DNA of 64,000 nucleotides from positions 1,520-65,519 of the forward strand of contig JAFXSR010000046.1 in the NCBI GenBank assembly GCA_017525505.1, written 5' to 3'. The position numbers and the translations under genes were made by a program. Under the pieces are notes generated by a model that saw only the letters and a list, made by a program, of their open reading frames with translations, did not search any database and was not told where the DNA came from. Position 1 is the first letter of the stretch; each line of letters begins with the position of its first letter. This document shows, piece after piece, positions 1 to 64,000 of the stretch. Source of the DNA: Bacteroidales bacterium. Its GTDB lineage: Bacteria; Bacteroidota; Bacteroidia; Bacteroidales; WCHB1-69.

Positions 1-48
1 TATTTTCCAAACAACCGATAACAACATATATATCCTTACATTTGTCCC

Positions 49-330
49 ATGAACCCACCCCTCACATACCGCTCAAAATTCACCAGTCCCGATATCGGGG
101 GATATCGGTACTTTTTCAATGGACAAGAGGCTGATAATGAGGTGTTTGAAGAAGTGGCTAATTTTGGCTACGAATTCAGACAGTACGACAACCGATTGGG
201 CTGCTGGTGGAGCGTGGCCCCTATCAACTTTTCAATATATCAGCCAGAATCGATACAGATTCGATCTTTCCGATATGTTCGTTATGGTGCTTGTAATAAC
301 GCAACATGCCTTGTAACAATTCATTCCTGA
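49..330 (+). pseudogene. Orphan RHS/YD-repeat-associated core-box fragment
   Basis: The translation contains GGYRYFFNGQEADNEV...FGYEFRQYDNRLGCWWSVAP. This matches the conserved RHS core box (YRYxFNGxExDNE ... YDxRLGRWxSxDP). There is no YD-repeat body upstream and no toxin-sized tail, and the ORF end overlaps the convergent recO. Confidence 0.4.
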
Positions 331-940
331 CAGATTTCGGGGCGGCATGCGGCAGGGTGTCATTCATCATGGCAAACAATACGGCACTTGCCGTCGGCGA
401 CAAATTCTGCTCCTCATCCACCCAATTGCCGACAAAAGCCGATTGCGTGATGGAAAAGACAGGATGCGACTGGTCGTAGTTAGGAACCGGATAAAAACCC
501 AGAATCTGCGACATCCGCAGCATGAAATCTATATGCGTGTCAGGGCGGACCGTCGCCGCCACATCCAACTGCCGCATTCTTTCTTCAATAAAGGCAAACA
601 GCTGCTGGTCAGCCCCATAGTCATACAGCAGGCGGTACAGCAACTCGCCGTAAAACATCAAGAGGGAACTTTTAACAATATCAAAAGGAATATCCACATA
701 TTGATGATAGCACGTTGCCTCTTTGAGATACATCAACTGGTTGAGTTTACGGTCATCGAACTGCAGCTCCAGCATTGAGAGGGGGGCAAACAGAGGCAGC
801 AGATGTTTGTTTTTGGCAGAAAAAGCATTTTTAATGATAAAGGTCTGGGTGCCATACCGCTCCGTAAACACTTTTACCACAATACCCGAATCGGCATATT
901 TGGTTTTATGCAGCACAATTGCCTTGGAGGTGACAAACAT
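224..940 (-). CDS. recO: DNA repair protein RecO
   Basis: 238 aa. The N-terminal OB-fold-type sequence MFVTSKAIVLHKTKYADSGIVVKVFTERYGTQTFIIKNA and the overall length are typical of Bacteroidota RecO. Confidence 0.8.
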   Translation of the reverse strand: MFVTSKAIVLHKTKYADSGIVVKVFTERYGTQTFIIKNAFSAKNKHLLPLFAPLSMLELQFDDRKLNQLMYLKEATCYHQYVDIPFDIVKSSLLMFYGELLYRLLYDYGADQQLFAFIEERMRQLDVAATVRPDTHIDFMLRMSQILGFYPVPNYDQSHPVFSITQSAFVGNWVDEEQNLSPTASAVLFAMMNDTLPHAAPKSVRNELLQGMLRYYKHHNEHIGKIESVSILADILKS

Positions 941-958
941 GAGCCGGAATCATTTTAA

Positions 959-3286
959 TTAGTTGACAAACAAAATTCTGGCCACATTTTTTTCCTTGCC
1001 ACTCTTGCTGGAGGAAAAAACGAAATATACCCCTGTGGCTGGACGCCGTCCTTTGAAATCCTTACCATTCCACACCAGCTCGCCCCCATTGGCATAGCCT
1101 TGCCAGATCAGATTTCCGGCGGCATCCACAATCTTGCAGAAGGAATTCTCCATCAGGCCGCTTACCGCGATCACGCCGGAATATCCACTGTGTACTGGAT
1201 TGGGAAAAACCTTCACATCTATGTACCACTCTTCTTCACCTTCGGTGGCCGTGCCCCGATAAGAGCAGATGCCCTTGTCGGTGCTGAAAAACACCTCGCC
1301 CGTAGTGCCGTCAATGGCAATATCATAGATCACATTCGACAACAAAGAAGAGTTTTCGGCTGTAAGGTGCATCAACTCCTCCGTTCCGTTCTCGCTGATG
1401 AGAAACGCACCGGCCCTGGTGGTACCCATCCATTTGCGGTTGGCACCGTCAACAGCGATGCACGAGACCTCCTCAAGTTCCAGCAGCACCGCCGCATAAC
1501 CTCCTTGCTCCAAAATGATATTTCTGGGCAGCGAGTTGCCACCAAACACTCTGCTGGGGTCATAAATCACCTTTACCCCTTTGTTGGTGCCAATCCACAT
1601 ACGTCCGTTCTTGTCTTCCGTGATGCATTTCACCTCCGACGACTCCACTTCCGCCGCGGCATTCATATCAACCAGCCACAGTCTGTCATCCGTTTGATTT
1701 TCAATAGTTTTATTATCATCATACACATACAACGACTGTGTGCTGCTACGAGGAAAAGTAACCCATTTATAGCCTCTTGAATCGACATATACATGCTGGG
1801 CAACGGTACCGATATCCCCCCTCAGACTATTGAAGGTCACCCAGGTGTTGTCAGTTTTCAGCACATGCAGAACAAAAGGAGCTCCGGAATTGGCCACCCA
1901 CAGGTTGCCGTATGCGTCATAACACAGACCCGACACCCTGGCCACCTCGTCGCCGGTCATCCCACGCAAAGGGCTGTTGCTCTGGTCGTAGAAAGTCACC
2001 ACATGCCCGTTAACGCATTTGTACAAGCCGTTGCCCCATGAAGACACAAAACACTCCTCGGGTTTGTCGGGGTTGACAACCACTTTGACCAAATCATGGG
2101 CATCGCCGTAACGCAGGAATTCATAAGAATTGTAAGTCCACTGTTCTTTCTGGAAAAAGCTGCATGCCGGCGCAAAATAGGCAGGTGCCCACAAATTTCG
2201 CCCCCCTGCCGTGGAGGCCAACACCCCACCCTCGCAGGAAAGGCTGTATGCTTTGTCGGAATGGGGACCGTCGGATGTCAGCAAAGAGACCTGCCCCGAC
2301 ACCCTGTTCCATCGCCACAAACCATTCTCATCGTCTGCCACCCACACATCATCCCCCTCGGCAGCAGCATGTTGCAAACTCGGGAAAACCCCTCCTTCAT
2401 AAAAATATTTGAAATCGTAATAATCATTCTCATACACCACCACATTCTGCCAATCCACCATCATAAAAGCGTCCTCACTGACCACAAAAGAGCGGACATC
2501 CTGGGCATCAAAACCTGCGTCATAGCGCCAAACGCCGTTCTCCAGCACATAAACAGAATCCGTCACGACAAGCTGCCCGCTGCCGTCATGCTCATCTGAA
2601 TTGCGATTGACAAACACCTTCTGCTGACATGCGGCAATATGGTTGTATTCCCGAAGCCCCAAGGCTAACTCACGCTGCCAAGCCCCAAGATCGGCCAACG
2701 CAAAACTCTGCTTGTCAATGCTATAAACTCCAATATCCGTAGCCAAATAGAAACGATCTGCAGCAATGGCCATGTCGTAAACAACATGATCTCCAAGACT
2801 GTTGACATACCACGTGTCACGAATCAGATAAGTGGACAAATCCACCACTACCACGCCAAAGCTGTAAACCAAATAGCATAGTCCGTCTTCAAAACATATC
2901 CGTTGTACCGATTTCGAGCCCGAAAGCTGTTTGTTTTTCACATCCGGCACATTGCTCAGACGGTCATCCACTATGAAATCCAAATTCCCATTGGCATAAG
3001 CAATCACCAAATTACGCGTGACCTTGTCGTAAGCGATTTTAGCAATATCCACATCCGACAAGCCGTTGCTTTTGGACCATTTATACATGTCCGATTCTTT
3101 TATATCATTCTTATTCTCAGCAAAATACAGAATCCCGCTTTTTCCCGCCGCATACACTTCATCGCCTACCGCCACCGAATAGAAGCGATTGTATGCCAGA
3201 TGATTGCGGAAGCTGCCAATGGACGTCTGCGCCGACAGCATCACCGCCATGAATGATATACTGAGTACTGACAATAATTTTTTCAT
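959..3286 (-). CDS. Double beta-propeller protein with T9SS C-terminal sorting domain (PorZ-like)
   Basis: 775 aa with a signal peptide (MKKLLSVLSISFMAVMLSAQ). It has repeated W/Y/G-rich blade motifs of the two-component-regulator propeller type. The C-terminal sorting domain reads VKVFPNPV...GVYFVFSSS...ILFVN. Size and architecture match P. gingivalis PorZ. Confidence 0.6.
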   Translation of the reverse strand: MKKLLSVLSISFMAVMLSAQTSIGSFRNHLAYNRFYSVAVGDEVYAAGKSGILYFAENKNDIKESDMYKWSKSNGLSDVDIAKIAYDKVTRNLVIAYANGNLDFIVDDRLSNVPDVKNKQLSGSKSVQRICFEDGLCYLVYSFGVVVVDLSTYLIRDTWYVNSLGDHVVYDMAIAADRFYLATDIGVYSIDKQSFALADLGAWQRELALGLREYNHIAACQQKVFVNRNSDEHDGSGQLVVTDSVYVLENGVWRYDAGFDAQDVRSFVVSEDAFMMVDWQNVVVYENDYYDFKYFYEGGVFPSLQHAAAEGDDVWVADDENGLWRWNRVSGQVSLLTSDGPHSDKAYSLSCEGGVLASTAGGRNLWAPAYFAPACSFFQKEQWTYNSYEFLRYGDAHDLVKVVVNPDKPEECFVSSWGNGLYKCVNGHVVTFYDQSNSPLRGMTGDEVARVSGLCYDAYGNLWVANSGAPFVLHVLKTDNTWVTFNSLRGDIGTVAQHVYVDSRGYKWVTFPRSSTQSLYVYDDNKTIENQTDDRLWLVDMNAAAEVESSEVKCITEDKNGRMWIGTNKGVKVIYDPSRVFGGNSLPRNIILEQGGYAAVLLELEEVSCIAVDGANRKWMGTTRAGAFLISENGTEELMHLTAENSSLLSNVIYDIAIDGTTGEVFFSTDKGICSYRGTATEGEEEWYIDVKVFPNPVHSGYSGVIAVSGLMENSFCKIVDAAGNLIWQGYANGGELVWNGKDFKGRRPATGVYFVFSSSKSGKEKNVARILFVN

Positions 3287-3298
3287 GAATCGGCCTCC

Positions 3299-4537
3299 TT
3301 ATTTTTTATCCACCACAATATTTTTCATATAACGGATGGGAATATATGAGGTTATAATACTGATTATCAAAATAGTGAACAAAACCATCACAAAATCCAG
3401 CCATTCCAGTTGCACTGGATAATAATTGATGAGATAGCCGCTGCTGCCGTCACCCAAGCCCACAATGTGGAACTTCATCTGCAGAAAACAAACCAGCAGG
3501 CCAATAAGTAAGCCAGCCAAGCCACCCAACAGAGAGATAAAGCCACCCTGCACCAGGAAAATCTTACGTACCAACGACTTGCGGGCACCCATGGCATAAA
3601 GCACCGACAGGTCATCCTTCTTCTCGATGATGAGCATGGACAACGTTCCAATCATATTGAAACCGGCCACCACCAAGATAAAGGCCAGAATGACAAAGAC
3701 CATCAACTTCTCGGACTTCATAGTCTTGTATAAGGATTCCTCCTGCTGATATTTGTCTTTCAGAATATAATTTCCATCTAAAACCTTTTCAATGGAAGCC
3801 CTGATTTTGGCATAGTCCTTCGGATTCTTCAGTTTAAGCTCGATGGAAGTCACTTCGTTCTCATAATTCATAATGGAACGCGCAAAATCCAGTGGCACAA
3901 ACACATATTTCTCATCATATTCGGTATAGGAAGCGAAAACGCCCGCCGGAATGACATAGTCGATATTGAATGCCCGTGCCGGGTCTGAAAGGTTCTTGAG
4001 CAAACGCTTGGGGTAATACACCTTCAGTTGTTCGGGACTGTGCATATTCAGTTGGATATTGCCGGCAGCTATCGCCCCCATCACCGCAGCGGGGCCTTCA
4101 CTGTATAGCAGTGTGGCATTGCCGTCAATCAGCAAGCTGTCGATGCCGGTACTGTGCAGATAATCAGGAGATACCCCCTTGACAGACACAAGCAGCTGTT
4201 TCTCGTTGTAGGTCATCAGAGTCATGTCTGAAACCACCTCAAACACTTCTTGCACACTCTCGAGTTTTTGCAGCTCAGCCATCGGAAAGCTGTCTGTGGC
4301 GAAGACTTTTCCTTCCTTCGGAAGAATCTGATAGTCAGGGTTGAATGAATTAAAGCTGCTGCGCACCAAGCCCTCCATGCCGTTGAACACCGACAACACG
4401 ATAATCAAAGCGGCCGAGCTGACCATGATACCGATCATGGAGATAATGGAAATCACATTGATGGCATGGTGTTTCTTTTTGGAAAACAGATACCTCAATC
4501 CGATAAAGCGGGCCGTTTGAAATGAATTGCTTTTCAA
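3299..4537 (-). CDS. FtsX-like ABC transporter permease (LolC/LolE family)
   Basis: 412 aa. It has an N-terminal TM helix, a large periplasmic loop and three C-terminal TM helices. The start FIGLRYLFSKKKHHAINVISIISMIGI is typical of the LolE/FtsX family. Confidence 0.8.
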   Translation of the reverse strand: MKSNSFQTARFIGLRYLFSKKKHHAINVISIISMIGIMVSSAALIIVLSVFNGMEGLVRSSFNSFNPDYQILPKEGKVFATDSFPMAELQKLESVQEVFEVVSDMTLMTYNEKQLLVSVKGVSPDYLHSTGIDSLLIDGNATLLYSEGPAAVMGAIAAGNIQLNMHSPEQLKVYYPKRLLKNLSDPARAFNIDYVIPAGVFASYTEYDEKYVFVPLDFARSIMNYENEVTSIELKLKNPKDYAKIRASIEKVLDGNYILKDKYQQEESLYKTMKSEKLMVFVILAFILVVAGFNMIGTLSMLIIEKKDDLSVLYAMGARKSLVRKIFLVQGGFISLLGGLAGLLIGLLVCFLQMKFHIVGLGDGSSGYLINYYPVQLEWLDFVMVLFTILIISIITSYIPIRYMKNIVVDKK

Positions 4538-4539
4538 GG

Positions 4540-4875
4540 CTACTGTTTCAGCAAGTTTTCAATATTTTCAATATAATCCAGAGAGTCGTCGATAAAGAAA
4601 TCCAGCTGCGGGATGATGCGAAGCTGGTTTTTCACCTTTTGTCCGAGGCGATAACGAATTTCCTTGATGTTGGACTTCACCGCCTTAAGCACTTTTTCGT
4701 TGTCTTCAGCATTAAAAATGGAAATATAGCTGCGGGCCAGTGACAAGTCCTTGGTAACGGAGGTTTTGGTGACGGTAATCATGCAGTCATACACTGGAAT
4801 GCCGTCAGCCAAAAAGATTTCCGCCAGTTCTTTTTGGATTAGTTTAGCTATTTTCTGTTGTCTTGTTGAGTCCAT
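4540..4875 (-). CDS. rbfA: Ribosome-binding factor A
   Basis: 111 aa. The sequence RQQKIAKLIQKELAEIF...ITVTKTSVTKDLSLARSYISIF is characteristic of RbfA. Confidence 0.85.
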   Translation of the reverse strand: MDSTRQQKIAKLIQKELAEIFLADGIPVYDCMITVTKTSVTKDLSLARSYISIFNAEDNEKVLKAVKSNIKEIRYRLGQKVKNQLRIIPQLDFFIDDSLDYIENIENLLKQ

Positions 4876-4900
4876 AGTTTTATTATTGCATTTAAAAATG

Positions 4901-4908
4901 CAAAGATA
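4901..4908 (-). promoter_or_regulatory. Bacteroidota -7 promoter box (TATCTTTG) upstream of rbfA
   Basis: The reverse complement of caaagata is TATCTTTG, matching the TAnnTTTG consensus. It lies about 26 nt upstream of the rbfA ATG. Confidence 0.5.
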
Positions 4909-4917
4909 CAGTTTTTT

Positions 4918-4941
4918 GTTGAATTGTTGAATTGTTGATGT
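4918..4941. repeat. Short tandem word array (gttgaatt, period 8)
   Basis: The units are gttgaatt/gttgaatt/gttgatgt. The reverse-complement word aattcaac is arrayed at 28545-28574. Confidence 0.7.
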
Positions 4942-4973
4942 GTTTAATATATTTTTTCAACAATGCAAAAAAA

Positions 4974-5379
4974 GTACCGAAGGTACGATATCTCAATAAC
5001 CCCGCACGTCAGTATGGGGTCTGGGAGAGGGAGTAACATCAACTCTCGATCTGCACACATCGACAGAGCATGATGAGGCCCGTAGGGCCGAAAAGAATAC
5101 AGACAGGGGTGTAACCCCTGATACAGACAGGGGCGCAGCCCCTGGTAGAAAGGACCACATATATCATCGCGGCACGTGTTGTGTTTGCCATGATGATGTG
5201 TTATGCTTGCCGCGAAAGTGAGGGGTGATGTTACAGTGCCTCAGGATCTTGACAGAGTGAGACACCTTGGTTTTGAGTCTGACGATGTGTCGCCTCTTCG
5301 AGGCTCAGAGACATGTGTGGGCATCCTCTCACCCCACACTAACGTGCGGGGTTACTGAAATGGTGCCTCTTCGAGGCAC
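4974..5379 (+). mobile_element. MITE-like hairpin-module element, copy A
   Basis: The left end gtaccgaaggtac...tcaataaccccgcacgtcagtatggggt and the right end accccacactaacgtgcggggttactga...gtgcctcttcgaggcac are inverted repeats of each other. The element is collinear with copy B except for an extra hairpin-rich insert at about 5025-5165. Confidence 0.7.
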
Positions 5380-5409
5380 AGGCTTAGTCTTCACAAACCA
5401 ATGAAATCT

Positions 5410-5778
5410 TCAGCTGCGACTGGATTGTATATGTTTGAAATACCGTATCCTCACCGTGGTATCCTCAATGTCAATAACACCGGATGATCTGCCATCTTTG
5501 GAATTGAATTCAAGCAAACAACAATTGGGGCTCATACTCAGACGGTTGATAGGTCTCGACTTTTGCAGAGGATCAATACACTCAAAATGCTGTCCGAGAT
5601 CCGTCACCATGGTCAGACTATCGCCATCCAAACGTGCGATATAGGTAGTTTGCGGTGTATTTACCACCACATAAACATGGTCATCCACGCAAAAAGCCCC
5701 CTCAAAAATTGTATCACCATGGCGAATACCATCGATATAATAATAGTTATAAGATGAACTGGCTCTATATGATGTCAC
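5410..5778 (-). CDS. Hypothetical protein
   Basis: 122-aa ORF in the AT-rich block, co-directional with the three upstream genes. No recognisable motif. Confidence 0.35.
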   Translation of the reverse strand: MTSYRASSSYNYYYIDGIRHGDTIFEGAFCVDDHVYVVVNTPQTTYIARLDGDSLTMVTDLGQHFECIDPLQKSRPINRLSMSPNCCLLEFNSKDGRSSGVIDIEDTTVRIRYFKHIQSSRS

Positions 5779-5854
5779 ATCATTTACAATTTGAGCTTCG
5801 TCGATATAATCTTCTGCAAAATACCCATCATTTTCACCGCAAAAACGACAACCA

Positions 5855-6436
5855 TCAAAAAGAAGTATTGGCCTCCCATGTCAGTTGTTTTTCAACAAAC
5901 AACAATCCACATCCTACTTTTACTTGATATCGATCATCTTCGTAGGCAATATCAGAAACGTTTTGAACTCGTTGCCATGTCCAGTTTGTCTCATTCAAGA
6001 AATATCCAGGTTGTATATCCGGCCATAAGTCACTGTTGTATTTATCTAAAGATTTCACATAGAGCAAGTTGTCTCTGACGAACATGTCATAAGTGATGGT
6101 AAAGGTTCGATTAAAATCTTCAGGAAGCGCCATGTTTTTGACGGGGCCATCCATTTCTGGCACAGCCACAACAATAGCATTGTCCCAGTCAAAATCGTAA
6201 TAACAATAATCCCCAAATTTAAGGAAATAATAACCATGGTATTTGACAGCACGCTCAAGTCGCCAAAACTTATTCTGGAAATGCGTGTCTTTGTCAGAAT
6301 TGAAATATACATTTATGGTATCGGTGCTGACCGTGAATTGTTGTGCCCGCAAATTGGGCACCATGCCACACAGTATCATCACCAGTGCAAGCGCTATGAA
6401 TATTCTGTTTTTCATCATGGCAAATAAAGTTATCAC
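5855..6436 (-). CDS. Hypothetical secreted protein
   Basis: Signal-peptide-like N-terminus (MMKNRIFIALALVMILCGMVPNLRAQ). There is a 4-nt ATGA overlap with the upstream gene. The true start may be the internal MMKN. Confidence 0.5.
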   Translation of the reverse strand: MITLFAMMKNRIFIALALVMILCGMVPNLRAQQFTVSTDTINVYFNSDKDTHFQNKFWRLERAVKYHGYYFLKFGDYCYYDFDWDNAIVVAVPEMDGPVKNMALPEDFNRTFTITYDMFVRDNLLYVKSLDKYNSDLWPDIQPGYFLNETNWTWQRVQNVSDIAYEDDRYQVKVGCGLLFVEKQLTWEANTSF

Positions 6437-7785
6437 TCTGTTACGAATTTAAAAGGAATGTTGAAATACACTCGTTTAACCGTGCAATATTCCGAATGCC
6501 ATATAAATTTCGGCATCAGCTTAACAACTCTTATAGCTTCAGCGTCTAATTCTGGGGTTAACGATTTTAGTATTTTTGGTTCTGAGATACTGCCGTCAAC
6601 TTCCACGACGAATTCTACCAACACTGTTCCATCTGCCTCCCGAGATCCTTCAGGCCTGTGGACATTTTCTTTAAGAAAGGCCGATAATGAGTCCATTCCA
6701 CCTGGATACTCGGGTACACAATCGGGCTTGTCAAAATATGACGTATTGCTACTGCCCGTAGGTTGTAGGTCTTTGTCATTTACCCATTCCCCGTTAATAA
6801 CCCAATAATACTGTCCTGGTGGCAGTTGTGCGGCTTGTAAAATCACATCGCGGCGCCAATACTGCTCAGGTATCGTGATTTCCCTAACAATGTGATCATT
6901 GTATGTTTTCACCTCGCAAAAAGGATTAACGCATTGGTTATCGATAACCACAGTCGGATATTCCTCAAGGTCATTCATCAGGAAAATTTCCCGTGACCAA
7001 GCCGCAAGGCTGTCCGAGTACATTACATCGTAAGTATCACCATCTGAATTACCGTCTGGAATTTTAAGTCTAATACAATCTTCGCATGTAAGTATACAAA
7101 ACCATTGCGAATTGTTTTCCTGTACGTTCCAATGACCTGCTTTAAAATATCTTTCAGGAAACTCTTTCTTGAACTCTTGCGTCAAAGCTTTACAAACCTT
7201 CATTTGTCGATTTAAAACTGCTGTGTCATGATGTTGCACAGCATAACACAGACTGTCGGCCATGCGTACTAAACGCATTGTGCGACCTTCTCTGGGCACC
7301 CAAACGGAGGCAAGAGTTCTACCATAGTTGAAGTAGTATCTTGTGCCGTCAAGGCCTTGGGGTTTGAGCTCGAGATGAGTGGCTGTCAAAGTAGCACATC
7401 TGAATAGTGTTGATAGTTTTTTACATGTCTCTTCTGAAACTGGCAGCGTCATTGTTTTCACAGACACAAGCTTCAATGGATCTGGTTTATGAAAATAGTT
7501 ATAATCATAAAGTGCATTCCAAATGCTTTTATTTGATTGGTTTAATACCAATTGATTGTTCTCAATAATCAGAGCTTTTTCCGGACGAAAATAGAATGTT
7601 TTATTTGAGGCTTCCCATGTGGCACTCCCTTCATATTCCACTCCTGAGATCAACAAACGGAATAGTTTTTCATCACCATTTACTTCACTACTATATATTC
7701 CGTATGATTCAGGCTTGAGGAAATCCTGTGCCCGGCCACATAAAACGGTGGTCAGCAAGAGTAGTATCAGGGTAATTTTGCGCAT
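6433..7785 (-). CDS. Secreted protein with C-terminal TonB-C (energy transducer) domain
   Basis: Start set at MRKITLILLLLTTVLCGRAQ (signal peptide), 20 nt downstream of a TATTTTTG box. The C-terminal PEYPGGMDSLSAFLKENVHRP...GTVLVEFVVEVDGSISEPKILKSLTPELDAEAIRVVKLMP is a TonB C-terminal domain. Confidence 0.65.
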   Translation of the reverse strand: MRKITLILLLLTTVLCGRAQDFLKPESYGIYSSEVNGDEKLFRLLISGVEYEGSATWEASNKTFYFRPEKALIIENNQLVLNQSNKSIWNALYDYNYFHKPDPLKLVSVKTMTLPVSEETCKKLSTLFRCATLTATHLELKPQGLDGTRYYFNYGRTLASVWVPREGRTMRLVRMADSLCYAVQHHDTAVLNRQMKVCKALTQEFKKEFPERYFKAGHWNVQENNSQWFCILTCEDCIRLKIPDGNSDGDTYDVMYSDSLAAWSREIFLMNDLEEYPTVVIDNQCVNPFCEVKTYNDHIVREITIPEQYWRRDVILQAAQLPPGQYYWVINGEWVNDKDLQPTGSSNTSYFDKPDCVPEYPGGMDSLSAFLKENVHRPEGSREADGTVLVEFVVEVDGSISEPKILKSLTPELDAEAIRVVKLMPKFIWHSEYCTVKRVYFNIPFKFVTE

Positions 7786-7804
7786 AATGATTGTGTTTGC
7801 GTTG

Positions 7805-7812
7805 CAAAAATA
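7805..7812 (-). promoter_or_regulatory. Bacteroidota -7 promoter box (TATTTTTG)
   Basis: The reverse complement of caaaaata is TATTTTTG. It lies 20 nt upstream of the ATG at 7785. Confidence 0.5.
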
Positions 7813-7844
7813 TATAAATTTCACGAACCGTCAGGTTTCTGGCC

Positions 7845-8432
7845 TCATATTCCGCCGAAATCGCTTTCAATCATTAACCACCTCTTTTCAGCTTCCGAAT
7901 AGACAAATTTGCAGGAAATCCAATCGCTAACAGCAAGAAGCCAGCCTCTTTTTTTTATTTCATCTCCCCAACTCAGGTAAGATGACCTAATGACAATTTC
8001 AAGCGTGTCGTGATGAAATTCAACAAACGGGCATTCTGCAACATTAAACCTTTTTCTAGACTTTATTTTTTTTGTCAAAATCCATTTTCGCGGATTACTT
8101 CCATCGTATGAATAAATAGTCGTAATGCCATTATTCTCACATTTGATAACTAAAGGTTTATATTTAGAGTATTCTTCCAGCTTCAACAGCATCATATTTG
8201 AATAGCCTGAGCCATTCCCGAAGAGAAGGTAAACGGAGGTGTCATATAGATAACCTCTGTTCACATCATTAATACGAAAATGGAATTTACCCATTGTGTC
8301 TATTAGGGCATCAAGCGTTTCGGCCGCTATCATATCTAAGGATTGTTTGCCCTGCATGGTGGATGAATCTTGCGCACTTGCAGGAAATATCAGTAAAAAA
8401 GACAAAACAAAAATTGCGACAAACTGCTTCAT
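7845..8432 (-). CDS. Hypothetical secreted protein
   Basis: 195 aa with signal peptide MKQFVAIFVLSFLLIFPASAQ. No recognisable domain. Confidence 0.5.
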   Translation of the reverse strand: MKQFVAIFVLSFLLIFPASAQDSSTMQGKQSLDMIAAETLDALIDTMGKFHFRINDVNRGYLYDTSVYLLFGNGSGYSNMMLLKLEEYSKYKPLVIKCENNGITTIYSYDGSNPRKWILTKKIKSRKRFNVAECPFVEFHHDTLEIVIRSSYLSWGDEIKKRGWLLAVSDWISCKFVYSEAEKRWLMIESDFGGI

Positions 8433-8554
8433 ATTATACTTTTGGGGGCAAAGTTACACAAATTTCTCGAATTGCAGGCAGACGGATAAATTTTTGCAAA
8501 GATGCGATGAAACGCGTCCGTTGATGCATAAATTGACAGTATTGTTAACACAAG

Positions 8555-8863
8555 CTACCCTTTATTCATTTTGGAAGGGATAATCCTATCCACAATTACA
8601 ATCTCATTATCAAGATGATACACATATATCCAACGACGATTGTGAGACACCATACGCCGTGCATTAGGATGAATCGCTAGCAAAGTCTGAGATGTGGTGC
8701 GCGACATGCAACTACCATAGACCGAAAGAGATTTAATCCCATTCCTCATGGCATTAGCATAACGCACAGCTCCTTCCTCTGGCAAAATCTCTTTCAGGAA
8801 AACTCTCAACTCATTCATATCGAAAAGTGCCCCATGGCTAATTCTCACCTCATAGATTTGCAT
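8555..8863 (-). CDS. RelE/ParE-family type II toxin (apparently orphan)
   Basis: 102 aa. The pattern YEVRISHGALFDMNELRVFLKEIL...AVRYANAMRNGIKSLSVYG...WIYVYHLDNEIVIVDRIIPSKM fits the ParE/RelE plasmid-stabilisation fold signature. Confidence 0.6.
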   Translation of the reverse strand: MQIYEVRISHGALFDMNELRVFLKEILPEEGAVRYANAMRNGIKSLSVYGSCMSRTTSQTLLAIHPNARRMVSHNRRWIYVYHLDNEIVIVDRIIPSKMNKG

Positions 8864-8979
8864 AATCTTCGTGAACCAATGAGATTAATTCATCAAAATA
8901 GTCATCTACAGACATAGTATCCTCAATGATTTTGTCTTTGCTGGAAGAATCGTCTCCCTAGACATGAGGATGTCTTGGA

Positions 8980-9264
8980 GTACCGAAGGTACGACATCTC
9001 AATAACCCCGCACGTCAGTGTGGGGTATGGAATGCACAATCTAATCTAATCGCGGCATGTACTATGCATGCCCTGATGATATGTTGTGCATGCCGCGAAA
9101 GGGAGGAATGATGTTACAGGGCTTACAGGATCTTGACAGACTGTGACACCTTGGTTTTGTGTCTGATGATGTGTCGCCTCTTCGAGGCTCATAGACATGT
9201 GTGAGCATCCTTTTGCCCCACACTTACGTGCGGGGTTACTGATGTGTCGCCTCTTCGAGGCTCA
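8980..9264 (+). mobile_element. MITE-like hairpin-module element, copy B
   Basis: It has the same ends and internal order as copy A: gtaccgaaggtac, aaccccgcacgtcagtgtggggt, ...cgcgaaag..gatgttacag..ggatcttgacag..gacaccttggttttg.., gcctcttcgaggc, ccccacacttacgtgcggggttactga, gcctcttcgaggc. Confidence 0.7.
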
Positions 9265-9283
9265 GGTACAATCTTCGTGAATA

Positions 9284-11563
9284 TCACTTCCTGTAACGTT
9301 CCTCCAGTTCAGTACGGTATTTGGCGGCGATATTGCGGGCAAGCTCTACCCCATCGCCTTGGGGCTCGGCACTGAAATTGCCGAGACGCTGGCGCCACCA
9401 TTGGCCTTCATATTTACAGATGCGTTCGTGATAGGCTTTTTCGTCAAAGGGCACACCGGCCTCAATAGCGGCATTTACATCCTTGAAGAACTCCTTCCAA
9501 CGATAGGCGTAATAGGTCTCGGTTAGACCAGCCCATGCACGGCTGGCATATTCGTTCAGCAAAGCGTCTTCCTCTCCCCAGGTGGTAATCAAGTTGCGGG
9601 CATTGCTCTCAAAGTAGTCCTTGTCTTCTTCTGTTGTGCCAATTGCCCTTGCATCACGGATCCAACGGCCTACAAGAAAGGCACTTTCGGTGGCTAACAA
9701 GGGGTCAACATCATCCAAAATGGAAGTCATGGTTTGCTCAATCTGATGATGTTTTTCATAATCCTCTTTGCGATAAGCTTTTACATAATCCGAATACAAA
9801 TCGCTGAAATAGTTTCCTAGCAACTGGCGAGTGATATTGACAATGTCGAAACGACGGGTACGACTATACACTGTAGGCATCTGCGTCCCTACAGACGCAT
9901 CGCCTAACAAATGATCGAGGACATCCAACAGGTCTATATTGTTGTATCTGTATGTTGGAGCAATATAATACTGATGATATTCCGGAATATCGCCCATAGT
10001 GGGACGCTGGTTGATGCGGACCGTCTGTCCCGGCGAGGACACCTTGTTATATACGCTGTCTGCCAACAGTTTCCATGCGGCACGCATCTCCGCATCCACC
10101 TTGCCGGCACGCTGGTCGGCGAGGCACTCCACCCATGCGGGCACATCTTTGGTCAACGGATTGTCCCACGCCTTCTCGAAAACATACTCATACATGATGG
10201 GATTGCAGTCGAAGCCCTCCAAAGTAGAGCCGATACCTATAAAATTGTCGCCACCCTTTTCAAAAGCCCGCTCAATACGCACATTCACGGTATCAAGATT
10301 GCCAGCCAGCATCGAGTTGCCTCCGAAATTGCCCAGATAGCACCAAATATACGGTACACCGTAGTAGGCATTGGTACGTTCCCATACCGGCTGACGCTCG
10401 CAATAGTAGTCAAGCAACAGATGACGCTCCTTCGGGAAGGAGGTGATATAAGCCTCGATGCGGTTGTCCACCTCCCAGTACTGGCGCTCGTTCCAGAACA
10501 GCCAAGTCATTTCCAGCCAACGGGCGTCGGGGTCGGCAGCCACCAGCGACTCATACACCTGACGGCTCACACGGCCCAAGTATTCAGGTTCCCAGCTGGG
10601 CGGTATCATCTCGTTGAAGATGTCTATGCCATAAACATGGTCCGTTCCGAACATTTCTATCTCTTTGGTAATGAATCTTTTCTGAATATCAGCATACAAC
10701 TCGCATTCCGGGTCAAGGAACTTGCACCAGCAGGTGCTGTCAAAGCCTGCCCAGTCGCCCAAAGATGCCAAAGGCGCATCAGGATAAATGCGGGTGATGC
10801 ATGGTGGCACATGTCCCGCAAAGCCTGGGAGCACCGGTTTCATATTGAGCTCACGTTCGCGGGCCACAATTCGCTTCTGCAGTTCCTTCTGGTTTTCGAG
10901 CCAAGAAACGGGCAGCGGACCACCCCAGCGGTCGATATTCTGCATACGGTGCCACGGCAGATGTGCCGGTCCAGTAAAATAGCTGCGGATTTCATCGTCG
11001 GTCAGTCCCAGTTCGCTCCACACCTCGTACCAAACCGCCTCCTGTCCTGTAATAGCCAGCGGCAAATTGATGCCGTTAAGGGCCATCCAGTCGATAAAAT
11101 GCTCCCACTGCTCCCAGTTCCACCAAGGCATTGTGTAGCCGAAGGTACAGTAATTCAGGAAGAAACGCTCAGGCACACGAGCCGACAGACTTACTTTCCC
11201 GGGCACCTTGGGCATCGTGGCGGGCAACTCCAGCGGTTCTTCTTTGAACCACGAATACTGTGCGAGGCAATAGTATTTCAGGTAATGGTTCAGGCCCACC
11301 GCCATGCTGTTGGCATTGTTGCCACGGATAATGAGCTTATTGCCTTTGCTTTCCAGTTCGAAGCGGTCTTCGCAAGCTGTAGCACCATCCGCAAAGAGCG
11401 CAGAATCGGTTTCAAGTCGTTCAAGGACAATATTTTTCGAATACTCCGGCACCACACGGTTTACCAGTCCGCGCATCGCAACGCACTCAGGGTCGGTTTC
11501 GGTCTTGGTGCAGGCCACACAGAGGACAATGCACAGGATGAGAATGAGATGTTTTTTTTTCAT
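9284..11563 (-). CDS. Alpha-N-acetylglucosaminidase (GH89, NAGLU family), lipoprotein
   Basis: 759 aa with a lipoprotein signal (LCIVLCVAC). Motifs such as YFTGPAHLPWHRMQNIDRWGGPLP and the three-domain length are typical of GH89. Confidence 0.8.
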   Translation of the reverse strand: MKKKHLILILCIVLCVACTKTETDPECVAMRGLVNRVVPEYSKNIVLERLETDSALFADGATACEDRFELESKGNKLIIRGNNANSMAVGLNHYLKYYCLAQYSWFKEEPLELPATMPKVPGKVSLSARVPERFFLNYCTFGYTMPWWNWEQWEHFIDWMALNGINLPLAITGQEAVWYEVWSELGLTDDEIRSYFTGPAHLPWHRMQNIDRWGGPLPVSWLENQKELQKRIVARERELNMKPVLPGFAGHVPPCITRIYPDAPLASLGDWAGFDSTCWCKFLDPECELYADIQKRFITKEIEMFGTDHVYGIDIFNEMIPPSWEPEYLGRVSRQVYESLVAADPDARWLEMTWLFWNERQYWEVDNRIEAYITSFPKERHLLLDYYCERQPVWERTNAYYGVPYIWCYLGNFGGNSMLAGNLDTVNVRIERAFEKGGDNFIGIGSTLEGFDCNPIMYEYVFEKAWDNPLTKDVPAWVECLADQRAGKVDAEMRAAWKLLADSVYNKVSSPGQTVRINQRPTMGDIPEYHQYYIAPTYRYNNIDLLDVLDHLLGDASVGTQMPTVYSRTRRFDIVNITRQLLGNYFSDLYSDYVKAYRKEDYEKHHQIEQTMTSILDDVDPLLATESAFLVGRWIRDARAIGTTEEDKDYFESNARNLITTWGEEDALLNEYASRAWAGLTETYYAYRWKEFFKDVNAAIEAGVPFDEKAYHERICKYEGQWWRQRLGNFSAEPQGDGVELARNIAAKYRTELEERYRK

Positions 11564-11605
11564 AAAAGGGTGATTTATTGATTATTATTTATTTGTCTAT
11601 TATTA

Positions 11606-11757
11606 GTGTCGCCTCTTCGAGGCTTAAAGGAAGTTGGGGCTTTTTCCACCCCAGACTCACGTCTGGGGTTATTGAGATAATGCCTCTTCGAGGCATGGGG
11701 ACCAAAACAAGGTTCCTTTTACCCCATACTCATATCAGAAATTCCTCTTCGAGTCAC
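11606..11757 (+). mobile_element. MITE-like hairpin-module element, partial copy C (right-end modules only)
   Basis: The sequence is gtgtcgcctcttcgaggc ... accccagactcacgtctggggttattgaga-taatgcctcttcgaggcat, followed by a degenerate second unit accccatactcat...cctcttcgagtcac. It matches the right end of copies A and B. Confidence 0.6.
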
Positions 11758-11808
11758 AAGGGTATATAATTTGCATTCTATCCTTCTTCATATTCACTTT
11801 CTATCTAA

Positions 11809-13110
11809 TCACAACTCATCTTCAACAACATTCAATCCCTGCAACAATGCTTTCAACACCTCGGCATGGCGGCCAGGCACGATAACATGATGATTGCCAA
11901 TAGGATTGGTCAGGAAATAGGCGGTTTGCGAGGGCTCTGCCAAGCGCACCACCAACTGTGTGCGACAAAGGTCGGGTTGGGACTGATTCCGGATCAATCC
12001 GCCCTCGGTGATGAAGCATCGGGACAAGTCGCCAGCCACTTTGCATATCGTGACAGGTCCTTCAGGCACATAGCCGCGGATGCCCACCCCGATACCCGAC
12101 TCGAAATGTGTGTCCAGTTCGTAACGTTGCACCATATCGAAAGGAATGGTACAATGAGCGAACAGAATTTCACCCGTTTCGGGGTTGATGGAAGCGGGAT
12201 TGGCCTGGAAGCACGAGACGCCGCACAAAGCACGCACCACCATCATGGTCAGCATGGTGGGCACATCGCCTTCGCAACCCGCCACAATGTCCTCAGAATT
12301 CAACTTGGCCAAAGCCCAGCAGCCCGTATTATGCACGGAATCCAGCAAATCGAAACAACGCAAGGTAAAGCCTTGAAGCTGATAATTTTCAATTAAAGAT
12401 TTCAATGCCAAATAAATACGGTATGCATCCGGCAATGAATTGGCCACAGCGGCCGAACCACAAAGCCCTTTCGAGAATACAGAAGCAACTGTATTACAAC
12501 AACATTCACCCAGACCAGCTATTTTAAGACTAGCAAACAAACTCTTCACCTCTACCGTTGACATCTGCGGAATTCCCGCTAAAGTCTCCAGCAATTCGCT
12601 CATCGGAATATCCACAAACTCCACACCTAAGTTCTGACGCACCTTGGCAGCATCTTTCACGCTCGCAATCAGCCAATCGGACGGTTCACCAATCACACCG
12701 AGACGGCACTGGCGCAAATAGTTCGAGGCATCCCCTACTCTTTGCAACATCCTGATTTTGGCAGAAACGTATGCGGCTTTGCCATGCAGAATTTCTCCCT
12801 GCATGCCCTGCTGCCTCAGATACGACAGAATCTCCAACGAAGCAGCCAAGGAATTGCTCTTGTCGGAAGCCAAAAGATAAAACGGCTTGGCGGACTGTGC
12901 CTCCAGCTGTGGCAAAAGGCGTTTGAAAAGGCCTTCGGTGCCACCCGTCCGCACAAATATCAAATCCAGATCATGGCTGCCGTAGTCGGCAAAATCATTG
13001 TCTTTCAGTTCGTACGTCAAATCCAGTGATGATAAAAACTCCTGGGTTAGAGCCGTTATTGCCTGCGGGTCATGCAGTGCGGAAGTTATAGGGTAAATGG
13101 CGATGGACAT
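11809..13110 (-). CDS. L-fucose/L-arabinose isomerase-superfamily protein
   Basis: 433 aa. The central motif IVAGCEGDVPTMLTMMVVRAL...FQANPASINPETGEILFAHCTIP resembles the sugar isomerase (FucI/AraA-like) catalytic region. The specific substrate is unknown. Confidence 0.5.
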   Translation of the reverse strand: MSIAIYPITSALHDPQAITALTQEFLSSLDLTYELKDNDFADYGSHDLDLIFVRTGGTEGLFKRLLPQLEAQSAKPFYLLASDKSNSLAASLEILSYLRQQGMQGEILHGKAAYVSAKIRMLQRVGDASNYLRQCRLGVIGEPSDWLIASVKDAAKVRQNLGVEFVDIPMSELLETLAGIPQMSTVEVKSLFASLKIAGLGECCCNTVASVFSKGLCGSAAVANSLPDAYRIYLALKSLIENYQLQGFTLRCFDLLDSVHNTGCWALAKLNSEDIVAGCEGDVPTMLTMMVVRALCGVSCFQANPASINPETGEILFAHCTIPFDMVQRYELDTHFESGIGVGIRGYVPEGPVTICKVAGDLSRCFITEGGLIRNQSQPDLCRTQLVVRLAEPSQTAYFLTNPIGNHHVIVPGRHAEVLKALLQGLNVVEDEL

Positions 13111-13114
13111 TTTT

Positions 13115-13262
13115 AGTATAAAGTATAAAGTATAAAGTTTATAGTTGACAGTTGATAATTGATAGTTGACAATTGATAATTGGTTTAGGAGGTTTAGAAA
13201 GGTTACACGGTTAGGAGGTTATTAAGTTTATGGATTATGAATTTTGAATTCTGAATTAAATT
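13115..13262. repeat. Drifting tandem word array filling a whole intergenic spacer
   Basis: The units are gtataaa x3, gtttata, gttgaca, gttgata, attgata, gttgaca, attgata, then ggtttag/gaggttt-type words, then ttatgga/ttatgaa/ttttgaa/ttctgaa. The period is mostly 7. Confidence 0.8.
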
Positions 13263-13273
13263 ACAGCAGCCTT

Positions 13274-13786
13274 TCAACGATTCGCCCCGCCATAATATTG
13301 GGCATCCGCTTCACTGAAGCAACAGATAATGATTTGACCTTGGTAGCCGTCACGGATATGAGCCGAAAGTGTTTGCAGAGCAATGCGTGCCGCCTTGTCT
13401 TTCGGAAAACCATATACGCCGGTACTGATGCACGAGAACGCGATGCTTTCCAAATGATTCTCCTCCGCCAGCTTCATGGCATTATCGTAACATCTGGCCA
13501 GCAAACTCTCCTCGCCCTGCTGTCCGCCGTACCACACGGGCCCCACAGCATGAATCACTTTCTTGCACGGAAGTCTGTAAGCATCGGTCATCTTGCACTG
13601 TCCCGTCTCGCAGCCACCAAGTGTTGCACACTCCTTAACCAGCTCCGGTCCCGCTGCACGATGGATGGCGCCATCAACGCCCCCACCGCCAAGCAACGAT
13701 CGGTTGGCTGCATTGACGATGGCATCTACTTTCAACGTGGTGATATCTGCCACCACAACTTTTATTTTGTCGCTGTATTTTTCCAT
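13274..13786 (-). CDS. ymdB: Macro-domain protein (O-acetyl-ADP-ribose deacetylase, YmdB-like)
   Basis: IKVVVADITTLKVDAIVNAANRSLLGGGGVDGAIHRAAGPEL and FSCISTGVYGFP match the macrodomain signature. Start set at MEKYSDK; an upstream ATG at 13819 is possible. Confidence 0.85.
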   Translation of the reverse strand: MEKYSDKIKVVVADITTLKVDAIVNAANRSLLGGGGVDGAIHRAAGPELVKECATLGGCETGQCKMTDAYRLPCKKVIHAVGPVWYGGQQGEESLLARCYDNAMKLAEENHLESIAFSCISTGVYGFPKDKAARIALQTLSAHIRDGYQGQIIICCFSEADAQYYGGANR

Positions 13787-13850
13787 AATATGATTTTTTT
13801 TGATTATACTATTTTGCAACTAACTTATAATAAAGATTATAACATTAACA

Positions 13851-14480
13851 TTAAACATTGTATTCCGCCATATCCTCCGCTGCCATCGGCAGTTCCTCCT
13901 CCACATGGATATAGCTTTTATCTTTCGGATTGAAGGTTGCGAGGTAATAATCATGAAGCTGAACCTCAACACGCAACATCGTCTGTTCCAACTGTTTGGG
14001 TTTCAACTGGCACTCCCAAAGCACAATCACCTGCCAGCCATTCTCCCGCAGAATCCGGTAATTTTCCTGATCCCGCTCCTGATTCCTCTGAATCTTTCGA
14101 ATCCAAAAATCAGTATTGCTTTGCGGAATCCTGCAACACTCAGAATTCTCAACCTTCTTTCTATCAACCTTATACGGAATTCCCTTCTCTCCCACCTTTC
14201 CAACCGCTACTCCAGAATCCGAATTCTCAACTGTCAATTGTAAACTGTCAACTGTCAACTGAACCCCGTGTCCATGCCAAAAGCACCCGTTCACAAAGAT
14301 GGCGGTGCGATACTTCCGCATCACGATATCCGGCTTCCCCGGCACCCCTTTTACACACAAGCGGTAGCGATAGCCATGTTGCCACAGCCACTGCCGCACC
14401 TTGATTTCAGGCTTGGTATTCCGGCTGCGGATATGCGACATGCAGCGGTGGCGTTGTATCGGGGTCATGATGTCAGTCAT
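13851..14480 (-). CDS. vsr: Very-short-patch repair endonuclease with an in-frame repeat-derived insertion
   Basis: SRNTKPEIKVRQWLWQHGYRYRL...GKPDIVMRKYRTAIFVNGCFWHGH ... PQSNTDFWIRKIQRNQERD...GWQVIVLWECQL is the Vsr signature. About 36-39 extra residues interrupt the CFWHGHxC segment. Confidence 0.8.
   Translation of the reverse strand: MTDIMTPIQRHRCMSHIRSRNTKPEIKVRQWLWQHGYRYRLCVKGVPGKPDIVMRKYRTAIFVNGCFWHGHGVQLTVDSLQLTVENSDSGVAVGKVGEKGIPYKVDRKKVENSECCRIPQSNTDFWIRKIQRNQERDQENYRILRENGWQVIVLWECQLKPKQLEQTMLRVEVQLHDYYLATFNPKDKSYIHVEEELPMAAEDMAEYNV
14143..14262. repeat. Repeat-vocabulary insertion inside vsr
   Basis: An 11-bp direct repeat gaattctcaac (14143-14153 and 14221-14231) bounds a 78-bp block. 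It is followed by heptamers caactgt/caattgt/aaactgt/caactgt/caactga. Confidence 0.75.
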
Positions 14481-14481
14481 A
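14441..14481. repeat. 41-bp direct repeat, copy 1 (authentic vsr 5' end)
   Basis: tgcagcggtggcgttgtatcggggtcatgatgtcagtcata. It is identical to 15833-15873 at 40 of 41 positions. Confidence 0.9.
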
Positions 14482-14884
14482 AGTACTGTTTGTCAAAAAC
14501 GATTTTTTTTAGCTTTTCGATCACGTCCAAATCTGCTGGCAGCCACTGCACGCTGTCGAGCTCATTAGGGGCGAGCCAACGGGCGGCCTCATGTTCGAGG
14601 AGGGTGAGCGAGCCGCTTTCTACGGTGCAGAGGAAGCAGTGCATGGTGAGGTGAAATTTGGGGTAATCCCATTCCACAGTATGTAACAGGCTCTCTATGC
14701 GGACACAGGTCTCCAGTTCCTCCCAGATTTCACGCTGAAGAGCTTCTTCTGGAGTTTCTCCTGGTTCAATCTTGCCTCCGGGAAACTCCCACCAGTCCTT
14801 CCAATCGCCAGCCCCCCGCTGGGTGGCGAAAATGCGACCTTCTGCATCATGTATAATCGCCGCTACAACCTCAATCTGTTTCAT
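14477..14884 (-). CDS. mutT: Nudix hydrolase (MutT / 8-oxo-dGTP or CTP pyrophosphohydrolase type)
   Basis: 135 aa. The Nudix box reads GGKIEPGETPEEALQREIWEELE. The stop overlaps the vsr ATG (ATGA). Confidence 0.8.
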   Translation of the reverse strand: MKQIEVVAAIIHDAEGRIFATQRGAGDWKDWWEFPGGKIEPGETPEEALQREIWEELETCVRIESLLHTVEWDYPKFHLTMHCFLCTVESGSLTLLEHEAARWLAPNELDSVQWLPADLDVIEKLKKIVFDKQYL

Positions 14885-14901
14885 AAATGTAAATATAAGA
14901 G

Positions 14902-15720
14902 TTATTTGTGAGTTATAACCATATCATACAAAATGGAATCCAGCAATTCATTTGTAGCATGGTTGTGTTCAGGGCGGAAACTGTTAACGCAATCATTATA
15001 ATATTCGCTCATACCGCGAGCATACTCCACCAAAGAATTATCAACAACCATCATATCGCACTCTCTCTCCCCCTTCTTCATCAATATCAATTCATTGATT
15101 TTATCTACCAAAGCCTTATCCTTGACAGTGGCATCAACAAGCTGCGTAAAGAGCACTGGTGGCAATGACTTGTGGTTTTCAATCCATTTACATGCCAAAA
15201 TACCTCGAAGATAGTATAGAAAACGCTTTGCCGGGTAGCCTTCTTGTTGGAGAAAACGTTCATTGTGCTTGTTATACATGTGATTGTAGTGATACATGGT
15301 CTTCACAGGGTCGAAGAATTGCCGCTCCACTTCGCGGATACGTCTGACAAAAGTCTCATCGGAAAGATACACCTTAGGAGAATTGAACCATTCAAGCAAC
15401 GATGGATTACTGCGTTTAAGCAAAGAAAGTGCCTTACGGAGTTCCCATCCGGCAAGGTCCACATCATCAGGATACATGTATTCAATGACATCACGCTGTT
15501 CCTCCACCTTAAAATACCATTGGGGTTTGTGAACATAGATAAAACGCACGTCCCAGTCGCTGTTTTTCGACTCGAATCCCCAAGCACGACTGCCGGACTC
15601 AACGGCAAGCAAGATTTTTACATCATATTCTCGCTCCACATCACGCAAGTGAGCCTGGATGAGCACTTTCTCCATCTTTTCGATTAAATTCTGAGAGCTT
15701 AAATCTTCGTTCATATTCAT
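14902..15720 (-). CDS. Pol-beta-superfamily nucleotidyltransferase (RlaP / PF10127-like)
   Basis: Start set at ATG MNMNEDL; the track ORF begins at an upstream TTG. LLAVESGSRAWGFESKNSDWDVRFIYV...DLAGWELRKALSLLKRSNPSLLEWFNSP matches the predicted-nucleotidyltransferase family. Confidence 0.7.
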   Translation of the reverse strand: MNMNEDLSSQNLIEKMEKVLIQAHLRDVEREYDVKILLAVESGSRAWGFESKNSDWDVRFIYVHKPQWYFKVEEQRDVIEYMYPDDVDLAGWELRKALSLLKRSNPSLLEWFNSPKVYLSDETFVRRIREVERQFFDPVKTMYHYNHMYNKHNERFLQQEGYPAKRFLYYLRGILACKWIENHKSLPPVLFTQLVDATVKDKALVDKINELILMKKGERECDMMVVDNSLVEYARGMSEYYNDCVNSFRPEHNHATNELLDSILYDMVITHK

Positions 15721-15832
15721 CGTTATTTTGATTTTCAAAAAGTCATTTTTATATTTTTTTCCACTGCATTTTCTGCTACCCAAGGTCTTTTCCCCCTGAT
15801 CTACATAGAGATTGAGATCAACCTTGCAATAA

Positions 15833-15873
15833 TGCAGCGGTGGCGTTGTATCGGGGTCATAATGTCAGTCATA
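15833..15873. repeat. 41-bp direct repeat, copy 2 (stranded vsr 5' fragment)
   Basis: tgcagcggtggcgttgtatcggggtcataatgtcagtcata. It encodes MTDIMTPIQRHRC on the minus strand, then diverges to a stop after 23 codons. Confidence 0.9.
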
Positions 15874-15876
15874 GCA

Positions 15877-16548
15877 TTACCAGATATAAGGAATGACTTT
15901 GTATTTCACCCTTTGTTTGTACTCGCGGTAGCCCTTAAGGCCTTGCTCCAGAACGGCTTCTTCATTACGTATCCGCTTAGCAATAAGCGGAATATAGAGC
16001 AGCATGACCAGGAAAGAGATGGGCGAAGCCAGTACCAACGGCATCATCAGGAAAAGTATGTTCGTGGACATATACATCGGGTGGCGGACGATGCCGTAAA
16101 GTCCTGTGTCAATGACCTTCTGGTTTTCCTGCACCTCGACAGTTCGCGAGAGGTAAGTATTTTCGCGCAGCACCTCCGCATACAGGATATAGCCGAACAG
16201 GAAGAATGTGGCAGCAAGCCACACGACCCAAACGGGCAGCACCAGCCACTGGAAACGCCAGTTCAATCCAGCCACCACAAAGGCTACGACAAACACCACA
16301 GCACTCAGCGCCACGACAGCCTTCTGTTCTCGCTCATCCTCTCTAGCATTCAAGCGTTTACGAAGCAATTCCGGATTCTTCACCATCAATATCAATCCTG
16401 CAACGAACATCGGTACAAACAAAACGCCCATCATCAGCCACCCCTGCCAATAATGGAACGAACCAGCGGGCAAGAAGATGAGCAATCCGAGAATAACAAC
16501 CCCCGAAAGGAACTTCATCAAAGCCTGGAAAAAGAGTTTGGTATCCAT
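15877..16548 (-). CDS. Isoprenylcysteine carboxyl / phospholipid methyltransferase-family membrane protein
   Basis: 223 aa and multi-TM. The C-terminal motif GLYGIVRHPMYMSTNILFLMMPLVLAS...EEAVLE is typical of the ICMT/PEMT family. Confidence 0.7.
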   Translation of the reverse strand: MDTKLFFQALMKFLSGVVILGLLIFLPAGSFHYWQGWLMMGVLFVPMFVAGLILMVKNPELLRKRLNAREDEREQKAVVALSAVVFVVAFVVAGLNWRFQWLVLPVWVVWLAATFFLFGYILYAEVLRENTYLSRTVEVQENQKVIDTGLYGIVRHPMYMSTNILFLMMPLVLASPISFLVMLLYIPLIAKRIRNEEAVLEQGLKGYREYKQRVKYKVIPYIW

Positions 16549-16563
16549 AGTGTGTTGATTTTA

Positions 16564-16716
16564 TCAGTTCTTGTTGAGGATGACGAGTGCGGCAATGACG
16601 CCCGGCACCCATCCAGCCAAAGTGAGCAGAAATACGATAAGTACTGACCCGCAGCCCTTGTCGATGACTGCCAGCGGCGGGAAAAAGATGGCTAATAAGA
16701 CACGAAGAAGAGACAT
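16564..16716 (-). CDS. YqaE/Pmp3-family small membrane protein (below the ORF-track cut-off)
   Basis: Hand translation gives MSLLRVLLAIFFPPLAVIDKGCGSVLIVFLLTLAGWVPGVIAALVILNKN (50 aa). PPLAV...LLT(L)LGW(I/V)PG(V)IHA-type motifs define the UPF0057/Pmp3 family. Confidence 0.7.
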   Translation of the reverse strand: MSLLRVLLAIFFPPLAVIDKGCGSVLIVFLLTLAGWVPGVIAALVILNKN

Positions 16717-16721
16717 GAAGA

Positions 16722-16973
16722 CTATTTTTTTAGGGTTTCTAATGCCCGGCAGAGCTGGTCGGGGCAGGAGGTGGCTTTATCGCCACAACGGATGCCATTC
16801 AGTATGCCAATGACATCGTCAATCTTTCGGCCTGTCACCAAACGACTGATTCCTTGCAGGTTACCATGGCAACCGCCATAAAAAACAACTTGCTGAATAA
16901 CATCATTCTCATCGACCGTCACATCGATGAACTGCGAGCAGGTTCCTTGGGTTTTGTAGAGGGTGTGTTTCAT
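16722..16973 (-). CDS. TSCPD-domain protein (TIGR03905-like)
   Basis: 83 aa. The sequence reads GTCSQFIDVTVDENDVIQQVVFYGGCHGNLQGISRLVTGRKIDDVIGILNGIRCGDKATSCPDQL, with the eponymous TSCPD motif. Confidence 0.75.
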   Translation of the reverse strand: MKHTLYKTQGTCSQFIDVTVDENDVIQQVVFYGGCHGNLQGISRLVTGRKIDDVIGILNGIRCGDKATSCPDQLCRALETLKK

Positions 16974-17929
16974 ATTTGTTCATTTTTTAGTTTTTCCACC
17001 AATTCATCGCTGATGTTATTGCCTAATTGCTGGCAAACATCCTGACTCCAGCGTTGGGCCATCTTAATAAATTGACAGTTTATAGTTGACAGTTGACAGT
17101 TATTTTTGGCGAACGTTGAATCTTCCGTTTTCAATTTACCATTTTCAATGGCAAGCTTCGCATAGATATAGCCTGCGTTGAAGTTGTCACCAGCCCCTAC
17201 CGTACTGACAGTTTCTATCGGCTGCACAGGATAAGTCTCGCAGCTCTCAGGCGTATAGACCCGTATCTGGCGCGCTCCGTCAGTCAGTATCAGCGTCTGG
17301 CAATAGCGGCTCACCCGCTCATAAATGGCATCGCCGTCGTGCAAGCCGAGAAGGTACCCAAAGTCCTCCATAGAACCACGAACCACATCAGCCAGCCGCA
17401 TGTTCTCTTCAATATTGGGCATCACGTCGGGCAGGTCGGCGATATGGTTTTTACGGAAGTTGACGTCGTAATAAAGCCAGGCACCCGCCTCGTGTGCCTT
17501 ACGAAGCAAGCCACCCACCACGGAGCGTATCACAGGGTTGATAGCGAAGAACGACCCGAACAGCACCACATCATTTTTGCTAAAAGTCGGCAGAGGGCCA
17601 TCGAGCGATACTGACGCATGGTCCTTGTAAAAGACATATTGCGCATCGTTATGCTCGTTGAGGAAAGCCAACGTGATGTGTGACTTGACATTTTCGTGGC
17701 GGCAGACGTATTCCGACGACACTCCATTCTCCTGCAGGTAATTGCAAATCAGATCTCCCACGTGGTCGCCACCTACATCTGTCACCATGACACAGTTCAT
17801 GCCTGCCCGTCCCAGCGAGACGATGCTGTTGAACGTCGAGCCCCCCGGCACAGCCTTCAGCGGCTGATCGTCCTTAAAGAGGATGTCCAATACAGTTTCT
17901 CCGATACCGATGATGCGATTTTTAGTCAT
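16970..17929 (-). CDS. PfkB-family carbohydrate kinase (fructokinase)
   Basis: IIGIGETVLDILFKDDQPLKAVPGGSTFNSIVSLGRAG...LAFLNEHNDAQYVFYKD...VSTVGAGDNFNAGYIY closely follows Bacteroides fructokinase. The C-terminal region contains a heptamer tract (NNCQLSTINCQFI). Confidence 0.8.
   Translation of the reverse strand: MTKNRIIGIGETVLDILFKDDQPLKAVPGGSTFNSIVSLGRAGMNCVMVTDVGGDHVGDLICNYLQENGVSSEYVCRHENVKSHITLAFLNEHNDAQYVFYKDHASVSLDGPLPTFSKNDVVLFGSFFAINPVIRSVVGGLLRKAHEAGAWLYYDVNFRKNHIADLPDVMPNIEENMRLADVVRGSMEDFGYLLGLHDGDAIYERVSRYCQTLILTDGARQIRVYTPESCETYPVQPIETVSTVGAGDNFNAGYIYAKLAIENGKLKTEDSTFAKNNCQLSTINCQFIKMAQRWSQDVCQQLGNNISDELVEKLKNEQI
17068..17104. repeat. Heptamer tract inside the fructokinase CDS
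   Basis: The units are attgaca/gtttata/gttgaca/gttgaca/gttattt. The same GTTGACA vocabulary occurs at 13144 and 14232. Confidence 0.75.
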
Positions 17930-17956
17930 TTTTTAACCGACACTTTTACAGTATGT

Positions 17957-19153
17957 TTATTTCCCCTTGCTTAAAAATCTGCAAAACTCCACCAAACTGC
18001 GCTGAATGACACCGCCCACCTGTAGTTGTTCTTTATAGAGAGCCACCATCGTGGGTGACATGCTACGATTCAGTGCATAGCGAACCACCTCCATATCAGC
18101 ATCTTTGCAAAGAATAATACCGATGCTCGGGTTCTCGTTCGAGCGACGTTCTTCCTGATCCAATGCCTCCAGATAAAACTCCAGCTGCCCCAAATCCTTG
18201 GGTTGGAACTCATCGGTCTTCAACTCGATGGCCACCATACATTGCAATAGTCTGTGATAGAACAGCAAATCAACCTTGAACGTCTTGCTGCCCACAGTAA
18301 TGCGATGCTCTTCATCGATAAACAGAAAGTCTTTGCCCATCTCCATGATGAAGTCTTTCATGTGGGCAATAATTTCCCTCCGCAGTTTCGATTCTTTGTA
18401 CTTCACTGGCAGGCCAAACATCTCCAGATAGACAGTATCTTTGAACAATACGCCACTTTGCGGATATTCGCGTTTCATCATTTCCGACTGCACATCCTTG
18501 CTGCCAAGCAGAGAAGTCATGGTATTAGTCTTAATTGCCCTTACAAGCTCCTTGTTCTCCAACTGCTCTTTTCCAGCATAAAGCATATAAAACAGGCGTT
18601 CCGAATCGGTTTTGCATCTGTTCATAATAATCTGATGGTTTGTCCAACCTGTGGAGAACAGCACCCTAGGAATTTGTGCCATTTCGAATGGCACAATTAC
18701 ATCGTTTCCTATTTGTGCCATTTCGAATGGCACAATTGTCCTCTTCTCATCAGGTAGCTCTCGCTGATCAGATTTTGACGGATAGTGTTGCATGCCATAA
18801 TGATTAACCATCTCGTTGAAACTCTTCGATGAATAGGTTTCATAGAACTGCACCATCTTATAGATTGTACGATAACTCCATCCCTTAGACTTGGGACTCC
18901 TAGTGTGAATATACTCTGCCAGCATACGCACAACGCCGTCACCCCAAATGGCTTTTTTCAATCTGTCGGAAACGTATGCACCCACTTCCCAAAGCATGCG
19001 GAGCGATTCGTTATGCACGGCATACATCGCCCGTTTCTTGTGGACGAAGATAATGCCGCATATTGTATCGAACTCCTTCTTGTATGCCAAAGGATTATTG
19101 CCCGTCTCAACAACTGTTGGCATATTGCCACTATCTATTTTTTTCTTTGCCAT
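17957..19153 (-). CDS. DUF1016 / YhcG-family PD-(D/E)XK nuclease-domain protein
   Basis: Start set at MAKKKIDSG, 37 nt downstream of a TATCTTTG box. The C-terminal VDLLFYHRLLQCMVAIELKTDEFQPKDLGQLEFYLEAL is the PDDEXK core of the YhcG family. Confidence 0.7.
   Translation of the reverse strand: MAKKKIDSGNMPTVVETGNNPLAYKKEFDTICGIIFVHKKRAMYAVHNESLRMLWEVGAYVSDRLKKAIWGDGVVRMLAEYIHTRSPKSKGWSYRTIYKMVQFYETYSSKSFNEMVNHYGMQHYPSKSDQRELPDEKRTIVPFEMAQIGNDVIVPFEMAQIPRVLFSTGWTNHQIIMNRCKTDSERLFYMLYAGKEQLENKELVRAIKTNTMTSLLGSKDVQSEMMKREYPQSGVLFKDTVYLEMFGLPVKYKESKLRREIIAHMKDFIMEMGKDFLFIDEEHRITVGSKTFKVDLLFYHRLLQCMVAIELKTDEFQPKDLGQLEFYLEALDQEERRSNENPSIGIILCKDADMEVVRYALNRSMSPTMVALYKEQLQVGGVIQRSLVEFCRFLSKGK
18672..18749. 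repeat. 39-bp tandem duplication carrying a 10-bp-stem hairpin, inside the DUF1016 gene
   Basis: atttgtgccatttcgaatggcacaatt occurs twice, 39 bp (13 codons) apart, giving IVPFEMAQI twice. Each copy contains ttgtgccatt-tcg-aatggcacaa. Confidence 0.85.
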
Positions 19154-19189
19154 ATTTCTATATCTTTTTGTTTCCTCAAAAATATTTTG

Positions 19190-19197
19190 CAAAGATA
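19190..19197 (-). promoter_or_regulatory. Bacteroidota -7 promoter box (TATCTTTG) for the DUF1016 operon
   Basis: The reverse complement of caaagata lies 37 nt upstream of the ATG at 19153. Confidence 0.5.
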
Positions 19198-19293
19198 CAA
19201 AGAAAAACAAGAACACCCATGAATCCTGTGAATTATGTTTGGAGAATAATAGCGTAATAAAGTGTGTATAGAAACGCATTATGTTTTTTTTAG

Positions 19294-19301
19294 TATTTTT
19301 G
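19294..19301 (+). promoter_or_regulatory. Bacteroidota -7 promoter box (TATTTTTG) for the acidic-protein gene
   Basis: tatttttg lies 60 nt upstream of the ATG at 19361. Confidence 0.45.
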
Positions 19302-19360
19302 CAAAGTAATCATCTCTGTGTGGATAAACAGGTGATAATAAAATAATAAATGCAAGCCCT

Positions 19361-19741
19361 ATGACACGTGATCAATTAAGAAAAATCATTAATGAGTACA
19401 AAAGACGTGCCGCTGATGGACATAGGTGTGGAATTGATTTATATGAAAGAAACAGACTTATTAAGGTAGTGCATGAATTAGAAGATAATTTTGACTTCTA
19501 CTTGGACTTTGAAGAAGACCCTGAGGAACTTGATTGTTTTTTAGATATTTATATAGAAAAGGAGAAACCCCGATACAGGTGGGGACATCTGTCAAATCCA
19601 CCAGAAGAAGATTTAGATTTTGACGATGAAATAGACCTTTGGGATTGGGATTCTATAGAAGAAGAGAAAGAATATTATATTGATGATGAGGGGAATGAGT
19701 ATAATAAGGAGGATGAGGATTCAGAAGACGAAGACCTTTAG
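19361..19741 (+). CDS. Highly acidic hypothetical protein
   Basis: 126 aa. The C-terminal two thirds are dominated by D/E (…EEDLDFDDEIDLWDWDSIEEEKEYYIDDEGNEYNKEDEDSEDEDL). It has its own promoter box and is AT-rich. Confidence 0.5.
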   Translation: MTRDQLRKIINEYKRRAADGHRCGIDLYERNRLIKVVHELEDNFDFYLDFEEDPEELDCFLDIYIEKEKPRYRWGHLSNPPEEDLDFDDEIDLWDWDSIEEEKEYYIDDEGNEYNKEDEDSEDEDL

Positions 19742-19943
19742 ACATCATACATAATTCCATTCTCCGCTGCTATCGGCATGTATTCCTCAACATGGATGTA
19801 AGTTGCCGAGCGGTGATAAAAAGTCTTCAGCTAATAGTCCAATAGTTGGATCTCCTCCTGGCGCATCGTACACTTCATCTCTGCCGATTTCAGCTGACAC
19901 ATCCAAAGCACAATTGCCAATAATACACGAAGCAAGGACAATG
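19738..19943 (-). pseudogene. vsr 3' remnant (second, decayed copy)
   Basis: The minus-strand frame reads LAIVLWMCQLKSAEMKCTMRQEEIQLLDY*LKTFYHRSATYIHVEEYMPIAAENGIMYDV*. It aligns with the C-terminus of the intact Vsr (VIVLWECQLKPKQLEQTMLRVEVQLHDYYLATFNPKDKSYIHVEEELPMAAEDMAEYNV*). There is an in-frame TAG at 19831-19833 and no 5' half. Confidence 0.65.
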
Positions 19944-20193
19944 CTATTTAAGTTTTTCCAACGCGCGACAAAGCTGGTCAGGACAGGATGTATCCATGCT
20001 GCCGCAGCGAATACCGTTGAGTTTTTTTGATGACGTAATCTATTTTCTGTCCAACGACCAGTCTACAGATGCCTTGAAGGTTTCCGTCGCATCCGCCCAT
20101 ATAGAAAACCTGCTGTACAATGCCATCGTCATCGACGGTCACATCAATGAACTGCGAGCAGGTGGGCTGGGGTTTGGAGGGGGTGTGGGGCAT
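19944..20193 (-). pseudogene. TSCPD-domain paralogue with a frameshift in a homopolymer
   Basis: The N-terminal 50 codons parallel 16722-16973 (TCSQFIDVTVDDDGIVQQVFYMGGCDGNLQGICRLVVGQKIDYVIKK). After the A7 run (T7 on the plus strand, 20022-20028) the conserved LNGIRCGSMDTSCPDQLCRALEKLK* continues in another frame. Confidence 0.6.
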
Positions 20194-20233
20194 AGGGGCA
20201 TAGGTCAGGGTGTGTTTACACTGATCAACAATA

Positions 20234-21340
20234 TTATCGTAATCTAATTTGTAGGTTTAATTTAAACATCAAATCTCCATTTAGATCTTTATAAACCATT
20301 GCATATTTATGCCTTGTGGTACTGGCACGTTCGAGATACGCATTTGTAAACAAATAATCTTCAAATCTATTGCGGTCATAAAAATGATAACAAACAATAT
20401 CGCCGTCATTCTTCACAACAAGATAACCTCCATTTGCATCATATCGGCCTGTCCATAGTGTGGCAGGCATCATTCCAAGCGCAGCTGAGGTAAGAAGATG
20501 CTTGGCTTTGTATGTGTAAATCTCAAGTAGGTTGTTGCCTCTAAATCTCAAAGGATTTGTTTCTGACATTGTCTCAATTAATTGGGGAAAGGCTGAAATT
20601 CCTTCATCTAATTGAACTATTAGCATTGATGCAACCAAATGCGCCATGTCTCCATCCAACATTCGTATATTACGTTCAAAAACATCATTGTCAATATGAC
20701 TGTACTGGAGTCTACCACCTTTCCTCAATATGGCGTTGTATCTTTCAATAACCTTATTGCGAGACGGATTGATTTCATTAATGCTCTCAATTTCTTCATT
20801 GGTAAGATTCACACCAACTATTTTAAAGGTGAAATTTGTTGCTTCACTTGCATTTAACAATGTAGAGTTTCCGCCAAGTTGGGATTTTATACTAAAACCC
20901 ATTTCAGAGTTGAGACGAGTACGTTTATCATGCAGAACTATTCTTATATCAGTTTTATCGGAGGATCTTGCCTTGAGTGAATAACAATAAATGGAGTGCA
21001 TAAACTCTTCAATTAATGGCACAGAAAAAGCCCCGTCGTTTTCTTTTATCTTTTTCAACAGCATTTCTGATTGACTCAAAAACACATCGGCGGGAGTCCT
21101 TAAAAGTTCCTCTCCGCTTGCTTTGAAAATAACAATCTCGCTGCCTATTGGCGAATATTTGTATTTTTCTTCTCTTTCCTGTCGAATAATGGAAACAATA
21201 GGGTAAACTAAATCCAATATCCTATTTAGATTTTGGTCACCTGCATAGACTTCTCCTTCTCCTAATAGCTTCAATAAAGTGTATATCTCACTCCATTCTC
21301 CTTTATTTCCTGTTATTGCCATATTGTTTTGGTTTATCAA
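20234..21340 (-). CDS. Type II restriction endonuclease, HpaII family
   Basis: The N-terminal TGNKGEWSEIYTLLKLLGEGEVYAGD is the signature I associate with the RE_HpaII family. It overlaps the 3' end of the upstream C5-MTase gene and is AT-rich. The start may be 21322 (MAITGNK). Confidence 0.7.
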   Translation of the reverse strand: MINQNNMAITGNKGEWSEIYTLLKLLGEGEVYAGDQNLNRILDLVYPIVSIIRQEREEKYKYSPIGSEIVIFKASGEELLRTPADVFLSQSEMLLKKIKENDGAFSVPLIEEFMHSIYCYSLKARSSDKTDIRIVLHDKRTRLNSEMGFSIKSQLGGNSTLLNASEATNFTFKIVGVNLTNEEIESINEINPSRNKVIERYNAILRKGGRLQYSHIDNDVFERNIRMLDGDMAHLVASMLIVQLDEGISAFPQLIETMSETNPLRFRGNNLLEIYTYKAKHLLTSAALGMMPATLWTGRYDANGGYLVVKNDGDIVCYHFYDRNRFEDYLFTNAYLERASTTRHKYAMVYKDLNGDLMFKLNLQIRLR

Positions 21341-22544
21341 GTTTTATTCTTTTAATGATTTGTTCAGCTGTAGCCTGAATAGCAGGAACAGCAACAGAAT
21401 TACCAAATTGCTTGTATGCAGAAGCATCAGCAACGGGTATTATAAACGAGTCAGGGAACCCTTGCAGCCTTGCCCATTCTCTCGGTGTCATTCTCCGCCA
21501 GCCATCGTGGTTGATTTCCCCTTTTATGTTAGTCACGGGTGTAAAATTAGTCAAACGATTGTCTATCACTATGTTGCGCTCACGCCCCATCCCTCCAACA
21601 ACAATAGCATTTGCTACTCCGTCATCTGAGATAATCTCATAACCGAATCCGTTGCCCTTGCTTTCGTGACGCTTTTTGTGCTCGATTAATGTTTGCTGGT
21701 ATTGAGTTGAAAGATAATACTTAGGAGAGACCTCTCTGTCTTCCCTTATATCAATGAATCGTTTGGTTTTATCTGTAGGTTCAGGATATTTAAAACTCCT
21801 TACCTTCATATCTTTACGGAAACCAACAATATAAATTCTTTCTCTATGTTGTGGAACTCCAAAGTTCATAGCATTGACAATCTCAGGATCGGGTACATAA
21901 TAATCCAAATCGTTTCGTAGCACATTCAGGATTGTGTCAAGGGTTTTTCCTTTATCATGAATCATCAAACCTTTTACGTTTTCTAAAAAGAATGCTTTGG
22001 GACGTTTTCTGCGCAATATTTCTGCCACATCGAAGAATAACGTACCTCGGGTCTCTTCAAAACCACGGCGTTTACCAGCAAGAGAGAAAGCTTGGCAAGG
22101 GAATCCTGCACACAGTATGTCAAAACCATCTGGGATATATTGTTTTGTGGATTCTTTGGTTATATCTCCAAAAGGTACTTCTCCGTAATTGGCTAAATAT
22201 GTTTTTTGAGCTTGTGCATCCCATTCCGAAGAATAAATACATTTTCCTCCCAGATTTTGCATAGCAATACGAAATCCTCCTATACCAGCAAATAAATCAA
22301 TAAATGTGAATTTAGGATTTTCTGGAGCTCGAAATGGTACAGAAAGCAACTCTGGAAATAGGTTATATTGAATGTCAGGCTCTGCTACAACATTCCGTTG
22401 CTCTTTATAATTATCATTATTTAGCAAAAACAAAGCATCTTTCTCAAAAGAAAGAGCATATTTACTATGTTTATTTTGAAGATAATGCGTAACTATTGCA
22501 GAATCATCATTCAGTGAAATATTAAATTTATTTCGCATGATCAA
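21303..22544 (-). CDS. DNA (cytosine-5)-methyltransferase
   Basis: The motifs are: I FIDLFAGIGGF, IV GFPCQAFS, VI ENVKGL, VIII QHRERIYIVGF, and IX-X REWARLQGFPDSF...GNSVAVP. Confidence 0.9.
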   Translation of the reverse strand: MIMRNKFNISLNDDSAIVTHYLQNKHSKYALSFEKDALFLLNNDNYKEQRNVVAEPDIQYNLFPELLSVPFRAPENPKFTFIDLFAGIGGFRIAMQNLGGKCIYSSEWDAQAQKTYLANYGEVPFGDITKESTKQYIPDGFDILCAGFPCQAFSLAGKRRGFEETRGTLFFDVAEILRRKRPKAFFLENVKGLMIHDKGKTLDTILNVLRNDLDYYVPDPEIVNAMNFGVPQHRERIYIVGFRKDMKVRSFKYPEPTDKTKRFIDIREDREVSPKYYLSTQYQQTLIEHKKRHESKGNGFGYEIISDDGVANAIVVGGMGRERNIVIDNRLTNFTPVTNIKGEINHDGWRRMTPREWARLQGFPDSFIIPVADASAYKQFGNSVAVPAIQATAEQIIKRIKLDKPKQYGNNRK

Positions 22545-22561
22545 AAAAATCTAATTTTTAA

Positions 22562-22858
22562 TTATTCATACCTTACAACACTTTCCATCAACGCATTAAT
22601 AGCATTAGAGCACTCGGGAGATATTTTCATTTCGGGAATAAAAATCTTTTCAATCGGGTAATCCAAGTGCTTGCAGATTAAATCGATTTGCTTAAGGGTG
22701 TATTTGTGGGAATAGCGAGGGTTTTCTATATTGCCAACCTGTCCTCGAGAAATATTCAGCATTTCACTCAACCTTGCTTGACTAATATTCCTCTCTTCAC
22801 GTAATTTCTTTATTCTTTGTATTATCGCATCTTGATAATCAACAGATTCTGTTTTCAT
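22562..22858 (-). CDS. XRE-family HTH protein, probable R-M controller (C protein)
   Basis: 98 aa. The HTH reads IKKLREERNISQARLSEMLNISRGQVGNIE. It lies immediately upstream of, and co-directional with, the MTase/REase genes. Confidence 0.7.
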   Translation of the reverse strand: MKTESVDYQDAIIQRIKKLREERNISQARLSEMLNISRGQVGNIENPRYSHKYTLKQIDLICKHLDYPIEKIFIPEMKISPECSNAINALMESVVRYE

Positions 22859-22866
22859 CTTTTATT

Positions 22867-22912
22867 CTCATTTTGAGTACAAAAATACACATGATTACGT
22901 TCTCAAAATGAG
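22867..22912 (-). promoter_or_regulatory. Candidate controller operator (inverted repeat) plus -7 box upstream of the HTH gene
   Basis: ctcattttgag (22867-22877) and ctcaaaatgag (22902-22912) are reverse complements separated by 24 bp. A TATTTTTG box lies between them on the minus strand. Confidence 0.4.
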
Positions 22913-23053
22913 TGTGTTTTAATAAATGAGAGCAATGAAAACAAATACAAAATAATCTCGTCTAGACACTTCTAACGAGAAAAAAAGAAGTAATTAAGAT
23001 AATACTATCCCTTGTATTGGGCTTTGTAAATCATAAGAGGTATTACCATACAA

Positions 23054-23590
23054 CTACACAAAAAGCTCCTTCACCCCCTCCTCTACCCTCTTATATTCTT
23101 CCAGCAGATTGTATATTCCGTCCTCGCTGAGGACACCGTGCTTGAGGTCGGAAGGGAGAAGGCCCGCTTCGTCGGCTTCAAAGTCAGTGCGCCAGGCGAG
23201 AGAGGTATAGTAGGCTTCGAGGGTGGAGAAGGAAGAGGTAAGGTCTTTATAGTCGAAAAAGACCATAAGGTCAGGGTTAATGCTTGACTTGTTTTCTAAG
23301 GCTTGGCGAAGCTGACGGACCGCCGCTTCGCATTGAGAGAAGAGGGTTTCCATCTGGGCGATGCGCACTATTTGTTCGGCTAATTCTACCCGATCCGCTT
23401 GTCCTAACTTCAACATCTGCTCAGATTCTATAGCCTGCTTATACTTTGCCGTCCACCTGGGTTTCGCAGCTTGCATGGGCTTCGCCGTCTGTCTGGATTT
23501 CACGGTTCTCGCAAGTTTCGCTATCTGCTTAGACTTCAATGTCCGCACGGGCTGTATGGATCGTTTGTTCTTCTTGGCTTTCATAATCAT
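23054..23590 (-). CDS. DUF4298-like protein with basic repetitive N-terminus
   Basis: The C-terminal LEAYYTSLAWRTDFEADEAGLLPSDLKHGVLSEDGIYNLLEEY resembles the DUF4298 family. The N-terminus has K/A/Q-rich repeats. Confidence 0.45.
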   Translation of the reverse strand: MIMKAKKNKRSIQPVRTLKSKQIAKLARTVKSRQTAKPMQAAKPRWTAKYKQAIESEQMLKLGQADRVELAEQIVRIAQMETLFSQCEAAVRQLRQALENKSSINPDLMVFFDYKDLTSSFSTLEAYYTSLAWRTDFEADEAGLLPSDLKHGVLSEDGIYNLLEEYKRVEEGVKELFV

Positions 23591-24843
23591 TTTCTTCGGC
23601 TTAAGAGGCGCCCTATTCTGTTTTTGCCATTCAGCTCCGCCACCGCCAAAATGCCAAAAGCGATGGCTATGGTGACTTTCAACGCCACAAAGCCCGTCTG
23701 CATAGCAGCGGAAGCTTGCTCAGAGACAAGGTTATAGGTGGTCCAGAAGATACCCGCACCCGGCACCAAGGGAAAGATGCCGCAGATGAGGAATACCGTG
23801 ACGGGACATTTGCGCACCATGGACTGTGACAAAGCTGTGAAAGCGACCAAAGCCGTAGCAAAAAACACCACTCCCACTATCGACAAGGTCGTATAGCGCA
23901 CCAACAGCAGATATAGCAGCCAGCCCATCATACCGCAAAAACCACAGTCCGCATAGTACCTGCGGGGCACACCGAAAAGCACCGCAAAGGCCATGGTGCC
24001 CACAAAAGCCGCCACCAACTGCACCAACAGTCCTGCTGTTTCGGGCGCAGCGGTCAAAGGTTCCAACGGCTGCATCCGTCCAGTTATCGCCGCATCAAAA
24101 ATGAAGGCAAAAGCCACCCCCAACGCAATGCAAAAGAAAACCAGCAAGGCATCCAACAGTCGTGTGACACCCGCAATGTAGTCCTCGTTGGCCAAGTCGC
24201 GAATACCGTTGGTGAACGGCACTCCGGGAATCAAGGGAATGATGGCACCGATGATCATGTTGTTCAGATGGGCACCCATGCCCATTTTATACATCACCCC
24301 GCAAAGCACTGTGGCCAGAAACGCACCAGTGAGATTACCTGTAATGCGAGACAAGTGAGGATAAGCGACAAACAGCATGTAAACCCACAACAGCAAACCT
24401 GCCACCAAGGCGACCAGGCAGTCCATAAAGCCACCGCCAAAAACGATGCAGAAACCCGCACTGCCCAAAGCTGATGCCACAATCTGCTCCACAGCAGGCT
24501 TCGGACGCATGGCGCGGATTTCCTTCAGCCTTTGTTCCAAATGCTCCATATCGCACTTTCCCTCCGCTACCTCGCGTGACAACTGGTTCACTGCCACCAC
24601 TTTATCAAGACTTGTGCCTTTGATGGGGATGAACTTGGAGCGGGCATAATTCTTGCCAGTGGCCATGATGCCGTTGCTAAGCACGAAGAAGCTTTCGTCC
24701 TCCACACCGAAATGGCCTGCAATGCGCTGCATGGTTTCCTCCACTCGCGAGATTTCAGCCCCGTTCTCCAGAAGAATTGAGCCGGCCTCGTAAGCCAAAT
24801 CCATTGCTTTGCTGCTATCGTCCATTAAATTATCACACATCAA
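23587..24843 (-). CDS. Threonine/serine exporter family protein (ThrE; fused YjjP-YjjB type)
   Basis: 418 aa. The N-terminus reads AMDLAYEAGSILLENGAEISRVEETMQRIAGHFG and is followed by about 10 TM helices. Confidence 0.75.
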   Translation of the reverse strand: MMCDNLMDDSSKAMDLAYEAGSILLENGAEISRVEETMQRIAGHFGVEDESFFVLSNGIMATGKNYARSKFIPIKGTSLDKVVAVNQLSREVAEGKCDMEHLEQRLKEIRAMRPKPAVEQIVASALGSAGFCIVFGGGFMDCLVALVAGLLLWVYMLFVAYPHLSRITGNLTGAFLATVLCGVMYKMGMGAHLNNMIIGAIIPLIPGVPFTNGIRDLANEDYIAGVTRLLDALLVFFCIALGVAFAFIFDAAITGRMQPLEPLTAAPETAGLLVQLVAAFVGTMAFAVLFGVPRRYYADCGFCGMMGWLLYLLLVRYTTLSIVGVVFFATALVAFTALSQSMVRKCPVTVFLICGIFPLVPGAGIFWTTYNLVSEQASAAMQTGFVALKVTIAIAFGILAVAELNGKNRIGRLLSRRK

Positions 24844-25368
24844 TTAATCATTTAAATCACTGAAATTCAAATCCATGTCCATTGACATCATATATTCATA
24901 CAATCGCTCGCAAAAGCGTTCCACCTGCTTTTCTGTCAAGTCCTTGCCAAAACGATATTTTTTCCCATATATTGTGACCAACACGATGGCATCCTCGTCA
25001 ATAGCCCGACCTCGGAGTTCAGCCATTGCTTCCGTAATCTCCTTCATCTTGCTTTTACTGTTATACCTTATCTCCGCAATGTCGGCCAAGGGAATACGCA
25101 AGTCCTTCTGGAACGGAATTTTCTTGACAACATGAATGACTAAGTCTTTGCCGTCTATTCCTAACTGCTCCTCCCCAACAAATTGAAACCGAAACAAAAA
25201 AAAGAAAAACACCGATACAGGAACTGTTAACAACAAATACCACCACAATCCGTGATCTTCAAAGCCCTGATAGACCCATATAATACTCATTGCCGTAAAA
25301 GCCGCGAAAACCAGAAAAAACGACATCGCATTTTTACCGGAAGGCTTACAAACCAAGAGTACTTTCAT
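24844..25368 (-). CDS. Hypothetical membrane protein
   Basis: 174 aa with two N-terminal TM helices and a soluble C-terminal domain. It abuts the thrE-like start. Confidence 0.45.
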   Translation of the reverse strand: MKVLLVCKPSGKNAMSFFLVFAAFTAMSIIWVYQGFEDHGLWWYLLLTVPVSVFFFFLFRFQFVGEEQLGIDGKDLVIHVVKKIPFQKDLRIPLADIAEIRYNSKSKMKEITEAMAELRGRAIDEDAIVLVTIYGKKYRFGKDLTEKQVERFCERLYEYMMSMDMDLNFSDLND

Positions 25369-25379
25369 AACTGCTAAAA

Positions 25380-26546
25380 CTATTTTCTCTTCGCACTCAG
25401 AATCTTTCCGATGTATATGGAGTGGATGCCGGCGGGAAAGTTCTCATAGCGTTTACGGGGAATCTCCTCGAACCCTGCTGGATCGAAGGGATCACGATAG
25501 ATGATTTCGCATTCATACACTTCGGAAGCTTCCAGATAATACGGGGCACCATGCTCGGTATAAGCCACATGCAAACCCAAAGCCTCCTCCTTGTTGCCAT
25601 CCCGTCCGCTGTGAGAGCCCATATAGGCCAAAACATCCTTATGCTCCTCATCAAAGGTCATGACGGTGAAGTATTTGTATTTCTCCATAAACTGATACGT
25701 ATAGCGGGCAGGAGCCACATAAACCGTAATCGTGTTCACATCGCTGCGCCACACATTTCCCAAAGCGCCCCAGCCAATGGTCATAGCGTTGTGATTGTCC
25801 TTGTCGCCCACCGCCAAGAGCAAACCCGAGCCTTTGAACCAGGTGAAGGGATTGCCTTCGAAGTCGTCCGTATAGTCAAACTCGCTGAAAACCACCTGTT
25901 CCACCTGTTTTTCGGGCTCCACCGCCTTGCCATCCACGCTGCCATAGAAATTGTAGGACACATTGGCCGGTTTCCACTTGTCCTTGGGCGTGTTAGTGCC
26001 ATCAGGATAACCAATAACAATCGTATTGAGCGGTATCAGCTTCTTCGGCAGCTGCAACACTTTGGACACCGCCTTCACCCGTTCTTCAGAAGGATAAGTG
26101 CCCGTCCAAACCGCACCCAGGCCCATGGCATTGGCGGCCAAAAGGATGTTTTCAGTAGCTGCGGAGCAGTCCTGCACCCAGAACTCTCGGGCACTGCCTG
26201 ACAAGGCTTTGCTCATGTCGCCGCACACCACAATGGCCAGGGGAGCCTTGGCTGCCATACCGGCATAGGGATTAGCCTTTGCCAGTGCCGCCAGCTGCTG
26301 TTTGTCGGTCACCACCACAAAGTGCCAGGGTTGTTTGTTCACAGCCGAAGGTGCCGCCATGCCCGCCCGAAGGAGCTGCTCTATCTTGGCTTCCTCCACG
26401 GGTTTATCCAGGTAACTGCGCACCGAGACACGGGTCGCGATATTGTCCAAAACGGCTTTTTCCGCATCATTATTTTGGGCTTTTGAACTGCAGGCAGATG
26501 CCAATACCATTGTCAGCACAAAAATAGCCATACCATGTTTTTTCAT
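25380..26546 (-). CDS. Nitroreductase-family domain fused to a flavin-reductase-like domain, with lipoprotein signal
   Basis: Start set at MKKHGMAIFVLTMVLASACSS. The N-terminal half (VSVRSYLDKPVEE...MAAPSAVNKQPWHFVVV...VQDCSAATENILLAANAMGLGAVWTG) is nitroreductase. The C-terminal half (NAMTIGWGALGNVW...YMGSHSGRDGNKEE) is flavin-reductase-like. Confidence 0.7.
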   Translation of the reverse strand: MKKHGMAIFVLTMVLASACSSKAQNNDAEKAVLDNIATRVSVRSYLDKPVEEAKIEQLLRAGMAAPSAVNKQPWHFVVVTDKQQLAALAKANPYAGMAAKAPLAIVVCGDMSKALSGSAREFWVQDCSAATENILLAANAMGLGAVWTGTYPSEERVKAVSKVLQLPKKLIPLNTIVIGYPDGTNTPKDKWKPANVSYNFYGSVDGKAVEPEKQVEQVVFSEFDYTDDFEGNPFTWFKGSGLLLAVGDKDNHNAMTIGWGALGNVWRSDVNTITVYVAPARYTYQFMEKYKYFTVMTFDEEHKDVLAYMGSHSGRDGNKEEALGLHVAYTEHGAPYYLEASEVYECEIIYRDPFDPAGFEEIPRKRYENFPAGIHSIYIGKILSAKRK

Positions 26547-26581
26547 TATTCTCATCATTTTTTATATATAAAATTTATAAA

Positions 26582-28225
26582 TCATTCTTTTACTGAATAT
26601 TGCCAGAAATCTTCTGCAGTAGGATGCAAGACGCTGTCAGACAATGTACACACAGATATTTCCCCATCACCGGCCAAACGCTGTAAATACGGCAGAATAT
26701 ACGGGGCTTCCTCAAACTCCTTGCGATAAATCTCATCTTCCACCAAAATATAGTCATAGTCAAACGTCAGCGCATGTGCAACCAACTCAGGATTAGTCCA
26801 CATCACAGCGTACCCTTCCCTATCCATCATCGTGAAAGGTAGATTCTGCGGATAAGAGAACAAGGTCATAAACTTCAATTCTTTGGAACCATAACCAGCT
26901 TCTTCCAACATCCGATTAGCATGCATGTACCGTATAGCAGTCCGCAGTGTATCTACACCCTGTTTTCTACGCTCATTCTGCATGTGAAACGCTTCGGCCG
27001 TCATCAAGCCGATGAACGACAATATCACTGCCAATGACAATATCTTACTCCATCGTGATGACGGATTGGGAAGCAGGCTTAGCAGTCCCACCAACAACAT
27101 TACGATAGGCAGGAAAAGACTATCCAGAAAATAATAGTCATGGTCCATATACTGCGACAACATGGCAGCGACAAACAGCATTTCCCCGAACATCCATATA
27201 AGCAACAACCACCAGAAAGATAATTTATGATGAGTTTTATTAATATCTTTTTTCTTAAAGAAGACAGCAACCAGAGCGCCTACCGCCACCGCCACATACA
27301 ACCAGTGCTGCATCCGTTGGAAATAGTGAAAACGCCATCGGTCATGAACACTTTGAAATATCTGCAAAGCGTCCTCTTTGCTATGGACAGGCAGCAGACT
27401 GCTCAAAAACAAAGAGCCGTATTGCTGCCGCAGATGCTGGCTCCACAGCCACCAAGCCGCAAACAAGACCGCACCAACAACAAAAGGCAGCCACGAACTG
27501 CGCAGACTAAGCTCTTTCCGAAACACTCGCAATATATGAAAACAAGCCACCGCTATCCACAAAACAGCAAACGAGGTACGGACCATCATTGCAAGGGTTA
27601 GCAGCAAAATGCTGACGAGAAGAGTCCATTTTTGGGCGTCTCGCCAATGAAGCACATAAAACAACAGTCCCCCCATCGACAGCGACAAAGCTAACGCAGT
27701 GGGAAGGAAAGAAGCACTATAGTAAACATACGACGGAGCGGTAGCCGCAACCATCGTGACTAACAGCGACTTAGCCCTTGATCGGATCAACACATAAGCC
27801 ATGAGATACAGAGACCACAAACCCAAAATAGAAAACATCAGTGTCAGTCCACGAAAGACCCATGGTTGATGGCTGCCGGTGACACGCATCAATCCGGCAA
27901 CCAGCCAATGATGCAAAGGCAAATCGCAGGCCGTCACCAAAGACTCCGGCTCCTCAAAACCAAACTGTTGTTTGTTGTAAATGAGCGTTTGCGGATGAAA
28001 AAGATCTCCGCCATTGTGAAGAAATCCCAATGCCAACGAATAGTTATCCGCATGCGCCCACGCATGAATATAGGCCGGTGGCTCGTTCAAATAATGAACA
28101 TTGACAGCCAGCACAATAGCAGTTATTACAAGCAGTGGCAAAAGATGTTGCCTCAACTTGTCCATCATCAATCTCAACGTATGTGTTTTTTCACGCATAT
28201 CCACTGCTTCTTCTTCAAAATGCAA
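26582..28225 (-). CDS. Polytopic membrane glycosyltransferase-like protein (GT39/ArnT-PMT-like)
   Basis: 547 aa with about 10-12 TM helices followed by a soluble C-terminal domain. The family assignment rests on architecture only. Confidence 0.45.
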   Translation of the reverse strand: MHFEEEAVDMREKTHTLRLMMDKLRQHLLPLLVITAIVLAVNVHYLNEPPAYIHAWAHADNYSLALGFLHNGGDLFHPQTLIYNKQQFGFEEPESLVTACDLPLHHWLVAGLMRVTGSHQPWVFRGLTLMFSILGLWSLYLMAYVLIRSRAKSLLVTMVAATAPSYVYYSASFLPTALALSLSMGGLLFYVLHWRDAQKWTLLVSILLLTLAMMVRTSFAVLWIAVACFHILRVFRKELSLRSSWLPFVVGAVLFAAWWLWSQHLRQQYGSLFLSSLLPVHSKEDALQIFQSVHDRWRFHYFQRMQHWLYVAVAVGALVAVFFKKKDINKTHHKLSFWWLLLIWMFGEMLFVAAMLSQYMDHDYYFLDSLFLPIVMLLVGLLSLLPNPSSRWSKILSLAVILSFIGLMTAEAFHMQNERRKQGVDTLRTAIRYMHANRMLEEAGYGSKELKFMTLFSYPQNLPFTMMDREGYAVMWTNPELVAHALTFDYDYILVEDEIYRKEFEEAPYILPYLQRLAGDGEISVCTLSDSVLHPTAEDFWQYSVKE

Positions 28226-28544
28226 AAATACTAAAAAACATTATTTGGAATCCATGTTTGGCATAAAAAGAACCATGATAGATGATGATGAAAGGCCAGA
28301 ATCCATTGTTGATAACTTAATCCACTCATTTAAGGATTCTTAGGTCTATTGTTAATATCTTTCTGAAAAGAGCCAATGTTCTTATTTTTCTTTGTTTTAC
28401 TTTTGCAAGCCGAATTTGAGAGACGGGGAGACATGCACTACGTGCATTCGGGGAGACGGAAAGACGAAAAAACGGTGGAACAATAACCGAATACCCGAAA
28501 GAACGAAAGTGAACGCCTTAACGAGCGTCTTAACACAGGAACAG

Positions 28545-28574
28545 ATCAACAATTCAACAAATCAACGATTCAAC
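28545..28574. repeat. Short tandem word array (caacaatt, period 8) abutting the dnaB ATG
   Basis: The units are caacaatt/caacaaat/caacgatt/caac-ATG. This is the reverse complement of the 4918 array word. Confidence 0.7.
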
Positions 28575-30152
28575 ATGGAGAATAAAACTATTACTTCTAG
28601 GAAAACTGAAAACAGACTGTCATACAATACGATTGAAAATGCTTTGGGCAACACTGGAAAGATTGTGCCTCAGGCTGTTGACATAGAGGAAGCCGTGCTG
28701 GGAGCCATGTTGATTGATGCCAACGCAGTGAGTGTAGTCATCGACTCGCTGACCTCCAACATGTTCTACCGCGAGGCCAACCAGATGATTTACAAAGCGA
28801 TTTTCGACCTTTTTACCAAGTCAGAACCCATTGACCTGCTGACGGTTACCAACAAACTGCGGAAAGAGAAACAACTGGAGTTTGTGGGAGGAGCCTCTTA
28901 TCTGGCATCGCTCACCAACCGTGTGGCCTCTTCCGCCAACATCGAATACCACGCCCGTATCGTCATGGAGAAGTTTGTGTTGCGCGAGCTGATTTCCGTG
29001 TGCAGCAACATCACCCGCGATGCTTACGACGACTCCAAAGACGTACTGGAACTGATGGACAAGGCCGAGACCGACCTGTTCAACATCATCCAGAACAACT
29101 TCAAGCGCGACAGCAAAGAACTGCGCACCGTGGTGCAGAACGCCATCCACGAGCTGCAGGAGATGAACAACAAAAGCAGCGACGAGCTGCAAGTGCGCAC
29201 CGGCATCCGCGCCCTTGACGAGAAAATCGGAGGATGGCAACGCTCCGACCTGATTATCATGGCCGCCCGTCCCGGTATGGGTAAAACCTCTTTCGTGCTG
29301 TCCATCGCCCGCAACGCCGCCCTGGACTTCAACAAGAAAGTGGCTTTCTTCTCCTTGGAAATGTCCGCCACCCAGCTGGTTCACAGACTATTCGCTATCG
29401 AGTCGGGTATCTCTGCCGAAAAAATCGCCAAAGGCAAACTCAACGAAACCGAATGGATACGCCTGATGGAAAAAATCAACGTGCTTTTCAGCTCCAATCT
29501 GATCATCGACGACACCCCTGCGCTCTCCATTTTCGACTTGCGCGCCAAATGCCGCCGTCTGAAGGCTCACAACGATATCGACTTGATTATTGTGGACTAC
29601 TTGCAGCTGATGCAGGGCAATGTGGACGGAGCCAAGGGCACTGGCAACCGCGAACAGGAAATCAGCCATATCTCCCGTTCACTCAAAGCTTTGGCCAAAG
29701 ACCTGAACGTGCCTGTCATCGCCTTGTCGCAGTTGAGCCGTGCCGTTGAAACCCGCCCCGGTGTGAAACGTCCTCAGCTGTCCGACCTTCGTGAATCCGG
29801 TTCTATCGAGCAGGATGCCGATATGGTTATGTTTATCTATCGTCCTGAATATTACAAATTTGAGGCATTTGAAGACAATACGCCTTCAGAAGGTTTGGCC
29901 GATATCATGATTGAAAAGAACCGTCACGGCTCGGGCGGCAATGTCCGTATCCGCTTCCAGAGTCAGTACACCAAGTTCACCGATGTGGACGATGTGCCTC
30001 ATTTTGTAGAAAATGGTGGGGAAGGCAGCACTTTTGTCGATCCTGCCGCCGGCATTGCCCCCAGCGCCAGCTTCAGCACCTTCAACGCCAGTTTCAACGA
30101 CGAACCCGACACCAACTTTACCGGCACCGACGACGGAGAAATGCCTTTCTAA
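28575..30152 (+). CDS. dnaB: Replicative DNA helicase DnaB
   Basis: Start set at MENKTITSRK. The N-terminus reads PQAVDIEEAVLGAMLID. Walker A is ARPGMGKTSF; other motifs are IIVDYLQLM, SRSLKALAKDLNVPVIALSQLSR and QDADMVMFIYR. It has a C-terminal extension of about 45 aa. Confidence 0.9.
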   Translation: MENKTITSRKTENRLSYNTIENALGNTGKIVPQAVDIEEAVLGAMLIDANAVSVVIDSLTSNMFYREANQMIYKAIFDLFTKSEPIDLLTVTNKLRKEKQLEFVGGASYLASLTNRVASSANIEYHARIVMEKFVLRELISVCSNITRDAYDDSKDVLELMDKAETDLFNIIQNNFKRDSKELRTVVQNAIHELQEMNNKSSDELQVRTGIRALDEKIGGWQRSDLIIMAARPGMGKTSFVLSIARNAALDFNKKVAFFSLEMSATQLVHRLFAIESGISAEKIAKGKLNETEWIRLMEKINVLFSSNLIIDDTPALSIFDLRAKCRRLKAHNDIDLIIVDYLQLMQGNVDGAKGTGNREQEISHISRSLKALAKDLNVPVIALSQLSRAVETRPGVKRPQLSDLRESGSIEQDADMVMFIYRPEYYKFEAFEDNTPSEGLADIMIEKNRHGSGGNVRIRFQSQYTKFTDVDDVPHFVENGGEGSTFVDPAAGIAPSASFSTFNASFNDEPDTNFTGTDDGEMPF

Positions 30153-30155
30153 GCT

Positions 30156-30698
30156 ATGAAAAAACTATCTATGGAAGAACTCCACCGTGTAAGCCCCGAG
30201 GAGTTCAAAAAAATCAAGAAAATACCGCTGACCGTCGTTTTAGACGACATACGCAGCATGAACAATATCGGCTCCATTTTCCGCACCTGCGACGGCTTAG
30301 CCGTAGAACAGCTATATCTTTGCGGCATCACCGCCTGCCCGCCCAACAAGGAAATCAACAAAACCGCCCTCGGCGCCACCGAAAGCGTGGAATGGCATTA
30401 TTTCGAGGATGTAGTGGAAGCCGTCAAACAACTGCAACATAGTGGCTACAAGGTTTTTATGGTAGAACAAACCGACCAGTCCATCATGCTGCAAGATCTG
30501 AAAATTCCCCAAGGACAGAAAACCGCCATCATCTTGGGAAATGAGGTGTTCGGTGTCAGCGACAAACTGCTGCCCATCGTAGATGGAGCCATCGAAATCC
30601 CCCAGTTCGGTACCAAACACTCCTTCAACGTGACCATCGCCGCGGGAATGGTGATGTGGGAGATCTTTAAACAGGTTTCAGGGGTCAGGGGTCAGTGA
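30156..30698 (+). CDS. TrmH/SpoU-family RNA 2'-O-methyltransferase
   Basis: 180 aa. LTVVLDDIRSMNNIGSIFRTCDG...ILGNEVFGVS...IEIPQFGTKHSFNVTIAAGMV are the SpoU motifs. Confidence 0.8.
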   Translation: MKKLSMEELHRVSPEEFKKIKKIPLTVVLDDIRSMNNIGSIFRTCDGLAVEQLYLCGITACPPNKEINKTALGATESVEWHYFEDVVEAVKQLQHSGYKVFMVEQTDQSIMLQDLKIPQGQKTAIILGNEVFGVSDKLLPIVDGAIEIPQFGTKHSFNVTIAAGMVMWEIFKQVSGVRGQ

Positions 30699-30757
30699 TT
30701 AGGGGTTAGTGATTAGGGGTTAGGTATCAGGGATTAAGGATTCAAAATTCAAAGACT
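30679..30757. repeat. Tandem word array overlapping the trmH stop
   Basis: The units are caggggt x2, then agtgattaggggtt x2 (period 14), aggtatcagggatt, aaggatt and caaaatt. The first units encode the last codons VSGVRGQ*. Confidence 0.8.
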
Positions 30758-30832
30758 CACCTGATGCGAAGCATCACTCACCTCGAGTGCGTAGCACGAG
30801 ACTCACCCGTATTAATTACACATTAAAAAAAC

Positions 30833-30863
30833 TTTCAGCTTTCAGTTTTCAGTTTTCAACTTC
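30833..30863. repeat. Heptamer array (tttcagy) overlapping the thioesterase stop
   Basis: The units are tttcagc/tttcagt/tttcagt/tttcaac. On the minus strand this encodes ...KLKTEN*. It is the reverse complement of the gaaaact arrays at 48629 and 51425. Confidence 0.8.
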
Positions 30864-31255
30864 TCCACGTATTTGTCTTGTAGCGGGATGGACTGGTGCG
30901 TTTGGCGGTCGAAACCGCAAATCACACTGTGACAAGTGGTTTTGAGAATCCCCGTTTTCTCATCCACCAATTGCTGCACCATTTTGAAACTTTTGTGTCC
31001 AATTTCGGTCACTTTGCTGCAACATACAATTTTATCATTAAATTCGATGCCATTATGGAAATCCATATCCACATGCACAAGCACCAGGTCGAAGGTGCTC
31101 CAGTCGATAGGTTCCTGAAAAACATGCTCAAAATAAGCGCTGCGGCCATAATCGAAATAATGGCACTGGATGCCGTTGTTCACATGATTGAACGGATCCA
31201 AATCGCTCATCTTGATTTGGATGGGAACTGAAAATTTGAAATCTATTTTTTCCAT
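30842..31255 (-). CDS. Hotdog-fold acyl-CoA thioesterase (4HBT/YbgC-like)
   Basis: 137 aa. IQIKMSDLDPFNHVNNGIQCHYFDYGRSAYF matches the 4HBT thioesterase motif (D..GHVNN). Confidence 0.7.
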   Translation of the reverse strand: MEKIDFKFSVPIQIKMSDLDPFNHVNNGIQCHYFDYGRSAYFEHVFQEPIDWSTFDLVLVHVDMDFHNGIEFNDKIVCCSKVTEIGHKSFKMVQQLVDEKTGILKTTCHSVICGFDRQTHQSIPLQDKYVEKLKTEN

Positions 31256-31366
31256 TTTGAATTCTGAATTACTATTGTTGCGATATTTTTTTAATTTAGA
31301 AATTTAATCTATTGACATACAATAAGATATAATTATTCTTTAATTTTTTGATTTGAAATAATAGTT

Positions 31367-31524
31367 GGATATTGCAAACTAATCCGTTTCGCAGCGGGTT
31401 TATACAGTCCTTCGGTGCACATTACATTCGCGCTGCGAAGAGATATACCACATTTTCCATACCCCACACTGCGGCCTACGGCCTGATGTGGGTTACTGAG
31501 AGACTGTCTCTTCGAGACATATAC
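31367..31524 (-). mobile_element. MITE-like hairpin-module element, copy D (subfamily 2, inverted relative to E)
   Basis: The reverse complement aligns along its whole length with 39436-39596. It contains ccccacactgcggcctacggcctgatgtgggttactga (a TIR-type hairpin with a nested ggcc..ggcc hairpin) and gtctcttcgagac. Confidence 0.7.
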
Positions 31525-31600
31525 CTACAAGGCAGTCTGCTACTCTTCACTGCAAGATACCTGCTCAGGTCATGGCCTCGGAGAGGTCACCTCTCTGTAT

Positions 31601-31690
31601 CCCCTAATCACCATATCCTAATCACTCCTGCCTTCCACCTTCCACCTTTTACCTTCTACCTTCCACCTGACCACTGATCCCTTACCACTG
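31601..31690. repeat. Tandem word array downstream of cobB
   Basis: The sequence is cccctaatcac / cctaatcact, then ccttcca x2, ccttttaccttctaccttccacc, then ccactga/cccttaccact. These are reverse-complement vocabulary of the 30700 and 48581 arrays. Confidence 0.75.
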
Positions 31691-31694
31691 GCAT

Positions 31695-32375
31695 CTACAT
31701 CAATTTCGCCCTCAACTGCCTCATCCCTTCAGTGGCTTTTTCTTTGATGAAAATAACCTCACGACGGATGGGCTGCACCTCCTTTGGGTCAATAACATAA
31801 ATCGGAATACCAGCAGGAGCGTAATACAACAATCCCGCTGCCGGGTACACATTGAGTGAAGTACCGATAATAATCAAGATGTCAGCGGTTTGCACATGAG
31901 CGGCAGCATCTTCCAGCAAGGGAACCGATTCACCGAACCAAACAATAAAGGGACGGAGAATCCCGCCATCGGCAGCCTTCTCGCCATATTTGATGTCACG
32001 GTAACCGATATCCTCCACACAGCGCTTGCCACGTTCACTGCATGCCTTGGTCAGTTCGCCATGCAGATGAATGACATGCGAAGAGCCTCCCCTTTCATGC
32101 AGATTATCCACATTCTGCGTCACCACCACCACCTCGTATTGTTGCTCCAGCTCGGCAATGATTTTGTGTGCATCGTTGGGCTGGCAATGCTCCAGCTCAC
32201 GGCGGCGCACATTGTAAAAATCAATCATCAGTTCGGGATTACGGTACCAGCCATCGATGCTGGCCACATCCTCCACATTATAGTTTTCCCAGAGGCCATT
32301 GCTGTCTCTGAAGGTGCTGATGCCGCTTTCCGCGCTCACCCCCGCACCCGACAATACCACTATTTTTTTCATCAT
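31695..32375 (-). CDS. cobB: NAD-dependent protein deacylase (Sir2 family)
   Basis: KIVVLSGAGVSAESGISTFRDSNGLWENY, VVTQNVDNLHERGG and LHGEL are the sirtuin motifs. Confidence 0.85.
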   Translation of the reverse strand: MMKKIVVLSGAGVSAESGISTFRDSNGLWENYNVEDVASIDGWYRNPELMIDFYNVRRRELEHCQPNDAHKIIAELEQQYEVVVVTQNVDNLHERGGSSHVIHLHGELTKACSERGKRCVEDIGYRDIKYGEKAADGGILRPFIVWFGESVPLLEDAAAHVQTADILIIIGTSLNVYPAAGLLYYAPAGIPIYVIDPKEVQPIRREVIFIKEKATEGMRQLRAKLM

Positions 32376-32388
32376 TCAAAATTTTCTG

Positions 32389-32396
32389 CAAAGGTA
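32389..32396 (-). promoter_or_regulatory. Bacteroidota -7 promoter box (TACCTTTG) upstream of cobB
   Basis: The reverse complement of caaaggta lies 14 nt upstream of the ATG at 32375. Confidence 0.4.
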
Positions 32397-32407
32397 CAAA
32401 TATTTTA

Positions 32408-32510
32408 GGATTCAAAGTTCAAAATTCAGAATTCAAAATTCATTGGCACATCATATCCTTGGCTAATTTCACTGGCTAATAAACTAATTTGCTAATTTGC
32501 TAATTATTAC
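32408..32510. repeat. Tandem word arrays in the cobB / EF-G divergent spacer
   Basis: The units are ttcaaag/ttcaaaa/ttcagaa/ttcaaaa/ttcattg, then ggctaatttcac/tggctaataaac/taatttgc/taatttgc/taattatt. Confidence 0.8.
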
Positions 32511-32511
32511 G

Positions 32512-32519
32512 TATCTTTG
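32512..32519 (+). promoter_or_regulatory. Bacteroidota -7 promoter box (TATCTTTG) upstream of the EF-G paralogue
   Basis: tatctttg lies 50 nt upstream of the ATG at 32569. Confidence 0.5.
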
Positions 32520-32568
32520 CAAAATCAAATTAAAATAGTCAACTAATTAATAATCAATAAAATAAATA

Positions 32569-34650
32569 ATGAATTTTCGCATTTCAAAGCTCAGAAACAT
32601 CGGAATTGCCGCTCATATCGATGCCGGCAAGACCACCGTATCCGAACGAATACTTTATTTCACCGGTGTCAACCGCAAGATTGGTGAGACCCATGACGGG
32701 CAGGCTACCATGGACTTCATGAAACAGGAACAGGAACGAGGCATCACCATTGCCTCCGCCGCCATCACCGCCCAGTGGAACGATCACCAGATCAACCTGA
32801 TAGACACTCCCGGGCACGTGGATTTCACCATCGAGGTGGAACGCTCACTGCGTGTCATCGACGGCATGGTGGCCGTGTTCTGCGCTGTCGGCGGTGTGGA
32901 GCCCCAAAGCGAGACCGTATGGAACCAAGCCGACAAATACCGTGTGCCCCGTATTGCTTTCGTCAACAAGATGGACCGCACCGGCGCGGATTTCAACGAG
33001 GTAGTCAACCAGATGAACAATTACCTGGGTGCCAACGCCTTGCCTATCCAATTACCCATCGGTTCCGAAAACACCTTCCAAGGCATGATCGACCTGGTGG
33101 GCATGAAAACCATTACTTTTTCCGAAAAAGAACGCATTGTAAGTGAGATACCCGACGAGCTCAAAGCGCCAGCCATGCAGGCTCGCAACTTCCTCATCGA
33201 GAAGCTGGCCGACTACAACGACAAGGTGGCCGAATGCTACCTTGAGGAGACCGACGTGGACGAGGAGGTGCTGAAACAGGCTATCCGCGAGGCTACCATC
33301 AAGTTGCTGGTGACCCCTGTTTTGTGTGGTGCCGCCTACAAAAACAAAGGCATCCAATTGTTGCTCGACGCCATTGTCGATTACCTGCCCTCTCCCACCG
33401 ACAAGGGAGCAGTCATCGCCCACGACCCCGACGACGAGGAGAAGACCATCCAGCGTCAGCCTTCTCTGAATGAGCCATTTTCAGCCTTGGCTTTCAAACT
33501 CATCAACGACCCCTACGTGGGCCAGCAAACATTCATCCGCATCTTCAGCGGCAAACTGAGCAGTGGCATGAGTCTGTACAATGTCAACAAAGGCAAGAAC
33601 GAGCGTGTGGGCCGCATCTTCCGCATCAAGGCCAAGGAACGCGAGGAAATCAACGAGGCAGGAGCCGGCGAAATCATCGCATTGGTGGGTATGAAATACA
33701 CCCGCACCGGTGACACCCTCTGCAACGAAAACCATCCCGTGTTGCTCGAATCCATCCAGGTGCCGCCTGCCGTCATCGAGATGAAAGTCAACATCGAGGA
33801 CAAGAAAAACCGCGACAAGCTGGGCGAAGCATTGGCCAAGCTGACCAACGAAGACCCCTCTTTCCATTCGCATTTTGACGAAGAAACCGAAGAGACCATC
33901 ATTGCCGGCATGGGCGAATTGCACTTGGAGATTCTGGTGGAGCGTATCCGCGACGAGTTCAAGGTGCCCATCAGCGTGGGTGCGCCTTCCGTATCTTTCC
34001 GCGAAACCATCACCACCGAAACCGAAAGCAACTACAAGCACGCCAAGCAAAGCGGCGGCAAGGGCCAATATGCCCATACTGTCATCCGCTTCGAACCCAA
34101 TCCCGGCAAGGGCTTCGAGTTTGTGGATATGACCAAGGGCGGTGTCATCCCCAAGGAATACATGCCCTCCATCCAGAAAGGCTTGCTGGCCGCCATGGCC
34201 AAAAGTCCCGTGGCCGGCTATCCCGTGGTGGATGTCAAGTGTGTCCTTCTCGATGGCAGCTTCCACCCGGTGGACTCCAGCGACATGGCCTTCCAGCTGT
34301 GCGCCGCCATGTGCTTCAAGCAGGGCTTCAAAAAAGCCAACCCCGTACTGCTTGAACCCATGATGAAAATAGAAGTCAACACCCCCGACGACTACATCGG
34401 CAATGTGACCCGCGACATCAACAAGCGCCGTGGCCGTATCGAAAACATGCGCCGTTTCAGAAAAGGCTCGCAGAAACTCGACGGTTTCATTCCGTTGATG
34501 GAAATGTTCGGCTATGCCACTGCCCTGCGTAATATCACCAGCGGCCGCGCCAACTACTCCATGGAATTCTATCAATACGCCCCCATGCCCGCCGCCAAAC
34601 AAGAGGAAATTATCAAGCAAAGAATCGCCGAAGAGAAGGTCAACAAATAA
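32569..34650 (+). CDS. fusA: Elongation factor G (stand-alone paralogue outside the str operon)
   Basis: 693 aa. The motifs are G1 [10 protein letters not shown]3 DTPGHVDF and NKMD. Domains II-V are present (e.g. [12 protein letters not shown]). Confidence 0.9.
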
Positions 34651-34725
34651 TTGTTCCAAAAAAAACTTAATTTCCCCTTGCTATTCCAAGAATTTAATAT
34701 ACATTTGCAGATTAAAATTAAAGTT

Positions 34726-35262
34726 ATGAAGAAATTTGCATTTGTTATTGTAATATGCTTACTTTCAACGAGTAGCATTTTCTCCCAGAATCTCAAATGG
34801 GAAAATGACGAGGAAAAATCTTACCAAATCCCCGTGGGACTTTGTACATGGGAGGATTTGACGCAAGCGGAATTTAACAGTCTTTTGAAGGAATATTCTT
34901 TAGACGTGGTTTTGAACGCCGATGCGACAGTTAAACTTGCCGAAGTTCTTGAATCACAAGCAAATACAAAGTATGAAATCGACGCATACTTTGGCGCATG
35001 GGATGAAGAGTCACTGAAGCAACTTCCTCATTTCTATGCTTTTGCCATGACCATGGGAGCCAAATATCAACAGTCCATCGAATACAAATTCATCGGCTGC
35101 AACCGTGAGTATAATAATGGTATTAACGACATGGTGCCCCCCACATTGCCCTATTTTGCGATTTATCGCATCGATAATGGGGAACGCGTAGTTATCGGGG
35201 AAATCCTCGAAAAGCCTGAAAGTTCTTTTGAAGAAGATGTTTTGAAAATTATAAAACATTAA
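34726..35262 (+). CDS. Hypothetical secreted protein
   Basis: Start set at MKKFAFVIVICLLSTSSIFSQ (signal peptide); the track ORF begins at an upstream TTG. Confidence 0.45.
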   Translation: MKKFAFVIVICLLSTSSIFSQNLKWENDEEKSYQIPVGLCTWEDLTQAEFNSLLKEYSLDVVLNADATVKLAEVLESQANTKYEIDAYFGAWDEESLKQLPHFYAFAMTMGAKYQQSIEYKFIGCNREYNNGINDMVPPTLPYFAIYRIDNGERVVIGEILEKPESSFEEDVLKIIKH

Positions 35263-35267
35263 ATTAT

Positions 35268-36104
35268 ATGCTCGTAGTCAAAACTATTGAAGAATTAAAA
35301 GACGTGGTCTTCCGCGTTAAAAGCAATGGCAAATCAGTAGGACTTGTTCCCACCATGGGCGCCTTGCATGATGGACATCTGTCGCTGATGAAAAGAGCCA
35401 AACAGGAAAACGAAGTAGTGGTCTGCTCCATTTTTGTCAACCCGGTTCAGTTCAACAACCCCGAAGATTTGGAGAAATACCCCCGCGATGTGGAGGGTGA
35501 CCTGAAAAAAATTGAACCTTACGTGGATGTGGCTTTCACCCCCACCGCAAAAGAGGTCTTCCCCGAACCGCCAAAAGAAGTATATGATTTTGGCCAACTT
35601 GACAAGGTGATGGAAGGCGCTTTCCGCCCCGGACATTTCAATGGGGTGGGCATTATCGTCAAACGTCTCTTCGACTGGACCACCCCCGACAAAGCGTACT
35701 TCGGCGAAAAAGACTTCCAACAGTTGGCAATTATCAAGCGTTTGGTAAAAGATTACGGAATCAAGACCCAGGTCGTTCCCTGCCCTATTGTGCGTGAAGC
35801 CAGCGGCTTGGCTATGAGCTCCCGCAACCAGCGACTCTCAGTGGAAGACCGCATGAAAGCTGCCAACATCTATCGTATTCTCACAGAGTCATTACGACTG
35901 AAAGACGCACCCATCCAGGAAATCAAGGATTTTGTCATCAGTGAAATCAACAAAATTGACGGTTTCAAACTTGACTACTACGAAATCGTGGATGACACAA
36001 CCCTCCAGCCTGTGGAGTTCGCCGACCTGTCAACAGGTATCATCGGCTGCATCGCTGTCTATGTTGGTGAAGTGAGATTAATTGATAATATTCGATACAA
36101 ATAA
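35268..36104 (+). CDS. panC: Pantoate--beta-alanine ligase
   Basis: VGLVPTMGALHDGHLSLM, FVNPVQF, and FGEKDFQQL...MSSRN. Confidence 0.9.
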   Translation: MLVVKTIEELKDVVFRVKSNGKSVGLVPTMGALHDGHLSLMKRAKQENEVVVCSIFVNPVQFNNPEDLEKYPRDVEGDLKKIEPYVDVAFTPTAKEVFPEPPKEVYDFGQLDKVMEGAFRPGHFNGVGIIVKRLFDWTTPDKAYFGEKDFQQLAIIKRLVKDYGIKTQVVPCPIVREASGLAMSSRNQRLSVEDRMKAANIYRILTESLRLKDAPIQEIKDFVISEINKIDGFKLDYYEIVDDTTLQPVEFADLSTGIIGCIAVYVGEVRLIDNIRYK

Positions 36105-36154
36105 TTCATATTCAGTTTATTATAATCGATATTGACTTAAACATCCAGTAGAAA

Positions 36155-36496
36155 ATGCAAATCGAAGTATTGAAATCCAAAATCCATCGGGTGACAGTTA
36201 CTGAAGCGGATTTGAATTATGTGGGTAGCATTACCATTGACGAGGACCTGATGGACGCTGTCAATCTTATTGAAAACGAGAAAGTTCAGGTTTTAGACAT
36301 GAACAATGGCGAGCGTTTTGAAACCTATGTCATCAAGGGTCGGAGAAACTCGGGAGTGATTTGCCTGAACGGTCCCGCCGCCCGCAAGGTACAGGTAGGC
36401 GACATTGTGGTCATCATCTCATACGCCCTCATGGATTTTGAGGAAGCCAAACATTTCAAACCCAGCATTATTTTCCCCGAAAACAATAAAATCTAA
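36155..36496 (+). CDS. panD: Aspartate 1-decarboxylase
   Basis: [35 protein letters not shown] contains the G-S self-processing site motif. Confidence 0.9.
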
Positions 36497-36502
36497 GATA
36501 AC

Positions 36503-37249
36503 ATGTACAAATTGATATTAGTCAGACACGGTCAGAGTGTCTGGAATCAGGAGAACCGTTTCACAGGTTGGACCGATGTGGATTTGAGCGAACGCGGCAT
36601 GAACGAAGCCCGCGAGGCCGGTGCAGAGCTGAAAGCCGGAGGCTTCAACATTCGCTATTGTTACACCTCCATGCTTACCCGCGCCATCAAGACCTTGAAC
36701 ATCATTCTGGACGAGATGGGACTTTTATGGCTTCCCGTAGAGAAAACCTGGAGGTTGAACGAGAAGCACTATGGTTTTCTGCAAGGCATGAACAAGAAAG
36801 AGATGGTGGACAAATACGGCAGCGAACAAGTGCAAATCTGGCGCCGCAGCTTCAGCGTGGCCCCTCCCGCCATCCCGCTCGACGACCCGCGCCACCCCGC
36901 CCACGACATCCGCTACCAAAGTTTCCCCGAAGCCGAAGCTAAGCCGGGTACGGAATCTCTTTTAGACACCACCAAGCGCATCATCCCTCTGTGGGAAAAC
37001 AACATACAGCCCAAGTTGCAGGAATGCAAAGAGGTGCTGATCGCCGCCCACGGCAACAGCCTCAGAGGTCTGCTCAAACATCTGAAACAGATTCCCGATG
37101 AGGAAATCGCCGCCCTGAATATCCCGACCGGCGTTCCACTCGTGTTGGAATTCGACGACAATATGAAATTGGTAAAAGACTATTACCTGATCGACGAGGA
37201 AACCCTTAAGAAAAAAATCGAGGAGGTCGCCAACCAGACCAAAAAATAA
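36503..37249 (+). CDS. gpmA: 2,3-bisphosphoglycerate-dependent phosphoglycerate mutase
   Basis: LILVRHGQSVWNQENRFTGWTDVDLS and AAHGNSLRGL are present. Confidence 0.9.
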   Translation: MYKLILVRHGQSVWNQENRFTGWTDVDLSERGMNEAREAGAELKAGGFNIRYCYTSMLTRAIKTLNIILDEMGLLWLPVEKTWRLNEKHYGFLQGMNKKEMVDKYGSEQVQIWRRSFSVAPPAIPLDDPRHPAHDIRYQSFPEAEAKPGTESLLDTTKRIIPLWENNIQPKLQECKEVLIAAHGNSLRGLLKHLKQIPDEEIAALNIPTGVPLVLEFDDNMKLVKDYYLIDEETLKKKIEEVANQTKK

Positions 37250-37257
37250 GTCCTCGG

Positions 37258-38007
37258 ATGGCCCGTCCAAAAAAGCCGACATATAACTTTAACGATTTCT
37301 TTGGCAACAGAAACCAGTACCATTTGGCTGGAGCGCAAACCAAGGAGTCGTTTTTCGTTTTCCTGTCCACCATGGAGCGATACCTGAAGACGGACGTCCA
37401 CTCCATCGGAGAATTCGAATACAGCGACAAGAATTATGACTGCTGTTATCAACTGGCTTTTGCCCGTCTCAACGAGCCCTGCGACATCACTTTGGTGATT
37501 CTGGAGAACAAAAGCACCCTGTTCAATCAGAAAGGCTACCCCACTTCCAAGAAGGAAAAGAACCTGTCGTTCCATACCCTCTCTTTGTTCGACGAATTCT
37601 GTTACATCCTGAACTCACAGGGCATCTGCCTCCATCAATGGCGACACACCGACATGGACTACCTGCTATTGTATTATGCGCGCAAAGAAAGCAATGTTGG
37701 TGAATTTGAGCAGGCACTCTCGCAAATTCCCGGATGCGCTGTCGTGAACGATCACGACCTGTTTGCGGAAGACCTCACAGACCGCCAGAAAAGTGCGAAA
37801 CGCAAATTCTTTGAGGACATTTTCTGCGATGCCGAAATCCGTATTTTGCGATGGGAGCAGGATCATGTGGCGCAACTGCTGTCCAACAACACGAAAATTC
37901 CTGACAACAACTTGCCGGAAATCTTCAAACTGTACGAAGACATCACCCCCATCTTCACCAGCGAATACCTTCGTTTTGCCGAAATCGACCCCAGCTACGA
38001 AGGGTAA
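37258..38007 (+). CDS. Hypothetical protein
   Basis: 249-aa ORF tightly packed after gpmA. No recognisable motif. Confidence 0.4.
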   Translation: MARPKKPTYNFNDFFGNRNQYHLAGAQTKESFFVFLSTMERYLKTDVHSIGEFEYSDKNYDCCYQLAFARLNEPCDITLVILENKSTLFNQKGYPTSKKEKNLSFHTLSLFDEFCYILNSQGICLHQWRHTDMDYLLLYYARKESNVGEFEQALSQIPGCAVVNDHDLFAEDLTDRQKSAKRKFFEDIFCDAEIRILRWEQDHVAQLLSNNTKIPDNNLPEIFKLYEDITPIFTSEYLRFAEIDPSYEG

Positions 38008-38037
38008 GAAATTTGTGTATTATTCAAGATTTTTATG

Positions 38038-38045
38038 TAATTTTG
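38038..38045 (+). promoter_or_regulatory. Bacteroidota -7 promoter box (TAATTTTG) upstream of the MFS sugar transporter
   Basis: taattttg lies 21 nt upstream of the ATG at 38066. Confidence 0.5.
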
Positions 38046-38065
38046 CATGTTAAAATTTCATAACA

Positions 38066-39319
38066 ATGCAAAATACCAAAAACCTTACCTTCAGCATGTC
38101 GGTGATCGGTGCCCTGTTTTTCGTCTTTGGCTTCGTCACCTGGCTCAACAGCATTTTGATGCCTTATCTGGAACTTACCTGCAACCTGAACAAATTCCAG
38201 GCCTCGTTTGTTCCTTTCGCCTTTTATATCGCCTATTTTGTCATGGCTATACCCTCGTCGCTGGTACTCAAAAAGACCGGTTTCAGCAATGGCATGGCCC
38301 TGGGACTGATCATCATGGCTATTGGCGCGGTATTGTTCATTCCCGCAGCCATGACCCGCACCTACATGATCTTCCTGCTGGCCCTGTTCATCATGGGCAT
38401 AGGCTTGTCGCTGCTACAGACGGCCTCCAACCCCTATGTCACCATTCTTGGCCCCGTTGAGTCAGCCGCCCGTCGCATGAGCATCATGGGCATCTGCAAC
38501 AAGCTGGCTGGCATTATCGGTGTGCTGATTCTGGCTAACACCCTGTTCTCCACCACCGACGGTCTGGTAGAGCAAATCAAGGCAATGGACCTGGCAGACC
38601 CGGGACGTGAAGTGCTGCTGCAGCAGCTGTCCAACAAGGTCATTGTGCCCTATCTCATCATCACTGCCATTCTGATTGCCTTGGTAGTATTTGTCAAGAT
38701 TGCCAAATTACATGAAATACAAGAAGATGAAGAAGGTTCTGACACTGCCGGTACGTCCCGCAATTCCATCTTTGCCTACCCCTATCTGTGGTTAGGTGTT
38801 TTAGCCATTTTCTTTTATGTGGGAGCCGAAGTTATTGCCATCGACTATCTGAAGACATACGGAAACTCAATAGGCTTACCGGAAAATGTCACCAACATGC
38901 TGCCCGCATATGCGCTGGTGGCATTGATTGTGGGTTATCTCTTAGGCATTATCACCGTGCCAAAAATTCTGTCTCAGCGCATGGCCCTGATTATCCAGCT
39001 GTTATTATCCATCGTATTGGTGGTGGTAGCTCTATGCACCAGCGGCATTGTGTCGGTAATCGCCATCATCTGCCTCAGTTTCGCCCATGCCATCATGTGG
39101 CCCGCCATCTGGCCGCTCTCCATCCACGACCTGGGCAAATACACCAAACTCGGTTCCGCCTTCCTGATCATGGCCATCGCCGGCGGTGCCATCCTGCCCT
39201 TGATTTACGGCAAACTCTCCCTCGCTTTCACCCCTCAAATAGCTTATTCACTGCTCTTTGTCAGCTATGCCTACATCCTCTTCTTCGCCACAGTGGGGTG
39301 TAAGATGGGAACTAAGTAG
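38066..39319 (+). CDS. MFS sugar transporter (FucP / glucose-galactose GluP family)
   Basis: 417 aa with 12 TM helices. The N-terminus reads SVIGALFFVFGFVTWLNSILMPYL. LLQTASNPYVTILGP is typical of the FucP/GluP family. Confidence 0.75.
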   Translation: MQNTKNLTFSMSVIGALFFVFGFVTWLNSILMPYLELTCNLNKFQASFVPFAFYIAYFVMAIPSSLVLKKTGFSNGMALGLIIMAIGAVLFIPAAMTRTYMIFLLALFIMGIGLSLLQTASNPYVTILGPVESAARRMSIMGICNKLAGIIGVLILANTLFSTTDGLVEQIKAMDLADPGREVLLQQLSNKVIVPYLIITAILIALVVFVKIAKLHEIQEDEEGSDTAGTSRNSIFAYPYLWLGVLAIFFYVGAEVIAIDYLKTYGNSIGLPENVTNMLPAYALVALIVGYLLGIITVPKILSQRMALIIQLLLSIVLVVVALCTSGIVSVIAIICLSFAHAIMWPAIWPLSIHDLGKYTKLGSAFLIMAIAGGAILPLIYGKLSLAFTPQIAYSLLFVSYAYILFFATVGCKMGTK

Positions 39320-39330
39320 TGCATTGTCAC

Positions 39331-39596
39331 AACCCCATACTCGCTGCGCTTCATATGGGGTTACAAGAGAGGAGGCCTCTTCGAGGCCGTGACCAGAACA
39401 AGTGTCTTGCAGCAAAGTGTATCAGACTGTCTTACGGATATATATATCGAAGAGACATTCTCTCAGCAACCCCACATAAGGCCGTAGGCCGAAGTGTGGG
39501 GTATGGAAAACGCGGTGTACCTCTTCGCAGTACGAATTTAATGTGCACCGAAGAACTGAATAAACCCGCTGCGAAATGGAGTAGTTTGCAATATCC
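39331..39596 (+). mobile_element. MITE-like hairpin-module element, copy E (composite; 39436-39596 is the inverted partner of D)
   Basis: The sequence is aaccccatactcgctgcgcttcatatggggtt + ggcctcttcgaggcc, then tcgaagagac...ctcagcaaccccacataaggccgtaggccgaagtgtggggtatgg...gtagtttgcaatatcc. Confidence 0.7.
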
Positions 39597-39664
39597 CACT
39601 ATCATTTCAAATTCCAAAGACTCCCCTGATGCGAAGCATCTCTCACATGAGCGCAATGGAACTC

Positions 39665-39730
39665 CACTAACCCCTAATCACTAACCCCTAAAAATCAGCA
39701 CATTAGCACATTAACTAATTTGCTAATTAA
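39665..39730. repeat. Tandem word array overlapping the stop of the PPAD-like gene
   Basis: The units are cactaacccctaat x2 (the reverse complement of the 30700 words), gcacatta x2, and ctaatttgctaatt. The last unit supplies the codons ...KIN* on the minus strand. Confidence 0.75.
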
Positions 39731-41414
39731 TCTTCACCACTTTCTTACTCACAACAGTGCCATTATCCATCAGAATCGACAGATAATACACTCCGGCGGG
39801 CCAGTCCTGGCAATTGATAACCGTTGCGCGATGCAAGGGATATTCGTCCACAAACTGTCCCATGGCATTATATACTTTTACCGAAGCCAGATTCTCACCT
39901 CTCAAAGTGAAGCGATCTACTGCAGGGTTGGGATAAAGCAACACAGATGCCTCCAACGACTGGTTTTGAATGGACGTAGGTGCGTTCACCACAAAGCGAT
40001 GTGGGTCGGCAGCCCCGATATAAGGATGCTGCTCTCTCCTACCCGACTGGTCTTTTGCAAAGAGGTAATAATCAACCGTATCCAAGTCCTGCAATCCCGA
40101 AACAGACACCTCGAAAGAGCTACCTCCAACGGAAGTCAGCGCAGTATGCTGCCATGCACCATGATTAATTCTGTAATACGTTAAAACTGAATCCGTCACC
40201 AATGACTGTCCACTCAGAGCCTTGATCTCTGCAGTCAGCGTGGCGGCACCATTTTGCATCTCCTGTGCTCCCAGTAAAGGATAGTGTTTGATATACAGCA
40301 TACCCTTGTCGGCCAACTCGTGCGTGCGGCAATGCAAGGCATCGGTATTTTCCCAGGGTGTGCCACTGACCTGCATCACGGGCACAATGGTATAGCCCGG
40401 CATGGCTTCCTGATAAACGGCAATGGCATCATCGTCCCACTGGGAACCAGCGATAGGCACAAACACATGGTCGTTCAAAATCAGTGAATTGGTATAAGGA
40501 GTGACCAAAGTACCCGTTCCCGGCTCAAAGACCCTAAATACCTGATAGTGGTTACCCCACGGGGTAGTGGCATTGGCGAAAACAGCGGCGGCAGCCTCAT
40601 AGTCGGCATAACGGTAGTCGCTTGTCGGCACCTGGGCTACCAACACCTTGTCCACCCCCAAGAACTTGCCCCAACAGTCAATATGAAAAATATAATCATC
40701 CATAGGATCCTCAATAAACATATAATTATTGATGCCCAGATATTCATGGGCCATTTGACGCAATGAAGCGACAGTTTCAGTAGGATTCTCATCAATGAGC
40801 AGCTGTGTGGAAGCCGCGGTTCCATAGCCGTCTGTCATATAATTTCCTCCGGTGTGCACCATCGGCATCACATAACGGTTCATATTCAAATGCTGCACCA
40901 CATACTCCAAAGAGGCATCGTCATTCGGGCGCTGCGGACGGTTGTAAGTGAAGTCGATAACCGCCACCTGGTCATTGCCATCAATAATGAACCATGGGCC
41001 ATAGTCGCGAGTCCAATAAGAGTCATTGGGAATTAACCAAAACTCCACATTCGACATATTCACGCCATTCTGGGCAAAGGAGGAACTAGCAATATCCTGA
41101 TAATAAGCAGTTCCCACCAACACTTTCACCTGAGTAATCTGCGAAAGCTGAGCCACCAGACTCACCGGGATTCCCAACGGGTAGCGAATCATCACCCCCA
41201 TCATGGGCTGGAACTCCGCCAAAGCGGTAACTGGTCCCGACGGCGCAGCAGTGGCGTTGCGAGCCGCCTTCTCAGGCAAAGTGTGCATCAACAACTGCTC
41301 CTCGGCTGTAAGATGATGCGGAAACGCAGGATGTAGATCGTAAAGTTCTGATTGAGCGAAAACAAAATAGTTAGCTATACAAAGCAAGCCGACAAGTACA
41401 ATATTTTTTTTCAT
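39723..41414 (-). CDS. Porphyromonas-type peptidylarginine/agmatine deiminase-family protein with T9SS sorting domain (PPAD-like)
   Basis: Start set at MKKNIVLVGLLCIANYFVFAQS. The deiminase motifs are YWTRDYGPWF, HTGGNYMTDG, HIDCWGKFL and DALHCRTHE. The C-terminal LLYPNPAVDRFTL...VKVYNAMGQFV...PAGVYYLSILMDNG...KVVKIN is a type A T9SS CTD. Confidence 0.75.
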   Translation of the reverse strand: MKKNIVLVGLLCIANYFVFAQSELYDLHPAFPHHLTAEEQLLMHTLPEKAARNATAAPSGPVTALAEFQPMMGVMIRYPLGIPVSLVAQLSQITQVKVLVGTAYYQDIASSSFAQNGVNMSNVEFWLIPNDSYWTRDYGPWFIIDGNDQVAVIDFTYNRPQRPNDDASLEYVVQHLNMNRYVMPMVHTGGNYMTDGYGTAASTQLLIDENPTETVASLRQMAHEYLGINNYMFIEDPMDDYIFHIDCWGKFLGVDKVLVAQVPTSDYRYADYEAAAAVFANATTPWGNHYQVFRVFEPGTGTLVTPYTNSLILNDHVFVPIAGSQWDDDAIAVYQEAMPGYTIVPVMQVSGTPWENTDALHCRTHELADKGMLYIKHYPLLGAQEMQNGAATLTAEIKALSGQSLVTDSVLTYYRINHGAWQHTALTSVGGSSFEVSVSGLQDLDTVDYYLFAKDQSGRREQHPYIGAADPHRFVVNAPTSIQNQSLEASVLLYPNPAVDRFTLRGENLASVKVYNAMGQFVDEYPLHRATVINCQDWPAGVYYLSILMDNGTVVSKKVVKIN

Positions 41415-41435
41415 TTCTGATGATTTTTCAGGCGG

Positions 41436-41443
41436 CAAAAATA
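41436..41443 (-). promoter_or_regulatory. Bacteroidota -7 promoter box (TATTTTTG) upstream of the PPAD-like gene
   Basis: The reverse complement of caaaaata lies 22 nt upstream of the ATG at 41414. Confidence 0.5.
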
Positions 41444-41454
41444 CGATTTTTTTG

Positions 41455-41462
41455 TATTTTTG
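41455..41462 (+). promoter_or_regulatory. Bacteroidota -7 promoter box (TATTTTTG) upstream of glmM
   Basis: tatttttg lies 37 nt upstream of the ATG at 41499. Confidence 0.5.
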
Positions 41463-41498
41463 CAGAGATTTTTTTCAACACTTATAAACGAAATCTTT

Positions 41499-42890
41499 AT
41501 GTCACTAATCAAATCCATCTCCGGCATCAGAGGCACCATCGGCGGCAAAGCCGGTGACAACCTCACCCCCATTGACATTATCCAATTTACCAGCGCATTT
41601 GTCACCTTTCTGCGCAAAGACGACAGCCAAAAGAAGCTCACGCTGATTGTAGGACGTGACGCACGTATCTCTGGTGACAAAATCAACCAATTGGTTTGCA
41701 GCACTCTGCAATTTATGGGCGTGAATGTCGTGGATTTGGGTCTGTCCACCACCCCTACAGTGGAAATGGCTGTTATTCAGCAACATGCCGATGCCGGCAT
41801 CATCATTACTGCCAGCCATAACCCCATGCAATGGAATGCCTTGAAACTGCTCAATAACAAAGGAGAATTCATTTCAGGAGCAGAAGGAAAAGAATTGCTG
41901 GATATTATTGACAAACAAGATTTTACCTATGCTGACATCAAGAATTTAGGCAGCTATACTTTTTACGACCACGCTATCGAAGACCATGTGGACGCCATCA
42001 TGAAGCTGCCATTGGTGGATGCTAAAGCCATTACCAAGGCCGACCTTTCGGTCATTGTGGACGCTGTGAACTCCACGGGAGGAATCGCCCTGAAACCACT
42101 GCTCGAGAAGTTGGGAGTGCGCAAGGTGAAATTCCTGTATGGCGAGCCCACCGGCATCTTCCCGCACAATCCCGAACCGATTCCAGAGCATCTGCATGAA
42201 ATCTCCAACGAGATGAAACGCCATTCTTACGACGTGGGCTTTGTGGTGGATCCCGATGTGGACCGTCTGGCCATTGTCAAGGACGACGGAGAGATGTTTG
42301 TGGAGGAATACACATTGGTAGCCGTGGCCGACTACATTCTGCAACACGAAAAGGGCAACACTGTCTCCAACTTGTCCTCTACCAGAGCTTTGCGCGATGT
42401 GAGCCGCCAATATGGTGTGGACTACAACGCCTCGGCTGTCGGTGAGGTAAATGTGGTGGCCAAAATGAAAGAGACCAACGCCATTATCGGTGGCGAAGGT
42501 AACGGAGGCGTGATTTATCCCGCCCTGCACTACGGCCGCGACGCCCTCGTCGGCATTGCGCTGTTCCTCAGCTATATGGCCAAAAGCAAGAAAAGCTGCA
42601 CCGAAATCCGCCTGCAATATCCCGCCTACTTCATCTCCAAAAACAAGATTGAATTACAGCCGAACATGAATGTGAAACACATTCTGGACAGCATTGCCGA
42701 AGCTTACAACCAGTACGAGGTAAACCGCATTGATGGCGTGAAGATTGACTTCGATAATGGATGGGTACATCTGAGGACCTCCAACACCGAACCTATCATC
42801 CGTATCTACGCCGAAGCCGGCACCGAAGCCCAAGCCGACCACCTGGCCCAGAAAATCATGATGGATATCCGCGAAGCGATGAAAAAATGA
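41499..42890 (+). CDS. glmM: Phosphoglucosamine mutase
   Basis: Start set at MSLIKSISGIRGTIGG. The active-site loop is TASHNP; the metal loop is FVVDPDVDRL; the sugar loop is GGEGNGG. Confidence 0.85.
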   Translation: MSLIKSISGIRGTIGGKAGDNLTPIDIIQFTSAFVTFLRKDDSQKKLTLIVGRDARISGDKINQLVCSTLQFMGVNVVDLGLSTTPTVEMAVIQQHADAGIIITASHNPMQWNALKLLNNKGEFISGAEGKELLDIIDKQDFTYADIKNLGSYTFYDHAIEDHVDAIMKLPLVDAKAITKADLSVIVDAVNSTGGIALKPLLEKLGVRKVKFLYGEPTGIFPHNPEPIPEHLHEISNEMKRHSYDVGFVVDPDVDRLAIVKDDGEMFVEEYTLVAVADYILQHEKGNTVSNLSSTRALRDVSRQYGVDYNASAVGEVNVVAKMKETNAIIGGEGNGGVIYPALHYGRDALVGIALFLSYMAKSKKSCTEIRLQYPAYFISKNKIELQPNMNVKHILDSIAEAYNQYEVNRIDGVKIDFDNGWVHLRTSNTEPIIRIYAEAGTEAQADHLAQKIMMDIREAMKK

Positions 42891-42914
42891 TTCGTCGTGG
42901 AAAGCGAAAAGTTC

Positions 42915-43712
42915 ATGTCAAAGTCCAATAATCCGTTGAAGAAAATCCTGTTGATATGCACGATTCTGCTGGTGGTCCTCTCCTCTTGCTTCCGTAAGCA
43001 TGACAGGACGCACCACCATATCGAGACCGAAGGCTACACACTAACGGTCAATGGGCAGCGCATATTCAGGGACAGACAACTGGCTACTATACCCAAGGAC
43101 ACCATTCTGACATTCGGTGACACCGTGACTTTGCACGATGATGTAACATCGGTGGCAAATCAGATTGAAGGGCTTTCACAAAACCTACGTAGCTATAGCG
43201 AACCGGGCCACTTCAAAGGCGATTACATACTAGACCTTGAACTCATTCATCATCCAGGTAGCGACCATGCAGCCAATGCCAGCGCTGTACTGGCAAACTT
43301 GCGCGATTGGGGTTACATCGATATTGACACCACCGATTGGCAGAAAATCATCATTGTTCGCAAAGGAACTTGCCTGAAAGATTACACTATAAAAAGCACC
43401 AGCAGTTATGATTATTCACCATACAAGATGTATGTTCCTGACGAACTGGAGTCAGACAGCATTGACAACGTCGCATTAGACCAATGGATGTTTGGATTGA
43501 TGGACTGGCCTCTCAGCCACCCCGATGAGTTGATCCAATTCCTCACCACCCACGGCTACGACACCATAAACGCTGGTTTTTCACATAGACAAATCTACCC
43601 TCATGCCTCCCTAAGTTATAAAAACAGTGAGTTTATCTATTATGGCGGTAGAACTGCAGCAAAATCAAAGAAAACAGCAAGAAAAATCACAAAAGAGATA
43701 CGATCCTTATGA
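42915..43712 (+). CDS. Hypothetical lipoprotein
   Basis: Start set at MSKSNNPLKKILLICTILLVVLSSC (lipobox). No recognisable domain. Confidence 0.45.
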   Translation: MSKSNNPLKKILLICTILLVVLSSCFRKHDRTHHHIETEGYTLTVNGQRIFRDRQLATIPKDTILTFGDTVTLHDDVTSVANQIEGLSQNLRSYSEPGHFKGDYILDLELIHHPGSDHAANASAVLANLRDWGYIDIDTTDWQKIIIVRKGTCLKDYTIKSTSSYDYSPYKMYVPDELESDSIDNVALDQWMFGLMDWPLSHPDELIQFLTTHGYDTINAGFSHRQIYPHASLSYKNSEFIYYGGRTAAKSKKTARKITKEIRSL

Positions 43713-43990
43713 CAGAGCAAAGGCGCACAATGTATATCTGCCCCGTTTGTGGTTACAACAAATTGGAAGAACCGCCGTATGACGAATTCGGACTCCCGTC
43801 GTATGTCATTTGCTCCTGCTGCGGTTTTGAATTTGGATTTGATGACAAGGCCGAAGGTAATTCTTTTTCAGAATACCAGCAACGTTGGATTGATAAAGGA
43901 TTTCCTTTTTTTAACAGCAAAAAGAAACCCTCTAATTGGAATGAGCGTGTAATGAGGCGGCAGTTGGAGAATATTAAGAAGGGAAAATAG
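43709..43990 (+). CDS. Small cysteine-rich zinc-ribbon protein
   Basis: 93 aa with two CxxC pairs (CPVCGY ... CSCCGFEFGFDD). There is a 4-nt overlap with the upstream gene. Confidence 0.5.
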   Translation: MTEQRRTMYICPVCGYNKLEEPPYDEFGLPSYVICSCCGFEFGFDDKAEGNSFSEYQQRWIDKGFPFFNSKKKPSNWNERVMRRQLENIKKGK

Positions 43991-44060
43991 AATGATATTT
44001 TTTTCTATTTTGCACCAATAAAACCCCTCCAATGTGAAGAATCATCAAGATCAAAGTAAT

Positions 44061-44621
44061 ATGTTACGCGAAAAGGTTTTCAAGCGAAAGAACAGCACGA
44101 ATCTTAACAGCCCTTTCATAAAATACGGCTGTGAGATTGTCAAATACCAACCTCAATACTATAAGGATGGTGTTTATACCAAAAACGAATGGACTTCTGT
44201 TAGCGACATCGGGAGAAGCTTTGACGGGGAAGTGTTGACCAAAGAGGAATATCTGAGAGTCGAGTCCGCATACGTTGATACCGTAAAAGAACTTTTGGAA
44301 GTTTCGGGTGTCAAGTTCTTGACGATTGTTGATCCAAGCACTTTTTATTTGCATCGAGAAAAGGCGTTTAACAAAGAGAACAAAGCTATGTATCAGATCG
44401 TTCCCTCTTTGAAAGAGGGGCAACGCATAGCAACTTCCAAGATAGATACGGTTTTGAAAGCTTGTTTGAGGGAATTGTTCTGGTGTGCATTGGTAAACGA
44501 GGCCAAAAAACTGCAAGTGGATGTTGGATATGACTATTACCTTCATTTTCACAGCCGCTTGCCGGAAGAGACCATCAGCAAAATTGCCCGAAGTCACGGG
44601 TTATATTGTAACCCGCGATAA
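44061..44621 (+). CDS. Hypothetical protein
   Basis: Open frame with ATG at MLREK; the track starts at an upstream GTG. No recognisable motif. Confidence 0.4.
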   Translation: MLREKVFKRKNSTNLNSPFIKYGCEIVKYQPQYYKDGVYTKNEWTSVSDIGRSFDGEVLTKEEYLRVESAYVDTVKELLEVSGVKFLTIVDPSTFYLHREKAFNKENKAMYQIVPSLKEGQRIATSKIDTVLKACLRELFWCALVNEAKKLQVDVGYDYYLHFHSRLPEETISKIARSHGLYCNPR

Positions 44622-44696
44622 ACAGTTTGAGAACTGGAAATTGGACTTACTTAAAAATAATTATCGACCTACACATTGATATCAAAACGACTGATT

Positions 44697-45239
44697 ATGA
44701 TTGACCAAATTATTGAATACAACAAGACATTCGTGGCGCAGAAGGGCTACGAGAAGTATATCACCGACAAGTACCCCGACAAGAAGTTAGCGGTGCTGTC
44801 GTGCATGGACACGCGACTGACGGAGCTGCTGCCCGCCGCCCTCGGACTGAAAAATGGCGACGCGAAGATCATCAAAAATGCGGGAGGACTGGTGATCTCC
44901 GCCTTCGACTCCGCCATGCGCAGCTTGATTGTGGCCATCTACGAGTTGGGTGTACAGGAAATTATGGTGGTAGCACACTCACACTGCGGTGCCTGCCACA
45001 TGAGCTACGACCACTTCCACCATGAGATGATTGCCCGCGGCGTGACGGACGAGACCCTCGACACCATACGCAAGTGCGGCATCAAACTTGACCACTGGTT
45101 AGAGGGTTTCAAGGATACCCCAACTTCCGTTCGCAAGACTGTGGAGACCATCCGCACCCACCCGCTCGTCCCGAAGGACATCGTGGTGCGAGGGTTCATC
45201 ATTGACTCGGAGACAGGGGCGTTGGAAGAGATTCAATAA
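44697..45239 (+). CDS. Beta-class carbonic anhydrase
   Basis: Start set at MIDQIIEYNK. The zinc ligand motifs are LSCMDTR and HSHCGA. Confidence 0.8.
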   Translation: MIDQIIEYNKTFVAQKGYEKYITDKYPDKKLAVLSCMDTRLTELLPAALGLKNGDAKIIKNAGGLVISAFDSAMRSLIVAIYELGVQEIMVVAHSHCGACHMSYDHFHHEMIARGVTDETLDTIRKCGIKLDHWLEGFKDTPTSVRKTVETIRTHPLVPKDIVVRGFIIDSETGALEEIQ

Positions 45240-45240
45240 T

Positions 45241-45480
45241 GGTGGCCTGCCCTACATCGAGGTGGTGGAAGAAGCACTCTGTTTTGGATGAATCGACTCA
45301 ACAGTCAAGCGGCTGTCTGACGGAAGGTTGGCGCAACGCCTCTCGCCGCGCCGCAAAGGCAGTCACTGGACGGAACTGAACCGGCAACGCTGCGCCGACC
45401 TGGAACACCGCAGACTGATGACGGAGGCGGGACGGAAAGCGATAGAAGACTCTCTGACTATGGGTTCGGATTGCCTATAA
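45241..45480 (+). pseudogene. YdeI/OmdA-family (DUF1801-associated) gene remnant
   Basis: The frame reads GGLPYIEVVEEALCFG*IDSTVKRLSDGRLAQRLSPRRKGSHWTELNRQRCADLEHRRLMTEAGRKAIEDSL. The family motif EALCFGWIDS is broken by TGG to TGA at 45289-45291, and the N-terminal half is missing. Confidence 0.55.
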
Positions 45481-45560
45481 TCGAACCGTATCATCAAAAC
45501 ACCGCATGAATATCTGCGAAAAATAAAAACGTGGAAATAAAGAACTTTGGAAGAATAAGC

Positions 45561-46004
45561 ATGGCTAGGCTTCCGCTGGCCATAATGGTAGTGGCTTGCA
45601 GCCTGCTGCTGACGGCTTGTCACAGTTACAGCCGGCTGGTGAATGGGAGCAGTGTTAGGGCAGTGGCGGACAGTGTGTGGACCTACAGTCTCAGTCACCC
45701 CGACGGCTTTACGATGAACCTAGCCACGATGACGGAACCCACAGTGGGCGTTGTGGTTGCCTACGCCGCCACACAGGGTTGCCACTCCCGCAAACAACTT
45801 GGCCGTGTGGTGCGGCACGCCATACGTCACGATGGCTATGTGGGCGGCTGGCTCGACACCTCCGACAGTCTTTACCACTTCGACAGTTCCCGCCTTTTCC
45901 CTGAAGACTCCATCGCCGCCGCCATCCGTTTTGGCGTTAAAAACAAACAGCTTGCAGTGTATGTGCTGTCAAAAGGGGCCGAAATCCGATTGAATACTCG
46001 ATAA
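45561..46004 (+). CDS. Hypothetical lipoprotein
   Basis: Start set at MARLPLAIMVVACSLLLTAC (lipobox). Confidence 0.45.
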   Translation: MARLPLAIMVVACSLLLTACHSYSRLVNGSSVRAVADSVWTYSLSHPDGFTMNLATMTEPTVGVVVAYAATQGCHSRKQLGRVVRHAIRHDGYVGGWLDTSDSLYHFDSSRLFPEDSIAAAIRFGVKNKQLAVYVLSKGAEIRLNTR

Positions 46005-46022
46005 ACTTTCAAGTCCCATTTT

Positions 46023-47561
46023 TTAGAACCCCACTTTCACCCCAAAGTGGATTTTTCCTGTCTTGAACGAGATAGGACTATTGTGTTGATGTCCAAGAGC
46101 ATAGCTTAGATAGAACATACCCGCTTTGGTATCGAAAGACAGTCCCAATCCAAAACCAAAGGGAAAATCATGAAAATAATTGTCCGGAATATTGCGCTCG
46201 TACCATGCGGCATTGAAGAAAGCATTGATATAGGAACGCTTGGCAAACAGAAAACGCAACTCCGTCAGAGCAATGGCATACGAGGAACAATAGAGCGCCT
46301 TCTCGTCAAAGCCCTGTAAGGAATTCATGCCGCCGATGCGGTACAATTCATTCATGTAATGATAATTACCGAACATTGTCCCCCCGTTGGCACCTAACAC
46401 CAGCACCCAGCGGCGATGAAGCGGAACAAAGCCCATCAGCTCCCCCCGTAAGCGATAAGAACTCGACCGCATTTCCAGCCCCTCGTAAAACGACTCGTCG
46501 GCCTTGGCATTCCTGACTATTTTGCGTCGCCCCACACTGCCGTCTATCAGAAAAGAAACACCTTTCCGAGGATTATAAATATAATCCAACCTCCTGATAT
46601 TAAATTCGATACCATACATAGACTTGTTATAATCCATCAAACCTGAAGACGGCGACAAAGCCGAAGCCGCCAGAACACGCGAGGTGGTGTAATCAAAATA
46701 AACTTTGGCGTAGCTATTCCCCATAAAAGAGTACTGCAAGCCAATCAAGTAATTCATGTTCAGATAGCTGGTATCTTTTTTGTCCAACAAAAACTGGCCA
46801 TCCACCCCCAGTGGTGTGCGGAACAGGTACGGAAAGTTCAGCGCCACCGTCAGATTCTGCGAATAACGCTCTGTGCTGCGCCATTGCAGGGCAATGCGCT
46901 CCCCTATCTTGAACAAATTCCGCAAATCCAGATTCAGCTCGCCGTTCAGCGACACTTTGCCAGTGCGGTCATCCACGGGCACCAAGCCGATATAGCCATC
47001 AAACTGACTGCATTTCCGTCTGTTAAGATAGAGATATAGATAACATTTGTCGTTGACAAACTCGATGGACGAAGGTGCCGCCTCCGTCACAAAAGGCAAT
47101 TCCGCCAGTTTGGAAGGTATATCCGCCACCACACTCTCCCTGTACCCCTTCTTACGCCGCCATCCTAGATACGGATAGAGATAACTTCTTGATAGTTTGG
47201 CATCTCCGCTCACAATAATGCTGTCGAACACCACATACTCATGCCTATCCACCACCAACTTGGCGGAGGCTTGTCGTTCCTCCATCCCGAGACTGTCCAA
47301 GCGCACCTCCACAAAAGGAAAACCGTTATTTTCGTAATACGAGACAATCTGCTGCGAGAACCTCGGATAGTCTTCCAAATTCAGCAAATCATGACGGCAA
47401 AACGACAAAGTGTTGGATTGGCGCAATAGCTGGTAAGTCGCCGAGTCAATAGACAAAGCCACCGCATAATGCGGTTTTTTCCCTTTATTTTGACCAAATG
47501 CCGAAACAAGGCCAAAGACAAAGATGAGCAGCAAAATTGTAAATCTATTTATTCTCAACAA
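46023..47561 (-). CDS. Omp85-superfamily outer-membrane beta-barrel with POTRA region (ShlB/FhaC/BamA-like)
   Basis: 512 aa. It has a signal sequence, a POTRA-like YYENNGFPFVEVRL, and alternating beta-strand patterns ending in the aromatic C-terminus ...HFGVKVGF. The start codon is TTG. Confidence 0.6.
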   Translation of the reverse strand: MLRINRFTILLLIFVFGLVSAFGQNKGKKPHYAVALSIDSATYQLLRQSNTLSFCRHDLLNLEDYPRFSQQIVSYYENNGFPFVEVRLDSLGMEERQASAKLVVDRHEYVVFDSIIVSGDAKLSRSYLYPYLGWRRKKGYRESVVADIPSKLAELPFVTEAAPSSIEFVNDKCYLYLYLNRRKCSQFDGYIGLVPVDDRTGKVSLNGELNLDLRNLFKIGERIALQWRSTERYSQNLTVALNFPYLFRTPLGVDGQFLLDKKDTSYLNMNYLIGLQYSFMGNSYAKVYFDYTTSRVLAASALSPSSGLMDYNKSMYGIEFNIRRLDYIYNPRKGVSFLIDGSVGRRKIVRNAKADESFYEGLEMRSSSYRLRGELMGFVPLHRRWVLVLGANGGTMFGNYHYMNELYRIGGMNSLQGFDEKALYCSSYAIALTELRFLFAKRSYINAFFNAAWYERNIPDNYFHDFPFGFGLGLSFDTKAGMFYLSYALGHQHNSPISFKTGKIHFGVKVGF

Positions 47562-47617
47562 CTTATTGTTCTTTTTAATTATTGATATAATATAAAACTA
47601 CAAATTACGTTTTTTAT

Positions 47618-47625
47618 TATCTTTG
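47618..47625 (+). promoter_or_regulatory. Bacteroidota -7 promoter box (TATCTTTG)
   Basis: tatctttg lies 23 nt upstream of the ATG at 47648. Confidence 0.5.
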
Positions 47626-47647
47626 CAAAATTAAAAAAAAAGACGAT

Positions 47648-47788
47648 ATGAAGAAGATAATGATTGTAATTGCTATGGTTTTTGCCGGACTTTTGGTATT
47701 CTCAGCATGTGACACACAACACAAATGCGCCGCTTACGGTCACTATACCGAGGTGGTGAATGTGGATGACAACAGCAACCAGCTCTAA
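47648..47788 (+). CDS. Small lipoprotein (46 aa, below the ORF-track cut-off)
   Basis: Hand translation gives MKKIMIVIAMVFAGLLVFSACDTQHKCAAYGHYTEVVNVDDNSNQL. It has a lipobox and a promoter box at the correct distance. Confidence 0.4.
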   Translation: MKKIMIVIAMVFAGLLVFSACDTQHKCAAYGHYTEVVNVDDNSNQL

Positions 47789-47796
47789 GCCCAAGG

Positions 47797-48573
47797 ATGG
47801 TGTCCGGTGAAAAAAAGACAGCTCCCATCGTCAAAGCAAGTCTGCTTGCAGGCGTGCTGATGGTTCTTGTTTTGGTCTCACGGGCACAAGACGTAGCCGA
47901 CTCCACCGAGCATGTGGTCACCGCCAAGGAATGGAATTTCAATCTCGAAATCAACACTTCGGGAGCAGGGCTGTGGTTTCAGTACGGATGGACACCGGAC
48001 TACTACAACAAGCACTTTGTGGAAGTGGGCGGTGTGTACAACCGGCATCCGAAGGCAGTGCGGGTCAAAAGTGCCCTTTACAACGGCAGCACCTCATTCT
48101 GTTACGGGAAACTATGCGACCTCTTTCTGTTGCGGGCAGGCTACGGCTACCAACGCACCATTCACCACAAGCCCTATTGGGGCGGGGTCAGCATCCGCTA
48201 CTCGCTGTCGGCTGGTCTTTCGCTGGGACTGGTGTTCCCCACCTATCTGCGAGTGGTTGATGACTACGGCTTTGTTAAAGTGCAAAGGTATGATCCTGAT
48301 GAGATTGACGCATCAGAAATCATAGGTCATGCTCCATTCTGGACCAACTTGTCCCATATCAGCTATCCACATCCGGGATTTTATGGCAAAACGGGCTTTG
48401 CGTTCGACTTCAGCAAAAAAGACCAAACCATCCACGCACTGGAAATTGGCATTTGCATCGACATGATTTTCCCTTACGTGCAACAGATGGCCTTCAACAA
48501 AGCCAAACCCTTCTACCTCGCTGCCTACCTTTCGTATGACGTGGGCAAAAAGAAGAAGATTTATGAGAGATGA
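47797..48573 (+). CDS. Hypothetical secreted / outer-membrane protein
   Basis: 258 aa with a signal peptide (…VLVLVSRAQD). The sequence is rich in G/Y/aromatic alternating segments suggestive of a small beta-barrel. Confidence 0.45.
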   Translation: MVSGEKKTAPIVKASLLAGVLMVLVLVSRAQDVADSTEHVVTAKEWNFNLEINTSGAGLWFQYGWTPDYYNKHFVEVGGVYNRHPKAVRVKSALYNGSTSFCYGKLCDLFLLRAGYGYQRTIHHKPYWGGVSIRYSLSAGLSLGLVFPTYLRVVDDYGFVKVQRYDPDEIDASEIIGHAPFWTNLSHISYPHPGFYGKTGFAFDFSKKDQTIHALEIGICIDMIFPYVQQMAFNKAKPFYLAAYLSYDVGKKKKIYER

Positions 48574-48580
48574 TGATATT

Positions 48581-48793
48581 AGGTGGAAAGTAGAAAGTGG
48601 GAGGTGGGAGAATTTAAGAATTAAGAACTGAAAACTGAAAACTGAAAACTGAAAGTTCTTTTTAATGTGCCAATTAACAATGTGCTAATGTGCCAATTAA
48701 ACGGAAAACGGAAAGTTGTCAAAAGATATGTGATAAAAAACAAATCAACAAATAAACAAATAAACAAATCAACAATTAAACAAATCAACAACA
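48581..48793. repeat. Longest drifting tandem word array (periods 7 and 8), filling the whole spacer up to the glyA ATG
   Basis: The units are aggtgga/aagtaga/aagtggg/aggtggg/agaattt/aagaatt/aagaact/gaaaact x3/gaaagtt, then ...aatgtgccaattaac..., acggaaa x2, then ...aacaaatc/aacaaata x2/aacaaatc/aacaatta/aacaaatc. Confidence 0.85.
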
Positions 48794-50074
48794 ATGACAA
48801 GAGACACACAAATTTTTGATCTCATTCAGAAAGAAAGAATCCGTCAGACGAACGGTATTGAATTAATCGCTTCAGAAAACTTTGTAAGCGATCAAGTTAT
48901 GGAAGCCATGGGTTCTGTGATGACCAACAAATACGCCGAAGGCTATCCTGGAAAACGTTACTATGGCGGTTGCCAGATTGTGGACCAGAGCGAAACCATC
49001 GCCATTGAGAGAGCCAAAGAGCTCTATGGCGCATGCTGGGCCAACGTACAGCCTCACAGTGGTGCCCAGGCCAACATGGCCGTTTTCTTGGCTTGCCTCA
49101 ACAGTGGCGACACTTTCATGGGCATGGACCTGAACCACGGCGGTCACCTCTCACACGGCAGCCCCGTCAACTTCAGCGGTATCAACTACAAAGTGGTGGG
49201 TTACCAGGTGAAAGAAGAGACTGGCACAGTAGATTACGAAGACATGGAGAAGAAAGCGCTCGAGTTCCGTCCGAAACTGATCATCGGCGGTGGTTCAGCA
49301 TATAGCCGTGACTGGGATTGGGCTAAGATGCGCGAGATTGCCGACAAAATCGGTGCCATCCTGATGGGCGACATCAGCCACCCCAGCGGACTTATCGCCA
49401 AAGGTTACCTGAACAATGCCTTGAAATACTGCCATATCGTCACTACCACCACCCACAAAACCCTCCGTGGACCTCGTGGCGGTCTGATTCTGATGGGCCA
49501 GGATTTCGACAATCCTTGGGGCAAAACCACCCCGAAGGGTGAAATCAAGAAGATGAGTGCCCTGCTCGACAGCGCCGTGTTCCCCGGCACACAGGGTGGT
49601 CCCCTCGAACATGTGATCGCCGCCAAGGCAGTGGCTTTCGGTGAAGCATTGACCGACGACTACGACCGCTACATCCAGCAGGTGATGAAAAACGCCAAGA
49701 CCATGTGCGCCGCCTTCATCGACAAGGGTTACAAGGTTATCAGCAACGGTACCGACAACCACCTGATGCTCATCGACCTCCGCACCAAATTCCCCGAAAT
49801 GACCGGTAAGGAAGCTGAGAACGCATTGGTATCCGCCGACATCACCGTGAACAAGAACATGGTTCCTTTCGATAGCCGTAGCGCATTCAAGACCAGCGGT
49901 TTGCGTGTGGGTACTCCCGCTATCACCACCCGTGGCCTCAAAGAAAACGAAATGGGCGAGATCGTTGAACTGATCGACGACGTATTGAGCCATCTCAACG
50001 ACACCACCGTGGTTGACAAGGTAAGAGCCAAAGTCAACAGCATGATGTCCAACCGTCCTTTGTTCGCTTGGTAA
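48794..50074 (+). CDS. glyA: Serine hydroxymethyltransferase
   Basis: [26 protein letters not shown], and [14 protein letters not shown] (PLP lysine). Confidence 0.92.
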
Positions 50075-50187
50075 TATCTGAAAACACTTGAATCACAGGA
50101 CTTTGCTATTGGAACAATAGGCTGCACAAGCATAAAAAGTCTCGGGCAAAGTCCCGTGATTTCCTAAACTAAAACCAACTGTCAATA

Positions 50188-51423
50188 GTGGAAATCAACA
50201 CACGAGCCATCAAGCAGCGTTTCGGTATCATCGGTTTTGATCCCGAATTGGACCGTGCCATCAGCATAGCGGTACAGGTGGCCCCCACCGACCTGTCGGT
50301 GCTGATTACCGGCGAGAGCGGTGTGGGTAAGGAGAATTTCCCGAAAATCATCCACGAGCATAGTCCCCGCAAACACGGTCCATACATTGCCGTCAACTGC
50401 GGAGCTATCCCAGAAGGCACCATCGACTCGGAGCTTTTCGGCCATGTAAAAGGCGCTTTCACCGGGGCTACCGAGGATCACAAGGGGTATTTCGAGATGG
50501 CCGACGGCGGCACCATTTTCCTAGACGAGGTCGGTGACCTGCCCCTGGCCACACAAGTCCGCCTGCTCAGGGTTCTGGAAACCGGTGAGTTCCTGCGGGT
50601 GGGCTCTGCCAAAGTGCAGAAAACCAATGTCCGCGTGGTGTCTGCCACCAACATCAACCTGGCTAACCACATCGCCAAGGCCAAGTTCAGAGAGGACCTC
50701 TACTACCGACTTAACACCGTGCCTATTACCGTGCCGGCCTTGCGCGAGCGCAAAGGCGATATCTTCCTGCTGTTCACTAAGTTCGCCTCCGATTTCGCCG
50801 AGAAATACCATTTCCCGCAAATCACCCTGACCGAAGGAGCCAAGGAAGCCCTGACCAACTACGGCTGGCCCGGAAATGTGCGCCAGCTGAAGAACGTGAC
50901 CGAGCAGATGTCGCTGATAGAGCAGAAACGCCTGATCGACGAGGTGACCATCGCCAAGTACCTGACCAGCCCTACCCCATCGCAGCTGCCCGCTTTGCTG
51001 CCTTCCGAAAACAGTCATCACGAGCAGTTCGAACGAGAGCTGATTTTCAAGTTCCTGTCGGACATGAAACGCGAAGTGGGCGAACTGCGCGAACTGGTAC
51101 ACCATGTTATCGCCGGCGACCTGAAGCCATCTGAATTACAGCAAGACTATCAGCACATCCACCCTGTCAAGACACCACCGGTCATGTACGACCTGCCAGC
51201 AGACGATACCACCATCTCCATCAGTAAGGAAAACATCGACAAATCAGAGCCTTTCCAAGAGTCTGAAATCATCGAAGACACCCATTATTCTCTGGTGGAC
51301 AACGAGAAAGAAATGATTATCAAGGCTTTGCAAAAACACAACAACAAACGTTCCGCCGCTGCCCAGGAACTGGGCATCTCGGAAAGAACGCTGTACCGAA
51401 AAATCAAGGAGATGGGAATTTGA
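50188..51423 (+). CDS. Sigma-54-dependent Fis-family transcriptional activator (no receiver domain)
   Basis: The AAA+ motifs are VLITGESGVGKE and GGTIFLDEVGDL; also present are GSAKVQKTNVRVVSATN and the C-terminal HTH AAAQELGISERTLYRKIKE. The start is GTG. Confidence 0.85.
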   Translation: MEINTRAIKQRFGIIGFDPELDRAISIAVQVAPTDLSVLITGESGVGKENFPKIIHEHSPRKHGPYIAVNCGAIPEGTIDSELFGHVKGAFTGATEDHKGYFEMADGGTIFLDEVGDLPLATQVRLLRVLETGEFLRVGSAKVQKTNVRVVSATNINLANHIAKAKFREDLYYRLNTVPITVPALRERKGDIFLLFTKFASDFAEKYHFPQITLTEGAKEALTNYGWPGNVRQLKNVTEQMSLIEQKRLIDEVTIAKYLTSPTPSQLPALLPSENSHHEQFERELIFKFLSDMKREVGELRELVHHVIAGDLKPSELQQDYQHIHPVKTPPVMYDLPADDTTISISKENIDKSEPFQESEIIEDTHYSLVDNEKEMIIKALQKHNNKRSAAAQELGISERTLYRKIKEMGI

Positions 51424-51532
51424 AAAAACTGAAAACTGAAAGTTAACAATTAAGGGGGAGATGGTGTGAAGATTATTGGATTATTAGATGATGGATTTAG
51501 GATTAAACATTAAACTCTAAACATTAAACAAA
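51424..51532. repeat. Tandem word array filling the sigma54-activator / lptE spacer
   Basis: The units are aaaaact/gaaaact/gaaagtt, then ...gattattg/gattatta/gatgatg/gatttag/gattaaa/cattaaa/ctctaaa/cattaaa. Confidence 0.8.
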
Positions 51533-51538
51533 TACCTC

Positions 51539-52066
51539 ATGAGTTGCTGTGGAAGGATTCGAAAGTTGACAATCATCATTTTGATGATATCAAGTATAGT
51601 GCTGTCGGGCTGCCGTATGACCGTATCCCTGACGGGCGGCAACATCGACCCGAGAGCCAAAACGGTATTGGTACAGACTTTCAACAACAACTCATCGTTG
51701 GTCAATCCCACACTCAGTCAGGATTTCACCACCGCCCTCAAAAACAGGATCCAGAATCAGACTCCTCTCACCATCATCAACAACGGCAATGGAGACTACA
51801 CGCTGGAAGGGGAAATCACCAATTATACCATCACCCCTATAGCCATTCAAGGCAACGATGCCGCCGCCATGAACCGGCTTACCATCACGGTGCGTGTGCG
51901 GTTCATCAACAGTTTAGACGAGAACCAGAGTTTTGACCAGACATTCTCACGCTATGCCGACTATAACAGCTCTCTTAATTTCACAGCCGTGGAAAACACT
52001 TTGGTCACCGAAATTAACGATGCCCTAACAGAGGACATCTTCAACAAAGCATTTGTCAACTGGTAA
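51539..52066 (+). CDS. lptE: LptE-family lipoprotein
   Basis: It has a lipobox (VLSGC). PRAKTVLVQTFNNNSSLVNPTLSQDFTTALKNRIQNQTPL...NRLTITVRVRF...DIFNKAFVNW follows the Bacteroidota LptE pattern, and the synteny is conserved (sigma54 activator upstream, secG downstream). Confidence 0.65.
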   Translation: MSCCGRIRKLTIIILMISSIVLSGCRMTVSLTGGNIDPRAKTVLVQTFNNNSSLVNPTLSQDFTTALKNRIQNQTPLTIINNGNGDYTLEGEITNYTITPIAIQGNDAAAMNRLTITVRVRFINSLDENQSFDQTFSRYADYNSSLNFTAVENTLVTEINDALTEDIFNKAFVNW

Positions 52067-52068
52067 TT

Positions 52069-52833
52069 ATGGAAAATATCTTTATCGGCAACTATATCGG
52101 CACTGAACTTTCGGCCAACGATCCAGGCAAACTGCTGAGCTACTACCATCAGCAGTACCCCTGTTCGAATGTTCTCTCCATGCTCTATCTCAAGATGCTA
52201 GAAGATGAGCGCCCCAAAGATTACGAGAAAAACAAGTCCGAACTCCTGCTGTCTGTCTATAACCGCAACAAATTCCACCAGTACCGCCTAAGCCTGCTGC
52301 AAAACCCCATTCGTTCCCTCCCGGAAGAGAAAAAAACTGACCCAATCGCTTTCGTCCCACCCCAGCACGTCCAAGAGGCCGCCACAAACGCTGTCAGTGC
52401 CGACACTTCTGTCATCGACGAAGTACGGAAAATCATTGAGAGAAAGCCCGAAGAAACCACAGATGACGACGCAAGCGGCAAAGTGAATTATGACGTGGTA
52501 GTGGCCAAAAACTTCGATGCCCCAACCATCAACCTGGAAGACGACCAGTCCACCGTCATCGACTCATTGATTGCAAAATTCGGAGGCAATCCTTCCACAA
52601 TCAAAAAAGCCGCCCTCATCCACGAACCGCTCGCCAACTACTCGGAAGGCAGCCTGGACGAAGACGAAGAGATTGTAAGTCTAACATTAGCAATGATTTA
52701 CGCAGACCAAGGCTATCCCGGAAAGGCCACCAAGATGCTCCAAAAATTAAGCTTGATTTTTCCGGAAAAAAATAGTATCTTTGCAAGTCATATTGAATTG
52801 ATCAAAAACGGAAAATATAATCAAATAAATTAA
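52069..52833 (+). CDS. Hypothetical protein (conserved lptE-secG spacer gene)
   Basis: 254-aa ORF tightly packed between lptE and secG. No confident motif. Confidence 0.45.
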   Translation: MENIFIGNYIGTELSANDPGKLLSYYHQQYPCSNVLSMLYLKMLEDERPKDYEKNKSELLLSVYNRNKFHQYRLSLLQNPIRSLPEEKKTDPIAFVPPQHVQEAATNAVSADTSVIDEVRKIIERKPEETTDDDASGKVNYDVVVAKNFDAPTINLEDDQSTVIDSLIAKFGGNPSTIKKAALIHEPLANYSEGSLDEDEEIVSLTLAMIYADQGYPGKATKMLQKLSLIFPEKNSIFASHIELIKNGKYNQIN

Positions 52834-52839
52834 AAAGAA

Positions 52840-53130
52840 ATGTTGACATTAGTAGTTGTATTAGTTGTTATCGCCTGTATTATTCTGGCCTTTATCGTAT
52901 TGATTCAGAACTCCAAAGGTGGCGGTCTGGCTTCCAACTTCGCAGGTTCCAACCAGATTATGGGTGTGAGAAAAACCACGGACTTTCTGGAGAAGGCCAC
53001 TTGGGGTCTGGCGGCATTCATCATGGTGCTGTGCTTTGTTTGCGCTTTCCTGGTGAAGAACGAGTTCAAAGCCAACGATCCTTACGCAGGCACTCAGACC
53101 GAGCAGGTGGACGATACCACTGAAGAATAA
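52840..53130 (+). CDS. secG: Preprotein translocase subunit SecG
   Basis: 96 aa with two TM helices. It contains LIQNSKGGGLASNFAG. Confidence 0.8.
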   Translation: MLTLVVVLVVIACIILAFIVLIQNSKGGGLASNFAGSNQIMGVRKTTDFLEKATWGLAAFIMVLCFVCAFLVKNEFKANDPYAGTQTEQVDDTTEE

Positions 53131-53156
53131 CAGCTCAATCAAGGATTTAACTTAGA

Positions 53157-53185
53157 AAGAGGATTTCAACATCCTCTTTTTTTTT
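53157..53185 (+). terminator. Rho-independent terminator after secG
   Basis: The stem is aaagaggat / atcctcttt with loop ttcaac, followed by a T-run. Confidence 0.8.
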
Positions 53186-53190
53186 GAAAA

Positions 53191-54093
53191 ATGAAAGGCA
53201 AAAACTGGTTTTACTATCTCTTGCTGGTGAGCTCCGCCGCACTGTGGGGCAGCTCTTTCATTTTCACCAAACAGCTGCTTGAGCTTGCCGACCCTGTGGT
53301 CATCATCTGTTCGCGCGTGATGATTGCCGGTCCGTTTTTCCTGCTGCTCTGCCTCCTGTTTTTCCGCAAGGACCTGCGCATTGCCCGCAAGGACCTCCCT
53401 ATCCTCTTTGCCTTCAGCTGCTTCGAACCCTTTCTATATTTCATCTTCGAAACTTACAGTCTCACCCGTTGCGATGCGTCCATTGTGTCCATCATTGTGG
53501 CCACCATTCCCATCGCCACGGCATTTCTCTCCATCTTCTACTTCAAAGAAAACTTCACAAAACTGAATCTCTTCGGTGTTTTTGTATCTTTTTCGGGCAT
53601 CTTTCTGATGCTGTTTCCGGCTTTTATGAACGCCTCCGTCAGCGTGACCGGCGTATTGTTGGCCTTTGGTGCCGTCTTATCCTCCGTAGGCTACATGTTT
53701 TTCCTGCGCAAGCTCCCGGAGCACTATAATCCGGTTGTCATCATCACCTATCAAAACCTGATCGGCCTGGCTTTATTCACCCCGCTGATGCTGCTGATCA
53801 CCGACCATTCGACACTGGGCAGCCAGTTGGGAGCCCTTTTCAGTCCCCCGCAATTGTACTATCTTGCCAGCCTCGCCATCCTCTGTTCCGCCTTGGCTTT
53901 CATGTTCTACCTGCAAGGCTTACGGCATTTCGGTGTGGGAAAAGCCAACACCTTCACCAATCTCATCCCCATCGTCACGGCAGTGTTGTCGTTCTTCCTC
54001 TTGCAAGAACAATTCCCCTTATACAAGATTCTGGGCATCATCATCGTCATTGTAGGTATCTTCCTGGTACAAAAGAAAACTTCGAAGCTGTAA
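53191..54093 (+). CDS. DMT-superfamily (EamA) transporter
   Basis: 300 aa with about 10 TM helices and two EamA-like halves. The N-terminus reads SSAALWGSSFIFTK. Confidence 0.75.
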   Translation: MKGKNWFYYLLLVSSAALWGSSFIFTKQLLELADPVVIICSRVMIAGPFFLLLCLLFFRKDLRIARKDLPILFAFSCFEPFLYFIFETYSLTRCDASIVSIIVATIPIATAFLSIFYFKENFTKLNLFGVFVSFSGIFLMLFPAFMNASVSVTGVLLAFGAVLSSVGYMFFLRKLPEHYNPVVIITYQNLIGLALFTPLMLLITDHSTLGSQLGALFSPPQLYYLASLAILCSALAFMFYLQGLRHFGVGKANTFTNLIPIVTAVLSFFLLQEQFPLYKILGIIIVIVGIFLVQKKTSKL

Positions 54094-54171
54094 TCTTCAA
54101 CCATTGATGTAGACGATTACTCTGCGGGTGCTACGCTTTGCCATAAACTTGTTTTGTGGCAAAGATGGCCT

Positions 54172-54642
54172 TTAGTTGTCCCTTTTTCCTCTTACCTTTA
54201 CATCCAAAGGATGTTCTTGAATGAATCTTTGGTATTCTTCTTTTCTCTGAATATCATCAGTGAAACATAAGCCATAAATATCGTCCGTCAAAAAAATATC
54301 ACAATCATATTCAGCTTCATTAAGTATAACGTTGTTGTCTCCTAACCACCCATAATTCCAATCACAGGGCATAATATTATAAGGATCCATGGAATTTAAA
54401 CTGCATAATGATAAATTGAAGCTATTCCCAACAGCAACATTACAGCAATCGTTTTCCACTTTTCTTGTAACTATTTTGAACTTCCTCTCTTTATTATAAG
54501 CATATATTATCATGTAGTCGTTTGTGGAATCTATTCGCTCAATTACAACTTCACATTGAATACTTTTACAACCCTCAGGTATTTGTGCAAAACAACTGCT
54601 AAAAATCGAAAAAAGAAGTATTATACATAATATTTTTTTCAT
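54172..54642 (-). CDS. Hypothetical secreted protein
   Basis: Start set at MKKILCIILLFSIFSSCFAQ. AT-rich. Confidence 0.4.
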   Translation of the reverse strand: MKKILCIILLFSIFSSCFAQIPEGCKSIQCEVVIERIDSTNDYMIIYAYNKERKFKIVTRKVENDCCNVAVGNSFNLSLCSLNSMDPYNIMPCDWNYGWLGDNNVILNEAEYDCDIFLTDDIYGLCFTDDIQRKEEYQRFIQEHPLDVKVRGKRDN

Positions 54643-54921
54643 AATATCACTTTTTTGGGGAAGCTTACAGATATAAATCATTTGATGTCTTAATCTTTCG
54701 AAAAACCACTGATTCATACCAGATTGTTTAACAATGCAAAGATAATATAAATTTTCATTCCTCATTTCATTGATAATATTTATTTGAAAAACAGACCAGA
54801 AAATATATTTTTGAATATTTTGTAATTTATATCCAAATTAATTTGTATATTTGCAGCTGAATTTCAGGTTTTGTTAATAAAATCCGGATGTAAAATTTGA
54901 CTTTGTTAAATTTAAAGCACT

Positions 54922-55860
54922 ATGGGACAGACTAGAAAGACTGAGTATTATCTTGATTTGAGAACGGATTACGGATTCAAGCGTGTATTTGGAGAAAACC
55001 CAGATATATTGAAGAGCCTGCTCAATGAATTCCTCCATGAGGTTATCGGAAGAAAGATTACCGATGTTGTTTATCTACAGACAGAGATGCTTGGATTCTC
55101 GAACAAGGAGAAGAGAATTATCTTTGACCTGTATTGTGAGGACAAGATTATGAACAGGATGATTGTGGAGATGCAACGAGCCGAACAGGAGTATTACGAG
55201 AGCCGGATGTTGTACTATATGGGGAGGAGCATCAGCAAGAGTGTGAAGCGTGGAGACCTGAAGTACCGAATGCAGAAGATTATATCGTTACATTTACTTG
55301 ATTACAAGAGCGTTTGGTTTAATAATTCGGATGAATTGGTGCGGACTATACAACTAAAGGACGATAAAAATAAAATTTTTTCAGAAAAAGTTGCTATAGT
55401 TTTGGTGAATTTATGTAATTTTGCAAGCAGAAAGAGGACGATTGAGCTTCCAAGTCTCCGTCACAAATGGGCGTATTTGCTGAAGAACATGCAGAAAATG
55501 ACCCTGAAAGACGAGGCCAAAGAAACAGATCCAATCTTCAAGAGACTATACGAGGAGAGCAGATTGTCAAACTTAAACGAAGAGGAAATGGAAGAATACA
55601 AGAAAAGCGTATTGGAGTACCAAGATGTGCAAGACGCCATCGAATGTGCTAGCAAAAGGAGTGAGGCAAGGGGCATGGCAAGAGGTGAGGCGCGTGGTGA
55701 AGCAAGAGGAATAAAGGCTGGCATTGCAGAAGGTATAGTTAGAGGAGAAAACAATGCCAAGCGTGCAATAATTGCACAAATGCTCGAAAACGGCCTTTCT
55801 GTTCCTATAATCATCAAATTAACAGGCCTTTCCGAGGACGAGGTTCAGTCGTTAAGTTAA
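54922..55860 (+). CDS. Rpn-family recombination-promoting nuclease / PD-(D/E)XK putative transposase
   Basis: DLRTDYGFKRVFGENPDILKSLLNEFL...IIFDLYCEDKIMNRMIVEMQ is typical of the family. The C-terminus has ARGEARGEARG repeats. A TATATTTG box lies upstream. Confidence 0.7.
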   Translation: MGQTRKTEYYLDLRTDYGFKRVFGENPDILKSLLNEFLHEVIGRKITDVVYLQTEMLGFSNKEKRIIFDLYCEDKIMNRMIVEMQRAEQEYYESRMLYYMGRSISKSVKRGDLKYRMQKIISLHLLDYKSVWFNNSDELVRTIQLKDDKNKIFSEKVAIVLVNLCNFASRKRTIELPSLRHKWAYLLKNMQKMTLKDEAKETDPIFKRLYEESRLSNLNEEEMEEYKKSVLEYQDVQDAIECASKRSEARGMARGEARGEARGIKAGIAEGIVRGENNAKRAIIAQMLENGLSVPIIIKLTGLSEDEVQSLS

Positions 55861-55972
55861 TAACACAGTTTTCTTATAGATTTGGCACTGCGTGCTAATC
55901 AATATGGCAGTCTAATATCAGAAATAAAGAATAAGGCTGCCATAATATGACAGCCCTACAATATTAAAATGT

Positions 55973-56005
55973 AATTTGAATTCTGAATTCTGAATTCTAA
56001 ATTTC
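55973..56005. repeat. Heptamer array (gaattct) in a convergent spacer
   Basis: aatttgaattctgaattctgaattctaaatttc. Confidence 0.8.
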
Positions 56006-56007
56006 TT

Positions 56008-57162
56008 TTAGTTCTTCAGCGCAGCAATTTCCTTGATAGCAGTGATGGCAGCATCGATATCGGCTTCGGTGTTGAAAGCGCCGATGCTCAAACGAACGGT
56101 ACCGTGAATGTCGATGGTGCCGATACCTACGTGTACCTTTGGAGCACATTGCAAACCGGTACGGCAAGCGATATCGTGGTCCACATCCAGCATCGTACCC
56201 ACATCGCCAGCTTCGAAACCATTGATATTGATAGACATCACAGGATTGTGATTTTCCACCGACTCAGCACAATATAAGGTTACGCCAGGCACATCTTTGA
56301 TACCGAGACGCAGTTTCTCCCACAGTCTCATTTCCTGAGCATGAATATTCTCCACACCTTTCTCCATCACCCATTTCACGCCCGCATGCAAACCAGCTAC
56401 GCCCAAAACATTCAGAGTTCCAGCTTCCAAACGATAAGGATATTCATCCAAATGGCCGGGATAAGCGGAACGTACACCAGTGCCTCCGAAGCGGGTATGC
56501 TTGATCTCGATGCCTTCGCGTACGTATGAACCGCCAATACCGGTGGGTCCCATCAGGCATTTGTGACCGGTAAAAGCATAGCAGTCAACACCATAGTTAA
56601 TCATATCCATGGTATTGGCACCAGCGCCCTGGCTACCGTCCACCACAAAAATCAAACCGTGCTTCTTGCAAATCTTACCGATTTCAGCAATGGGCTGCAC
56701 AGTGCCAATCACGTTGGAACACTGGGTGCAAACCACAAATTTGGTATTCGGTTTGATGGCTTTCTCAATATCATCAGGATCCACATAACCATGTTTATCA
56801 AAAGGCACGTAAGTCACCTCGATAATACCTCTCTCCTGCATCACATACAAGGGACGGAGAACAGAGTTATGCTCAAGCATAGTGGTAATCACATGGGCAC
56901 CTTTTTCCACCAGACCTTGTATCAATATGTTTAAAGAATCCGTAGCATTATAACTGAAAGTCAAACGATTGGGATCGTCACCACCATTAAACAACTTCGT
57001 AAGCATTTTACGAGTTTCCTCAACCATTTCGCCTGTTTCAATAGCAGCGTCAAAGCCCGAACGGCCAGGACTGACACCATGGTCGCGGTAAAAGCTGTTC
57101 ATAAAATCATAAACCTCTACAGGCTTTGGGAAAGAAGTTGCGGAATTGTCTAAATATATCAT
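56008..57162 (-). CDS. Class V aminotransferase-fold PLP enzyme (cysteine desulfurase family)
   Basis: IYLDNSATSFPKP and FTGHKCLMGPTGIGGSYV (PLP lysine context). Confidence 0.8.
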   Translation of the reverse strand: MIYLDNSATSFPKPVEVYDFMNSFYRDHGVSPGRSGFDAAIETGEMVEETRKMLTKLFNGGDDPNRLTFSYNATDSLNILIQGLVEKGAHVITTMLEHNSVLRPLYVMQERGIIEVTYVPFDKHGYVDPDDIEKAIKPNTKFVVCTQCSNVIGTVQPIAEIGKICKKHGLIFVVDGSQGAGANTMDMINYGVDCYAFTGHKCLMGPTGIGGSYVREGIEIKHTRFGGTGVRSAYPGHLDEYPYRLEAGTLNVLGVAGLHAGVKWVMEKGVENIHAQEMRLWEKLRLGIKDVPGVTLYCAESVENHNPVMSININGFEAGDVGTMLDVDHDIACRTGLQCAPKVHVGIGTIDIHGTVRLSIGAFNTEADIDAAITAIKEIAALKN

Positions 57163-57281
57163 ATCTTTACACTTTTAAATCGGCGGCAAAGATACAAATT
57201 TTCTGTTAACAAAAGTTAATTCAGTGATTTTTTTTTGTACAGAATCTGCCCTCTCAAACTCAAGCCTGCGAAGGAAAGCGC

Positions 57282-59072
57282 TTAATCCAGCTTCAGCACA
57301 GCGAGGAATGCGGACTGCGGCACCTGAACGTTACCAATTTGGCGCATACGTTTCTTACCCTGCTTCTGCTTCTCCAACAGTTTACGCTTACGTGTGATAT
57401 CACCGCCGTAACACTTGGCGGTCACATCCTTACGCACCGCCTTCACCGTTTCGCGGGCAATAATCTTGGTACCGATAGCCGCCTGGATGGCAATATCGAA
57501 CTGCTGTCTGGGAATCAGTTCCTTTAATTTCTCGCAGATACGGCGACCGAAAGCATAGGCATTGTCGGCATGAATCAGCGATGACAAGGCATCCACGGAA
57601 TCACCATTCAGAAGGATGTCCAGTTTCACCAGCTGTGCGGGTTTGTAATCTGAAATATGATAATCGAAGGAAGCATATCCTTTGGAAATACTCTTCAGTT
57701 TGTCATAAAAATCGAAAATAATCTCACCTAAAGGCAAATAGAAAGACAATTCGATACGGTCAGTTGAAATGTACGTTTGGTTAATCAGCGTGCCGCGCTT
57801 GTCGAGGCAGAGTTTCATTACGGGACCGATAAACTCGGCCTTGGTGATAATCTGCGCCAAAATGAAAGGCTCTTCCACATGGTCGATGGCATTAGAGGCG
57901 GGCATACCTGAAGGATTATGCACCTCCAGCACCTCTCGCTTGGTGGTAATGACTCTGTATGACACATTAGGCACGGTGGCAATCACATCCATGTCGAACT
58001 CTCTATCCAAGCGTTCCTGCACGATTTCCATGTGCAGCAGGCCCAAGAAACCGCAGCGGAAACCGAAGCCCAATGCGGCGGAGGATTCTGGAACAAAAGT
58101 CAAAGAGGCATCGTTCAACTGCAATTTCTCCAGCGAAGAACGCAGCTCCTCATAGTCATCAGCATTAGTGGGATAGATACCGGCAAACAGCATCGGTTTC
58201 ACCTCCTGGAAACCCGCAACCGCCTCTGAACAAGGATTGTTGACATGGGTAATGGTGTCACCTACCCTCACCTCCTTGGAAGTCTTGATACCTGAAATAA
58301 TATAGCCCACATCGCCAGCGGACAGTTCCGCCTTAGGCTCCTGGTTGAGGCGCAACACACCGATTTCGTCAGCATAATACTCCTTACCCGTGGCCATAAA
58401 TTTCACAAAATCGTTGGTCTTAATCGTCCCGTTTTTGATACGGAAATATGCGATAATACCTCTATAGGAGTTGAAAACAGAGTCAAAAATCAATGCTTGC
58501 AGCGGAGCAGCAGGGTCTCCAACGGGAGCGGGAATTTTCTCGATGATAGCGGCGAGAATCTCCTCCACGCCCGCACCGGTCTTGCCGCTGGCCTCGATAA
58601 TGTCAGAGGCGTCGCAGCCAATCAAATCCACTATCTGGTCTTTCACCTCGTCGGGCATAGCGGCCGGCATGTCCATTTTGTTCAGCACCGGAATGATTTC
58701 CAGATCATTCTCAATGGCCAGATAAAGGTTCGAAATCGTCTGAGCCTGAACACCTTGTGTGGCATCAATCAGCAACAAAGCACCCTCGCAGGCGGCAATG
58801 GAACGGGAAACCTCGTACGAGAAGTCCACATGGCCCGGCGTGTCAATCAGGTTCAGCACATATTCCTCTCCTTTGTATTTGTAATTCATCTGAATAGCAT
58901 GGCTCTTGATGGTAATGCCACGCTCACGCTCCAAATCCATATCATCCAGCACCTGATCCTGAAAATCACGCTCGTTCACCGTACCTGTATATTGCAGCAA
59001 ACGGTCGGCTAAAGTACTCTTACCATGGTCGATATGGGCAATAATGCAAAAATTCCTAATATTCTTCATCAT
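57282..59072 (-). CDS. lepA: Translation elongation factor 4
   Basis: [30 protein letters not shown] and NKMD are present. The LepA-specific C-terminal domain reads ...[23 protein letters not shown]. Confidence 0.92.
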
Positions 59073-59093
59073 GACGGCAAAAATACGAAAAAT

Positions 59094-59366
59094 TTACTCT
59101 TCCTCCACACAATCCTTGTACTGTTTTTGCAGGGAAGCTCGCTCACGCTGAATTTTGTACAATTGATTTGCCAAATCCACCGAATCTATCTTCCCCTCCT
59201 CATAACTGTAAATCCAAGCCTCCTCCGACTGGTCATAATAATGCATGATATCGTTGTAATACGAGCATTTCTCCTTCTTGCACGAAATCAGTCCCAGAAA
59301 CATGAACACCACCACGCCAAACGCTACCATTTTACCACTAATACATTTCAATATTTTCATATTCAA
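59094..59366 (-). CDS. Small hypothetical lipoprotein
   Basis: 90 aa with lipobox (FLGLISC). A TATTTTTG box lies upstream. Confidence 0.4.
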   Translation of the reverse strand: MNMKILKCISGKMVAFGVVVFMFLGLISCKKEKCSYYNDIMHYYDQSEEAWIYSYEEGKIDSVDLANQLYKIQRERASLQKQYKDCVEEE

Positions 59367-59534
59367 TGCTTTAACCTTAAAAGGATAAACAAAAAAATTT
59401 TTGCAAAAATACAGATTTTTGTTGATTCTATATACTTTCTATAACGAATTGTTTATGACAAAAATTTTTCTAAATTTGCACTTTAAAGAGTTTTTGTCTC
59501 CAAAAAAACATAACATACTGAAAAGCAGAAATTT

Positions 59535-60794
59535 ATGAAGAAATTTATACTCCTTTCCTTTTGTCTGTTTTCCCTAGTTTCTTTTGTTTTTGCACAAAAT
59601 GTGGTTACCATTGAGCAATGTCAGGAATGGGCTGTAGCACAATCATCCGCCAATGTTCAGAAAGAGTTGAACGATAAATTGCTGAAAGTCAAGTTGAACA
59701 ATGCGGCGTCTCATATTTTCCCAAAACTGGAGATCAACGGTGAGGCCGCCTATCGCTCGGATGTGCCCCAGCTGTATCCTTACGTTGACGGGGCCGACAC
59801 CTTCAACAACCATCAGTATTTTATAGGAATTGATTTCGAGCAGGTGATTTTTGAGGGCGGAAAGCTATATTACGGACGACGCTATGAGAAACTGGCCAAT
59901 GAGGCGGAGATTTACAAGGTGGAGATTGCCATCAACGAAATGAAGGAGCAGGTGATCAAGCTGTACCTGAGTCTGCTGATTCTGGACAAGCACCTACACA
60001 TCCTCAACAATGCCGAGGAGGTGCTGCAAAAACAGCTTGCGCAGCTCAACTCGCTGCAAACCAACGGCATCATTCCCGCCAGTGCGGTATCACAGTTGGA
60101 AGTCGAAATGTTGAAAGTGGGACAGAACAAGGGAGAGCTGCAAGCTAAGAAAGAGTCGCTGATTGCCTCCTTGTCGATTCTCACGGGCAAAGACCTCTCC
60201 AAAGTGGAGTTTGCCGTACCCGATGTACCCTCTGTGGATATCAATTCCGAATCGGCGCGTCTGGAGTACAAAATCTTCGAGAACGGAAAGGAGACCATGG
60301 AATTCCAGCGCAAGCTGCACCTCGCCAACAGTCTTCCGCGCATGTCTTTGTTCGCCACCGGAGGCTACGGCCGTCCCAACAACAACTTTTTCAACCCGAA
60401 TTTCCACTGGTACTATGAAGTGGGAGTACGCGTTAACATTCCGCTTATCGACTGGGCCAAGAGCACTGGCGTGTCCAATGTCATCAATTTGCAGAAGGCC
60501 ATCCTGACCAGTCAGGAAAGCGATTTCGCCAAGGGCAACAACATTGCCATCCAGGAAAAAAGATTTGAAATACAGCGTATTGAGAACATGCTGGTCATCG
60601 ACAAACAGATCACGGAAAAGCAGAAAGAAATCACCGCCGCATTCTCCATACAACTGCTCAACGGTACCATCACGGCCTACGACTATATCAAGCAGCAAAA
60701 CGACGAAACCCAGTCGTTGCTCGACCAGGAGGTCCATTCCATACAATTACTGAAAGCCAAATATGAGCTTTTGGCGCTGACTGGCCGCCTGTAA
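59535..60794 (+). CDS. TolC-family outer-membrane efflux protein
   Basis: 419 aa with a signal peptide and two repeated coiled-coil/beta halves. The N-terminus reads TIEQCQEWAVAQSSANVQ. No RND or MFP partner is present in the window. Confidence 0.75.
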   Translation: MKKFILLSFCLFSLVSFVFAQNVVTIEQCQEWAVAQSSANVQKELNDKLLKVKLNNAASHIFPKLEINGEAAYRSDVPQLYPYVDGADTFNNHQYFIGIDFEQVIFEGGKLYYGRRYEKLANEAEIYKVEIAINEMKEQVIKLYLSLLILDKHLHILNNAEEVLQKQLAQLNSLQTNGIIPASAVSQLEVEMLKVGQNKGELQAKKESLIASLSILTGKDLSKVEFAVPDVPSVDINSESARLEYKIFENGKETMEFQRKLHLANSLPRMSLFATGGYGRPNNNFFNPNFHWYYEVGVRVNIPLIDWAKSTGVSNVINLQKAILTSQESDFAKGNNIAIQEKRFEIQRIENMLVIDKQITEKQKEITAAFSIQLLNGTITAYDYIKQQNDETQSLLDQEVHSIQLLKAKYELLALTGRL

Positions 60795-60804
60795 TCCCAA
60801 AGGG

Positions 60805-61722
60805 CTATTGTCCGTGATAAACCAGCCTGTCGGTCTTCGCAGCGTAACCACACCACACTCCCGTCACATTGTCACCCTTGATATTTGAAATGGTAGGAGC
60901 CGGGTTTGTAAACGGATTCTGGCCCAGCGAAGCGCTGTTGCCGCCAGTGTTCCAGAACTGATAGCTGTCATAGTCAATCAAACCATATTTCACGTAAACG
61001 GTGTCGCCCGGTCGATACGACACACGGAAATACTCTTTTTGCTCCTCTTCTGTCATCAGTGGCATAAAGAAAGCGGAAGGATTGGCTCTGAGGACCTCAT
61101 AATTAAAAGTAAGTCCATTGAAAGTGGCATCATCAAAAGCCACTGGCAACGTGGTCACCCACACTCTGTCACGTATGGTTTTGCAACGGAGCTTTACAAA
61201 AAACTGGTAGAAGTTCGCCTCCTGCGGATCATCGGACAAAAGCACACGGATGGTCTTACGGGTGTTGCCCATCAGGTTCGACTCATTATAAAAACCAATG
61301 GAATCCAAGTCGAAGGTATGCAAAACACGGGTGGAAGCGGTATATTTCTTCCCATGCCACTCTATTTCCAGGTCGTAACGCATGTTTTCCCTACCCGGAA
61401 AACGTCCGACATAAGCATAACGGAACGGTGATTCGTCACACGGGCCAAAGGTCAAGCGCTGCCCTTCTCCATCCTCGGCATACACAATAACCGACGCATC
61501 CATAACCAGCACATTGTCCATAATATAATTATAGTCCATATACTGGAAATACGGCACACTGCGTGACAGCATCACCCTGGGAGGCTGTCCATTCTCGATA
61601 TAGCCTTCCACTACCAATTTCGGCTCATAGTCTGGCAAATCCACTTCTATTTCAGACTGGCAAGCCTGAAACAGCAGTGAAAAAAAGAGGCTAACTCCCA
61701 ATAAGAAATACTTTGCATTCAT
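60805..61722 (-). CDS. DUF4249-family lipoprotein
   Basis: It has a lipobox (LLFQAC), and PKLVVEGYIENGQPPRVMLSRS is typical of DUF4249. It lies directly downstream of a TonB-dependent receptor. Confidence 0.6.
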   Translation of the reverse strand: MNAKYFLLGVSLFFSLLFQACQSEIEVDLPDYEPKLVVEGYIENGQPPRVMLSRSVPYFQYMDYNYIMDNVLVMDASVIVYAEDGEGQRLTFGPCDESPFRYAYVGRFPGRENMRYDLEIEWHGKKYTASTRVLHTFDLDSIGFYNESNLMGNTRKTIRVLLSDDPQEANFYQFFVKLRCKTIRDRVWVTTLPVAFDDATFNGLTFNYEVLRANPSAFFMPLMTEEEQKEYFRVSYRPGDTVYVKYGLIDYDSYQFWNTGGNSASLGQNPFTNPAPTISNIKGDNVTGVWCGYAAKTDRLVYHGQ

Positions 61723-64000
61723 TATTTGATCTTAAAATTCCAGGTTATTGACGGCATGATCGGCACGAGACTCATCTGGTAAGCCTTGGTCTCCATTTCA
61801 AAGACGCGATTCGACAAATCCACATTGGTTTTGGTTTCATAGAAGATGAAGAAAGGATTCTTCCGGTTATACACGTTATATATGGAGAAATTCAGGCTAG
61901 TTTCGAAGTGGCGACGTTTGGCGATAAACCAATCCAAGGAGAAATCCAGACGGTGGTATGGTCCCATGCGGTACTCGTTGCGCTTGCTGTATTCCTGCAC
62001 CATGCTGCCGTTGAATTCGTAAAAGCCCAGCGGAACGGTCATGGCATTGCCCGTGGCATACACCCACACCAACGACACGGTCAGTTTGTTTGGCAAAATC
62101 TCGTACGACAGGTTGATGCTCACATCATGACGACGGTCGTGCTTGGCATAGAAGGGTTCTCCGCCATTCAGCTCATCAAAATGACGTTTGGTAAAGGACA
62201 GGGTATAGCCCACAAAACCGGTGAAGCGGCCCTTGCTTTTCTTGAAGAAAAACTCCACGCCAGTGGAATAACCATCCCCGAAAGTGTACATCTGGTCGGG
62301 ATTGATCATCAGCGAATTGAAAGCCAAGCCGTCCTTATACTCCGCCAGATTATACATCTTCTTGTAGTAACCATCGATATAGGCCTCAAACATGTTCTTG
62401 TGGAAATTCTGGTACAATCCCAGCGACACCTGCACACAAGCTTGCGGCTTCAGCAGGTCTGTAGAAGGCATCCACACATCCACGGGCAGCGAGATGGTGG
62501 ACAAAGGAATCTGGTGGAGATACTGGTAGTTGAGGGTTGCGGAAGCCTTGATAGACGTATATTCCGCCACACGGAAGCACATATTCAAACGGGGCTCTAG
62601 CCTGTTGTATTGGGAGACCCGTTGTCCCGGGCGATACACGACAGAATCGATGACCATATCCCGATTGTCGAGGATATAACGGGTAAAGCTGCCCACATGT
62701 TCAAAATGCGAGTAACGAAGACCGATGTTGACTTTCAACCATTTGGCGATATCCCATTCGTCAGAGGCATAGATTCCCAACTCGTGGGCATACAGCGGAG
62801 TGGTTTTCGGCAAGGAGAGATTGATTTGGGACCCAGCCTCCACATCGTAATCATTCGGTCGCATCACATGATATATGTAATGCACGCCAAAACGCAGGTT
62901 GTGTTTTGGAGACGGAAGGTAAGTCAGTTCGCTCTTCACCGCATATTCCTCCAGTCCCGACTTCAGCTCAAACTTATACACATCCATACTCATCAAGGTG
63001 GAGAAATCATAATGGCTGAACGTAAAGAAAGTGTTCAGGAACAAACGGGGAGAGATGATGTAGTTCCAACGGGCGCTGGCCATGGCATTGGCCCACAGGA
63101 AATTCACCTTTAACATGTCGGAACGTGACTTGAAACCATAGCAATCACGCCCGTAGTAACCTCCAAAATACAAGCGGTGTTTGTCGTTGATCACCACATT
63201 GAACTTGGCGTTCAGGTCATAAAAATAGAATTTCAGGCCCTTCATCTGATGTTTTTTGGGCAGGAAAGGCTGAATCAGCAAATCGACGTATGTACGGCGA
63301 CCGGAGATGATAAAGGAACATTTGTCCTTTTTGATAGGGCCCTGGAGGGTAAATTTGGAAAAAAGAAGACCTATACTGCCGTCGAACTCATACTTTTTCA
63401 TATTGCCCTCTTTCTGCGACACGTCGATAATGGATGACAGACGGCCGCCGTAATATGCGGGAATTCCGGACTTATAGACCTCCACATTCCGGATAGCATC
63501 GGTGTTGAACACCGAGAAAAAGCCGAACAAATGGCTGGCATTATAAATGGTGGCCTCATCGAGCAGCACCAGGTTCTGGTCGGCGGCGCCACCACGAACA
63601 TACAAGCCGCTGTTACCCTCGCTACCGGAAGAGAAGCCCGGCAGCAGCTGCACAGCCTTGAGGATATCGGCCTCGCCCAAAAAAGCGGGCATCTTCTTGA
63701 TGGCCTGTACCTGCAGATCCACCTTGCCCACATCAACGCTGCTGACATTATGGTCGCCCTGTTGTCCGGTCACCACCACTTCTTCTGTCAGGATGGCCGC
63801 AGGGTCAAGGGCGATATTCATGCTTCGGTTGCCTTCCAGCTGAATCATTTCGGAATACTCTTTGTAGCCCATAAAAGACACTTTGAACAGGTAGGCACCC
63901 GGATAGACAGAGACAGAATAAAAACCCGCCTTGTTGCTGACGCAACCTTGCGGGTTAGAAGGGTTGACCGTATCGGTCAGAACAATATACGCACCTGTTA
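61722..64000 (-). CDS. TonB-dependent receptor with CarboxypepD_reg-like N-terminal domain (5' end outside the window)
   Basis: The frame stays open to position 64000 (…GAYIVLTDTVNPSNPQGCVSNKAGFYSVSVYPGAYLFKVSFMGYKEY). It contains plug and barrel motifs and ends with an aromatic residue-rich C-terminus ...SITWNFKIK. Confidence 0.85.
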   Translation of the reverse strand, partial: TGAYIVLTDTVNPSNPQGCVSNKAGFYSVSVYPGAYLFKVSFMGYKEYSEMIQLEGNRSMNIALDPAAILTEEVVVTGQQGDHNVSSVDVGKVDLQVQAIKKMPAFLGEADILKAVQLLPGFSSGSEGNSGLYVRGGAADQNLVLLDEATIYNASHLFGFFSVFNTDAIRNVEVYKSGIPAYYGGRLSSIIDVSQKEGNMKKYEFDGSIGLLFSKFTLQGPIKKDKCSFIISGRRTYVDLLIQPFLPKKHQMKGLKFYFYDLNAKFNVVINDKHRLYFGGYYGRDCYGFKSRSDMLKVNFLWANAMASARWNYIISPRLFLNTFFTFSHYDFSTLMSMDVYKFELKSGLEEYAVKSELTYLPSPKHNLRFGVHYIYHVMRPNDYDVEAGSQINLSLPKTTPLYAHELGIYASDEWDIAKWLKVNIGLRYSHFEHVGSFTRYILDNRDMVIDSVVYRPGQRVSQYNRLEPRLNMCFRVAEYTSIKASATLNYQYLHQIPLSTISLPVDVWMPSTDLLKPQACVQVSLGLYQNFHKNMFEAYIDGYYKKMYNLAEYKDGLAFNSLMINPDQMYTFGDGYSTGVEFFFKKSKGRFTGFVGYTLSFTKRHFDELNGGEPFYAKHDRRHDVSINLSYEILPNKLTVSLVWVYATGNAMTVPLGFYEFNGSMVQEYSKRNEYRMGPYHRLDFSLDWFIAKRRHFETSLNFSIYNVYNRKNPFFIFYETKTNVDLSNRVFEMETKAYQMSLVPIMPSITWNFKIK

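Follow-up and report, generated by a model that had tools for sequence, protein, structure and literature searches.

Background

In Proteobacteria, REP, BIME and REPIN elements are short imperfect intergenic palindromes that occur mostly 3' of genes, alone, in tandem or paired in inverse orientation. They combine with other short motifs into mosaics, serve as substrates of recombination and incidentally stabilise mRNA 3' ends. In Neisseria, short-repeat mosaics (NIME and Correia elements, with 'minimal mobile elements') border strain-variable cassettes that are exchanged by homologous recombination. The ends of IS200/IS605 elements and of PATEs, which derive from them and are non-autonomous, carry subterminal imperfect hairpins selected on one strand, with neither TIR-type ends nor target-site duplications.

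The BrickBuilt element of P. gingivalis is a MITE that trapped a 23-nt tandem repeat; its terminal inverted repeat (TIR) is GAGACCTTTGCA (PMC4596501). The Acido-Lenti-1 RNA motif was described by Weinberg et al. 2010 (PMC2864571) and is of uncharacterised function. It has been filed in Rfam as an sRNA since 2010 (RF01687), and a 2026 preprint reports it annotated as an ncRNA in Tannerella forsythia, which, like the bacterium considered here, belongs to the Bacteroidales.

We analysed a 64-kb chromosomal stretch (the window) of an uncultured rumen Bacteroidales bacterium. A double-hairpin module of 51 nt occurs there in eight copies in five intergenic gaps, and all copies lie directly 3' of a gene.

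Repeat elements in the window

The modules were counted with R1, a covariance model of the module, run over the window with filters off (Table 1). The repeat family is real and non-random: the pattern GGGGTTAYTGA-N8-CTCTTCGAG with at most three mismatches occurs six times, compared to 0.00 expected from 100 shuffles. The modules build two composite families (A/B and D/EF) and one tandem fragment (C). They are arranged singly, in tandem, or as inverted pairs flanking family-specific cores.

Table 1. Elements, modules and cores; positions are those of the window, scores are from R1 unless stated otherwise
Feature	Position	Strand	Remarks
Copy A, A/B-type composite	4974..5379	+	between the stop of ORF 5410-5778(-) and the rbfA promoter
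Copy A left module, Acido-Lenti-1-like	4971..5021	-	65 bits; RF01687 30.7 bits; H1 5000-5019; T hairpin GTACC-GAA-GGTAC 4974-4986
A-subtype extra segment	5040..5158	+	GGCCC-GTA-GGGCC (5077-5089); 24-nt tandem pair of GNA-loop hairpins (5097-5144)
Copy A core	5159..5307	+	H3, GAAAG, two boxes, H5
Copy A right module	5330..5380	+	66.7 bits; H1 5332-5351; T2 5365-5377
Copy B, A/B-type composite, no extra segment	8980..9264	+	begins 20 nt past the NAGLU stop
Copy B left module	8977..9027	-	68 bits; RF01687 35.9 bits; T hairpin 8980-8992; H1 9006-9025
Copy B core	9042..9191	+	H5 hairpin 9176-9188
Copy B right module	9214..9264	+	67.7 bits; H1 9216-9235; T2 9249-9261
Copy C, about 1.5 tandem units, 3' part only	11604..11757	+	R1 match; T-type hairpin 11611-11623, full module 11647-11697, then a degenerate second unit; tandem homologues elsewhere
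Copy D, second family of about 255 nt	31346..31600	+	one module, 31460-31521; H1 tip extended by GGCC-TAC-GGCC
Copy E/F, second family, inverted	39331..39617	-	module 39441-39503(-) and extra module 39331-39390(+); between convergent MFS and PPAD-like genes
Full modules, high score	4971-5021(-), 5330-5380(+), 8977-9027(-), 9214-9264(+), 11647-11697(+)		65-68 bits
Full modules, low score	31460-31521(+), 39441-39503(-), 39331-39390(+)		28-38 bits

In the A/B family, inverted modules surround a core of about 150 nt (147-151 nt among 11 distinct homologues). Copies A and B had been described in a first-pass annotation as collinear, and they are: their right ends share 87% identity in an alignment of 151 nt and their left ends 94% in one of 52 nt, and blastn gives 86% over 213 nt. 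The end sequences quoted there are present in both copies exactly as given. The inverted repeat that the ends were said to form does exist in an imperfect form, with a length and identity of 31 nt and 87% for A and of 42 nt and 83% for B. The order of parts in copy A is T1' hairpin, linker, H1', three extra hairpins with GNA triloops, the core, H1, linker, and T2 hairpin. In the core, the H3 stem TCGCGGCA...TGCCGCGA (5167-5215) is followed by GAAAG, a GTTACAG box, a TCTTGACAG box and the H5 hairpin GCCTC-TTC-GAGGC (5292-5304). The extra segment of copy A is also present in the related loci L138, L139, L143 and L146.

Of the partial or variant copies listed earlier, 11606-11757 is indeed a fragment of this kind, the tandem fragment C, whose tandem homologues are found in loci L072, L107, L012 and L066. 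In contrast, 31367-31524 and 39331-39596 are not partial A/B elements but belong to two inverted copies of the second family, which are 84% identical to each other and share only the module with A and B. The elements are intergenic and non-coding, as had been stated: every copy lies between genes, and the ORFs of 100-120 amino acids that cross some homologues show no codon-position bias, with 19/19/20 substitutions at codon positions 1/2/3. The stems described as closing on C(TTCG)G loops have no cUUCGg tetraloop; they are 5-bp palindromic stems with a TTC triloop, read as C-GAA-G on the opposite strand.

Several other identities were considered. Integron attC sites, XerCD/dif sites and CRISPR were rejected from a reading of the sequence: a GTTRRRY box is missing, the hairpins fall short of the length needed and the tandem arrays lack unique spacers. 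No tRNA or tmRNA was found in the window. A phage or plasmid origin was dismissed, since neither the region nor copy B has a megablast or blastn match in phages or plasmids, and none of 2.9 million viral contigs contains the module pattern.

The module and the Acido-Lenti-1 motif

The module (about 47-51 nt) consists of an 8-bp stem CCCC-RYRC / GYRY-GGGG with a variable tip, a linker TTAYTGAGAT, and a 5-bp stem capped by a TTC triloop. The scheme 8+4+8 / 13 / 5+3+5 holds for each of the 25 canonical modules. The module nearly matches the Acido-Lenti-1 motif, of which it would be the Bacteroidales version. The best RF01687 scores in the window are 35.9 bits (8979-9025, minus strand; whole-window E 1.8e-4) and 30.7 bits (4973-5019, minus strand; whole-window E 4.8e-3), below the gathering score of 37; in another search the left module of copy A had an E of 4e-5 at the same 30.7 bits. 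At the gathering score of 37 bits RF01687 has no match in the window nor in 19 related loci, and no Rfam family reaches its gathering threshold over the whole window or in these loci. A DicF candidate at 49366 reached 25 bits, where the gathering score is 48, and was discarded as a chance match.

The RF01687 alignment of the module is full-length (model positions 1-46), and the module was compared directly with the published seed. Both have two hairpins, an 8-bp stem opening with CC and closing with GG, a C-U-N-A-C-G-like loop (CUNACG), a linker of about 12-13 nt opening with (C/U)UA, and a 5-bp stem that carries a UUC triloop and has a U after it. Both are multi-copy and often form tandem arrays. 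The module differs in its CCCC/GGGG-rich stem, in the linker TTAYTGAGAT and in its host, as the hosts of RF01687 are Acidobacteria and Lentisphaerae. Unlike RF01687 as described, the motif in Bacteroidales is a brick inside larger composite elements and MITEs.

Both hairpins of the module are kept by compensatory change. Among 25 sequences, 94.8% of the cells are paired and 41 cells have double changes, compared to 13 in shuffles; among 124 distinct sequences the values are 95.9% and 221 compared to 67, all for modules that were picked or aligned with the structure in mind. The double changes fall in 7-10 of the 13 base pairs, and none of 500 shuffles matched the observed covariation score. 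The linker and the stem ends are conserved across phyla, and the stem interior covaries. Covariation alone cannot distinguish RNA hairpins from hairpins in single-stranded DNA.

The core is different. RNAalifold applied to 11 distinct A/B cores found no stems other than H3, H4 and H5 and gave a covariation term of -1.1, and a complex RNA fold in the core was thus rejected. The structured-RNA alternative of the first-pass annotation, which had not placed the family in Rfam, holds in part: the end module is a near-threshold RF01687 match, but the core covaries weakly, and the unbiased orientation of the modules, the equal folding of both strands and the target-site duplications of a sister family (all below) speak against an RNA gene.

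The folded strand

On the strand modelled by Rfam, A·C is more frequent in stems than G·T, 51 vs 14 in our module set and 38 vs 8 in the published RF01687 seed. The seed loops UUC, UAC, UGC and UCC read as GNA on the opposite strand. Of the two strands, the complement is predicted to fold with the lower energy for 98 of 118 modules when RNA parameters are used and for 106 of 117 when DNA parameters are used. Hairpins of 5 bp of the type C-GNA-G occur 18 times in the window (14 of them intergenic), compared to 1.6±1.4 in shuffles. Triloops of the d(GNA) type with a closing C·G pair make exceptionally stable DNA minihairpins (PMC13037366, PMC3201870). The A·C mismatches and UNC loops suggest that folding takes place on the strand opposite to the Rfam one, which gives C-GNA-G minihairpins. 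The restriction of G-T pairs to one strand, reported earlier, is real, but its size is modest: once related copies are collapsed the asymmetry is weaker, with 19 distinct stem types having only A·C and nine only G·T. The two strands of copy B fold equally well (z -8.6 and -9.3).

Distribution and a sister subfamily

Further copies exist well beyond the window, and the module is multi-copy in many rumen Bacteroidales metagenome-assembled genomes (MAGs). Among the matches listed, it occurs in more than 116 stretches of GTDB species genomes, which come mostly from rumen Bacteroidales MAGs. Cytophagales, Chitinophagales and Ignavibacteria have it as well, and in Chryseolinea it forms an array of about 2 kb with a 69-nt period. 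For the full A/B core, the metagenome scan gave just 12 stretches.

Other rumen Bacteroidales MAGs contain a sister subfamily, S1, of 183 nt, which carries the module and has a 26-nt TIR, GGCTCTAGTTTGATAAAAGACTGATT. S1 is a textbook MITE: 9 of 12 full copies with alignable ends have 8-bp target-site duplications. Its copies are 98-100% identical across MAGs and are unbiased in orientation relative to genes. It traps the module just as BrickBuilt traps its 23-nt repeat. The S1 TIR is absent from the window, and the BrickBuilt / MITEPgRS TIR and 23-nt internal repeat have no matches in the window at one mismatch or fewer.

Strain variation at the modules

The presence and size of the elements vary at a fixed site in this species. 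The 3' end of NAGLU has four alleles: no element, the flank only, a minimal 85-nt element that has one H1, and copy B at its full 285 nt. In the interval between NAGLU and rbfA, the gene content varies between contigs with identical RbfA. Locus L146 is collinear with the window; a 1.4-kb TonB_C gene is inserted there exactly beside the T2 hairpin of copy B, which is exchanged for an A-type T2. Strain-specific gene cassettes begin and end at modules.

Empty sites had been proposed as a mark of insertion. Polymorphism in presence and size is indeed seen at NAGLU and upstream of rbfA, but no clean empty site, because the flanks of filled and empty alleles are replaced. The variation between strains looks like segment replacement or recombination rather than clean insertion, and the polymorphisms could be old and maintained, not a product of ongoing mobility. 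For copy D the comparison was uninformative, since all 15 contigs encoding an identical thioesterase carry the same 440-nt spacer.

Nature and spread of the elements

The elements are probably, though by no means securely, DNA-level intergenic mosaic repeats rather than RNA genes, working in the manner of REP/BIME/REPIN or NIME/Correia elements. The window modules resemble REP sequences: they are short imperfect palindromes, present in multiple copies outside genes and often paired in inverse orientation. However, the unit consists of two hairpins and a conserved linker, the consensus has no GTAG-type 5' signature, no RAYT (Y1_Tnp) gene was found in the window or among neighbouring ORFs, and the inverted pairs bracket cores of 150-250 nt, whereas those of REP elements span a few bases. 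As in Neisseria, the elements border strain-variable cassettes between conserved genes; the sequences are unrelated, and no link to uptake sequences or phage integration was shown for the window elements. The subterminal imperfect hairpins, one-strand selection and lack of target-site duplications recall IS200/IS605 ends and PATEs, but the IS200/IS605 end hairpins are on the same strand, whereas the window end modules are inverted, and no TnpA or TnpB was found.

Orientation speaks against an RNA gene: in co-directional gene contexts the modules are oriented 22 vs 20, with no bias, and S1 behaves likewise. If modules and cores were transcribed in 3' UTRs or as sRNAs, acting as terminators, blocks to 3'-exonucleases or a structured sRNA, in keeping with how Rfam files Acido-Lenti-1, one could explain the near-threshold RF01687 matches, the strong covariation of both hairpins, the location of all window copies just 3' of genes, and the G·U vs A·C asymmetry as selection on one strand. 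The gene-sense strand of copy A also ends in GTACCTTCGGTAC followed by T7 (4967-4973, after the left hairpin on the minus strand), a terminator-like site, and loci L004 and L006 have the same hairpin with a T6 run. However, copy A has the only such run in the window, so that termination was rejected as a general role. The A/B core has polarity and is antisense to co-directional genes in four of five independent loci, which could hint at a strand-specific function. On the other hand, any transcript of an inverted pair would hold one module in each orientation, the better-folding strand is opposite to the one modelled by Rfam, the core has almost no compensatory change, no Bacteroidetes-type promoter is evident on reading the sequence at element starts, and the same module is part of a MITE that has target-site duplications and of 2-kb satellite arrays. 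An RNA-level function is accordingly rather unlikely.

The proposal that the family is MITE-like was only partly right, because the window copies lack target-site duplications and a transposase partner. The copies are short, non-coding, multi-copy, intergenic, bounded by inverted modules (the imperfect repeats of A and B) and related to S1, and the module is enriched at MAG contig ends, all as expected if A, B, D and E/F had been inserted by a DDE transposase acting on inverted ends and their duplications and empty sites had since eroded. However, the best direct repeats flanking copies A, B, C, D and E/F are 4-5 nt, and repeats as good or better flank 34-83% of random window pairs, so that no target-site duplication rises above chance. 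Conserved sequence, different on the two sides and non-inverted, runs about 20-35 nt past the end hairpins, and the modules therefore appear to be subterminal rather than true termini. Add to this the replaced flanks, the few stretches with the full A/B core and the absence of the S1 and BrickBuilt TIRs from the window, and insertion as classical MITEs becomes quite unlikely.

The search for an enzyme bears on this and on one further candidate, a hypothetical dedicated single-stranded DNA enzyme (a RAYT-like Y1/HUH transposase) reading the 8-bp hairpin and the TTAYTGA linker as its cis site. Such an enzyme would account for a linker and stem ends conserved across phyla around a covarying stem interior, for the REPIN-like inverted pairs, for the strand preference with its GNA minihairpins, and for the tandem arrays. 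Yet none of the 62 ORFs of the window encodes a transposase or belongs to an insertion sequence, and none recurs beside about 140 modules in about 115 loci; no insertion sequence with matching terminal inverted repeats was found in either set. All-against-all clustering of 1,260 ORFs from these loci yielded only housekeeping families, the largest in five loci, and Pfam detected no transposase, integrase, reverse transcriptase or Y1/HUH enzyme among the window ORFs and the neighbours of the Chryseolinea array. As the module also lacks the REP 5' GTAG signature, we regard a dedicated enzyme as quite unlikely.

Returning to DNA-level mosaic repeats, the hairpins would form on the complement of the strand annotated in Rfam, in single-stranded DNA, the short one as a C-GNA-G minihairpin. 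Homologous recombination and slippage between modules may create and reshuffle the window copies, as may hitch-hiking on MITEs or an enzyme acting in trans; since no enzyme or autonomous partner was found, we only infer the means of spread in this species. The main consequence would be the creation of recombination junctions, with 3'-end hairpins, such as the one with T7 in copy A, supplied incidentally.

A bolder and distinctly unlikely extension is that the 'Acido-Lenti-1 RNA' is the single-stranded DNA recognition module of a repeat-dispersal system spanning phyla such as Bacteroidota, Lentisphaerae, Acidobacteria and Ignavibacteria. The 8-bp hairpin, the TTAYTGA-type linker and the C-GNA-G minihairpin would be read on the strand opposite to that of Rfam, a putative trans-acting enzyme would copy the module into intergenic DNA, MITEs and satellite arrays, and in rumen Bacteroidales the modules would set the junctions for the exchange of strain-specific gene cassettes.

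For Bacteroidales at least, the window and its relatives establish the motif as a building brick of repeated DNA, present in a MITE, in satellite arrays and in composite elements at recombination junctions. Acido-Lenti-1 is possibly a misfiled Rfam family, whose published seed itself bears the opposite-strand signature (A·C over G·U, and UNC loops reading as GNA); if so, an 'ncRNA' annotation is spreading for something that is not an RNA gene.

Like other bacterial MITEs, BrickBuilt included, the elements are small, non-coding, intergenic, multi-copy and assembly-breaking, from which they differ in the absence of target-site duplications and of an insertion sequence with matching ends. The repeats delimit strain-variable cassettes and are thus relevant to pangenomes of uncultured Bacteroidales. 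They also break rumen MAG assemblies: in 12 of 15 loci given by whole contigs, no more than 250 nt separate the module match from a contig end.

Repeats of the window

The covariance model R1, built from 25 canonical copies of the repeat module and run on the window with filters off, places eight full modules exactly in the five intergenic gaps named in the first-pass annotation, and three isolated copies of the short hairpin alone. The end sequences quoted there for the repeats are found as stated. Copies A and B are indeed collinear: identity is 94% in the left 52 nt, 87% in the right 151 nt and 86% when measured over 213 nt. The ends of each copy make up an imperfect inverted repeat, 31 nt long in A and 42 nt in B. 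The extra segment of A (about 120 nt) consists of three small hairpins. The signature GGGGTTAYTGA-N8-CTCTTCGAG occurs six times in the window at up to three mismatches, and never in 100 shuffles. In agreement with that annotation, the ORFs running across the elements are not coding. On the other hand, the regions 31367-31524 and 39331-39596, taken for partial or variant A/B copies, are parts of another element, whose two inverted copies (D and E/F) are 84% identical and have only the module in common with A/B.

Coordinates and loci of the described features (L numbers are related contigs or loci from other assemblies)
Feature	Location	Description
Copy A	4974-5379	A/B family
Copy B	8980-9264	A/B family
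Copy C	11604-11757	about 1.5 tandem units, 3' part alone
Copy D	31346-31600	element of about 255 nt
Copy E/F	39331-39617	element of about 255 nt
NAGLU 3' allele 1	L001	nothing
NAGLU 3' allele 2	L005, L007	15-nt flank motif only
NAGLU 3' allele 3	L004, L006, L010	85-nt minimal element
NAGLU 3' allele 4	window	285-nt copy B, core between two long-hairpin copies
Short tandem arrays	4916-4938, 13136-13182, 17072-17101, 28540-28575, 30678-30732, 31631-31668, 32410-32442, 32484-32505, 39665-39691, 48626-48654, 48738-48791, 55973-56003	3-8 copies of a 7-8-nt unit
Small repeat TTCAAAWTYCAAAGACTCNCCTGATGCGAAGCATC	30741-30781, 39606-39646, 53446-53486	last copy weaker
Paired S1 copies	L052 4687-6784	inverted, on either side of an AAA-ATPase_like/PDDEXK_9 gene
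Satellite	L057 1897-3945	Chryseolinea sp. chromosome; about 2 kb, about 30 head-to-tail 69-nt units
165-nt direct repeat	16810-16974, 20030-20194	71% identical
Palindrome ATTTGTGCCATTTCGAATGGCACAATT	18672-18698, 18711-18737	27 nt, two perfect copies 39 nt apart
YhcG/DUF1016 nuclease ORF	17957-19279	minus strand
HpaII-type pair	20234-22544	RE_HpaII and C5 methylase; low GC (0.39-0.41)
PDDEXK_2 protein	54922-55860	'PD-(D/E)XK nuclease family transposase', Rpn-like; in the segment where the window's GC is lowest (0.36)

The module of about 51 nt is present in every copy. Its long hairpin has 8 bp (CCCC-RYRC / GYRY-GGGG) and a tip of 4 nt or an extra stem of 10-30 nt. The linker TTAYTGAGAT plus a few bases leads to the short hairpin, a 5-bp palindromic stem around TTC. 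The loops previously read as C(TTCG)G are not cUUCGg tetraloops but triloops, C-TTC-G on one strand and C-GAA-G on the other.

Many intergenic regions also contain short tandem arrays (units such as TTGTTGAA, AGTTGAT, TCAGGGG, CCTTCCA and AAACAAAT), often adjoining hairpin elements or just upstream of promoters; the same pattern is seen in relatives (flanks in L064, L012, L103). The hairpin of a second small repeat, TTCAAAWTYCAAAGACTCNCCTGATGCGAAGCATC, contains an exact d(GCGAAGC) mini-hairpin. One copy lies directly beside element E/F, and at 30755-30796 a GTA-loop hairpin comes next.

Relation to Acido-Lenti-1

The Rfam search yielded one meaningful family at relaxed thresholds, RF01687 (Acido-Lenti-1 RNA). 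Its two hits, both on the minus strand, score 35.9 bits (8979-9025) and 30.7 bits (4973-5019); the gathering score of 37 bits was narrowly missed in the window as well as in 19 related loci. The published seed (87 sequences from Lentisphaera, Koribacter, Rhodopirellula, Geobacter and metagenomes) has the design of the module, including a CUNACG-type loop, a (C/U)UA linker start and a UUC triloop followed by U. Since the design is the same and the score falls narrowly below that of formal membership, we call the module Acido-Lenti-1-like; by sequence, the window elements are a Bacteroidales variant. In the seed the motif is repeated in tandem, with periods close to 70, 110 and 190 nt. Its authors gave no function beyond 'sometimes near group II introns' (Weinberg et al. 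2010, PMC2864571), and a 2026 preprint mentions Acido-Lenti-1 annotations in Tannerella forsythia, about which, it says, little is known.

R1 identified 144 modules in 100 of the loci from a pattern scan of GTDB species genomes. In 124 distinct modules 95.9% of cells are paired, with figures close to these in the 25 hand-picked modules, although both alignments were picked or fitted with the structure in mind and the paired percentage is therefore inflated. Double changes occur in 10 of 13 pairs (221 cells versus 67 in shuffles). Compensatory types are plain in the sequences, both in the long stem (CCCCACAC/GTGTGGGG, CCCCAGAC/GTCTGGGG, CCCCCGGG/CCCGGGGG) and in the short one (GCCTC, GTACC, ATCCC, GTCCC, GCATC). 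Both helices are well supported, and the module is a conserved, covarying double hairpin dispersed in multiple copies.

Sister element S1

A 183-nt element with the module inside, S1, was found in several different rumen Bacteroidales MAGs (generally L011-L126). It has 26-nt terminal inverted repeats, GGCTCTAGTTTGATAAAAGACTGATT, its copies from different MAGs are 98-100% identical, and its orientation relative to genes is unbiased. Of the 12 complete copies whose ends can be aligned, 9 are flanked by perfect, AT-rich 8-bp target-site duplications, and the remaining three have exchanged flanks among themselves. S1 is a true MITE, and its terminal repeats and target-site duplications demonstrate that the module has been carried about as DNA in this clade. 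No autonomous IS was identified for S1. Two S1 copies bracket an ATPase gene in L052. Membership of the window repeats in the P. gingivalis BrickBuilt/MITEPgRS elements was rejected after sequence comparison; BrickBuilt (PMC4596501) is still a useful precedent of a MITE that trapped a repeat.

Strain variation between NAGLU and rbfA

The interval between NAGLU and rbfA (window 5380-9283; L001-L010, L146) differs greatly among metagenome contigs with identical RbfA. The alternatives include TonB_C genes with small ORFs (76-195 aa), an AAA_14/DUF4143 ATPase, polysaccharide genes and an LRR-T9SS protein. The sequence directly 3' of the NAGLU stop codon occurs in a series of four allelic states; the minimal element comprises a short hairpin, a linker, one long hairpin, a linker and a short hairpin with T6. 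L146 is collinear with the window except for a 1.4-kb TonB_C gene inserted exactly beside the outer hairpin of B, which is itself swapped for an A-type version. Thus elements vary in size and presence within the species of the window, with cassette breakpoints at modules. The 15-nt motif TTCACGAAGATTATGC, repeated at the junctions, holds the start codon of a family of ORFs of about 100 aa.

Upstream of rbfA, copy A stands in place of 34 nt found in other strains and does not merely interrupt their sequence. For none of the five window elements do flanking direct repeats exceed chance, and conserved sequence, unlike on the two sides, runs past the hairpins. The window copies thus act like recombination-prone mosaic repeats situated at cassette junctions, and not like cut-and-paste MITEs of recent insertion. 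The earlier MITE-like reading is only partly right; that the window copies are eroded classical MITEs seems improbable.

DNA or RNA

One possibility is that the module acts in RNA, as a 3' UTR element, terminator or sRNA. The near match to RF01687 and the covarying helices agree with the structured-RNA alternative of the first-pass annotation, and the hairpin of copy A with T7 scores terminator-like. However, several independent lines point to a DNA-level element. With the module set on one strand, co-directional neighbours are balanced, 22 (-,-) versus 20 (+,+). Copy B folds alike on both strands (-120 and -134 kcal/mol, z -8.6 and -9.3). The A/B core, 147-151 nt in 11 distinct homologues (a metagenome scan gave only 12 stretches), is kept in sequence almost without compensatory change, and S1 has moved the module as DNA. 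As a further line, no protein family recurs beside modules in the module-bearing loci, and the ORFs crossing elements are non-coding. A role in RNA is thus unlikely.

G-T pairing on one strand only had also been noted. Mismatches are indeed skewed: the Rfam-annotated strand has 51 A·C and 14 G·T stem cells, and the published seed 38 A·C versus 8 G·U; the seed triloops UUC, UAC, UGC and UCC read GNA on the complement. Predicted energy is lower for the complement in 98 of 118 modules (RNA parameters) and in 106 of 117 (DNA parameters), but neither these counts nor the mismatches are independent, as the copies are related; once the copies are reduced to distinct stem types, 19 types show only A·C and 9 only G·T, a difference that is no more than suggestive. 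The short hairpin reads NNNNC-GNA-GNNNN on the complement, and PMC13037366 and PMC3201870 describe C·G-closed d(GNA) triloops as unusually stable DNA 'mini-hairpins'. The window contains 18 5-bp C-GNA-G hairpins (14 intergenic), versus 1.6±1.4 in shuffles. The module may have been selected as a single-stranded DNA structure.

We regard a mosaic repeat acting at the DNA level, with the mechanism that follows, as somewhat more probable than its negation. Modules would provide portable homology and single-stranded hairpins that promote slippage, which could generate tandem arrays and minimal versus full alleles. Recombination between copies, which modules would also promote, might account for the exchange of T2, the outer short hairpin of B, and for cassette junctions. 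New copies could arise by hitch-hiking in MITEs or through a putative trans-acting enzyme, and as a secondary effect modules may supply 3'-end hairpins. A dedicated RAYT-like ssDNA enzyme system, which overlaps the conjectural part of this mechanism, is distinctly improbable. The closest functional parallels are probably REP/BIME/REPIN and the neisserial mosaic elements. No description of the composite A/B and D/EF elements, the S1 MITE or the strand re-reading of RF01687 was found in the literature as searched. The data suggest that a family long listed as 'ncRNA' is a module of repeated DNA.

Distribution and genomic setting

With GTDB species represented by one genome each, an exact-pattern scan gave at least 116 stretches. 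Among the matches listed, Bacteroidales MAGs from rumen or gut (RGIG, RUG, UBA3816, 'Prevotella sp. CAG:1031') make up the majority, and others belong to Lewinellaceae, Chitinophagaceae and Ignavibacteria. Several genomes give at least 7-10 module-bearing contigs each. Fifteen loci are whole contigs, and in 12 of them the module lies within 250 nt of a contig end, as expected of a repeat that breaks assemblies. In rumen Bacteroidales, module repeats both shape the variation between strains and interrupt assemblies. None of 2.9 million viral contigs contains the pattern, and plasmid and phage records gave no match to copy B. In the Chryseolinea satellite each unit is an Acido-Lenti-1-like module with a spacer of about 20 nt; there are no unique spacers, and the flanks contain unannotated small ORFs on one side and a GH43-like gene on the other.

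The window is ordinary chromosomal DNA of about 47% G+C from a Bacteroidales bacterium, with genes for PorZ, a PPAD-like protein with a T9SS C-terminal domain, rbfA, NAGLU, DnaB, EF-G, SHMT and similar others; a search of it for tRNA genes found none. Most genes of the first 31 kb are on the minus strand. The exact RbfA protein is also encoded on contigs of many ruminant metagenomes and in the MAG GCA_017633255.1 ('Bacteroidales bacterium RGIG9334', yak abomasum). The PDDEXK_2 protein has the sole transposase-like Pfam name in the window, with no connection to the repeats seen. The 165-nt direct repeat flanks a PfkB-YhcG segment beside the HpaII-type pair, and the low GC and bracketing repeat suggest that this neighbourhood may be an acquired island. 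The palindromes ATTTGTGCCATTTCGAATGGCACAATT lie inside the YhcG/DUF1016 ORF, at an insertion in the DUF1016_N match.

Follow-up and report, generated by a model that had tools for sequence, protein, structure and literature searches.

A hypervariable in-frame tract of genomic repeats in the zinc-binding loop of Vsr endonucleases from uncultured Bacteroidales

The 64-kb stretch of DNA analysed here (the window) carries a vsr gene on the minus strand (13851..14480) encoding a protein of 209 amino acids, identified from the list of open reading frames, the Pfam Vsr family, PDB entry 1cw0 and an AlphaFold2 model. The ATG overlaps the stop codon of the upstream NUDIX gene (14477..14884), a macro-domain gene comes after vsr, and the order NUDIX-vsr-macro is kept in close relatives. 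The Vsr profile PF03852 matches at 6e-30 (103 bits, cut-off 27) and covers residues 2-73 only, the model ending where the tract that is the subject of this report begins. Alignment with E. coli Vsr (PDB code 1cw0, 4e-22), a check proposed in the initial annotation of this DNA, falls into two pieces. Residues 5-73 correspond to E. coli 5-73 and residues 117-163 to E. coli 77-123, with 43 residues in the window protein opposite three in the E. coli enzyme. The numbering of the two proteins is the same up to residue 73. In 96 of 139 representative Vsr sequences whose motif can be recognised, CFWHxH and the conserved proline are separated by 7 or 8 residues, the canonical patterns being xCx5P or xxCx5P. 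The spacing from CFWHGH to P-Q-S-N is 47 residues in the window protein, which bears out the original observation of extra, frame-preserving residues in the zinc-binding loop of an otherwise intact Vsr.

The CFWHGH motif (codons 66-71; 14268..14285, minus strand), placed by the 1cw0 alignment and invariant in 65 relatives, forms the left border of the tract. It contains the equivalents of two zinc ligands (Cys66 and His71), two intercalating residues (Phe67 and Trp68) and a catalytic histidine (His69). Twelve positions are invariant in the 65 relatives (Glu25, Asp51, Cys66, Phe67, Trp68, His69, His71, Cys115, Cys116, Trp126, Asp137 and Cys157), of which Trp126, Asp137 and Cys157 correspond to Trp86, Asp97 and Cys117 of E. 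coli Vsr. The catalytic residues Glu25, Asp51, His69 and Asp137 and the intercalating residues Phe67, Trp68 and Trp126 are all retained; their roles have been described (PMC3239194). Position 64, a histidine in E. coli Vsr, is an asparagine, as it is in I-Bth0305I (PMC3239194). Judged by their sequences, the tract-bearing enzymes would be expected to remain active.

Tsutakawa and colleagues reportedly described, in 1999, a Vsr zinc site made up of Cys66, His71, Cys73 and Cys117 with an H-x-C spacing, in which Cys73 of E. coli Vsr is the canonical third ligand. The window protein keeps Cys66, His71 and Cys157 (equivalent to Cys117) and has a valine at position 73. The cysteines closest to Val73 are the invariant Cys115 and Cys116, 43 residues downstream (codons 115-116; 14133..14138, minus strand), which form the right border of the tract. 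The motif CC[KR][IL]P, in which they stand, sets tract-bearing sequences apart among Vsr representatives. Cys115 and Cys116 are the obvious candidates to substitute for the third zinc ligand and may bind the metal. In Vsr the zinc motif lies in the β3-α2 loop (PMC3239194).

The structure prediction that the initial annotation also proposed gives a model with pLDDT values of 77-89 in the core and below 50 for residues 77-106. The best Foldseek matches are 1cw0_A (E 3e-8, TM 0.74) and 1vsr (TM 0.75, rmsd 2.0). In the model the Vsr fold is kept and the tract is a low-confidence loop. For the 17-residue heptamer tract of protein P0057, of the common type, AlphaFold2 gives a short, weak β-hairpin, again of low confidence. 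The tract begins one or two residues past His71, near Phe67 and Trp68. Both of its ends would meet at the zinc site and the remainder would form a flexible surface loop or short β-hairpin. We propose that the protein tolerates the tract because the ends are held together in this way while the rest projects from the surface.

Repeats are prone to mis-assembly and the Pfam model stops at the tract, so the possibility of an assembly artefact, or of a dead gene that is open by chance, has to be considered. However, the identical 209-residue protein is encoded on nine contigs, and assemblies from ENA, JGI, NCBI and Logan supply variants of 97-99% identity. The flanks of the tract display dN/dS values of 0.02-0.09 across the clade; they are under strong purifying selection. 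With the Vsr fold also retained in the model, an artefact or pseudogene is scarcely credible.

The tract itself spans codons 72-114 (14139..14267, minus strand, GVQLTVDSLQLTVENSDSGVAVGKVGEKGIPYKVDRKKVENSE). One part consists of five tandem heptamers (14228..14262, minus strand) reading CAGTTGA, CAGTTGA, CAGTTTA, CAATTGA and CAGTTGA on the coding strand, or caactgt, caattgt, aaactgt, caactgt and caactga on the forward strand. The units and the period of seven had been recognised originally; the array had been started at 14232, its true span being 14228-14262. TRF reports a period of 7, 5.0 copies and 85% matches for this array, and its lag-7 match fraction of 0.82 was equalled in none of 5000 shuffles. 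The third unit (CAGTTTA) is patched from TGA to TTA and the reading frame stays open. Two copies of an 11-bp direct repeat, gaattctcaac on the forward strand and GTTGAGAATTC on the coding strand, also lie in the tract, one proximal to the Cys-Cys codons (14143..14153, minus strand) and one at the junction with the heptamer array (14221..14231, minus strand), where it overlaps the first heptamer unit by 4 nt. The match of GAATTCTCAAC between 14143-14153 and 14221-14231 is perfect, as had been noted before, and allowing one mismatch lengthens it to 14 nt on the coding strand (GTTGAGAATTCGGA and GTTGAGAATTCTGA). Direct repeats of at least 11 bp at a spacing of 12-150 nt occur in 14 of 319 windows of 200 bp (4%) and so are not rare here; the repeat acquires its significance from the existence of alleles without the DNA that it bounds.

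There is no match to the tract in Rfam and RNA folding gives z = -0.07, no special fold, which speaks against a structured RNA or known RNA family. No palindrome was found in the window's own tract, and no GTAG-REP palindromes anywhere in the window. Typical inteins are far longer than the vsr tract. An intein or a translational bypass can be dismissed since the tract is far too short and is always open, even where the consensus unit would give a stop codon.

Tandem heptamers are a feature of this DNA beyond vsr. The window contains ten arrays of period 7 and four of period 8, with none at periods 5, 6, 9, 10 or 11, and most adjoin the starts or stops of open reading frames. The word repeated in vsr is, as originally claimed, arrayed elsewhere, at 13141-13175 and 17075-17102 (11 matches against 0.39 expected). 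The first of these positions lies in an intergenic heptamer array with the word AGTTGAC (13107..13186), directly upstream of the ATG of an open reading frame on the minus strand (11809..13110), and exemplifies a class of repeats spread over the genome. The second lies in a PfkB fructokinase gene 2.6 kb from vsr, where codons 261-287 (17069..17149, minus strand, IENGKLKTEDSTFAKNNCQLSTINCQF) are a heptamer-derived segment in frame, identified from the lag-7 match and from relatives. This segment has a lag-7 match of 0.57, and its units all share one phase. Fructokinase relatives of 300 residues have LGMDDQARR at that loop and other relatives carry different heptamer flavours. The fructokinase loop thus behaves in the same way, and we are dealing with a property of the repeats of this lineage rather than of vsr alone.

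Is the tract a recent arrival in this strain? The initial annotation described an insertion that had landed in vsr. A protein search returned thousands of relatives, of which the best 120 are 63-100% identical and 176-218 residues long; their alignment is near-invariant on either side of the tract and unalignable within it. A scan with one genome per species gave at least 548 loci whose product is related to the query. Of these, the best 80 all come from uncultured Bacteroidales MAGs, mostly from the rumen, and all 80 carry an open, in-frame tract of 16-47 residues at the same position, between CFWHxH and Cys-Cys-(K/R)-I-P, which is at odds with a recent landing. Eight metagenome loci also carry an in-frame tract, the shortest, of 10 residues, being that of the locus we designate L085. 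The longest tract is 47 residues among the loci and 116 residues in a database protein, P0121. In all 88 loci (the best 80 of at least 548 and the eight from metagenomes) the tract is in frame and free of stop codons. A homologous, conserved segment at this position in related Vsr proteins had been named as the mark of an ancestral feature. Half of that description fits, in that the site is filled in all these relatives and its occupancy is therefore ancestral, whereas the content is unrelated from locus to locus and not conserved. No conserved residue was found inside the tract apart from the border positions. No reversion to the canonical short spacing was seen among the clade members examined, so some loop could be needed.

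A classifier based on regular expressions and periodicity assigns the tracts of the 88 loci to heptamers only (49), GTAG palindromes (13), tracts containing a 78-bp block present in the window (9), two further short elements whose translations include 'HCEERSNP' (6) and 'PNPSPxGEG' (5), and others (6). The heptamers come in several flavours, including CAGTTGA, CAATTCA, CAATGTA, GAGTTAG, AAAATGG and AATTAGG. Some tracts hold perfect 28-nt palindromes of the form GTAGAGACG-N10-CGTCTCTAC, and in L006, L032 and L041 a palindrome or other segment is nested in heptamers. A relaxed pattern finds 12 tract copies of the GTAG palindromes (L009, L023, L028, L030, L031, L037, L041, L050, L058, L063, L069 and L080). 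Their centres fall into discrete types and the same types occur at three sites outside vsr (L013, L083/84 and L086), which indicates that they belong to dispersed GTAG-REP-type families.

Tract content is replaced far more rapidly than the sequence of the surrounding gene. Unrelated tracts are found despite flank p-distances of 0.025-0.06 in the pairs L005/L007, L019/L028, L035/L041 and L067/L072. A neighbour-joining tree built from the flanks requires 30 changes of tract class, compared with a mean of 36.4 when labels are permuted, a count that is rough and to be read only as 'very frequent' since the tree draws on 435 nt of a strongly conserved gene, and recombination or horizontal transfer of vsr may have blurred it. 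In the comparison of L005 with L007 the same two or three substitutions appear in every heptamer (CAATGTA to GAATTAA), and only three differences are found in the 84 nt upstream; the units of the array have evolved in concert. Exact indels of 21 nt, or three units, separate L004 from L085 and the window from L083, the latter lacking exactly three heptamers of the window array. For other close pairs the figure is a different multiple of three, and all differences in tract length are divisible by three. A perfect array would contain a stop codon in 34 of the 50 distinct heptamer tracts, and in all 34 the units are altered such that the stop is avoided. The tract must then be translated, and these patches account for the 'imperfect' heptamers. 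Copying of the tract from its own genomic neighbourhood was also considered; sharing of 10-mers with the same neighbourhood rather than with other genomes is not significant at p = 0.07, in a comparison for which flanks of ±3 kb are too short, and the idea was set aside.

Tandem heptamers are classic substrates for slippage (literature in PMC4679880) and whole-unit indels do occur, so one could imagine a contingency locus in which gain or loss of a single heptamer shifts the frame and switches Vsr on or off. Against this, the 88 loci include no length variant that is out of frame or interrupted by a stop. The arrays are short, about five units, and imperfect because of the stop-avoiding patches. 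Exact length differences between arrays of the same flavour come in whole 21-nt steps, those between other close pairs in other multiples of three. Switching of this kind is very unlikely.

The other part of the window tract is the block of 78 bp (26 codons; 14154..14231, minus strand, DSGVAVGKVGEKGIPYKVDRKKVENS), which comparison of alleles reveals to be a nested indel; owing to the direct repeat its boundaries can equally be placed at 14143-14220. It is carried by the window and by L001, L002, L003, L083/84, L086/87 and L088. It is missing in L081, L004 and L085, each of which has a single GTTGAGAATTCGGAG copy remaining. Insert-free alleles, which the initial annotation had suggested seeking, thus exist for the block; the tract itself is absent from none of the loci examined.

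The entire insert had been attributed to the repeat vocabulary of the genome, an attribution that stands for the heptamers and fails for the block. The lag-7 match of the block interior is only 0.37, a value equalled in 914 of 5000 shuffles, and this lack of a period-7 signal rules out a decayed heptamer array. The more specific claim, that the interior is the reverse complement of words in an array at 48581, finds no support. By eye the two have only the 9-mer GGTGGGAGA in common, simple arithmetic suggests tens of common 9-mers by chance for a 67-nt query against 64 kb, and blastn-short detects no similarity between the block interior and that array.

Could the block have reached vsr by transposition of a small mobile element, or of a fragment of an array, with duplication of an 11-bp target? 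The perfect flanking repeat, 14 nt long if one mismatch is allowed, and three lineages whose site is exactly empty but for one copy of the repeat are what such an event would leave. They are, however, equally expected from deletion between repeats, and repeats of this length are, as noted, present in 4% of 200-bp windows. A blastn-short search covering the 64-kb window and about 540 kb of related loci found no second copy of the block, and a metagenome scan with a 24-base core of the block gave three exact matches, all inside vsr. With vsr copies the only ones returned by both the search of the window and 88 loci and the pattern scan, the idea of a dispersed repeat was rejected. There are no inverted-repeat pairs at the block ends within 14120-14280, and the interior, as described above, is not heptamer-periodic. 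By flank distance the most divergent member of the sub-clade, L003, carries the block, and L085 and L004, which do not, are nested among carriers, a distribution that fits deletion between the repeats. Transposition is therefore unlikely. Of the proposal that this was an insertion with a target-duplication-like repeat, the indel remains, with the empty alleles keeping one copy, and the traits of a transposon do not.

The absence of the block from three lineages in which one repeat copy is left marks it as a nested indel and not an active transposon. With L003 a carrier and the empty L085 and L004 nested among carriers, the simplest history is one gain and at least two losses. The block was probably gained once, in the ancestor of the sub-clade to which the window belongs, and may have been lost on at least two occasions by deletion between the 11-14-nt direct repeats; allelic recombination is an alternative to deletion. 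As to its origin, we favour microhomology-mediated template switching at the word GTTGAGAATTC. Between alleles the block differs at 5-15% of nucleotides, an overall divergence similar to that of the flanks and no faster, and dN/dS values range from 0.09 to 1.1 and are mostly 0.1-0.5. With dN/dS mostly below one and divergence like that of the flanks, the block is not free of constraint. A recent spread, in which the block is younger than the flanks, was considered and rejected. Only comparisons that involve L003 show fewer third-position differences in the block than in its flanks, with uncorrected p values of 0.005 and 0.013 for two of the five pairs, and such a signal is not robust. We conclude that the block is best regarded as a locus-specific nested indel, apparently old within the sub-clade, and neither an active element nor array sequence.

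A further alternative is that the loop has a function of its own and is positively diversified, the repeats being mere raw material. In such a case a variable β-hairpin beside the DNA-intercalating wedge could tune the choice of substrate or escape phage-encoded inhibitors. In over 88 alleles the site is always filled, by at least 10 residues, and the tract starts very close to the intercalating Phe67 and Trp68. By eye, many heptamer tracts alternate hydrophobic and polar residues around an Asn, Ser or Gly turn, and one has been modelled as a hairpin; the mostly low dN/dS of the block points the same way. Yet no residue is conserved inside the tract beyond its borders, model confidence there is low, and the content is that of generic DNA repeats, including perfect palindromes, whose symmetry exists at the level of DNA. 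The similar loop in a metabolic kinase also points to a mutational process and not to selection specific to vsr. We consider a positively diversified loop a rather doubtful explanation.

The reading that we prefer, with a probability of roughly 0.6, is that unstable repeats of the genome, evolving in concert, have colonised a tolerated surface loop. In an ancestor of the clade the zinc-binding loop would have opened between His71 and the third cysteine ligand, and variable DNA that is translated would have filled it from then on. The sources would be tandem heptamers with an AACTG/AGTT core, perfect palindromes of the GTAG type (REP-like) and a few other short elements. Turnover may follow three routes. 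Replication slippage and homogenisation within an array would give concerted evolution of all its units. Indels would arise of which only those in frame and without stops survive, such as those of three heptamers, or 21 nt. Nested insertion or conversion by palindromes or other sequence would be assisted by repeated words serving as microhomology. Slippage or conversion as the molecular route of change is what we infer.

Some components of this arrangement have precedents. Cyanobacterial STRR are comparable tandem heptanucleotide repeats, and Elhai and colleagues are said to have described (in 2008, Genome Res 18:1484) tandem heptameric repeats of Nostoc with small dispersed repeats nested in them. 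The vsr heptamer tracts likewise host palindromes and other segments, in L006, L032 and L041, though in a different phylum and with different elements, and the 78-bp block belongs to no multi-copy family that we could find. Simple-sequence contingency loci of host-adapted bacteria also have short tandem repeats in a coding region and whole-unit changes in length, whereas the vsr arrays are imperfect and short, without out-of-frame alleles among the 88 loci.

In-frame decoration of proteins whose genes stay functional is known from Rickettsia RPEs and intragenic REPs, and many intragenic REPs lie in replication or repair genes (Di Nocera et al. 2013, PMC3733652). The vsr tract is similar in that short genomic repeats stand in frame in an otherwise intact gene, and the GTAG-tagged perfect palindromes in orthologous vsr tracts resemble intragenic REPs in general type. 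It differs in that one codon position is filled throughout the clade and rewritten with different classes of repeat, in that the site is inside a metal-binding motif and not at the protein periphery, and in that the window's own tract is without a palindrome. TAACTGA heptanucleotide repeats occur in Beggiatoaceae, Cyanobacteria and some Bacteroidetes, a single heptamer dominating and the copies within open reading frames lying mostly at protein ends or in hypothetical proteins (MacGregor 2015, PMC4679880). The repeats described here share with them the period of seven, the AACTG-type core, a mostly intergenic location abutting start codons with occasional overlap of open reading frames, and stop codons in one orientation of a perfect array. 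In contrast, the window lineage has many flavours, and its arrays enter the cores of conserved enzymes, kept open by patched units. We found nothing relevant in the literature on heptamer repeats in rumen Bacteroidales, nor a description of one codon position in a metal-binding motif occupied clade-wide and rewritten by differing repeat classes. In-frame repeat decoration, AACTG-core heptamers and elements nested in heptamers are already known; their combination in vsr appears to be the new part.

A more far-reaching possibility, which we regard as speculative and rather improbable, is that an active, lineage-specific process deposits heptamer arrays and GTAG palindromes at favoured positions and keeps replacing them, with two natural 'landing pads' in the zinc loop of Vsr and the loop of the fructokinase. 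Targeted or microhomology-templated insertion or conversion would be candidate routes, possibly through a RAYT-like or as yet unknown activity. If such a process exists, the translated hypervariable loops would represent a route, separate from diversity-generating retroelements, by which protein loops diversify and peptides are born de novo, and which is possibly adaptive for Vsr.

On the preferred reading, of a tolerated loop colonised by unstable repeats, the metal-binding knuckle of a conserved repair nuclease accommodates arbitrary stretches, 10 residues long at the least and over 100 at the most, in no fewer than 80 species, with tight selection on the remainder of the protein, and vsr amounts to a natural experiment in insertion tolerance. 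The case is relevant to the origin of new coding sequence from unstable repeats and to the reasons why gene callers and domain models truncate such proteins. The tract is also a very fast-evolving marker within a slow gene and could discriminate strains in rumen metagenomes. For the organisms themselves, it reveals an uncultured rumen Bacteroidales lineage in which abundant tandem heptamers enter the cores of enzymes in frame and evolve in concert.

In each of the pairs of related loci L005 and L007, L019 and L028, and the window and L001, the repair-nuclease gene vsr shows much stronger conservation than the DNA on either side of it. Between the window and L001 the nucleotide identity of vsr is 94%, whereas the neighbouring genes are 73-86% identical and rearranged; the stretch common to L005 and L007 extends over only about 1 kb, around vsr. 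Such a disparity suggests that a small vsr cassette may have been moved by horizontal transfer or recombination. The start codon of vsr and the stop codon of the upstream NUDIX (MutT-like) gene overlap at 14477-14480 in the window, and the gene order NUDIX-Vsr-Macro is kept in relatives. In the related loci that were inspected, none of the called genes was a cytosine methyltransferase gene.

GTAG-type perfect palindromes, which resemble small REP elements, occur in the Vsr tract, the hypervariable in-frame stretch that follows CFWHGH, of loci L009, L023, L028, L030, L031, L037, L041, L050, L058, L063, L069 and L080. Their density in the tract is hundreds of times greater than in approximately 534 kb of flanking DNA, their symmetry stays perfect and their centres are of discrete types. 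Copies outside vsr were located at L013:4563-4590, L083:5562-5589 and L086:4293-4319, and the L013 copy is followed immediately by a CTNTTGC heptamer array.

Entire intergenic spacers of the window consist of 7-nt, in some cases 8-nt, arrays (13107-13186, 30672-30716, 39664-39691, 48608-48663, 48738-48791 and 51493-51530), with drifting units. The arrays directly adjoin start codons or overlap the 3′ ends of ORFs, and one, (AAACAAAT)n, stops 2 nt short of the ATG at 48794. A different repeat, at 5097-5144, comprises two tandem copies of the 24-nt unit ATACAGACAGGGGCGCAACCCCTG, each with a GC-rich hairpin inside it. Heptamer phasing is also seen within a coding sequence, that of the PfkB fructokinase (ORF 16970-17929), where a 27-codon segment on the minus strand (17069-17149, IENGKLKTEDSTFAKNNCQLSTINCQF) stands in the position at which 300-residue relatives have an LGMDDQARR loop. 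The heptamer flavours at this position differ in other relatives.

Beyond the clade studied, the third zinc ligand and the loop also appear to vary among Vsr relatives, judging by sequences in the representative library, since two proteins, P0145 and P0153, have no cysteine between CFWHGH and the proline (ETHLRI/ETHLRL) and a third, P0251, carries a 24-residue insert followed by a canonical ACPKYHI. No other insert observed at this position is as long as the 116-residue tract of the 288-residue library protein P0121, in which a unit of about 19 residues (…DFVSEANRNLKNNQQDTH…) is repeated in tandem approximately four times.

Follow-up and report, generated by a model that had tools for sequence, protein, structure and literature searches.

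The upstream copy of a 42-bp direct repeat found in this stretch of DNA (64,000 nucleotides, here called the window) is probably a dead 5' stub of the mismatch endonuclease gene vsr, a recombination scar and not the border of an element. The arrangement as a whole is best read as a scar that illegitimate or short-homology recombination left in an islet of HpaII restriction-modification and repair genes whose order is shuffled. The 1392-bp interval that the repeat brackets is a composite of at least two events, because the unit carrying the stub sits beside an older, separately formed Nudix-vsr pair. The stub, a stub/leader junction shared across lineages, the older Nudix-vsr junction and an empty arrangement in relatives, with vsr directly after an ICMT-family methyltransferase gene, were all directly observed. 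The relevant features are these:

13851..14480, minus strand: vsr, very-short-patch mismatch endonuclease gene, 209 aa, beginning MTDIMTPIQRHRC (PF03852, TIGR00632)
14440..14481, minus strand: repeat copy 1, the start of the intact vsr and the Nudix-vsr junction
14477..14884, minus strand: MutT-like Nudix hydrolase gene, 135 aa (PF00293), its stop overlapping the vsr ATG
14902..15720, minus strand: RlaP-family Pol-beta nucleotidyltransferase (NTase) gene, 272 aa from MNMNED (PF10127)
15721..15831, minus strand: leader of about 110 nt between stub and NTase start, homologous to leaders in L120, L101, L121 and L102
15832..15873, minus strand: repeat copy 2, the orphaned vsr 5' stub, T + ATG + 13 codons
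15877..16548, minus strand: ICMT/PEMT-family membrane methyltransferase gene, with vsr directly downstream in many relatives
16561..19211, minus strand: YhcG-PfkB-TSCPD-Pmp3 block, 96-97% identical to a block inside the ICMT-linked vsr of L018/L030
20234-21340, minus strand: HpaII-type restriction endonuclease gene (PF09561, 406 bits)
21303-22544, minus strand: C5-cytosine methyltransferase gene (PF00145, 336 bits)

The repeat search gave copies at 14440-14481 and 15832-15873 that are identical at 41 of 42 bases, with a start-to-start spacing of 1392 nt. With up to three mismatches allowed, the repeat pattern matches the 64-kb window at these two sites only, and matches nothing in 100 shuffles that preserve dinucleotides. 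The near-perfect repeat of the vsr start that had been picked out in a sequence-only reading is real, with none expected by chance, though its length is 42 nt and not the 41 nt first given. Both copies are base-for-base unchanged in all metagenome contigs of the same species that span them, and since the same two copies recur in at least 10 independent assemblies, an assembly artefact is excluded. The upstream copy had been placed 5 nt past the stop of a methyltransferase-family gene; it actually lies 3 nt past the stop of the ICMT-family gene, with its ATG 4 nt past. From there, as had been claimed, an ORF runs on the minus strand to a stop after 23 codons (15872-15801, MTDIMTPIQRHRCIIARLISISM). 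The two genes proposed between the copies, and no others, are indeed there, the PF10127 profile confirming the RlaP-type NTase and the PF00293/TIGR00586 profiles the MutT-like Nudix hydrolase, and the overlap of the Nudix stop with the vsr ATG is seen in the ORFs as 4 nt, ATGA.

The Vsr protein scores 103.4 bits against PF03852 (cutoff 27) and 133.3 bits against TIGR00632 (cutoff 97.85). Its alignment with E. coli Vsr (1CW0) falls into two blocks, 5-73 and 117-163. An insert of about 43 aa (14133-14261), which E. coli Vsr lacks, separates the FWHGH motif from the CC-RIP motif where residues 73-75 lie in the E. coli protein, and L019 and L023 share this insert. Dcm-Vsr very-short-patch repair is encoded by dcm-vsr in E. 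coli, and vsr-like genes lie beside C5-methyltransferase restriction-modification systems. The window resembles such modules in that vsr shares the orientation and neighbourhood of a C5-cytosine methyltransferase gene with an HpaII-type endonuclease, but here vsr lies about 6 kb from the methyltransferase gene, with unrelated genes between. The HpaII C5-cytosine methyltransferase is likely to be the source of the 5-methylcytosine served by Vsr repair, and the role of Vsr is presumably to repair the T:G mismatches that arise from deamination of HpaII-type 5-methylcytosine.

The Nudix protein scores 102.9 bits against the TIGR00586 MutT model (cutoff 97.9), a stronger match than that to PRK10546 (pyrimidine dNTP diphosphatase). 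Its translation contains a Nudix box, GGKIEPGETPEEALQREIWEELE, with the catalytic glutamates in ...REIWEELE...; with this box and a profile score above cutoff it would be grouped with the MutT/NudG-type (d)NTP pyrophosphohydrolases, and we take its role to be nucleotide-pool cleaning. It is also matched by the PADLOC candidate PDC-S07 (E 1e-49), which is a candidate only, a literature search on PDC-S07 and DUF4143 having returned no functional data. The Nudix gene is itself a mosaic, its first ~80 nt resembling L019/L023 and the remainder L018/L030. The NTase matches PF10127 at 253.7 bits (E 2.8e-75, profile positions 4-208 of 249), and its role is assumed, from what is known of the family, to be the extension of damaged RNA 3' ends. 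The G+C content of the NTase gene is 41-45%, against about 52% in the Nudix gene and the vsr 5' end.

In about 13 related rumen Bacteroidales genomes the vsr ATG follows the ICMT-family stop within about 7 nt; direct adjacency of these two genes is seen in L018, L021, L024, L030, L031, L034, L037, L040, L041, L051, L056, L062 and L069. The empty arrangement that had been suggested as worth seeking in relatives is therefore present, and the NTase was not found at any of 80 ICMT-anchored genome loci. The two closest species, L018 and L030, have two copies of vsr, the ICMT-linked one (vsr') being truncated at about codon 120 by the 2.65-kb YhcG-PfkB-TSCPD-Pmp3 block, which is followed by a Nudix gene and then by the intact vsr. 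The stub in the window is syntenic with the start of this ICMT-linked vsr, and the window stays colinear with L018/L030 through Pmp3, ICMT and vsr' up to 15832, precisely where copy 2 ends. Another insertion junction within vsr of L018/L030 has an 8-nt microhomology, CAGGATTC. The Nudix-vsr junction of the window, AAAAAATCRTTTTTGACAAACAGTRCTTATGACTGA, has orthologues in L018 and L030, ATGA overlap included, and neither species has the NTase. It is found with neither the NTase nor this upstream stub in L018, L030, L019 and L023.

Although L018 and L030 are closest in most genes (YhcG 99.5%, ICMT 94-97%), their gene order is different, while L120 has the order of the window with an NTase ORF that is 96% identical between flanks of only 80-90% identity. 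Because order and identity conflict in this way between L018/L030 and L120, the region must be regarded as heavily mosaic and vertical descent of the stub unit as an unsafe assumption. The order of events could not be reconstructed from this comparison, and derivation of the window's order from that of L018/L030 by single events, or the reverse, was tried and gave no simple path through so mosaic a region. A 304-aa variant of PfkB (L006) was considered as a length change in a heptamer array and rejected, the cause being a 1-nt indel elsewhere. The host is an uncultured rumen Bacteroidales, and this stretch of its genome is prone to rearrangement.

Homologous stubs precede the NTase in L120, L101/L109, L121/L122 and L102-105. 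Stub, leader and NTase, with the same stub/leader junction, occur in four other gene orders, those carrying the unit including Pmp3-stub-NTase-ICMT (two lineages), stub-NTase-vsr, and a sister lineage with the order of the window. The minimal form, stub-NTase-vsr, is found in L102-104, where a repeat of 47 nt is 87% identical at a spacing of 970 nt. DNA homology to the window begins at 15880 or 15872 in L101 or L102, and so spans both stub and leader. The junction itself, GCATGTCGCAT followed directly by NNATGC(A/G)A, is common to L120, L101, L121 and L102; the sole difference in the window is a 7-nt deletion between two GCAT repeats. The leader has a conserved TTTTTGAAA box about 25 nt upstream of the NTase ATG, which may be a Bacteroidetes-type promoter element. 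A scan for sigma-70 promoters and terminators gave nothing useful, the sigma-70 model not fitting Bacteroidetes promoters, and neither leader nor stub matches an Rfam family. The possibility that the leader is further decayed vsr was rejected, since identity past codon 16 is about 30%, near random.

Within the stub, the 3' end of 21-24 nt, CGCCACCGCTGCATGTCGCAT (encoding RHRCMSH), is invariant in four of five lineages, while the first 27 nt vary and in each stub look like the vsr type found in that stub's clade. The ORF in the stub shows no conservation: it has 23 codons in the window, where it ends about 80 nt ahead of the NTase ATG, 32 in L120 and 41 in L102; in L101 it meets a stop at codon 9, and in L121 it begins with TTG. 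The stub is presumably non-functional today. Homologues of the NTase with 82-96% identity are placed in other gene orders, those at 82-90% identity with no adjoining Nudix gene, and L098 and L106 carry the NTase without any vsr stub. Whether the NTase and Nudix genes travel together elsewhere had been suggested as a check. They are adjacent only in this species and in its sister lineage L120, so that the pair is not co-conserved beyond these two, an outcome that the sequence-only reading had itself named as refuting it, and the NTase moves without the Nudix gene.

The most probable history would start from a state in which vsr lay directly after the ICMT-family gene in this lineage. An RlaP-type NTase gene with about 100 nt of leader would once have been inserted after vsr codon 16, with duplication of the first 48 nt, and afterwards stub, leader and NTase would have behaved as one unit, now found in several gene orders. 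In the window this unit would have come to lie between the ICMT-family gene and the older, separately formed Nudix-vsr pair. Its relocation could have occurred via illegitimate recombination or very short homology, and the invariant 21-24 nt may have acted as a portable patch of homology to any vsr start. Simple neutral decay from a single ancestral stub does not predict that the first 27 nt of each stub should match its clade; to explain such clade-matching 5' ends, one has to invoke gene conversion, recombination inside the stub, or insertion at one nucleotide more than once. A further point against this history is that no NTase-Nudix junction that could have served as donor was found outside the window species and L120. 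There are similarities to insertion-duplication scars of the Campbell-type single-crossover kind or those left by homology-facilitated illegitimate recombination: a direct repeat of the target gene start brackets the insert, the downstream vsr is intact, the upstream stub is dead, and microhomology CAGGATTC is seen at the sister junction. The window differs from these in showing no vector or element backbone, and in that the stub is now part of the NTase upstream region and moves with the NTase.

Other genes in relatives are also flanked by duplicated gene starts, and one could imagine a systematic, perhaps dedicated, mechanism in which single-gene cassettes insert in the 5' ends of resident genes and duplicate the stretch from the start codon to the insertion point, for example by Campbell-type integration of circularised fragments, the repeats then being kept alike by recombination; on balance we consider this unlikely. 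In L021, L024 and L029 an AAA_14/DUF4143 gene lies between repeats of the Nudix start, 76-81 nt long. Within a genome these repeats are 94-99% identical, but they are different between genomes, with junctions 1-8 nt apart, and the cassette is 89-93.5% identical between species compared with 73-89% for its flanks. Similarly, the NTase lies between two TSCPD 5' fragments in L106, and a 3.4-kb insert (the YhcG-PfkB-TSCPD-Pmp3 block and the Nudix gene) lies between vsr 5' repeats in L018/L030; all of the duplications begin no more than 7 nt from the start codon of the target gene. However, no candidate enzyme was found, and the stubs range from 3 to about 120 codons, as would random illegitimate joins selected for an intact downstream gene in tightly packed operons. 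General homogenisation is contradicted by L102, whose two copies are down to 87% identity, and the same cassettes occur without stubs in L098 and L042. A search of the retrieved loci gave no more than four AAA_14 cassettes, of which one lacks a stub. Extended to the whole islet, the idea would make the starts of vsr, Nudix and TSCPD recurrent landing pads at which single genes of defence or repair type (the RlaP NTase, the AAA_14/DUF4143 ATPase-nuclease) are inserted and re-inserted recombinase-free, copying the target 5' end, for instance as circularised fragments via 20-80 nt of homology, with further recombination keeping the repeats alike, a proposal that we think unlikely.

The presence of two vsr copies in L018/L030, the ICMT-linked one truncated by a block 96-97% identical to 16561-19211 of the window, together with the local vsr sequence type of the stub in the window, raises the question of a recent local origin. 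The stub would then be the remnant of a second ICMT-linked vsr like vsr' of L018/L030, in which everything from codon 14 to the Nudix start was lost by deletion or replacement and the NTase put in its place, and it would be unrelated by descent to the L101/L102 stubs. This too is improbable, given that L120, L101, L121 and L102 have homologous versions of both the leader and its junction with the stub, something an independent deletion would hardly produce. A hybrid of the two histories is possible, in which recombination within the stub joined the resident vsr start to an incoming stub-leader-NTase unit, and it is included in the explanation preferred here, that of a stub-carrying unit set beside an older Nudix-vsr pair.

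The sequence-only reading had favoured a two-gene NTase-Nudix cassette inserted into, or duplicated out of, the first 13 codons of vsr. Spelled out as a model, the cassette would have integrated into the first 13-14 codons, or could loop out of them, with the repeat as attachment site or target duplication. What survives of it is insertion into a vsr start, as indicated by the empty ICMT-vsr site of relatives and the orphan stub; the cassette itself is largely refuted and now seems very improbable, even though a near-perfect repeat brackets exactly two genes. The Nudix-vsr junction exists without the NTase and this stub in four relatives, the NTase travels with the stub but not the Nudix gene, and the two genes differ in G+C and adjoin each other only in this species and L120. 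Among the ORFs scanned in the 9.2-25.4 kb stretch (Pfam, with NCBIfam and PADLOC for some; two ORFs have no Pfam family), none carries a recombinase, integrase or transposase domain, and the borders, 14441-14481 and 15832-15873, have no inverted pair or attC-like hairpin. A target duplication of 42 bp would also far exceed those that known transposases make. Every contig covering the site is filled, no empty allele being seen among those of the species with exact ICMT-family, Nudix or Vsr proteins, and the copies in them are unchanged. The 1.4-kb unit has no match on plasmids and, among phages, a single weak one, confined to the Nudix gene, on a phage-like contig. Islands and prophages that integrate at the end of a protein-coding or tRNA gene, leaving att repeats, offer a parallel in the gene-end repeat, the restored intact gene and the empty site. 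The window differs from them in having no integrase within about 10 kb, an interval of just 1.4 kb that is composite, no observed presence/absence polymorphism, and repeat borders that do not belong to one unit. It is equally hard to credit that the stub is kept as a working leader, an upstream ORF or re-initiation site coupling NTase expression to the ICMT-family gene: its ATG does lie 4 nt past the ICMT-family stop and its 3' 21-24 nt are invariant in four of five lineages, but neither ORF length nor start codon is conserved (L101, L121), the window stub ORF stops some 80 nt short of the NTase ATG, and L098 and L106 manage with no vsr stub.

The neighbourhood had also been likened to nucleotide-centric repair and conflict modules, a theme that is reasonable: distant homologues of the NTase adjoin either RtcB or a set comprising McrBC, ADP-ribosylglycohydrolase, REase-ARP and Nudix genes. 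In its strong Pfam match the window gene is like the RtcB-associated RlaP (PF10127) RNA-repair nucleotidyltransferases (PMC12776372), whose activity on RNA 3' ends is known only for Pseudomonas enzymes, and the only homologues that have RtcB beside them are L114-L116, at 64% identity. The window NTase differs in having vsr, Nudix, ICMT-family and macro-domain genes as neighbours, and no RNA ligase gene (RtcB or 5'-phosphate ligase) lies near it between positions 9 and 25 kb of the window.

Taken alone, the repeat is no more than genome rearrangement ordinarily leaves behind, and it defines no new mobile element or system; it provides a worked example of how a near-perfect repeat bracketing two plausible genes can be the composite of separate events. 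What emerges is a small islet -- the HpaII system, vsr, Nudix, RlaP NTase, ICMT-family, Pmp3, TSCPD, YhcG and AAA_14 genes -- whose order has been reshuffled among close rumen Bacteroidales, with gene-start stubs left behind. Should gene starts really serve as landing pads, there would be a cassette-shuffling system built on them in rumen Bacteroidales, and a systematic route of gene insertion, if that is what lies behind the stubs, would have consequences for our picture of defence-island assembly in bacteria without obvious cassette machinery.

The direct repeat that the sequence-only reading placed around a nucleotidyltransferase (NTase) and a Nudix gene is a real feature and is confirmed here as 42 nt at 14440-14481 and 15832-15873, with 41 of the 42 positions identical and a spacing of 1392 nt. 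All metagenome contigs of the same species that reach across the two sites carry both copies without change, and 100 dinucleotide-preserving shuffles gave 0 matches to the repeat. The gene order, listed from the upstream end, is as follows; all of the locus genes lie on the minus strand except the acidic ORF:

21303-22544, minus, C5-methyltransferase
20234-21340, minus, R.HpaII
19978-20193, minus, degraded TSCPD copy, the second TSCPD in the window, C-terminally degraded and adjoining R.HpaII
19361-19741, plus, acidic ORF, after the degraded TSCPD
17957-19279, minus, YhcG
16970-17929, minus, PfkB
16722-16973, minus, TSCPD
16564-16716, minus, Pmp3
15877-16548, minus, ICMT-family (membrane methyltransferase) gene
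15832-15873, minus, repeat copy 2, between the ICMT-family gene and the RlaP NTase
14902-15720, minus, RlaP NTase
14477-14884, minus, Nudix
13851-14480, minus, vsr, whose start is repeat copy 1
after vsr, minus, macro-domain gene, unknown 433-aa ORF, NAGLU

A 23-codon ORF starts in copy 2, which itself begins 3 nt beyond the stop of the ICMT-family gene; the Nudix stop overlaps the ATG of vsr.

Scanning with the ICMT-family protein as query gave 80 loci in related genomes (L-numbers), almost all from MAGs of uncultured rumen Bacteroidales, and the window proteins were mapped onto them. The empty arrangement envisaged in the earlier reading, methyltransferase gene then vsr, is present in about 13 of these, with a gap of ~7 nt (L018, L021, L024, L030, L031, L034, L037, L040, L041, L051, L056, L062 and L069); no empty allele was found inside the window's own species. 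Since vsr usually follows the ICMT-family gene in relatives, copy 2 is the start of that vsr. ICMT-family DNA is 94-97% identical between the window and L018/L030, from the two closest species, and the window stays colinear with these across Pmp3 and the ICMT-family gene until precisely 15832, where copy 2 ends.

The NTase and Nudix genes had been taken for one inserted cassette, an idea that fails because the Nudix-vsr junction exists without the NTase and the NTase is found in other gene orders. The mapping detected no NTase in L018 or L030, which share with the window the junction AAAAAATCRTTTTTGACAAACAGTRCTTATGACTGA, ATGA overlap included, and in which a Pmp3 copy precedes the Nudix of the Nudix-vsr pair. 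The junction of L019 and L023 is homologous but lacks the 6-nt deletion that makes the overlap; the window Nudix gene is itself a mosaic, its first ~80 nt like L019/L023 and the remainder like L018/L030. G+C is 41-45% in the NTase as against ~52% in Nudix and the vsr start. On these comparisons of sequence, the Nudix gene is separate from the NTase insertion.

The closest NTase homologues lie amid the same small gene set, in different orders:

L098-100, L110: TSCPD-Pmp3-NTase-ICMT-AAA_14-Vsr-p404-Nudix
L101, L109: Pmp3-stub-NTase-ICMT-TSCPD-Nudix
L121, L122: Pmp3-stub-NTase-ICMT
L102-105: stub-NTase-Vsr
L106-108, L130: TSCPD fragment-NTase-TSCPD fragment-RhuM-like gene-Vsr
L120, from a sister lineage: gene order as in the window

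Homology of the window DNA to L101 or L102 starts at 15880 or 15872, so that copy 2 and the 111-nt leader between it and the NTase are both covered. In the alignment, L120, L101, L121 and L102 each have a 16-codon vsr stub ending ...GCATGTCGCAT and fused to this same leader; the sole difference in the window stub is a 7-nt deletion between two GCAT repeats, and past the stub junction the leader is not vsr-like. The NTase therefore travels together with the vsr stub. In L102-104 it lies alone between copies of a 47-nt vsr-start repeat (87% identity, 970-nt spacing), which is the simplest arrangement and probably the primary one. No known RNA was found, and a role of the stub as a leader peptide is unlikely, since its ORF length and start codon vary among lineages.

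Each stub is like the vsr type of its own clade over its first 27 nt, and in four of the five lineages its last 21-24 nt do not vary, a combination that plain decay of a single ancestral stub does not explain. It fits recombination within the stub when the unit lands by a resident vsr, or gene conversion. Identity is also uneven along the region: between the window and L018 it is 99.5% for YhcG (17957-19153 versus L018:5209-6405), 97% for the ICMT-family gene and 86% for Nudix, with the neighbours of YhcG at 86-97%, and between the window and L120 it is 96% for the NTase ORF (14902-15720 versus L120:3815-4633) and 80-90% for the flanks. Such unevenness points to single genes having been exchanged recently between lineages, in a strongly mosaic region where no simple path of single events joins the window's gene order to that of L018/L030.

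Judged by its family, Vsr should repair the T:G mismatches that deamination leaves at 5-methylcytosine produced by the nearby C5-methyltransferase of the HpaII-type system. Between its FWHGH and CC-RIP motifs it carries an insert of ~43 aa (14133-14261), which falls where E. coli Vsr has residues 73-75, close to the Zn ligands; an imperfect heptamer array (TCAACTG x5, 14227-14261) encodes part of this insert. The insert is also found in L019 and L023 and is shorter in L024; that of L102 is different, with a hairpin repeat. The Nudix protein is MutT-like, resembles pyrimidine dNTP diphosphatases as well, and matches PADLOC candidate PDC-S07. The RlaP enzymes of Pseudomonas extend RNA 3'-OH ends by one or two nucleotides, and DNA is not a substrate (PMC12776372). 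RlaP homologues at 64% identity adjoin RtcB, and a longer one (365 aa, 72% identical) lies in L111:337-8867, in the order ADP-ribosylglycohydrolase, McrB-like AAA_5, McrC, RlaP, REase-ARP nuclease, Nudix, a candidate conflict system linking RlaP with ADP-ribose and 5-methylcytosine themes. Given this RNA-end activity without DNA activity, and the RtcB and McrBC-type neighbourhoods of homologues, a role of the window NTase in DNA repair alongside Vsr is not indicated.

Other repeats also occur. Many short tandem arrays of 7-8-nt units, each with its own unit, are intergenic across the window (13110-13258, 30678-30862, 31631-31668, 32410-32560, 39664-39713, 48609-48791, 51425-51530, 55973-56003), with another in PfkB (17072-17101); a TTGACAG-type array is in frame within PfkB and vsr and matches, in inverted orientation, the one at 13136-13181. 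The YhcG/DUF1016 gene has a perfect 27-nt direct repeat (18672-18698 and 18711-18737, 39-nt spacing) with internal dyad symmetry, which duplicates the peptide VPFEMAQI and is also carried by L018 and L030. REP-like intergenic repeats with a CCCCGCACGT...GGGG hairpin core occur at 4973-5024/8979-9030, 5242-5392/9126-9276 and 11647-11695, the copies being 84-94% identical. In L013:3613-4749, from a strain variant of the species to which the window belongs, the 433-aa ORF is followed by a different AAA_14/DUF4143 gene in the place of NAGLU, where the contig ends.

Duplicated gene starts recur in relatives. In L021:9267-10711, L024:9238-10670 and L029:9351-10784 the Nudix start is duplicated as direct repeats of 76-81 nt on either side of an AAA_14/DUF4143 (ATPase-nuclease) gene; identity of the repeats is 94-99% within a genome, but they clearly differ from genome to genome, and the cassette is 89-93.5% identical between species versus 73-89% for its flanks. 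This cassette recurs in L042:3100-4385, where it has the same left boundary (ATTGAGAATTTTT leader) but no Nudix stub and is placed between Pmp3 and the ICMT-family gene. Two TSCPD 5' fragments flank the NTase in L106 (L106:4885-4975 and 5856-5890), and in L106-108 these differ from each other, at 30 and 11 codons. L018:4789-8404 and L030:8671-12186 have two vsr copies: the ICMT-linked one is cut at ~codon 120 by a 3.4-kb insert, comprising a 2.65-kb YhcG-PfkB-TSCPD-Pmp3 block (96-97% identical to window 16561-19211) and then a Nudix gene, and a second, intact vsr follows, within which both contigs end. The left junction of the insert is at an 8-nt microhomology, CAGGATTC.

Neither a recombinase nor terminal inverted repeats were found at the locus, nor were plasmid or phage copies of an NTase-Nudix unit. 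What survives of the earlier model is an insertion into a vsr start; the two-gene cassette does not, and mobility is not demonstrable. We conclude that the repeat is probably a scar left by illegitimate or short-homology recombination, in an islet prone to rearrangement, and as such it is a fresh example of an already known kind. The recurrence of gene-start duplications could reflect random events under selection, or else a systematic route of insertion; in tightly packed operons the only insertions to survive would be those that keep the downstream gene whole, so that events duplicating a gene start would be favoured.
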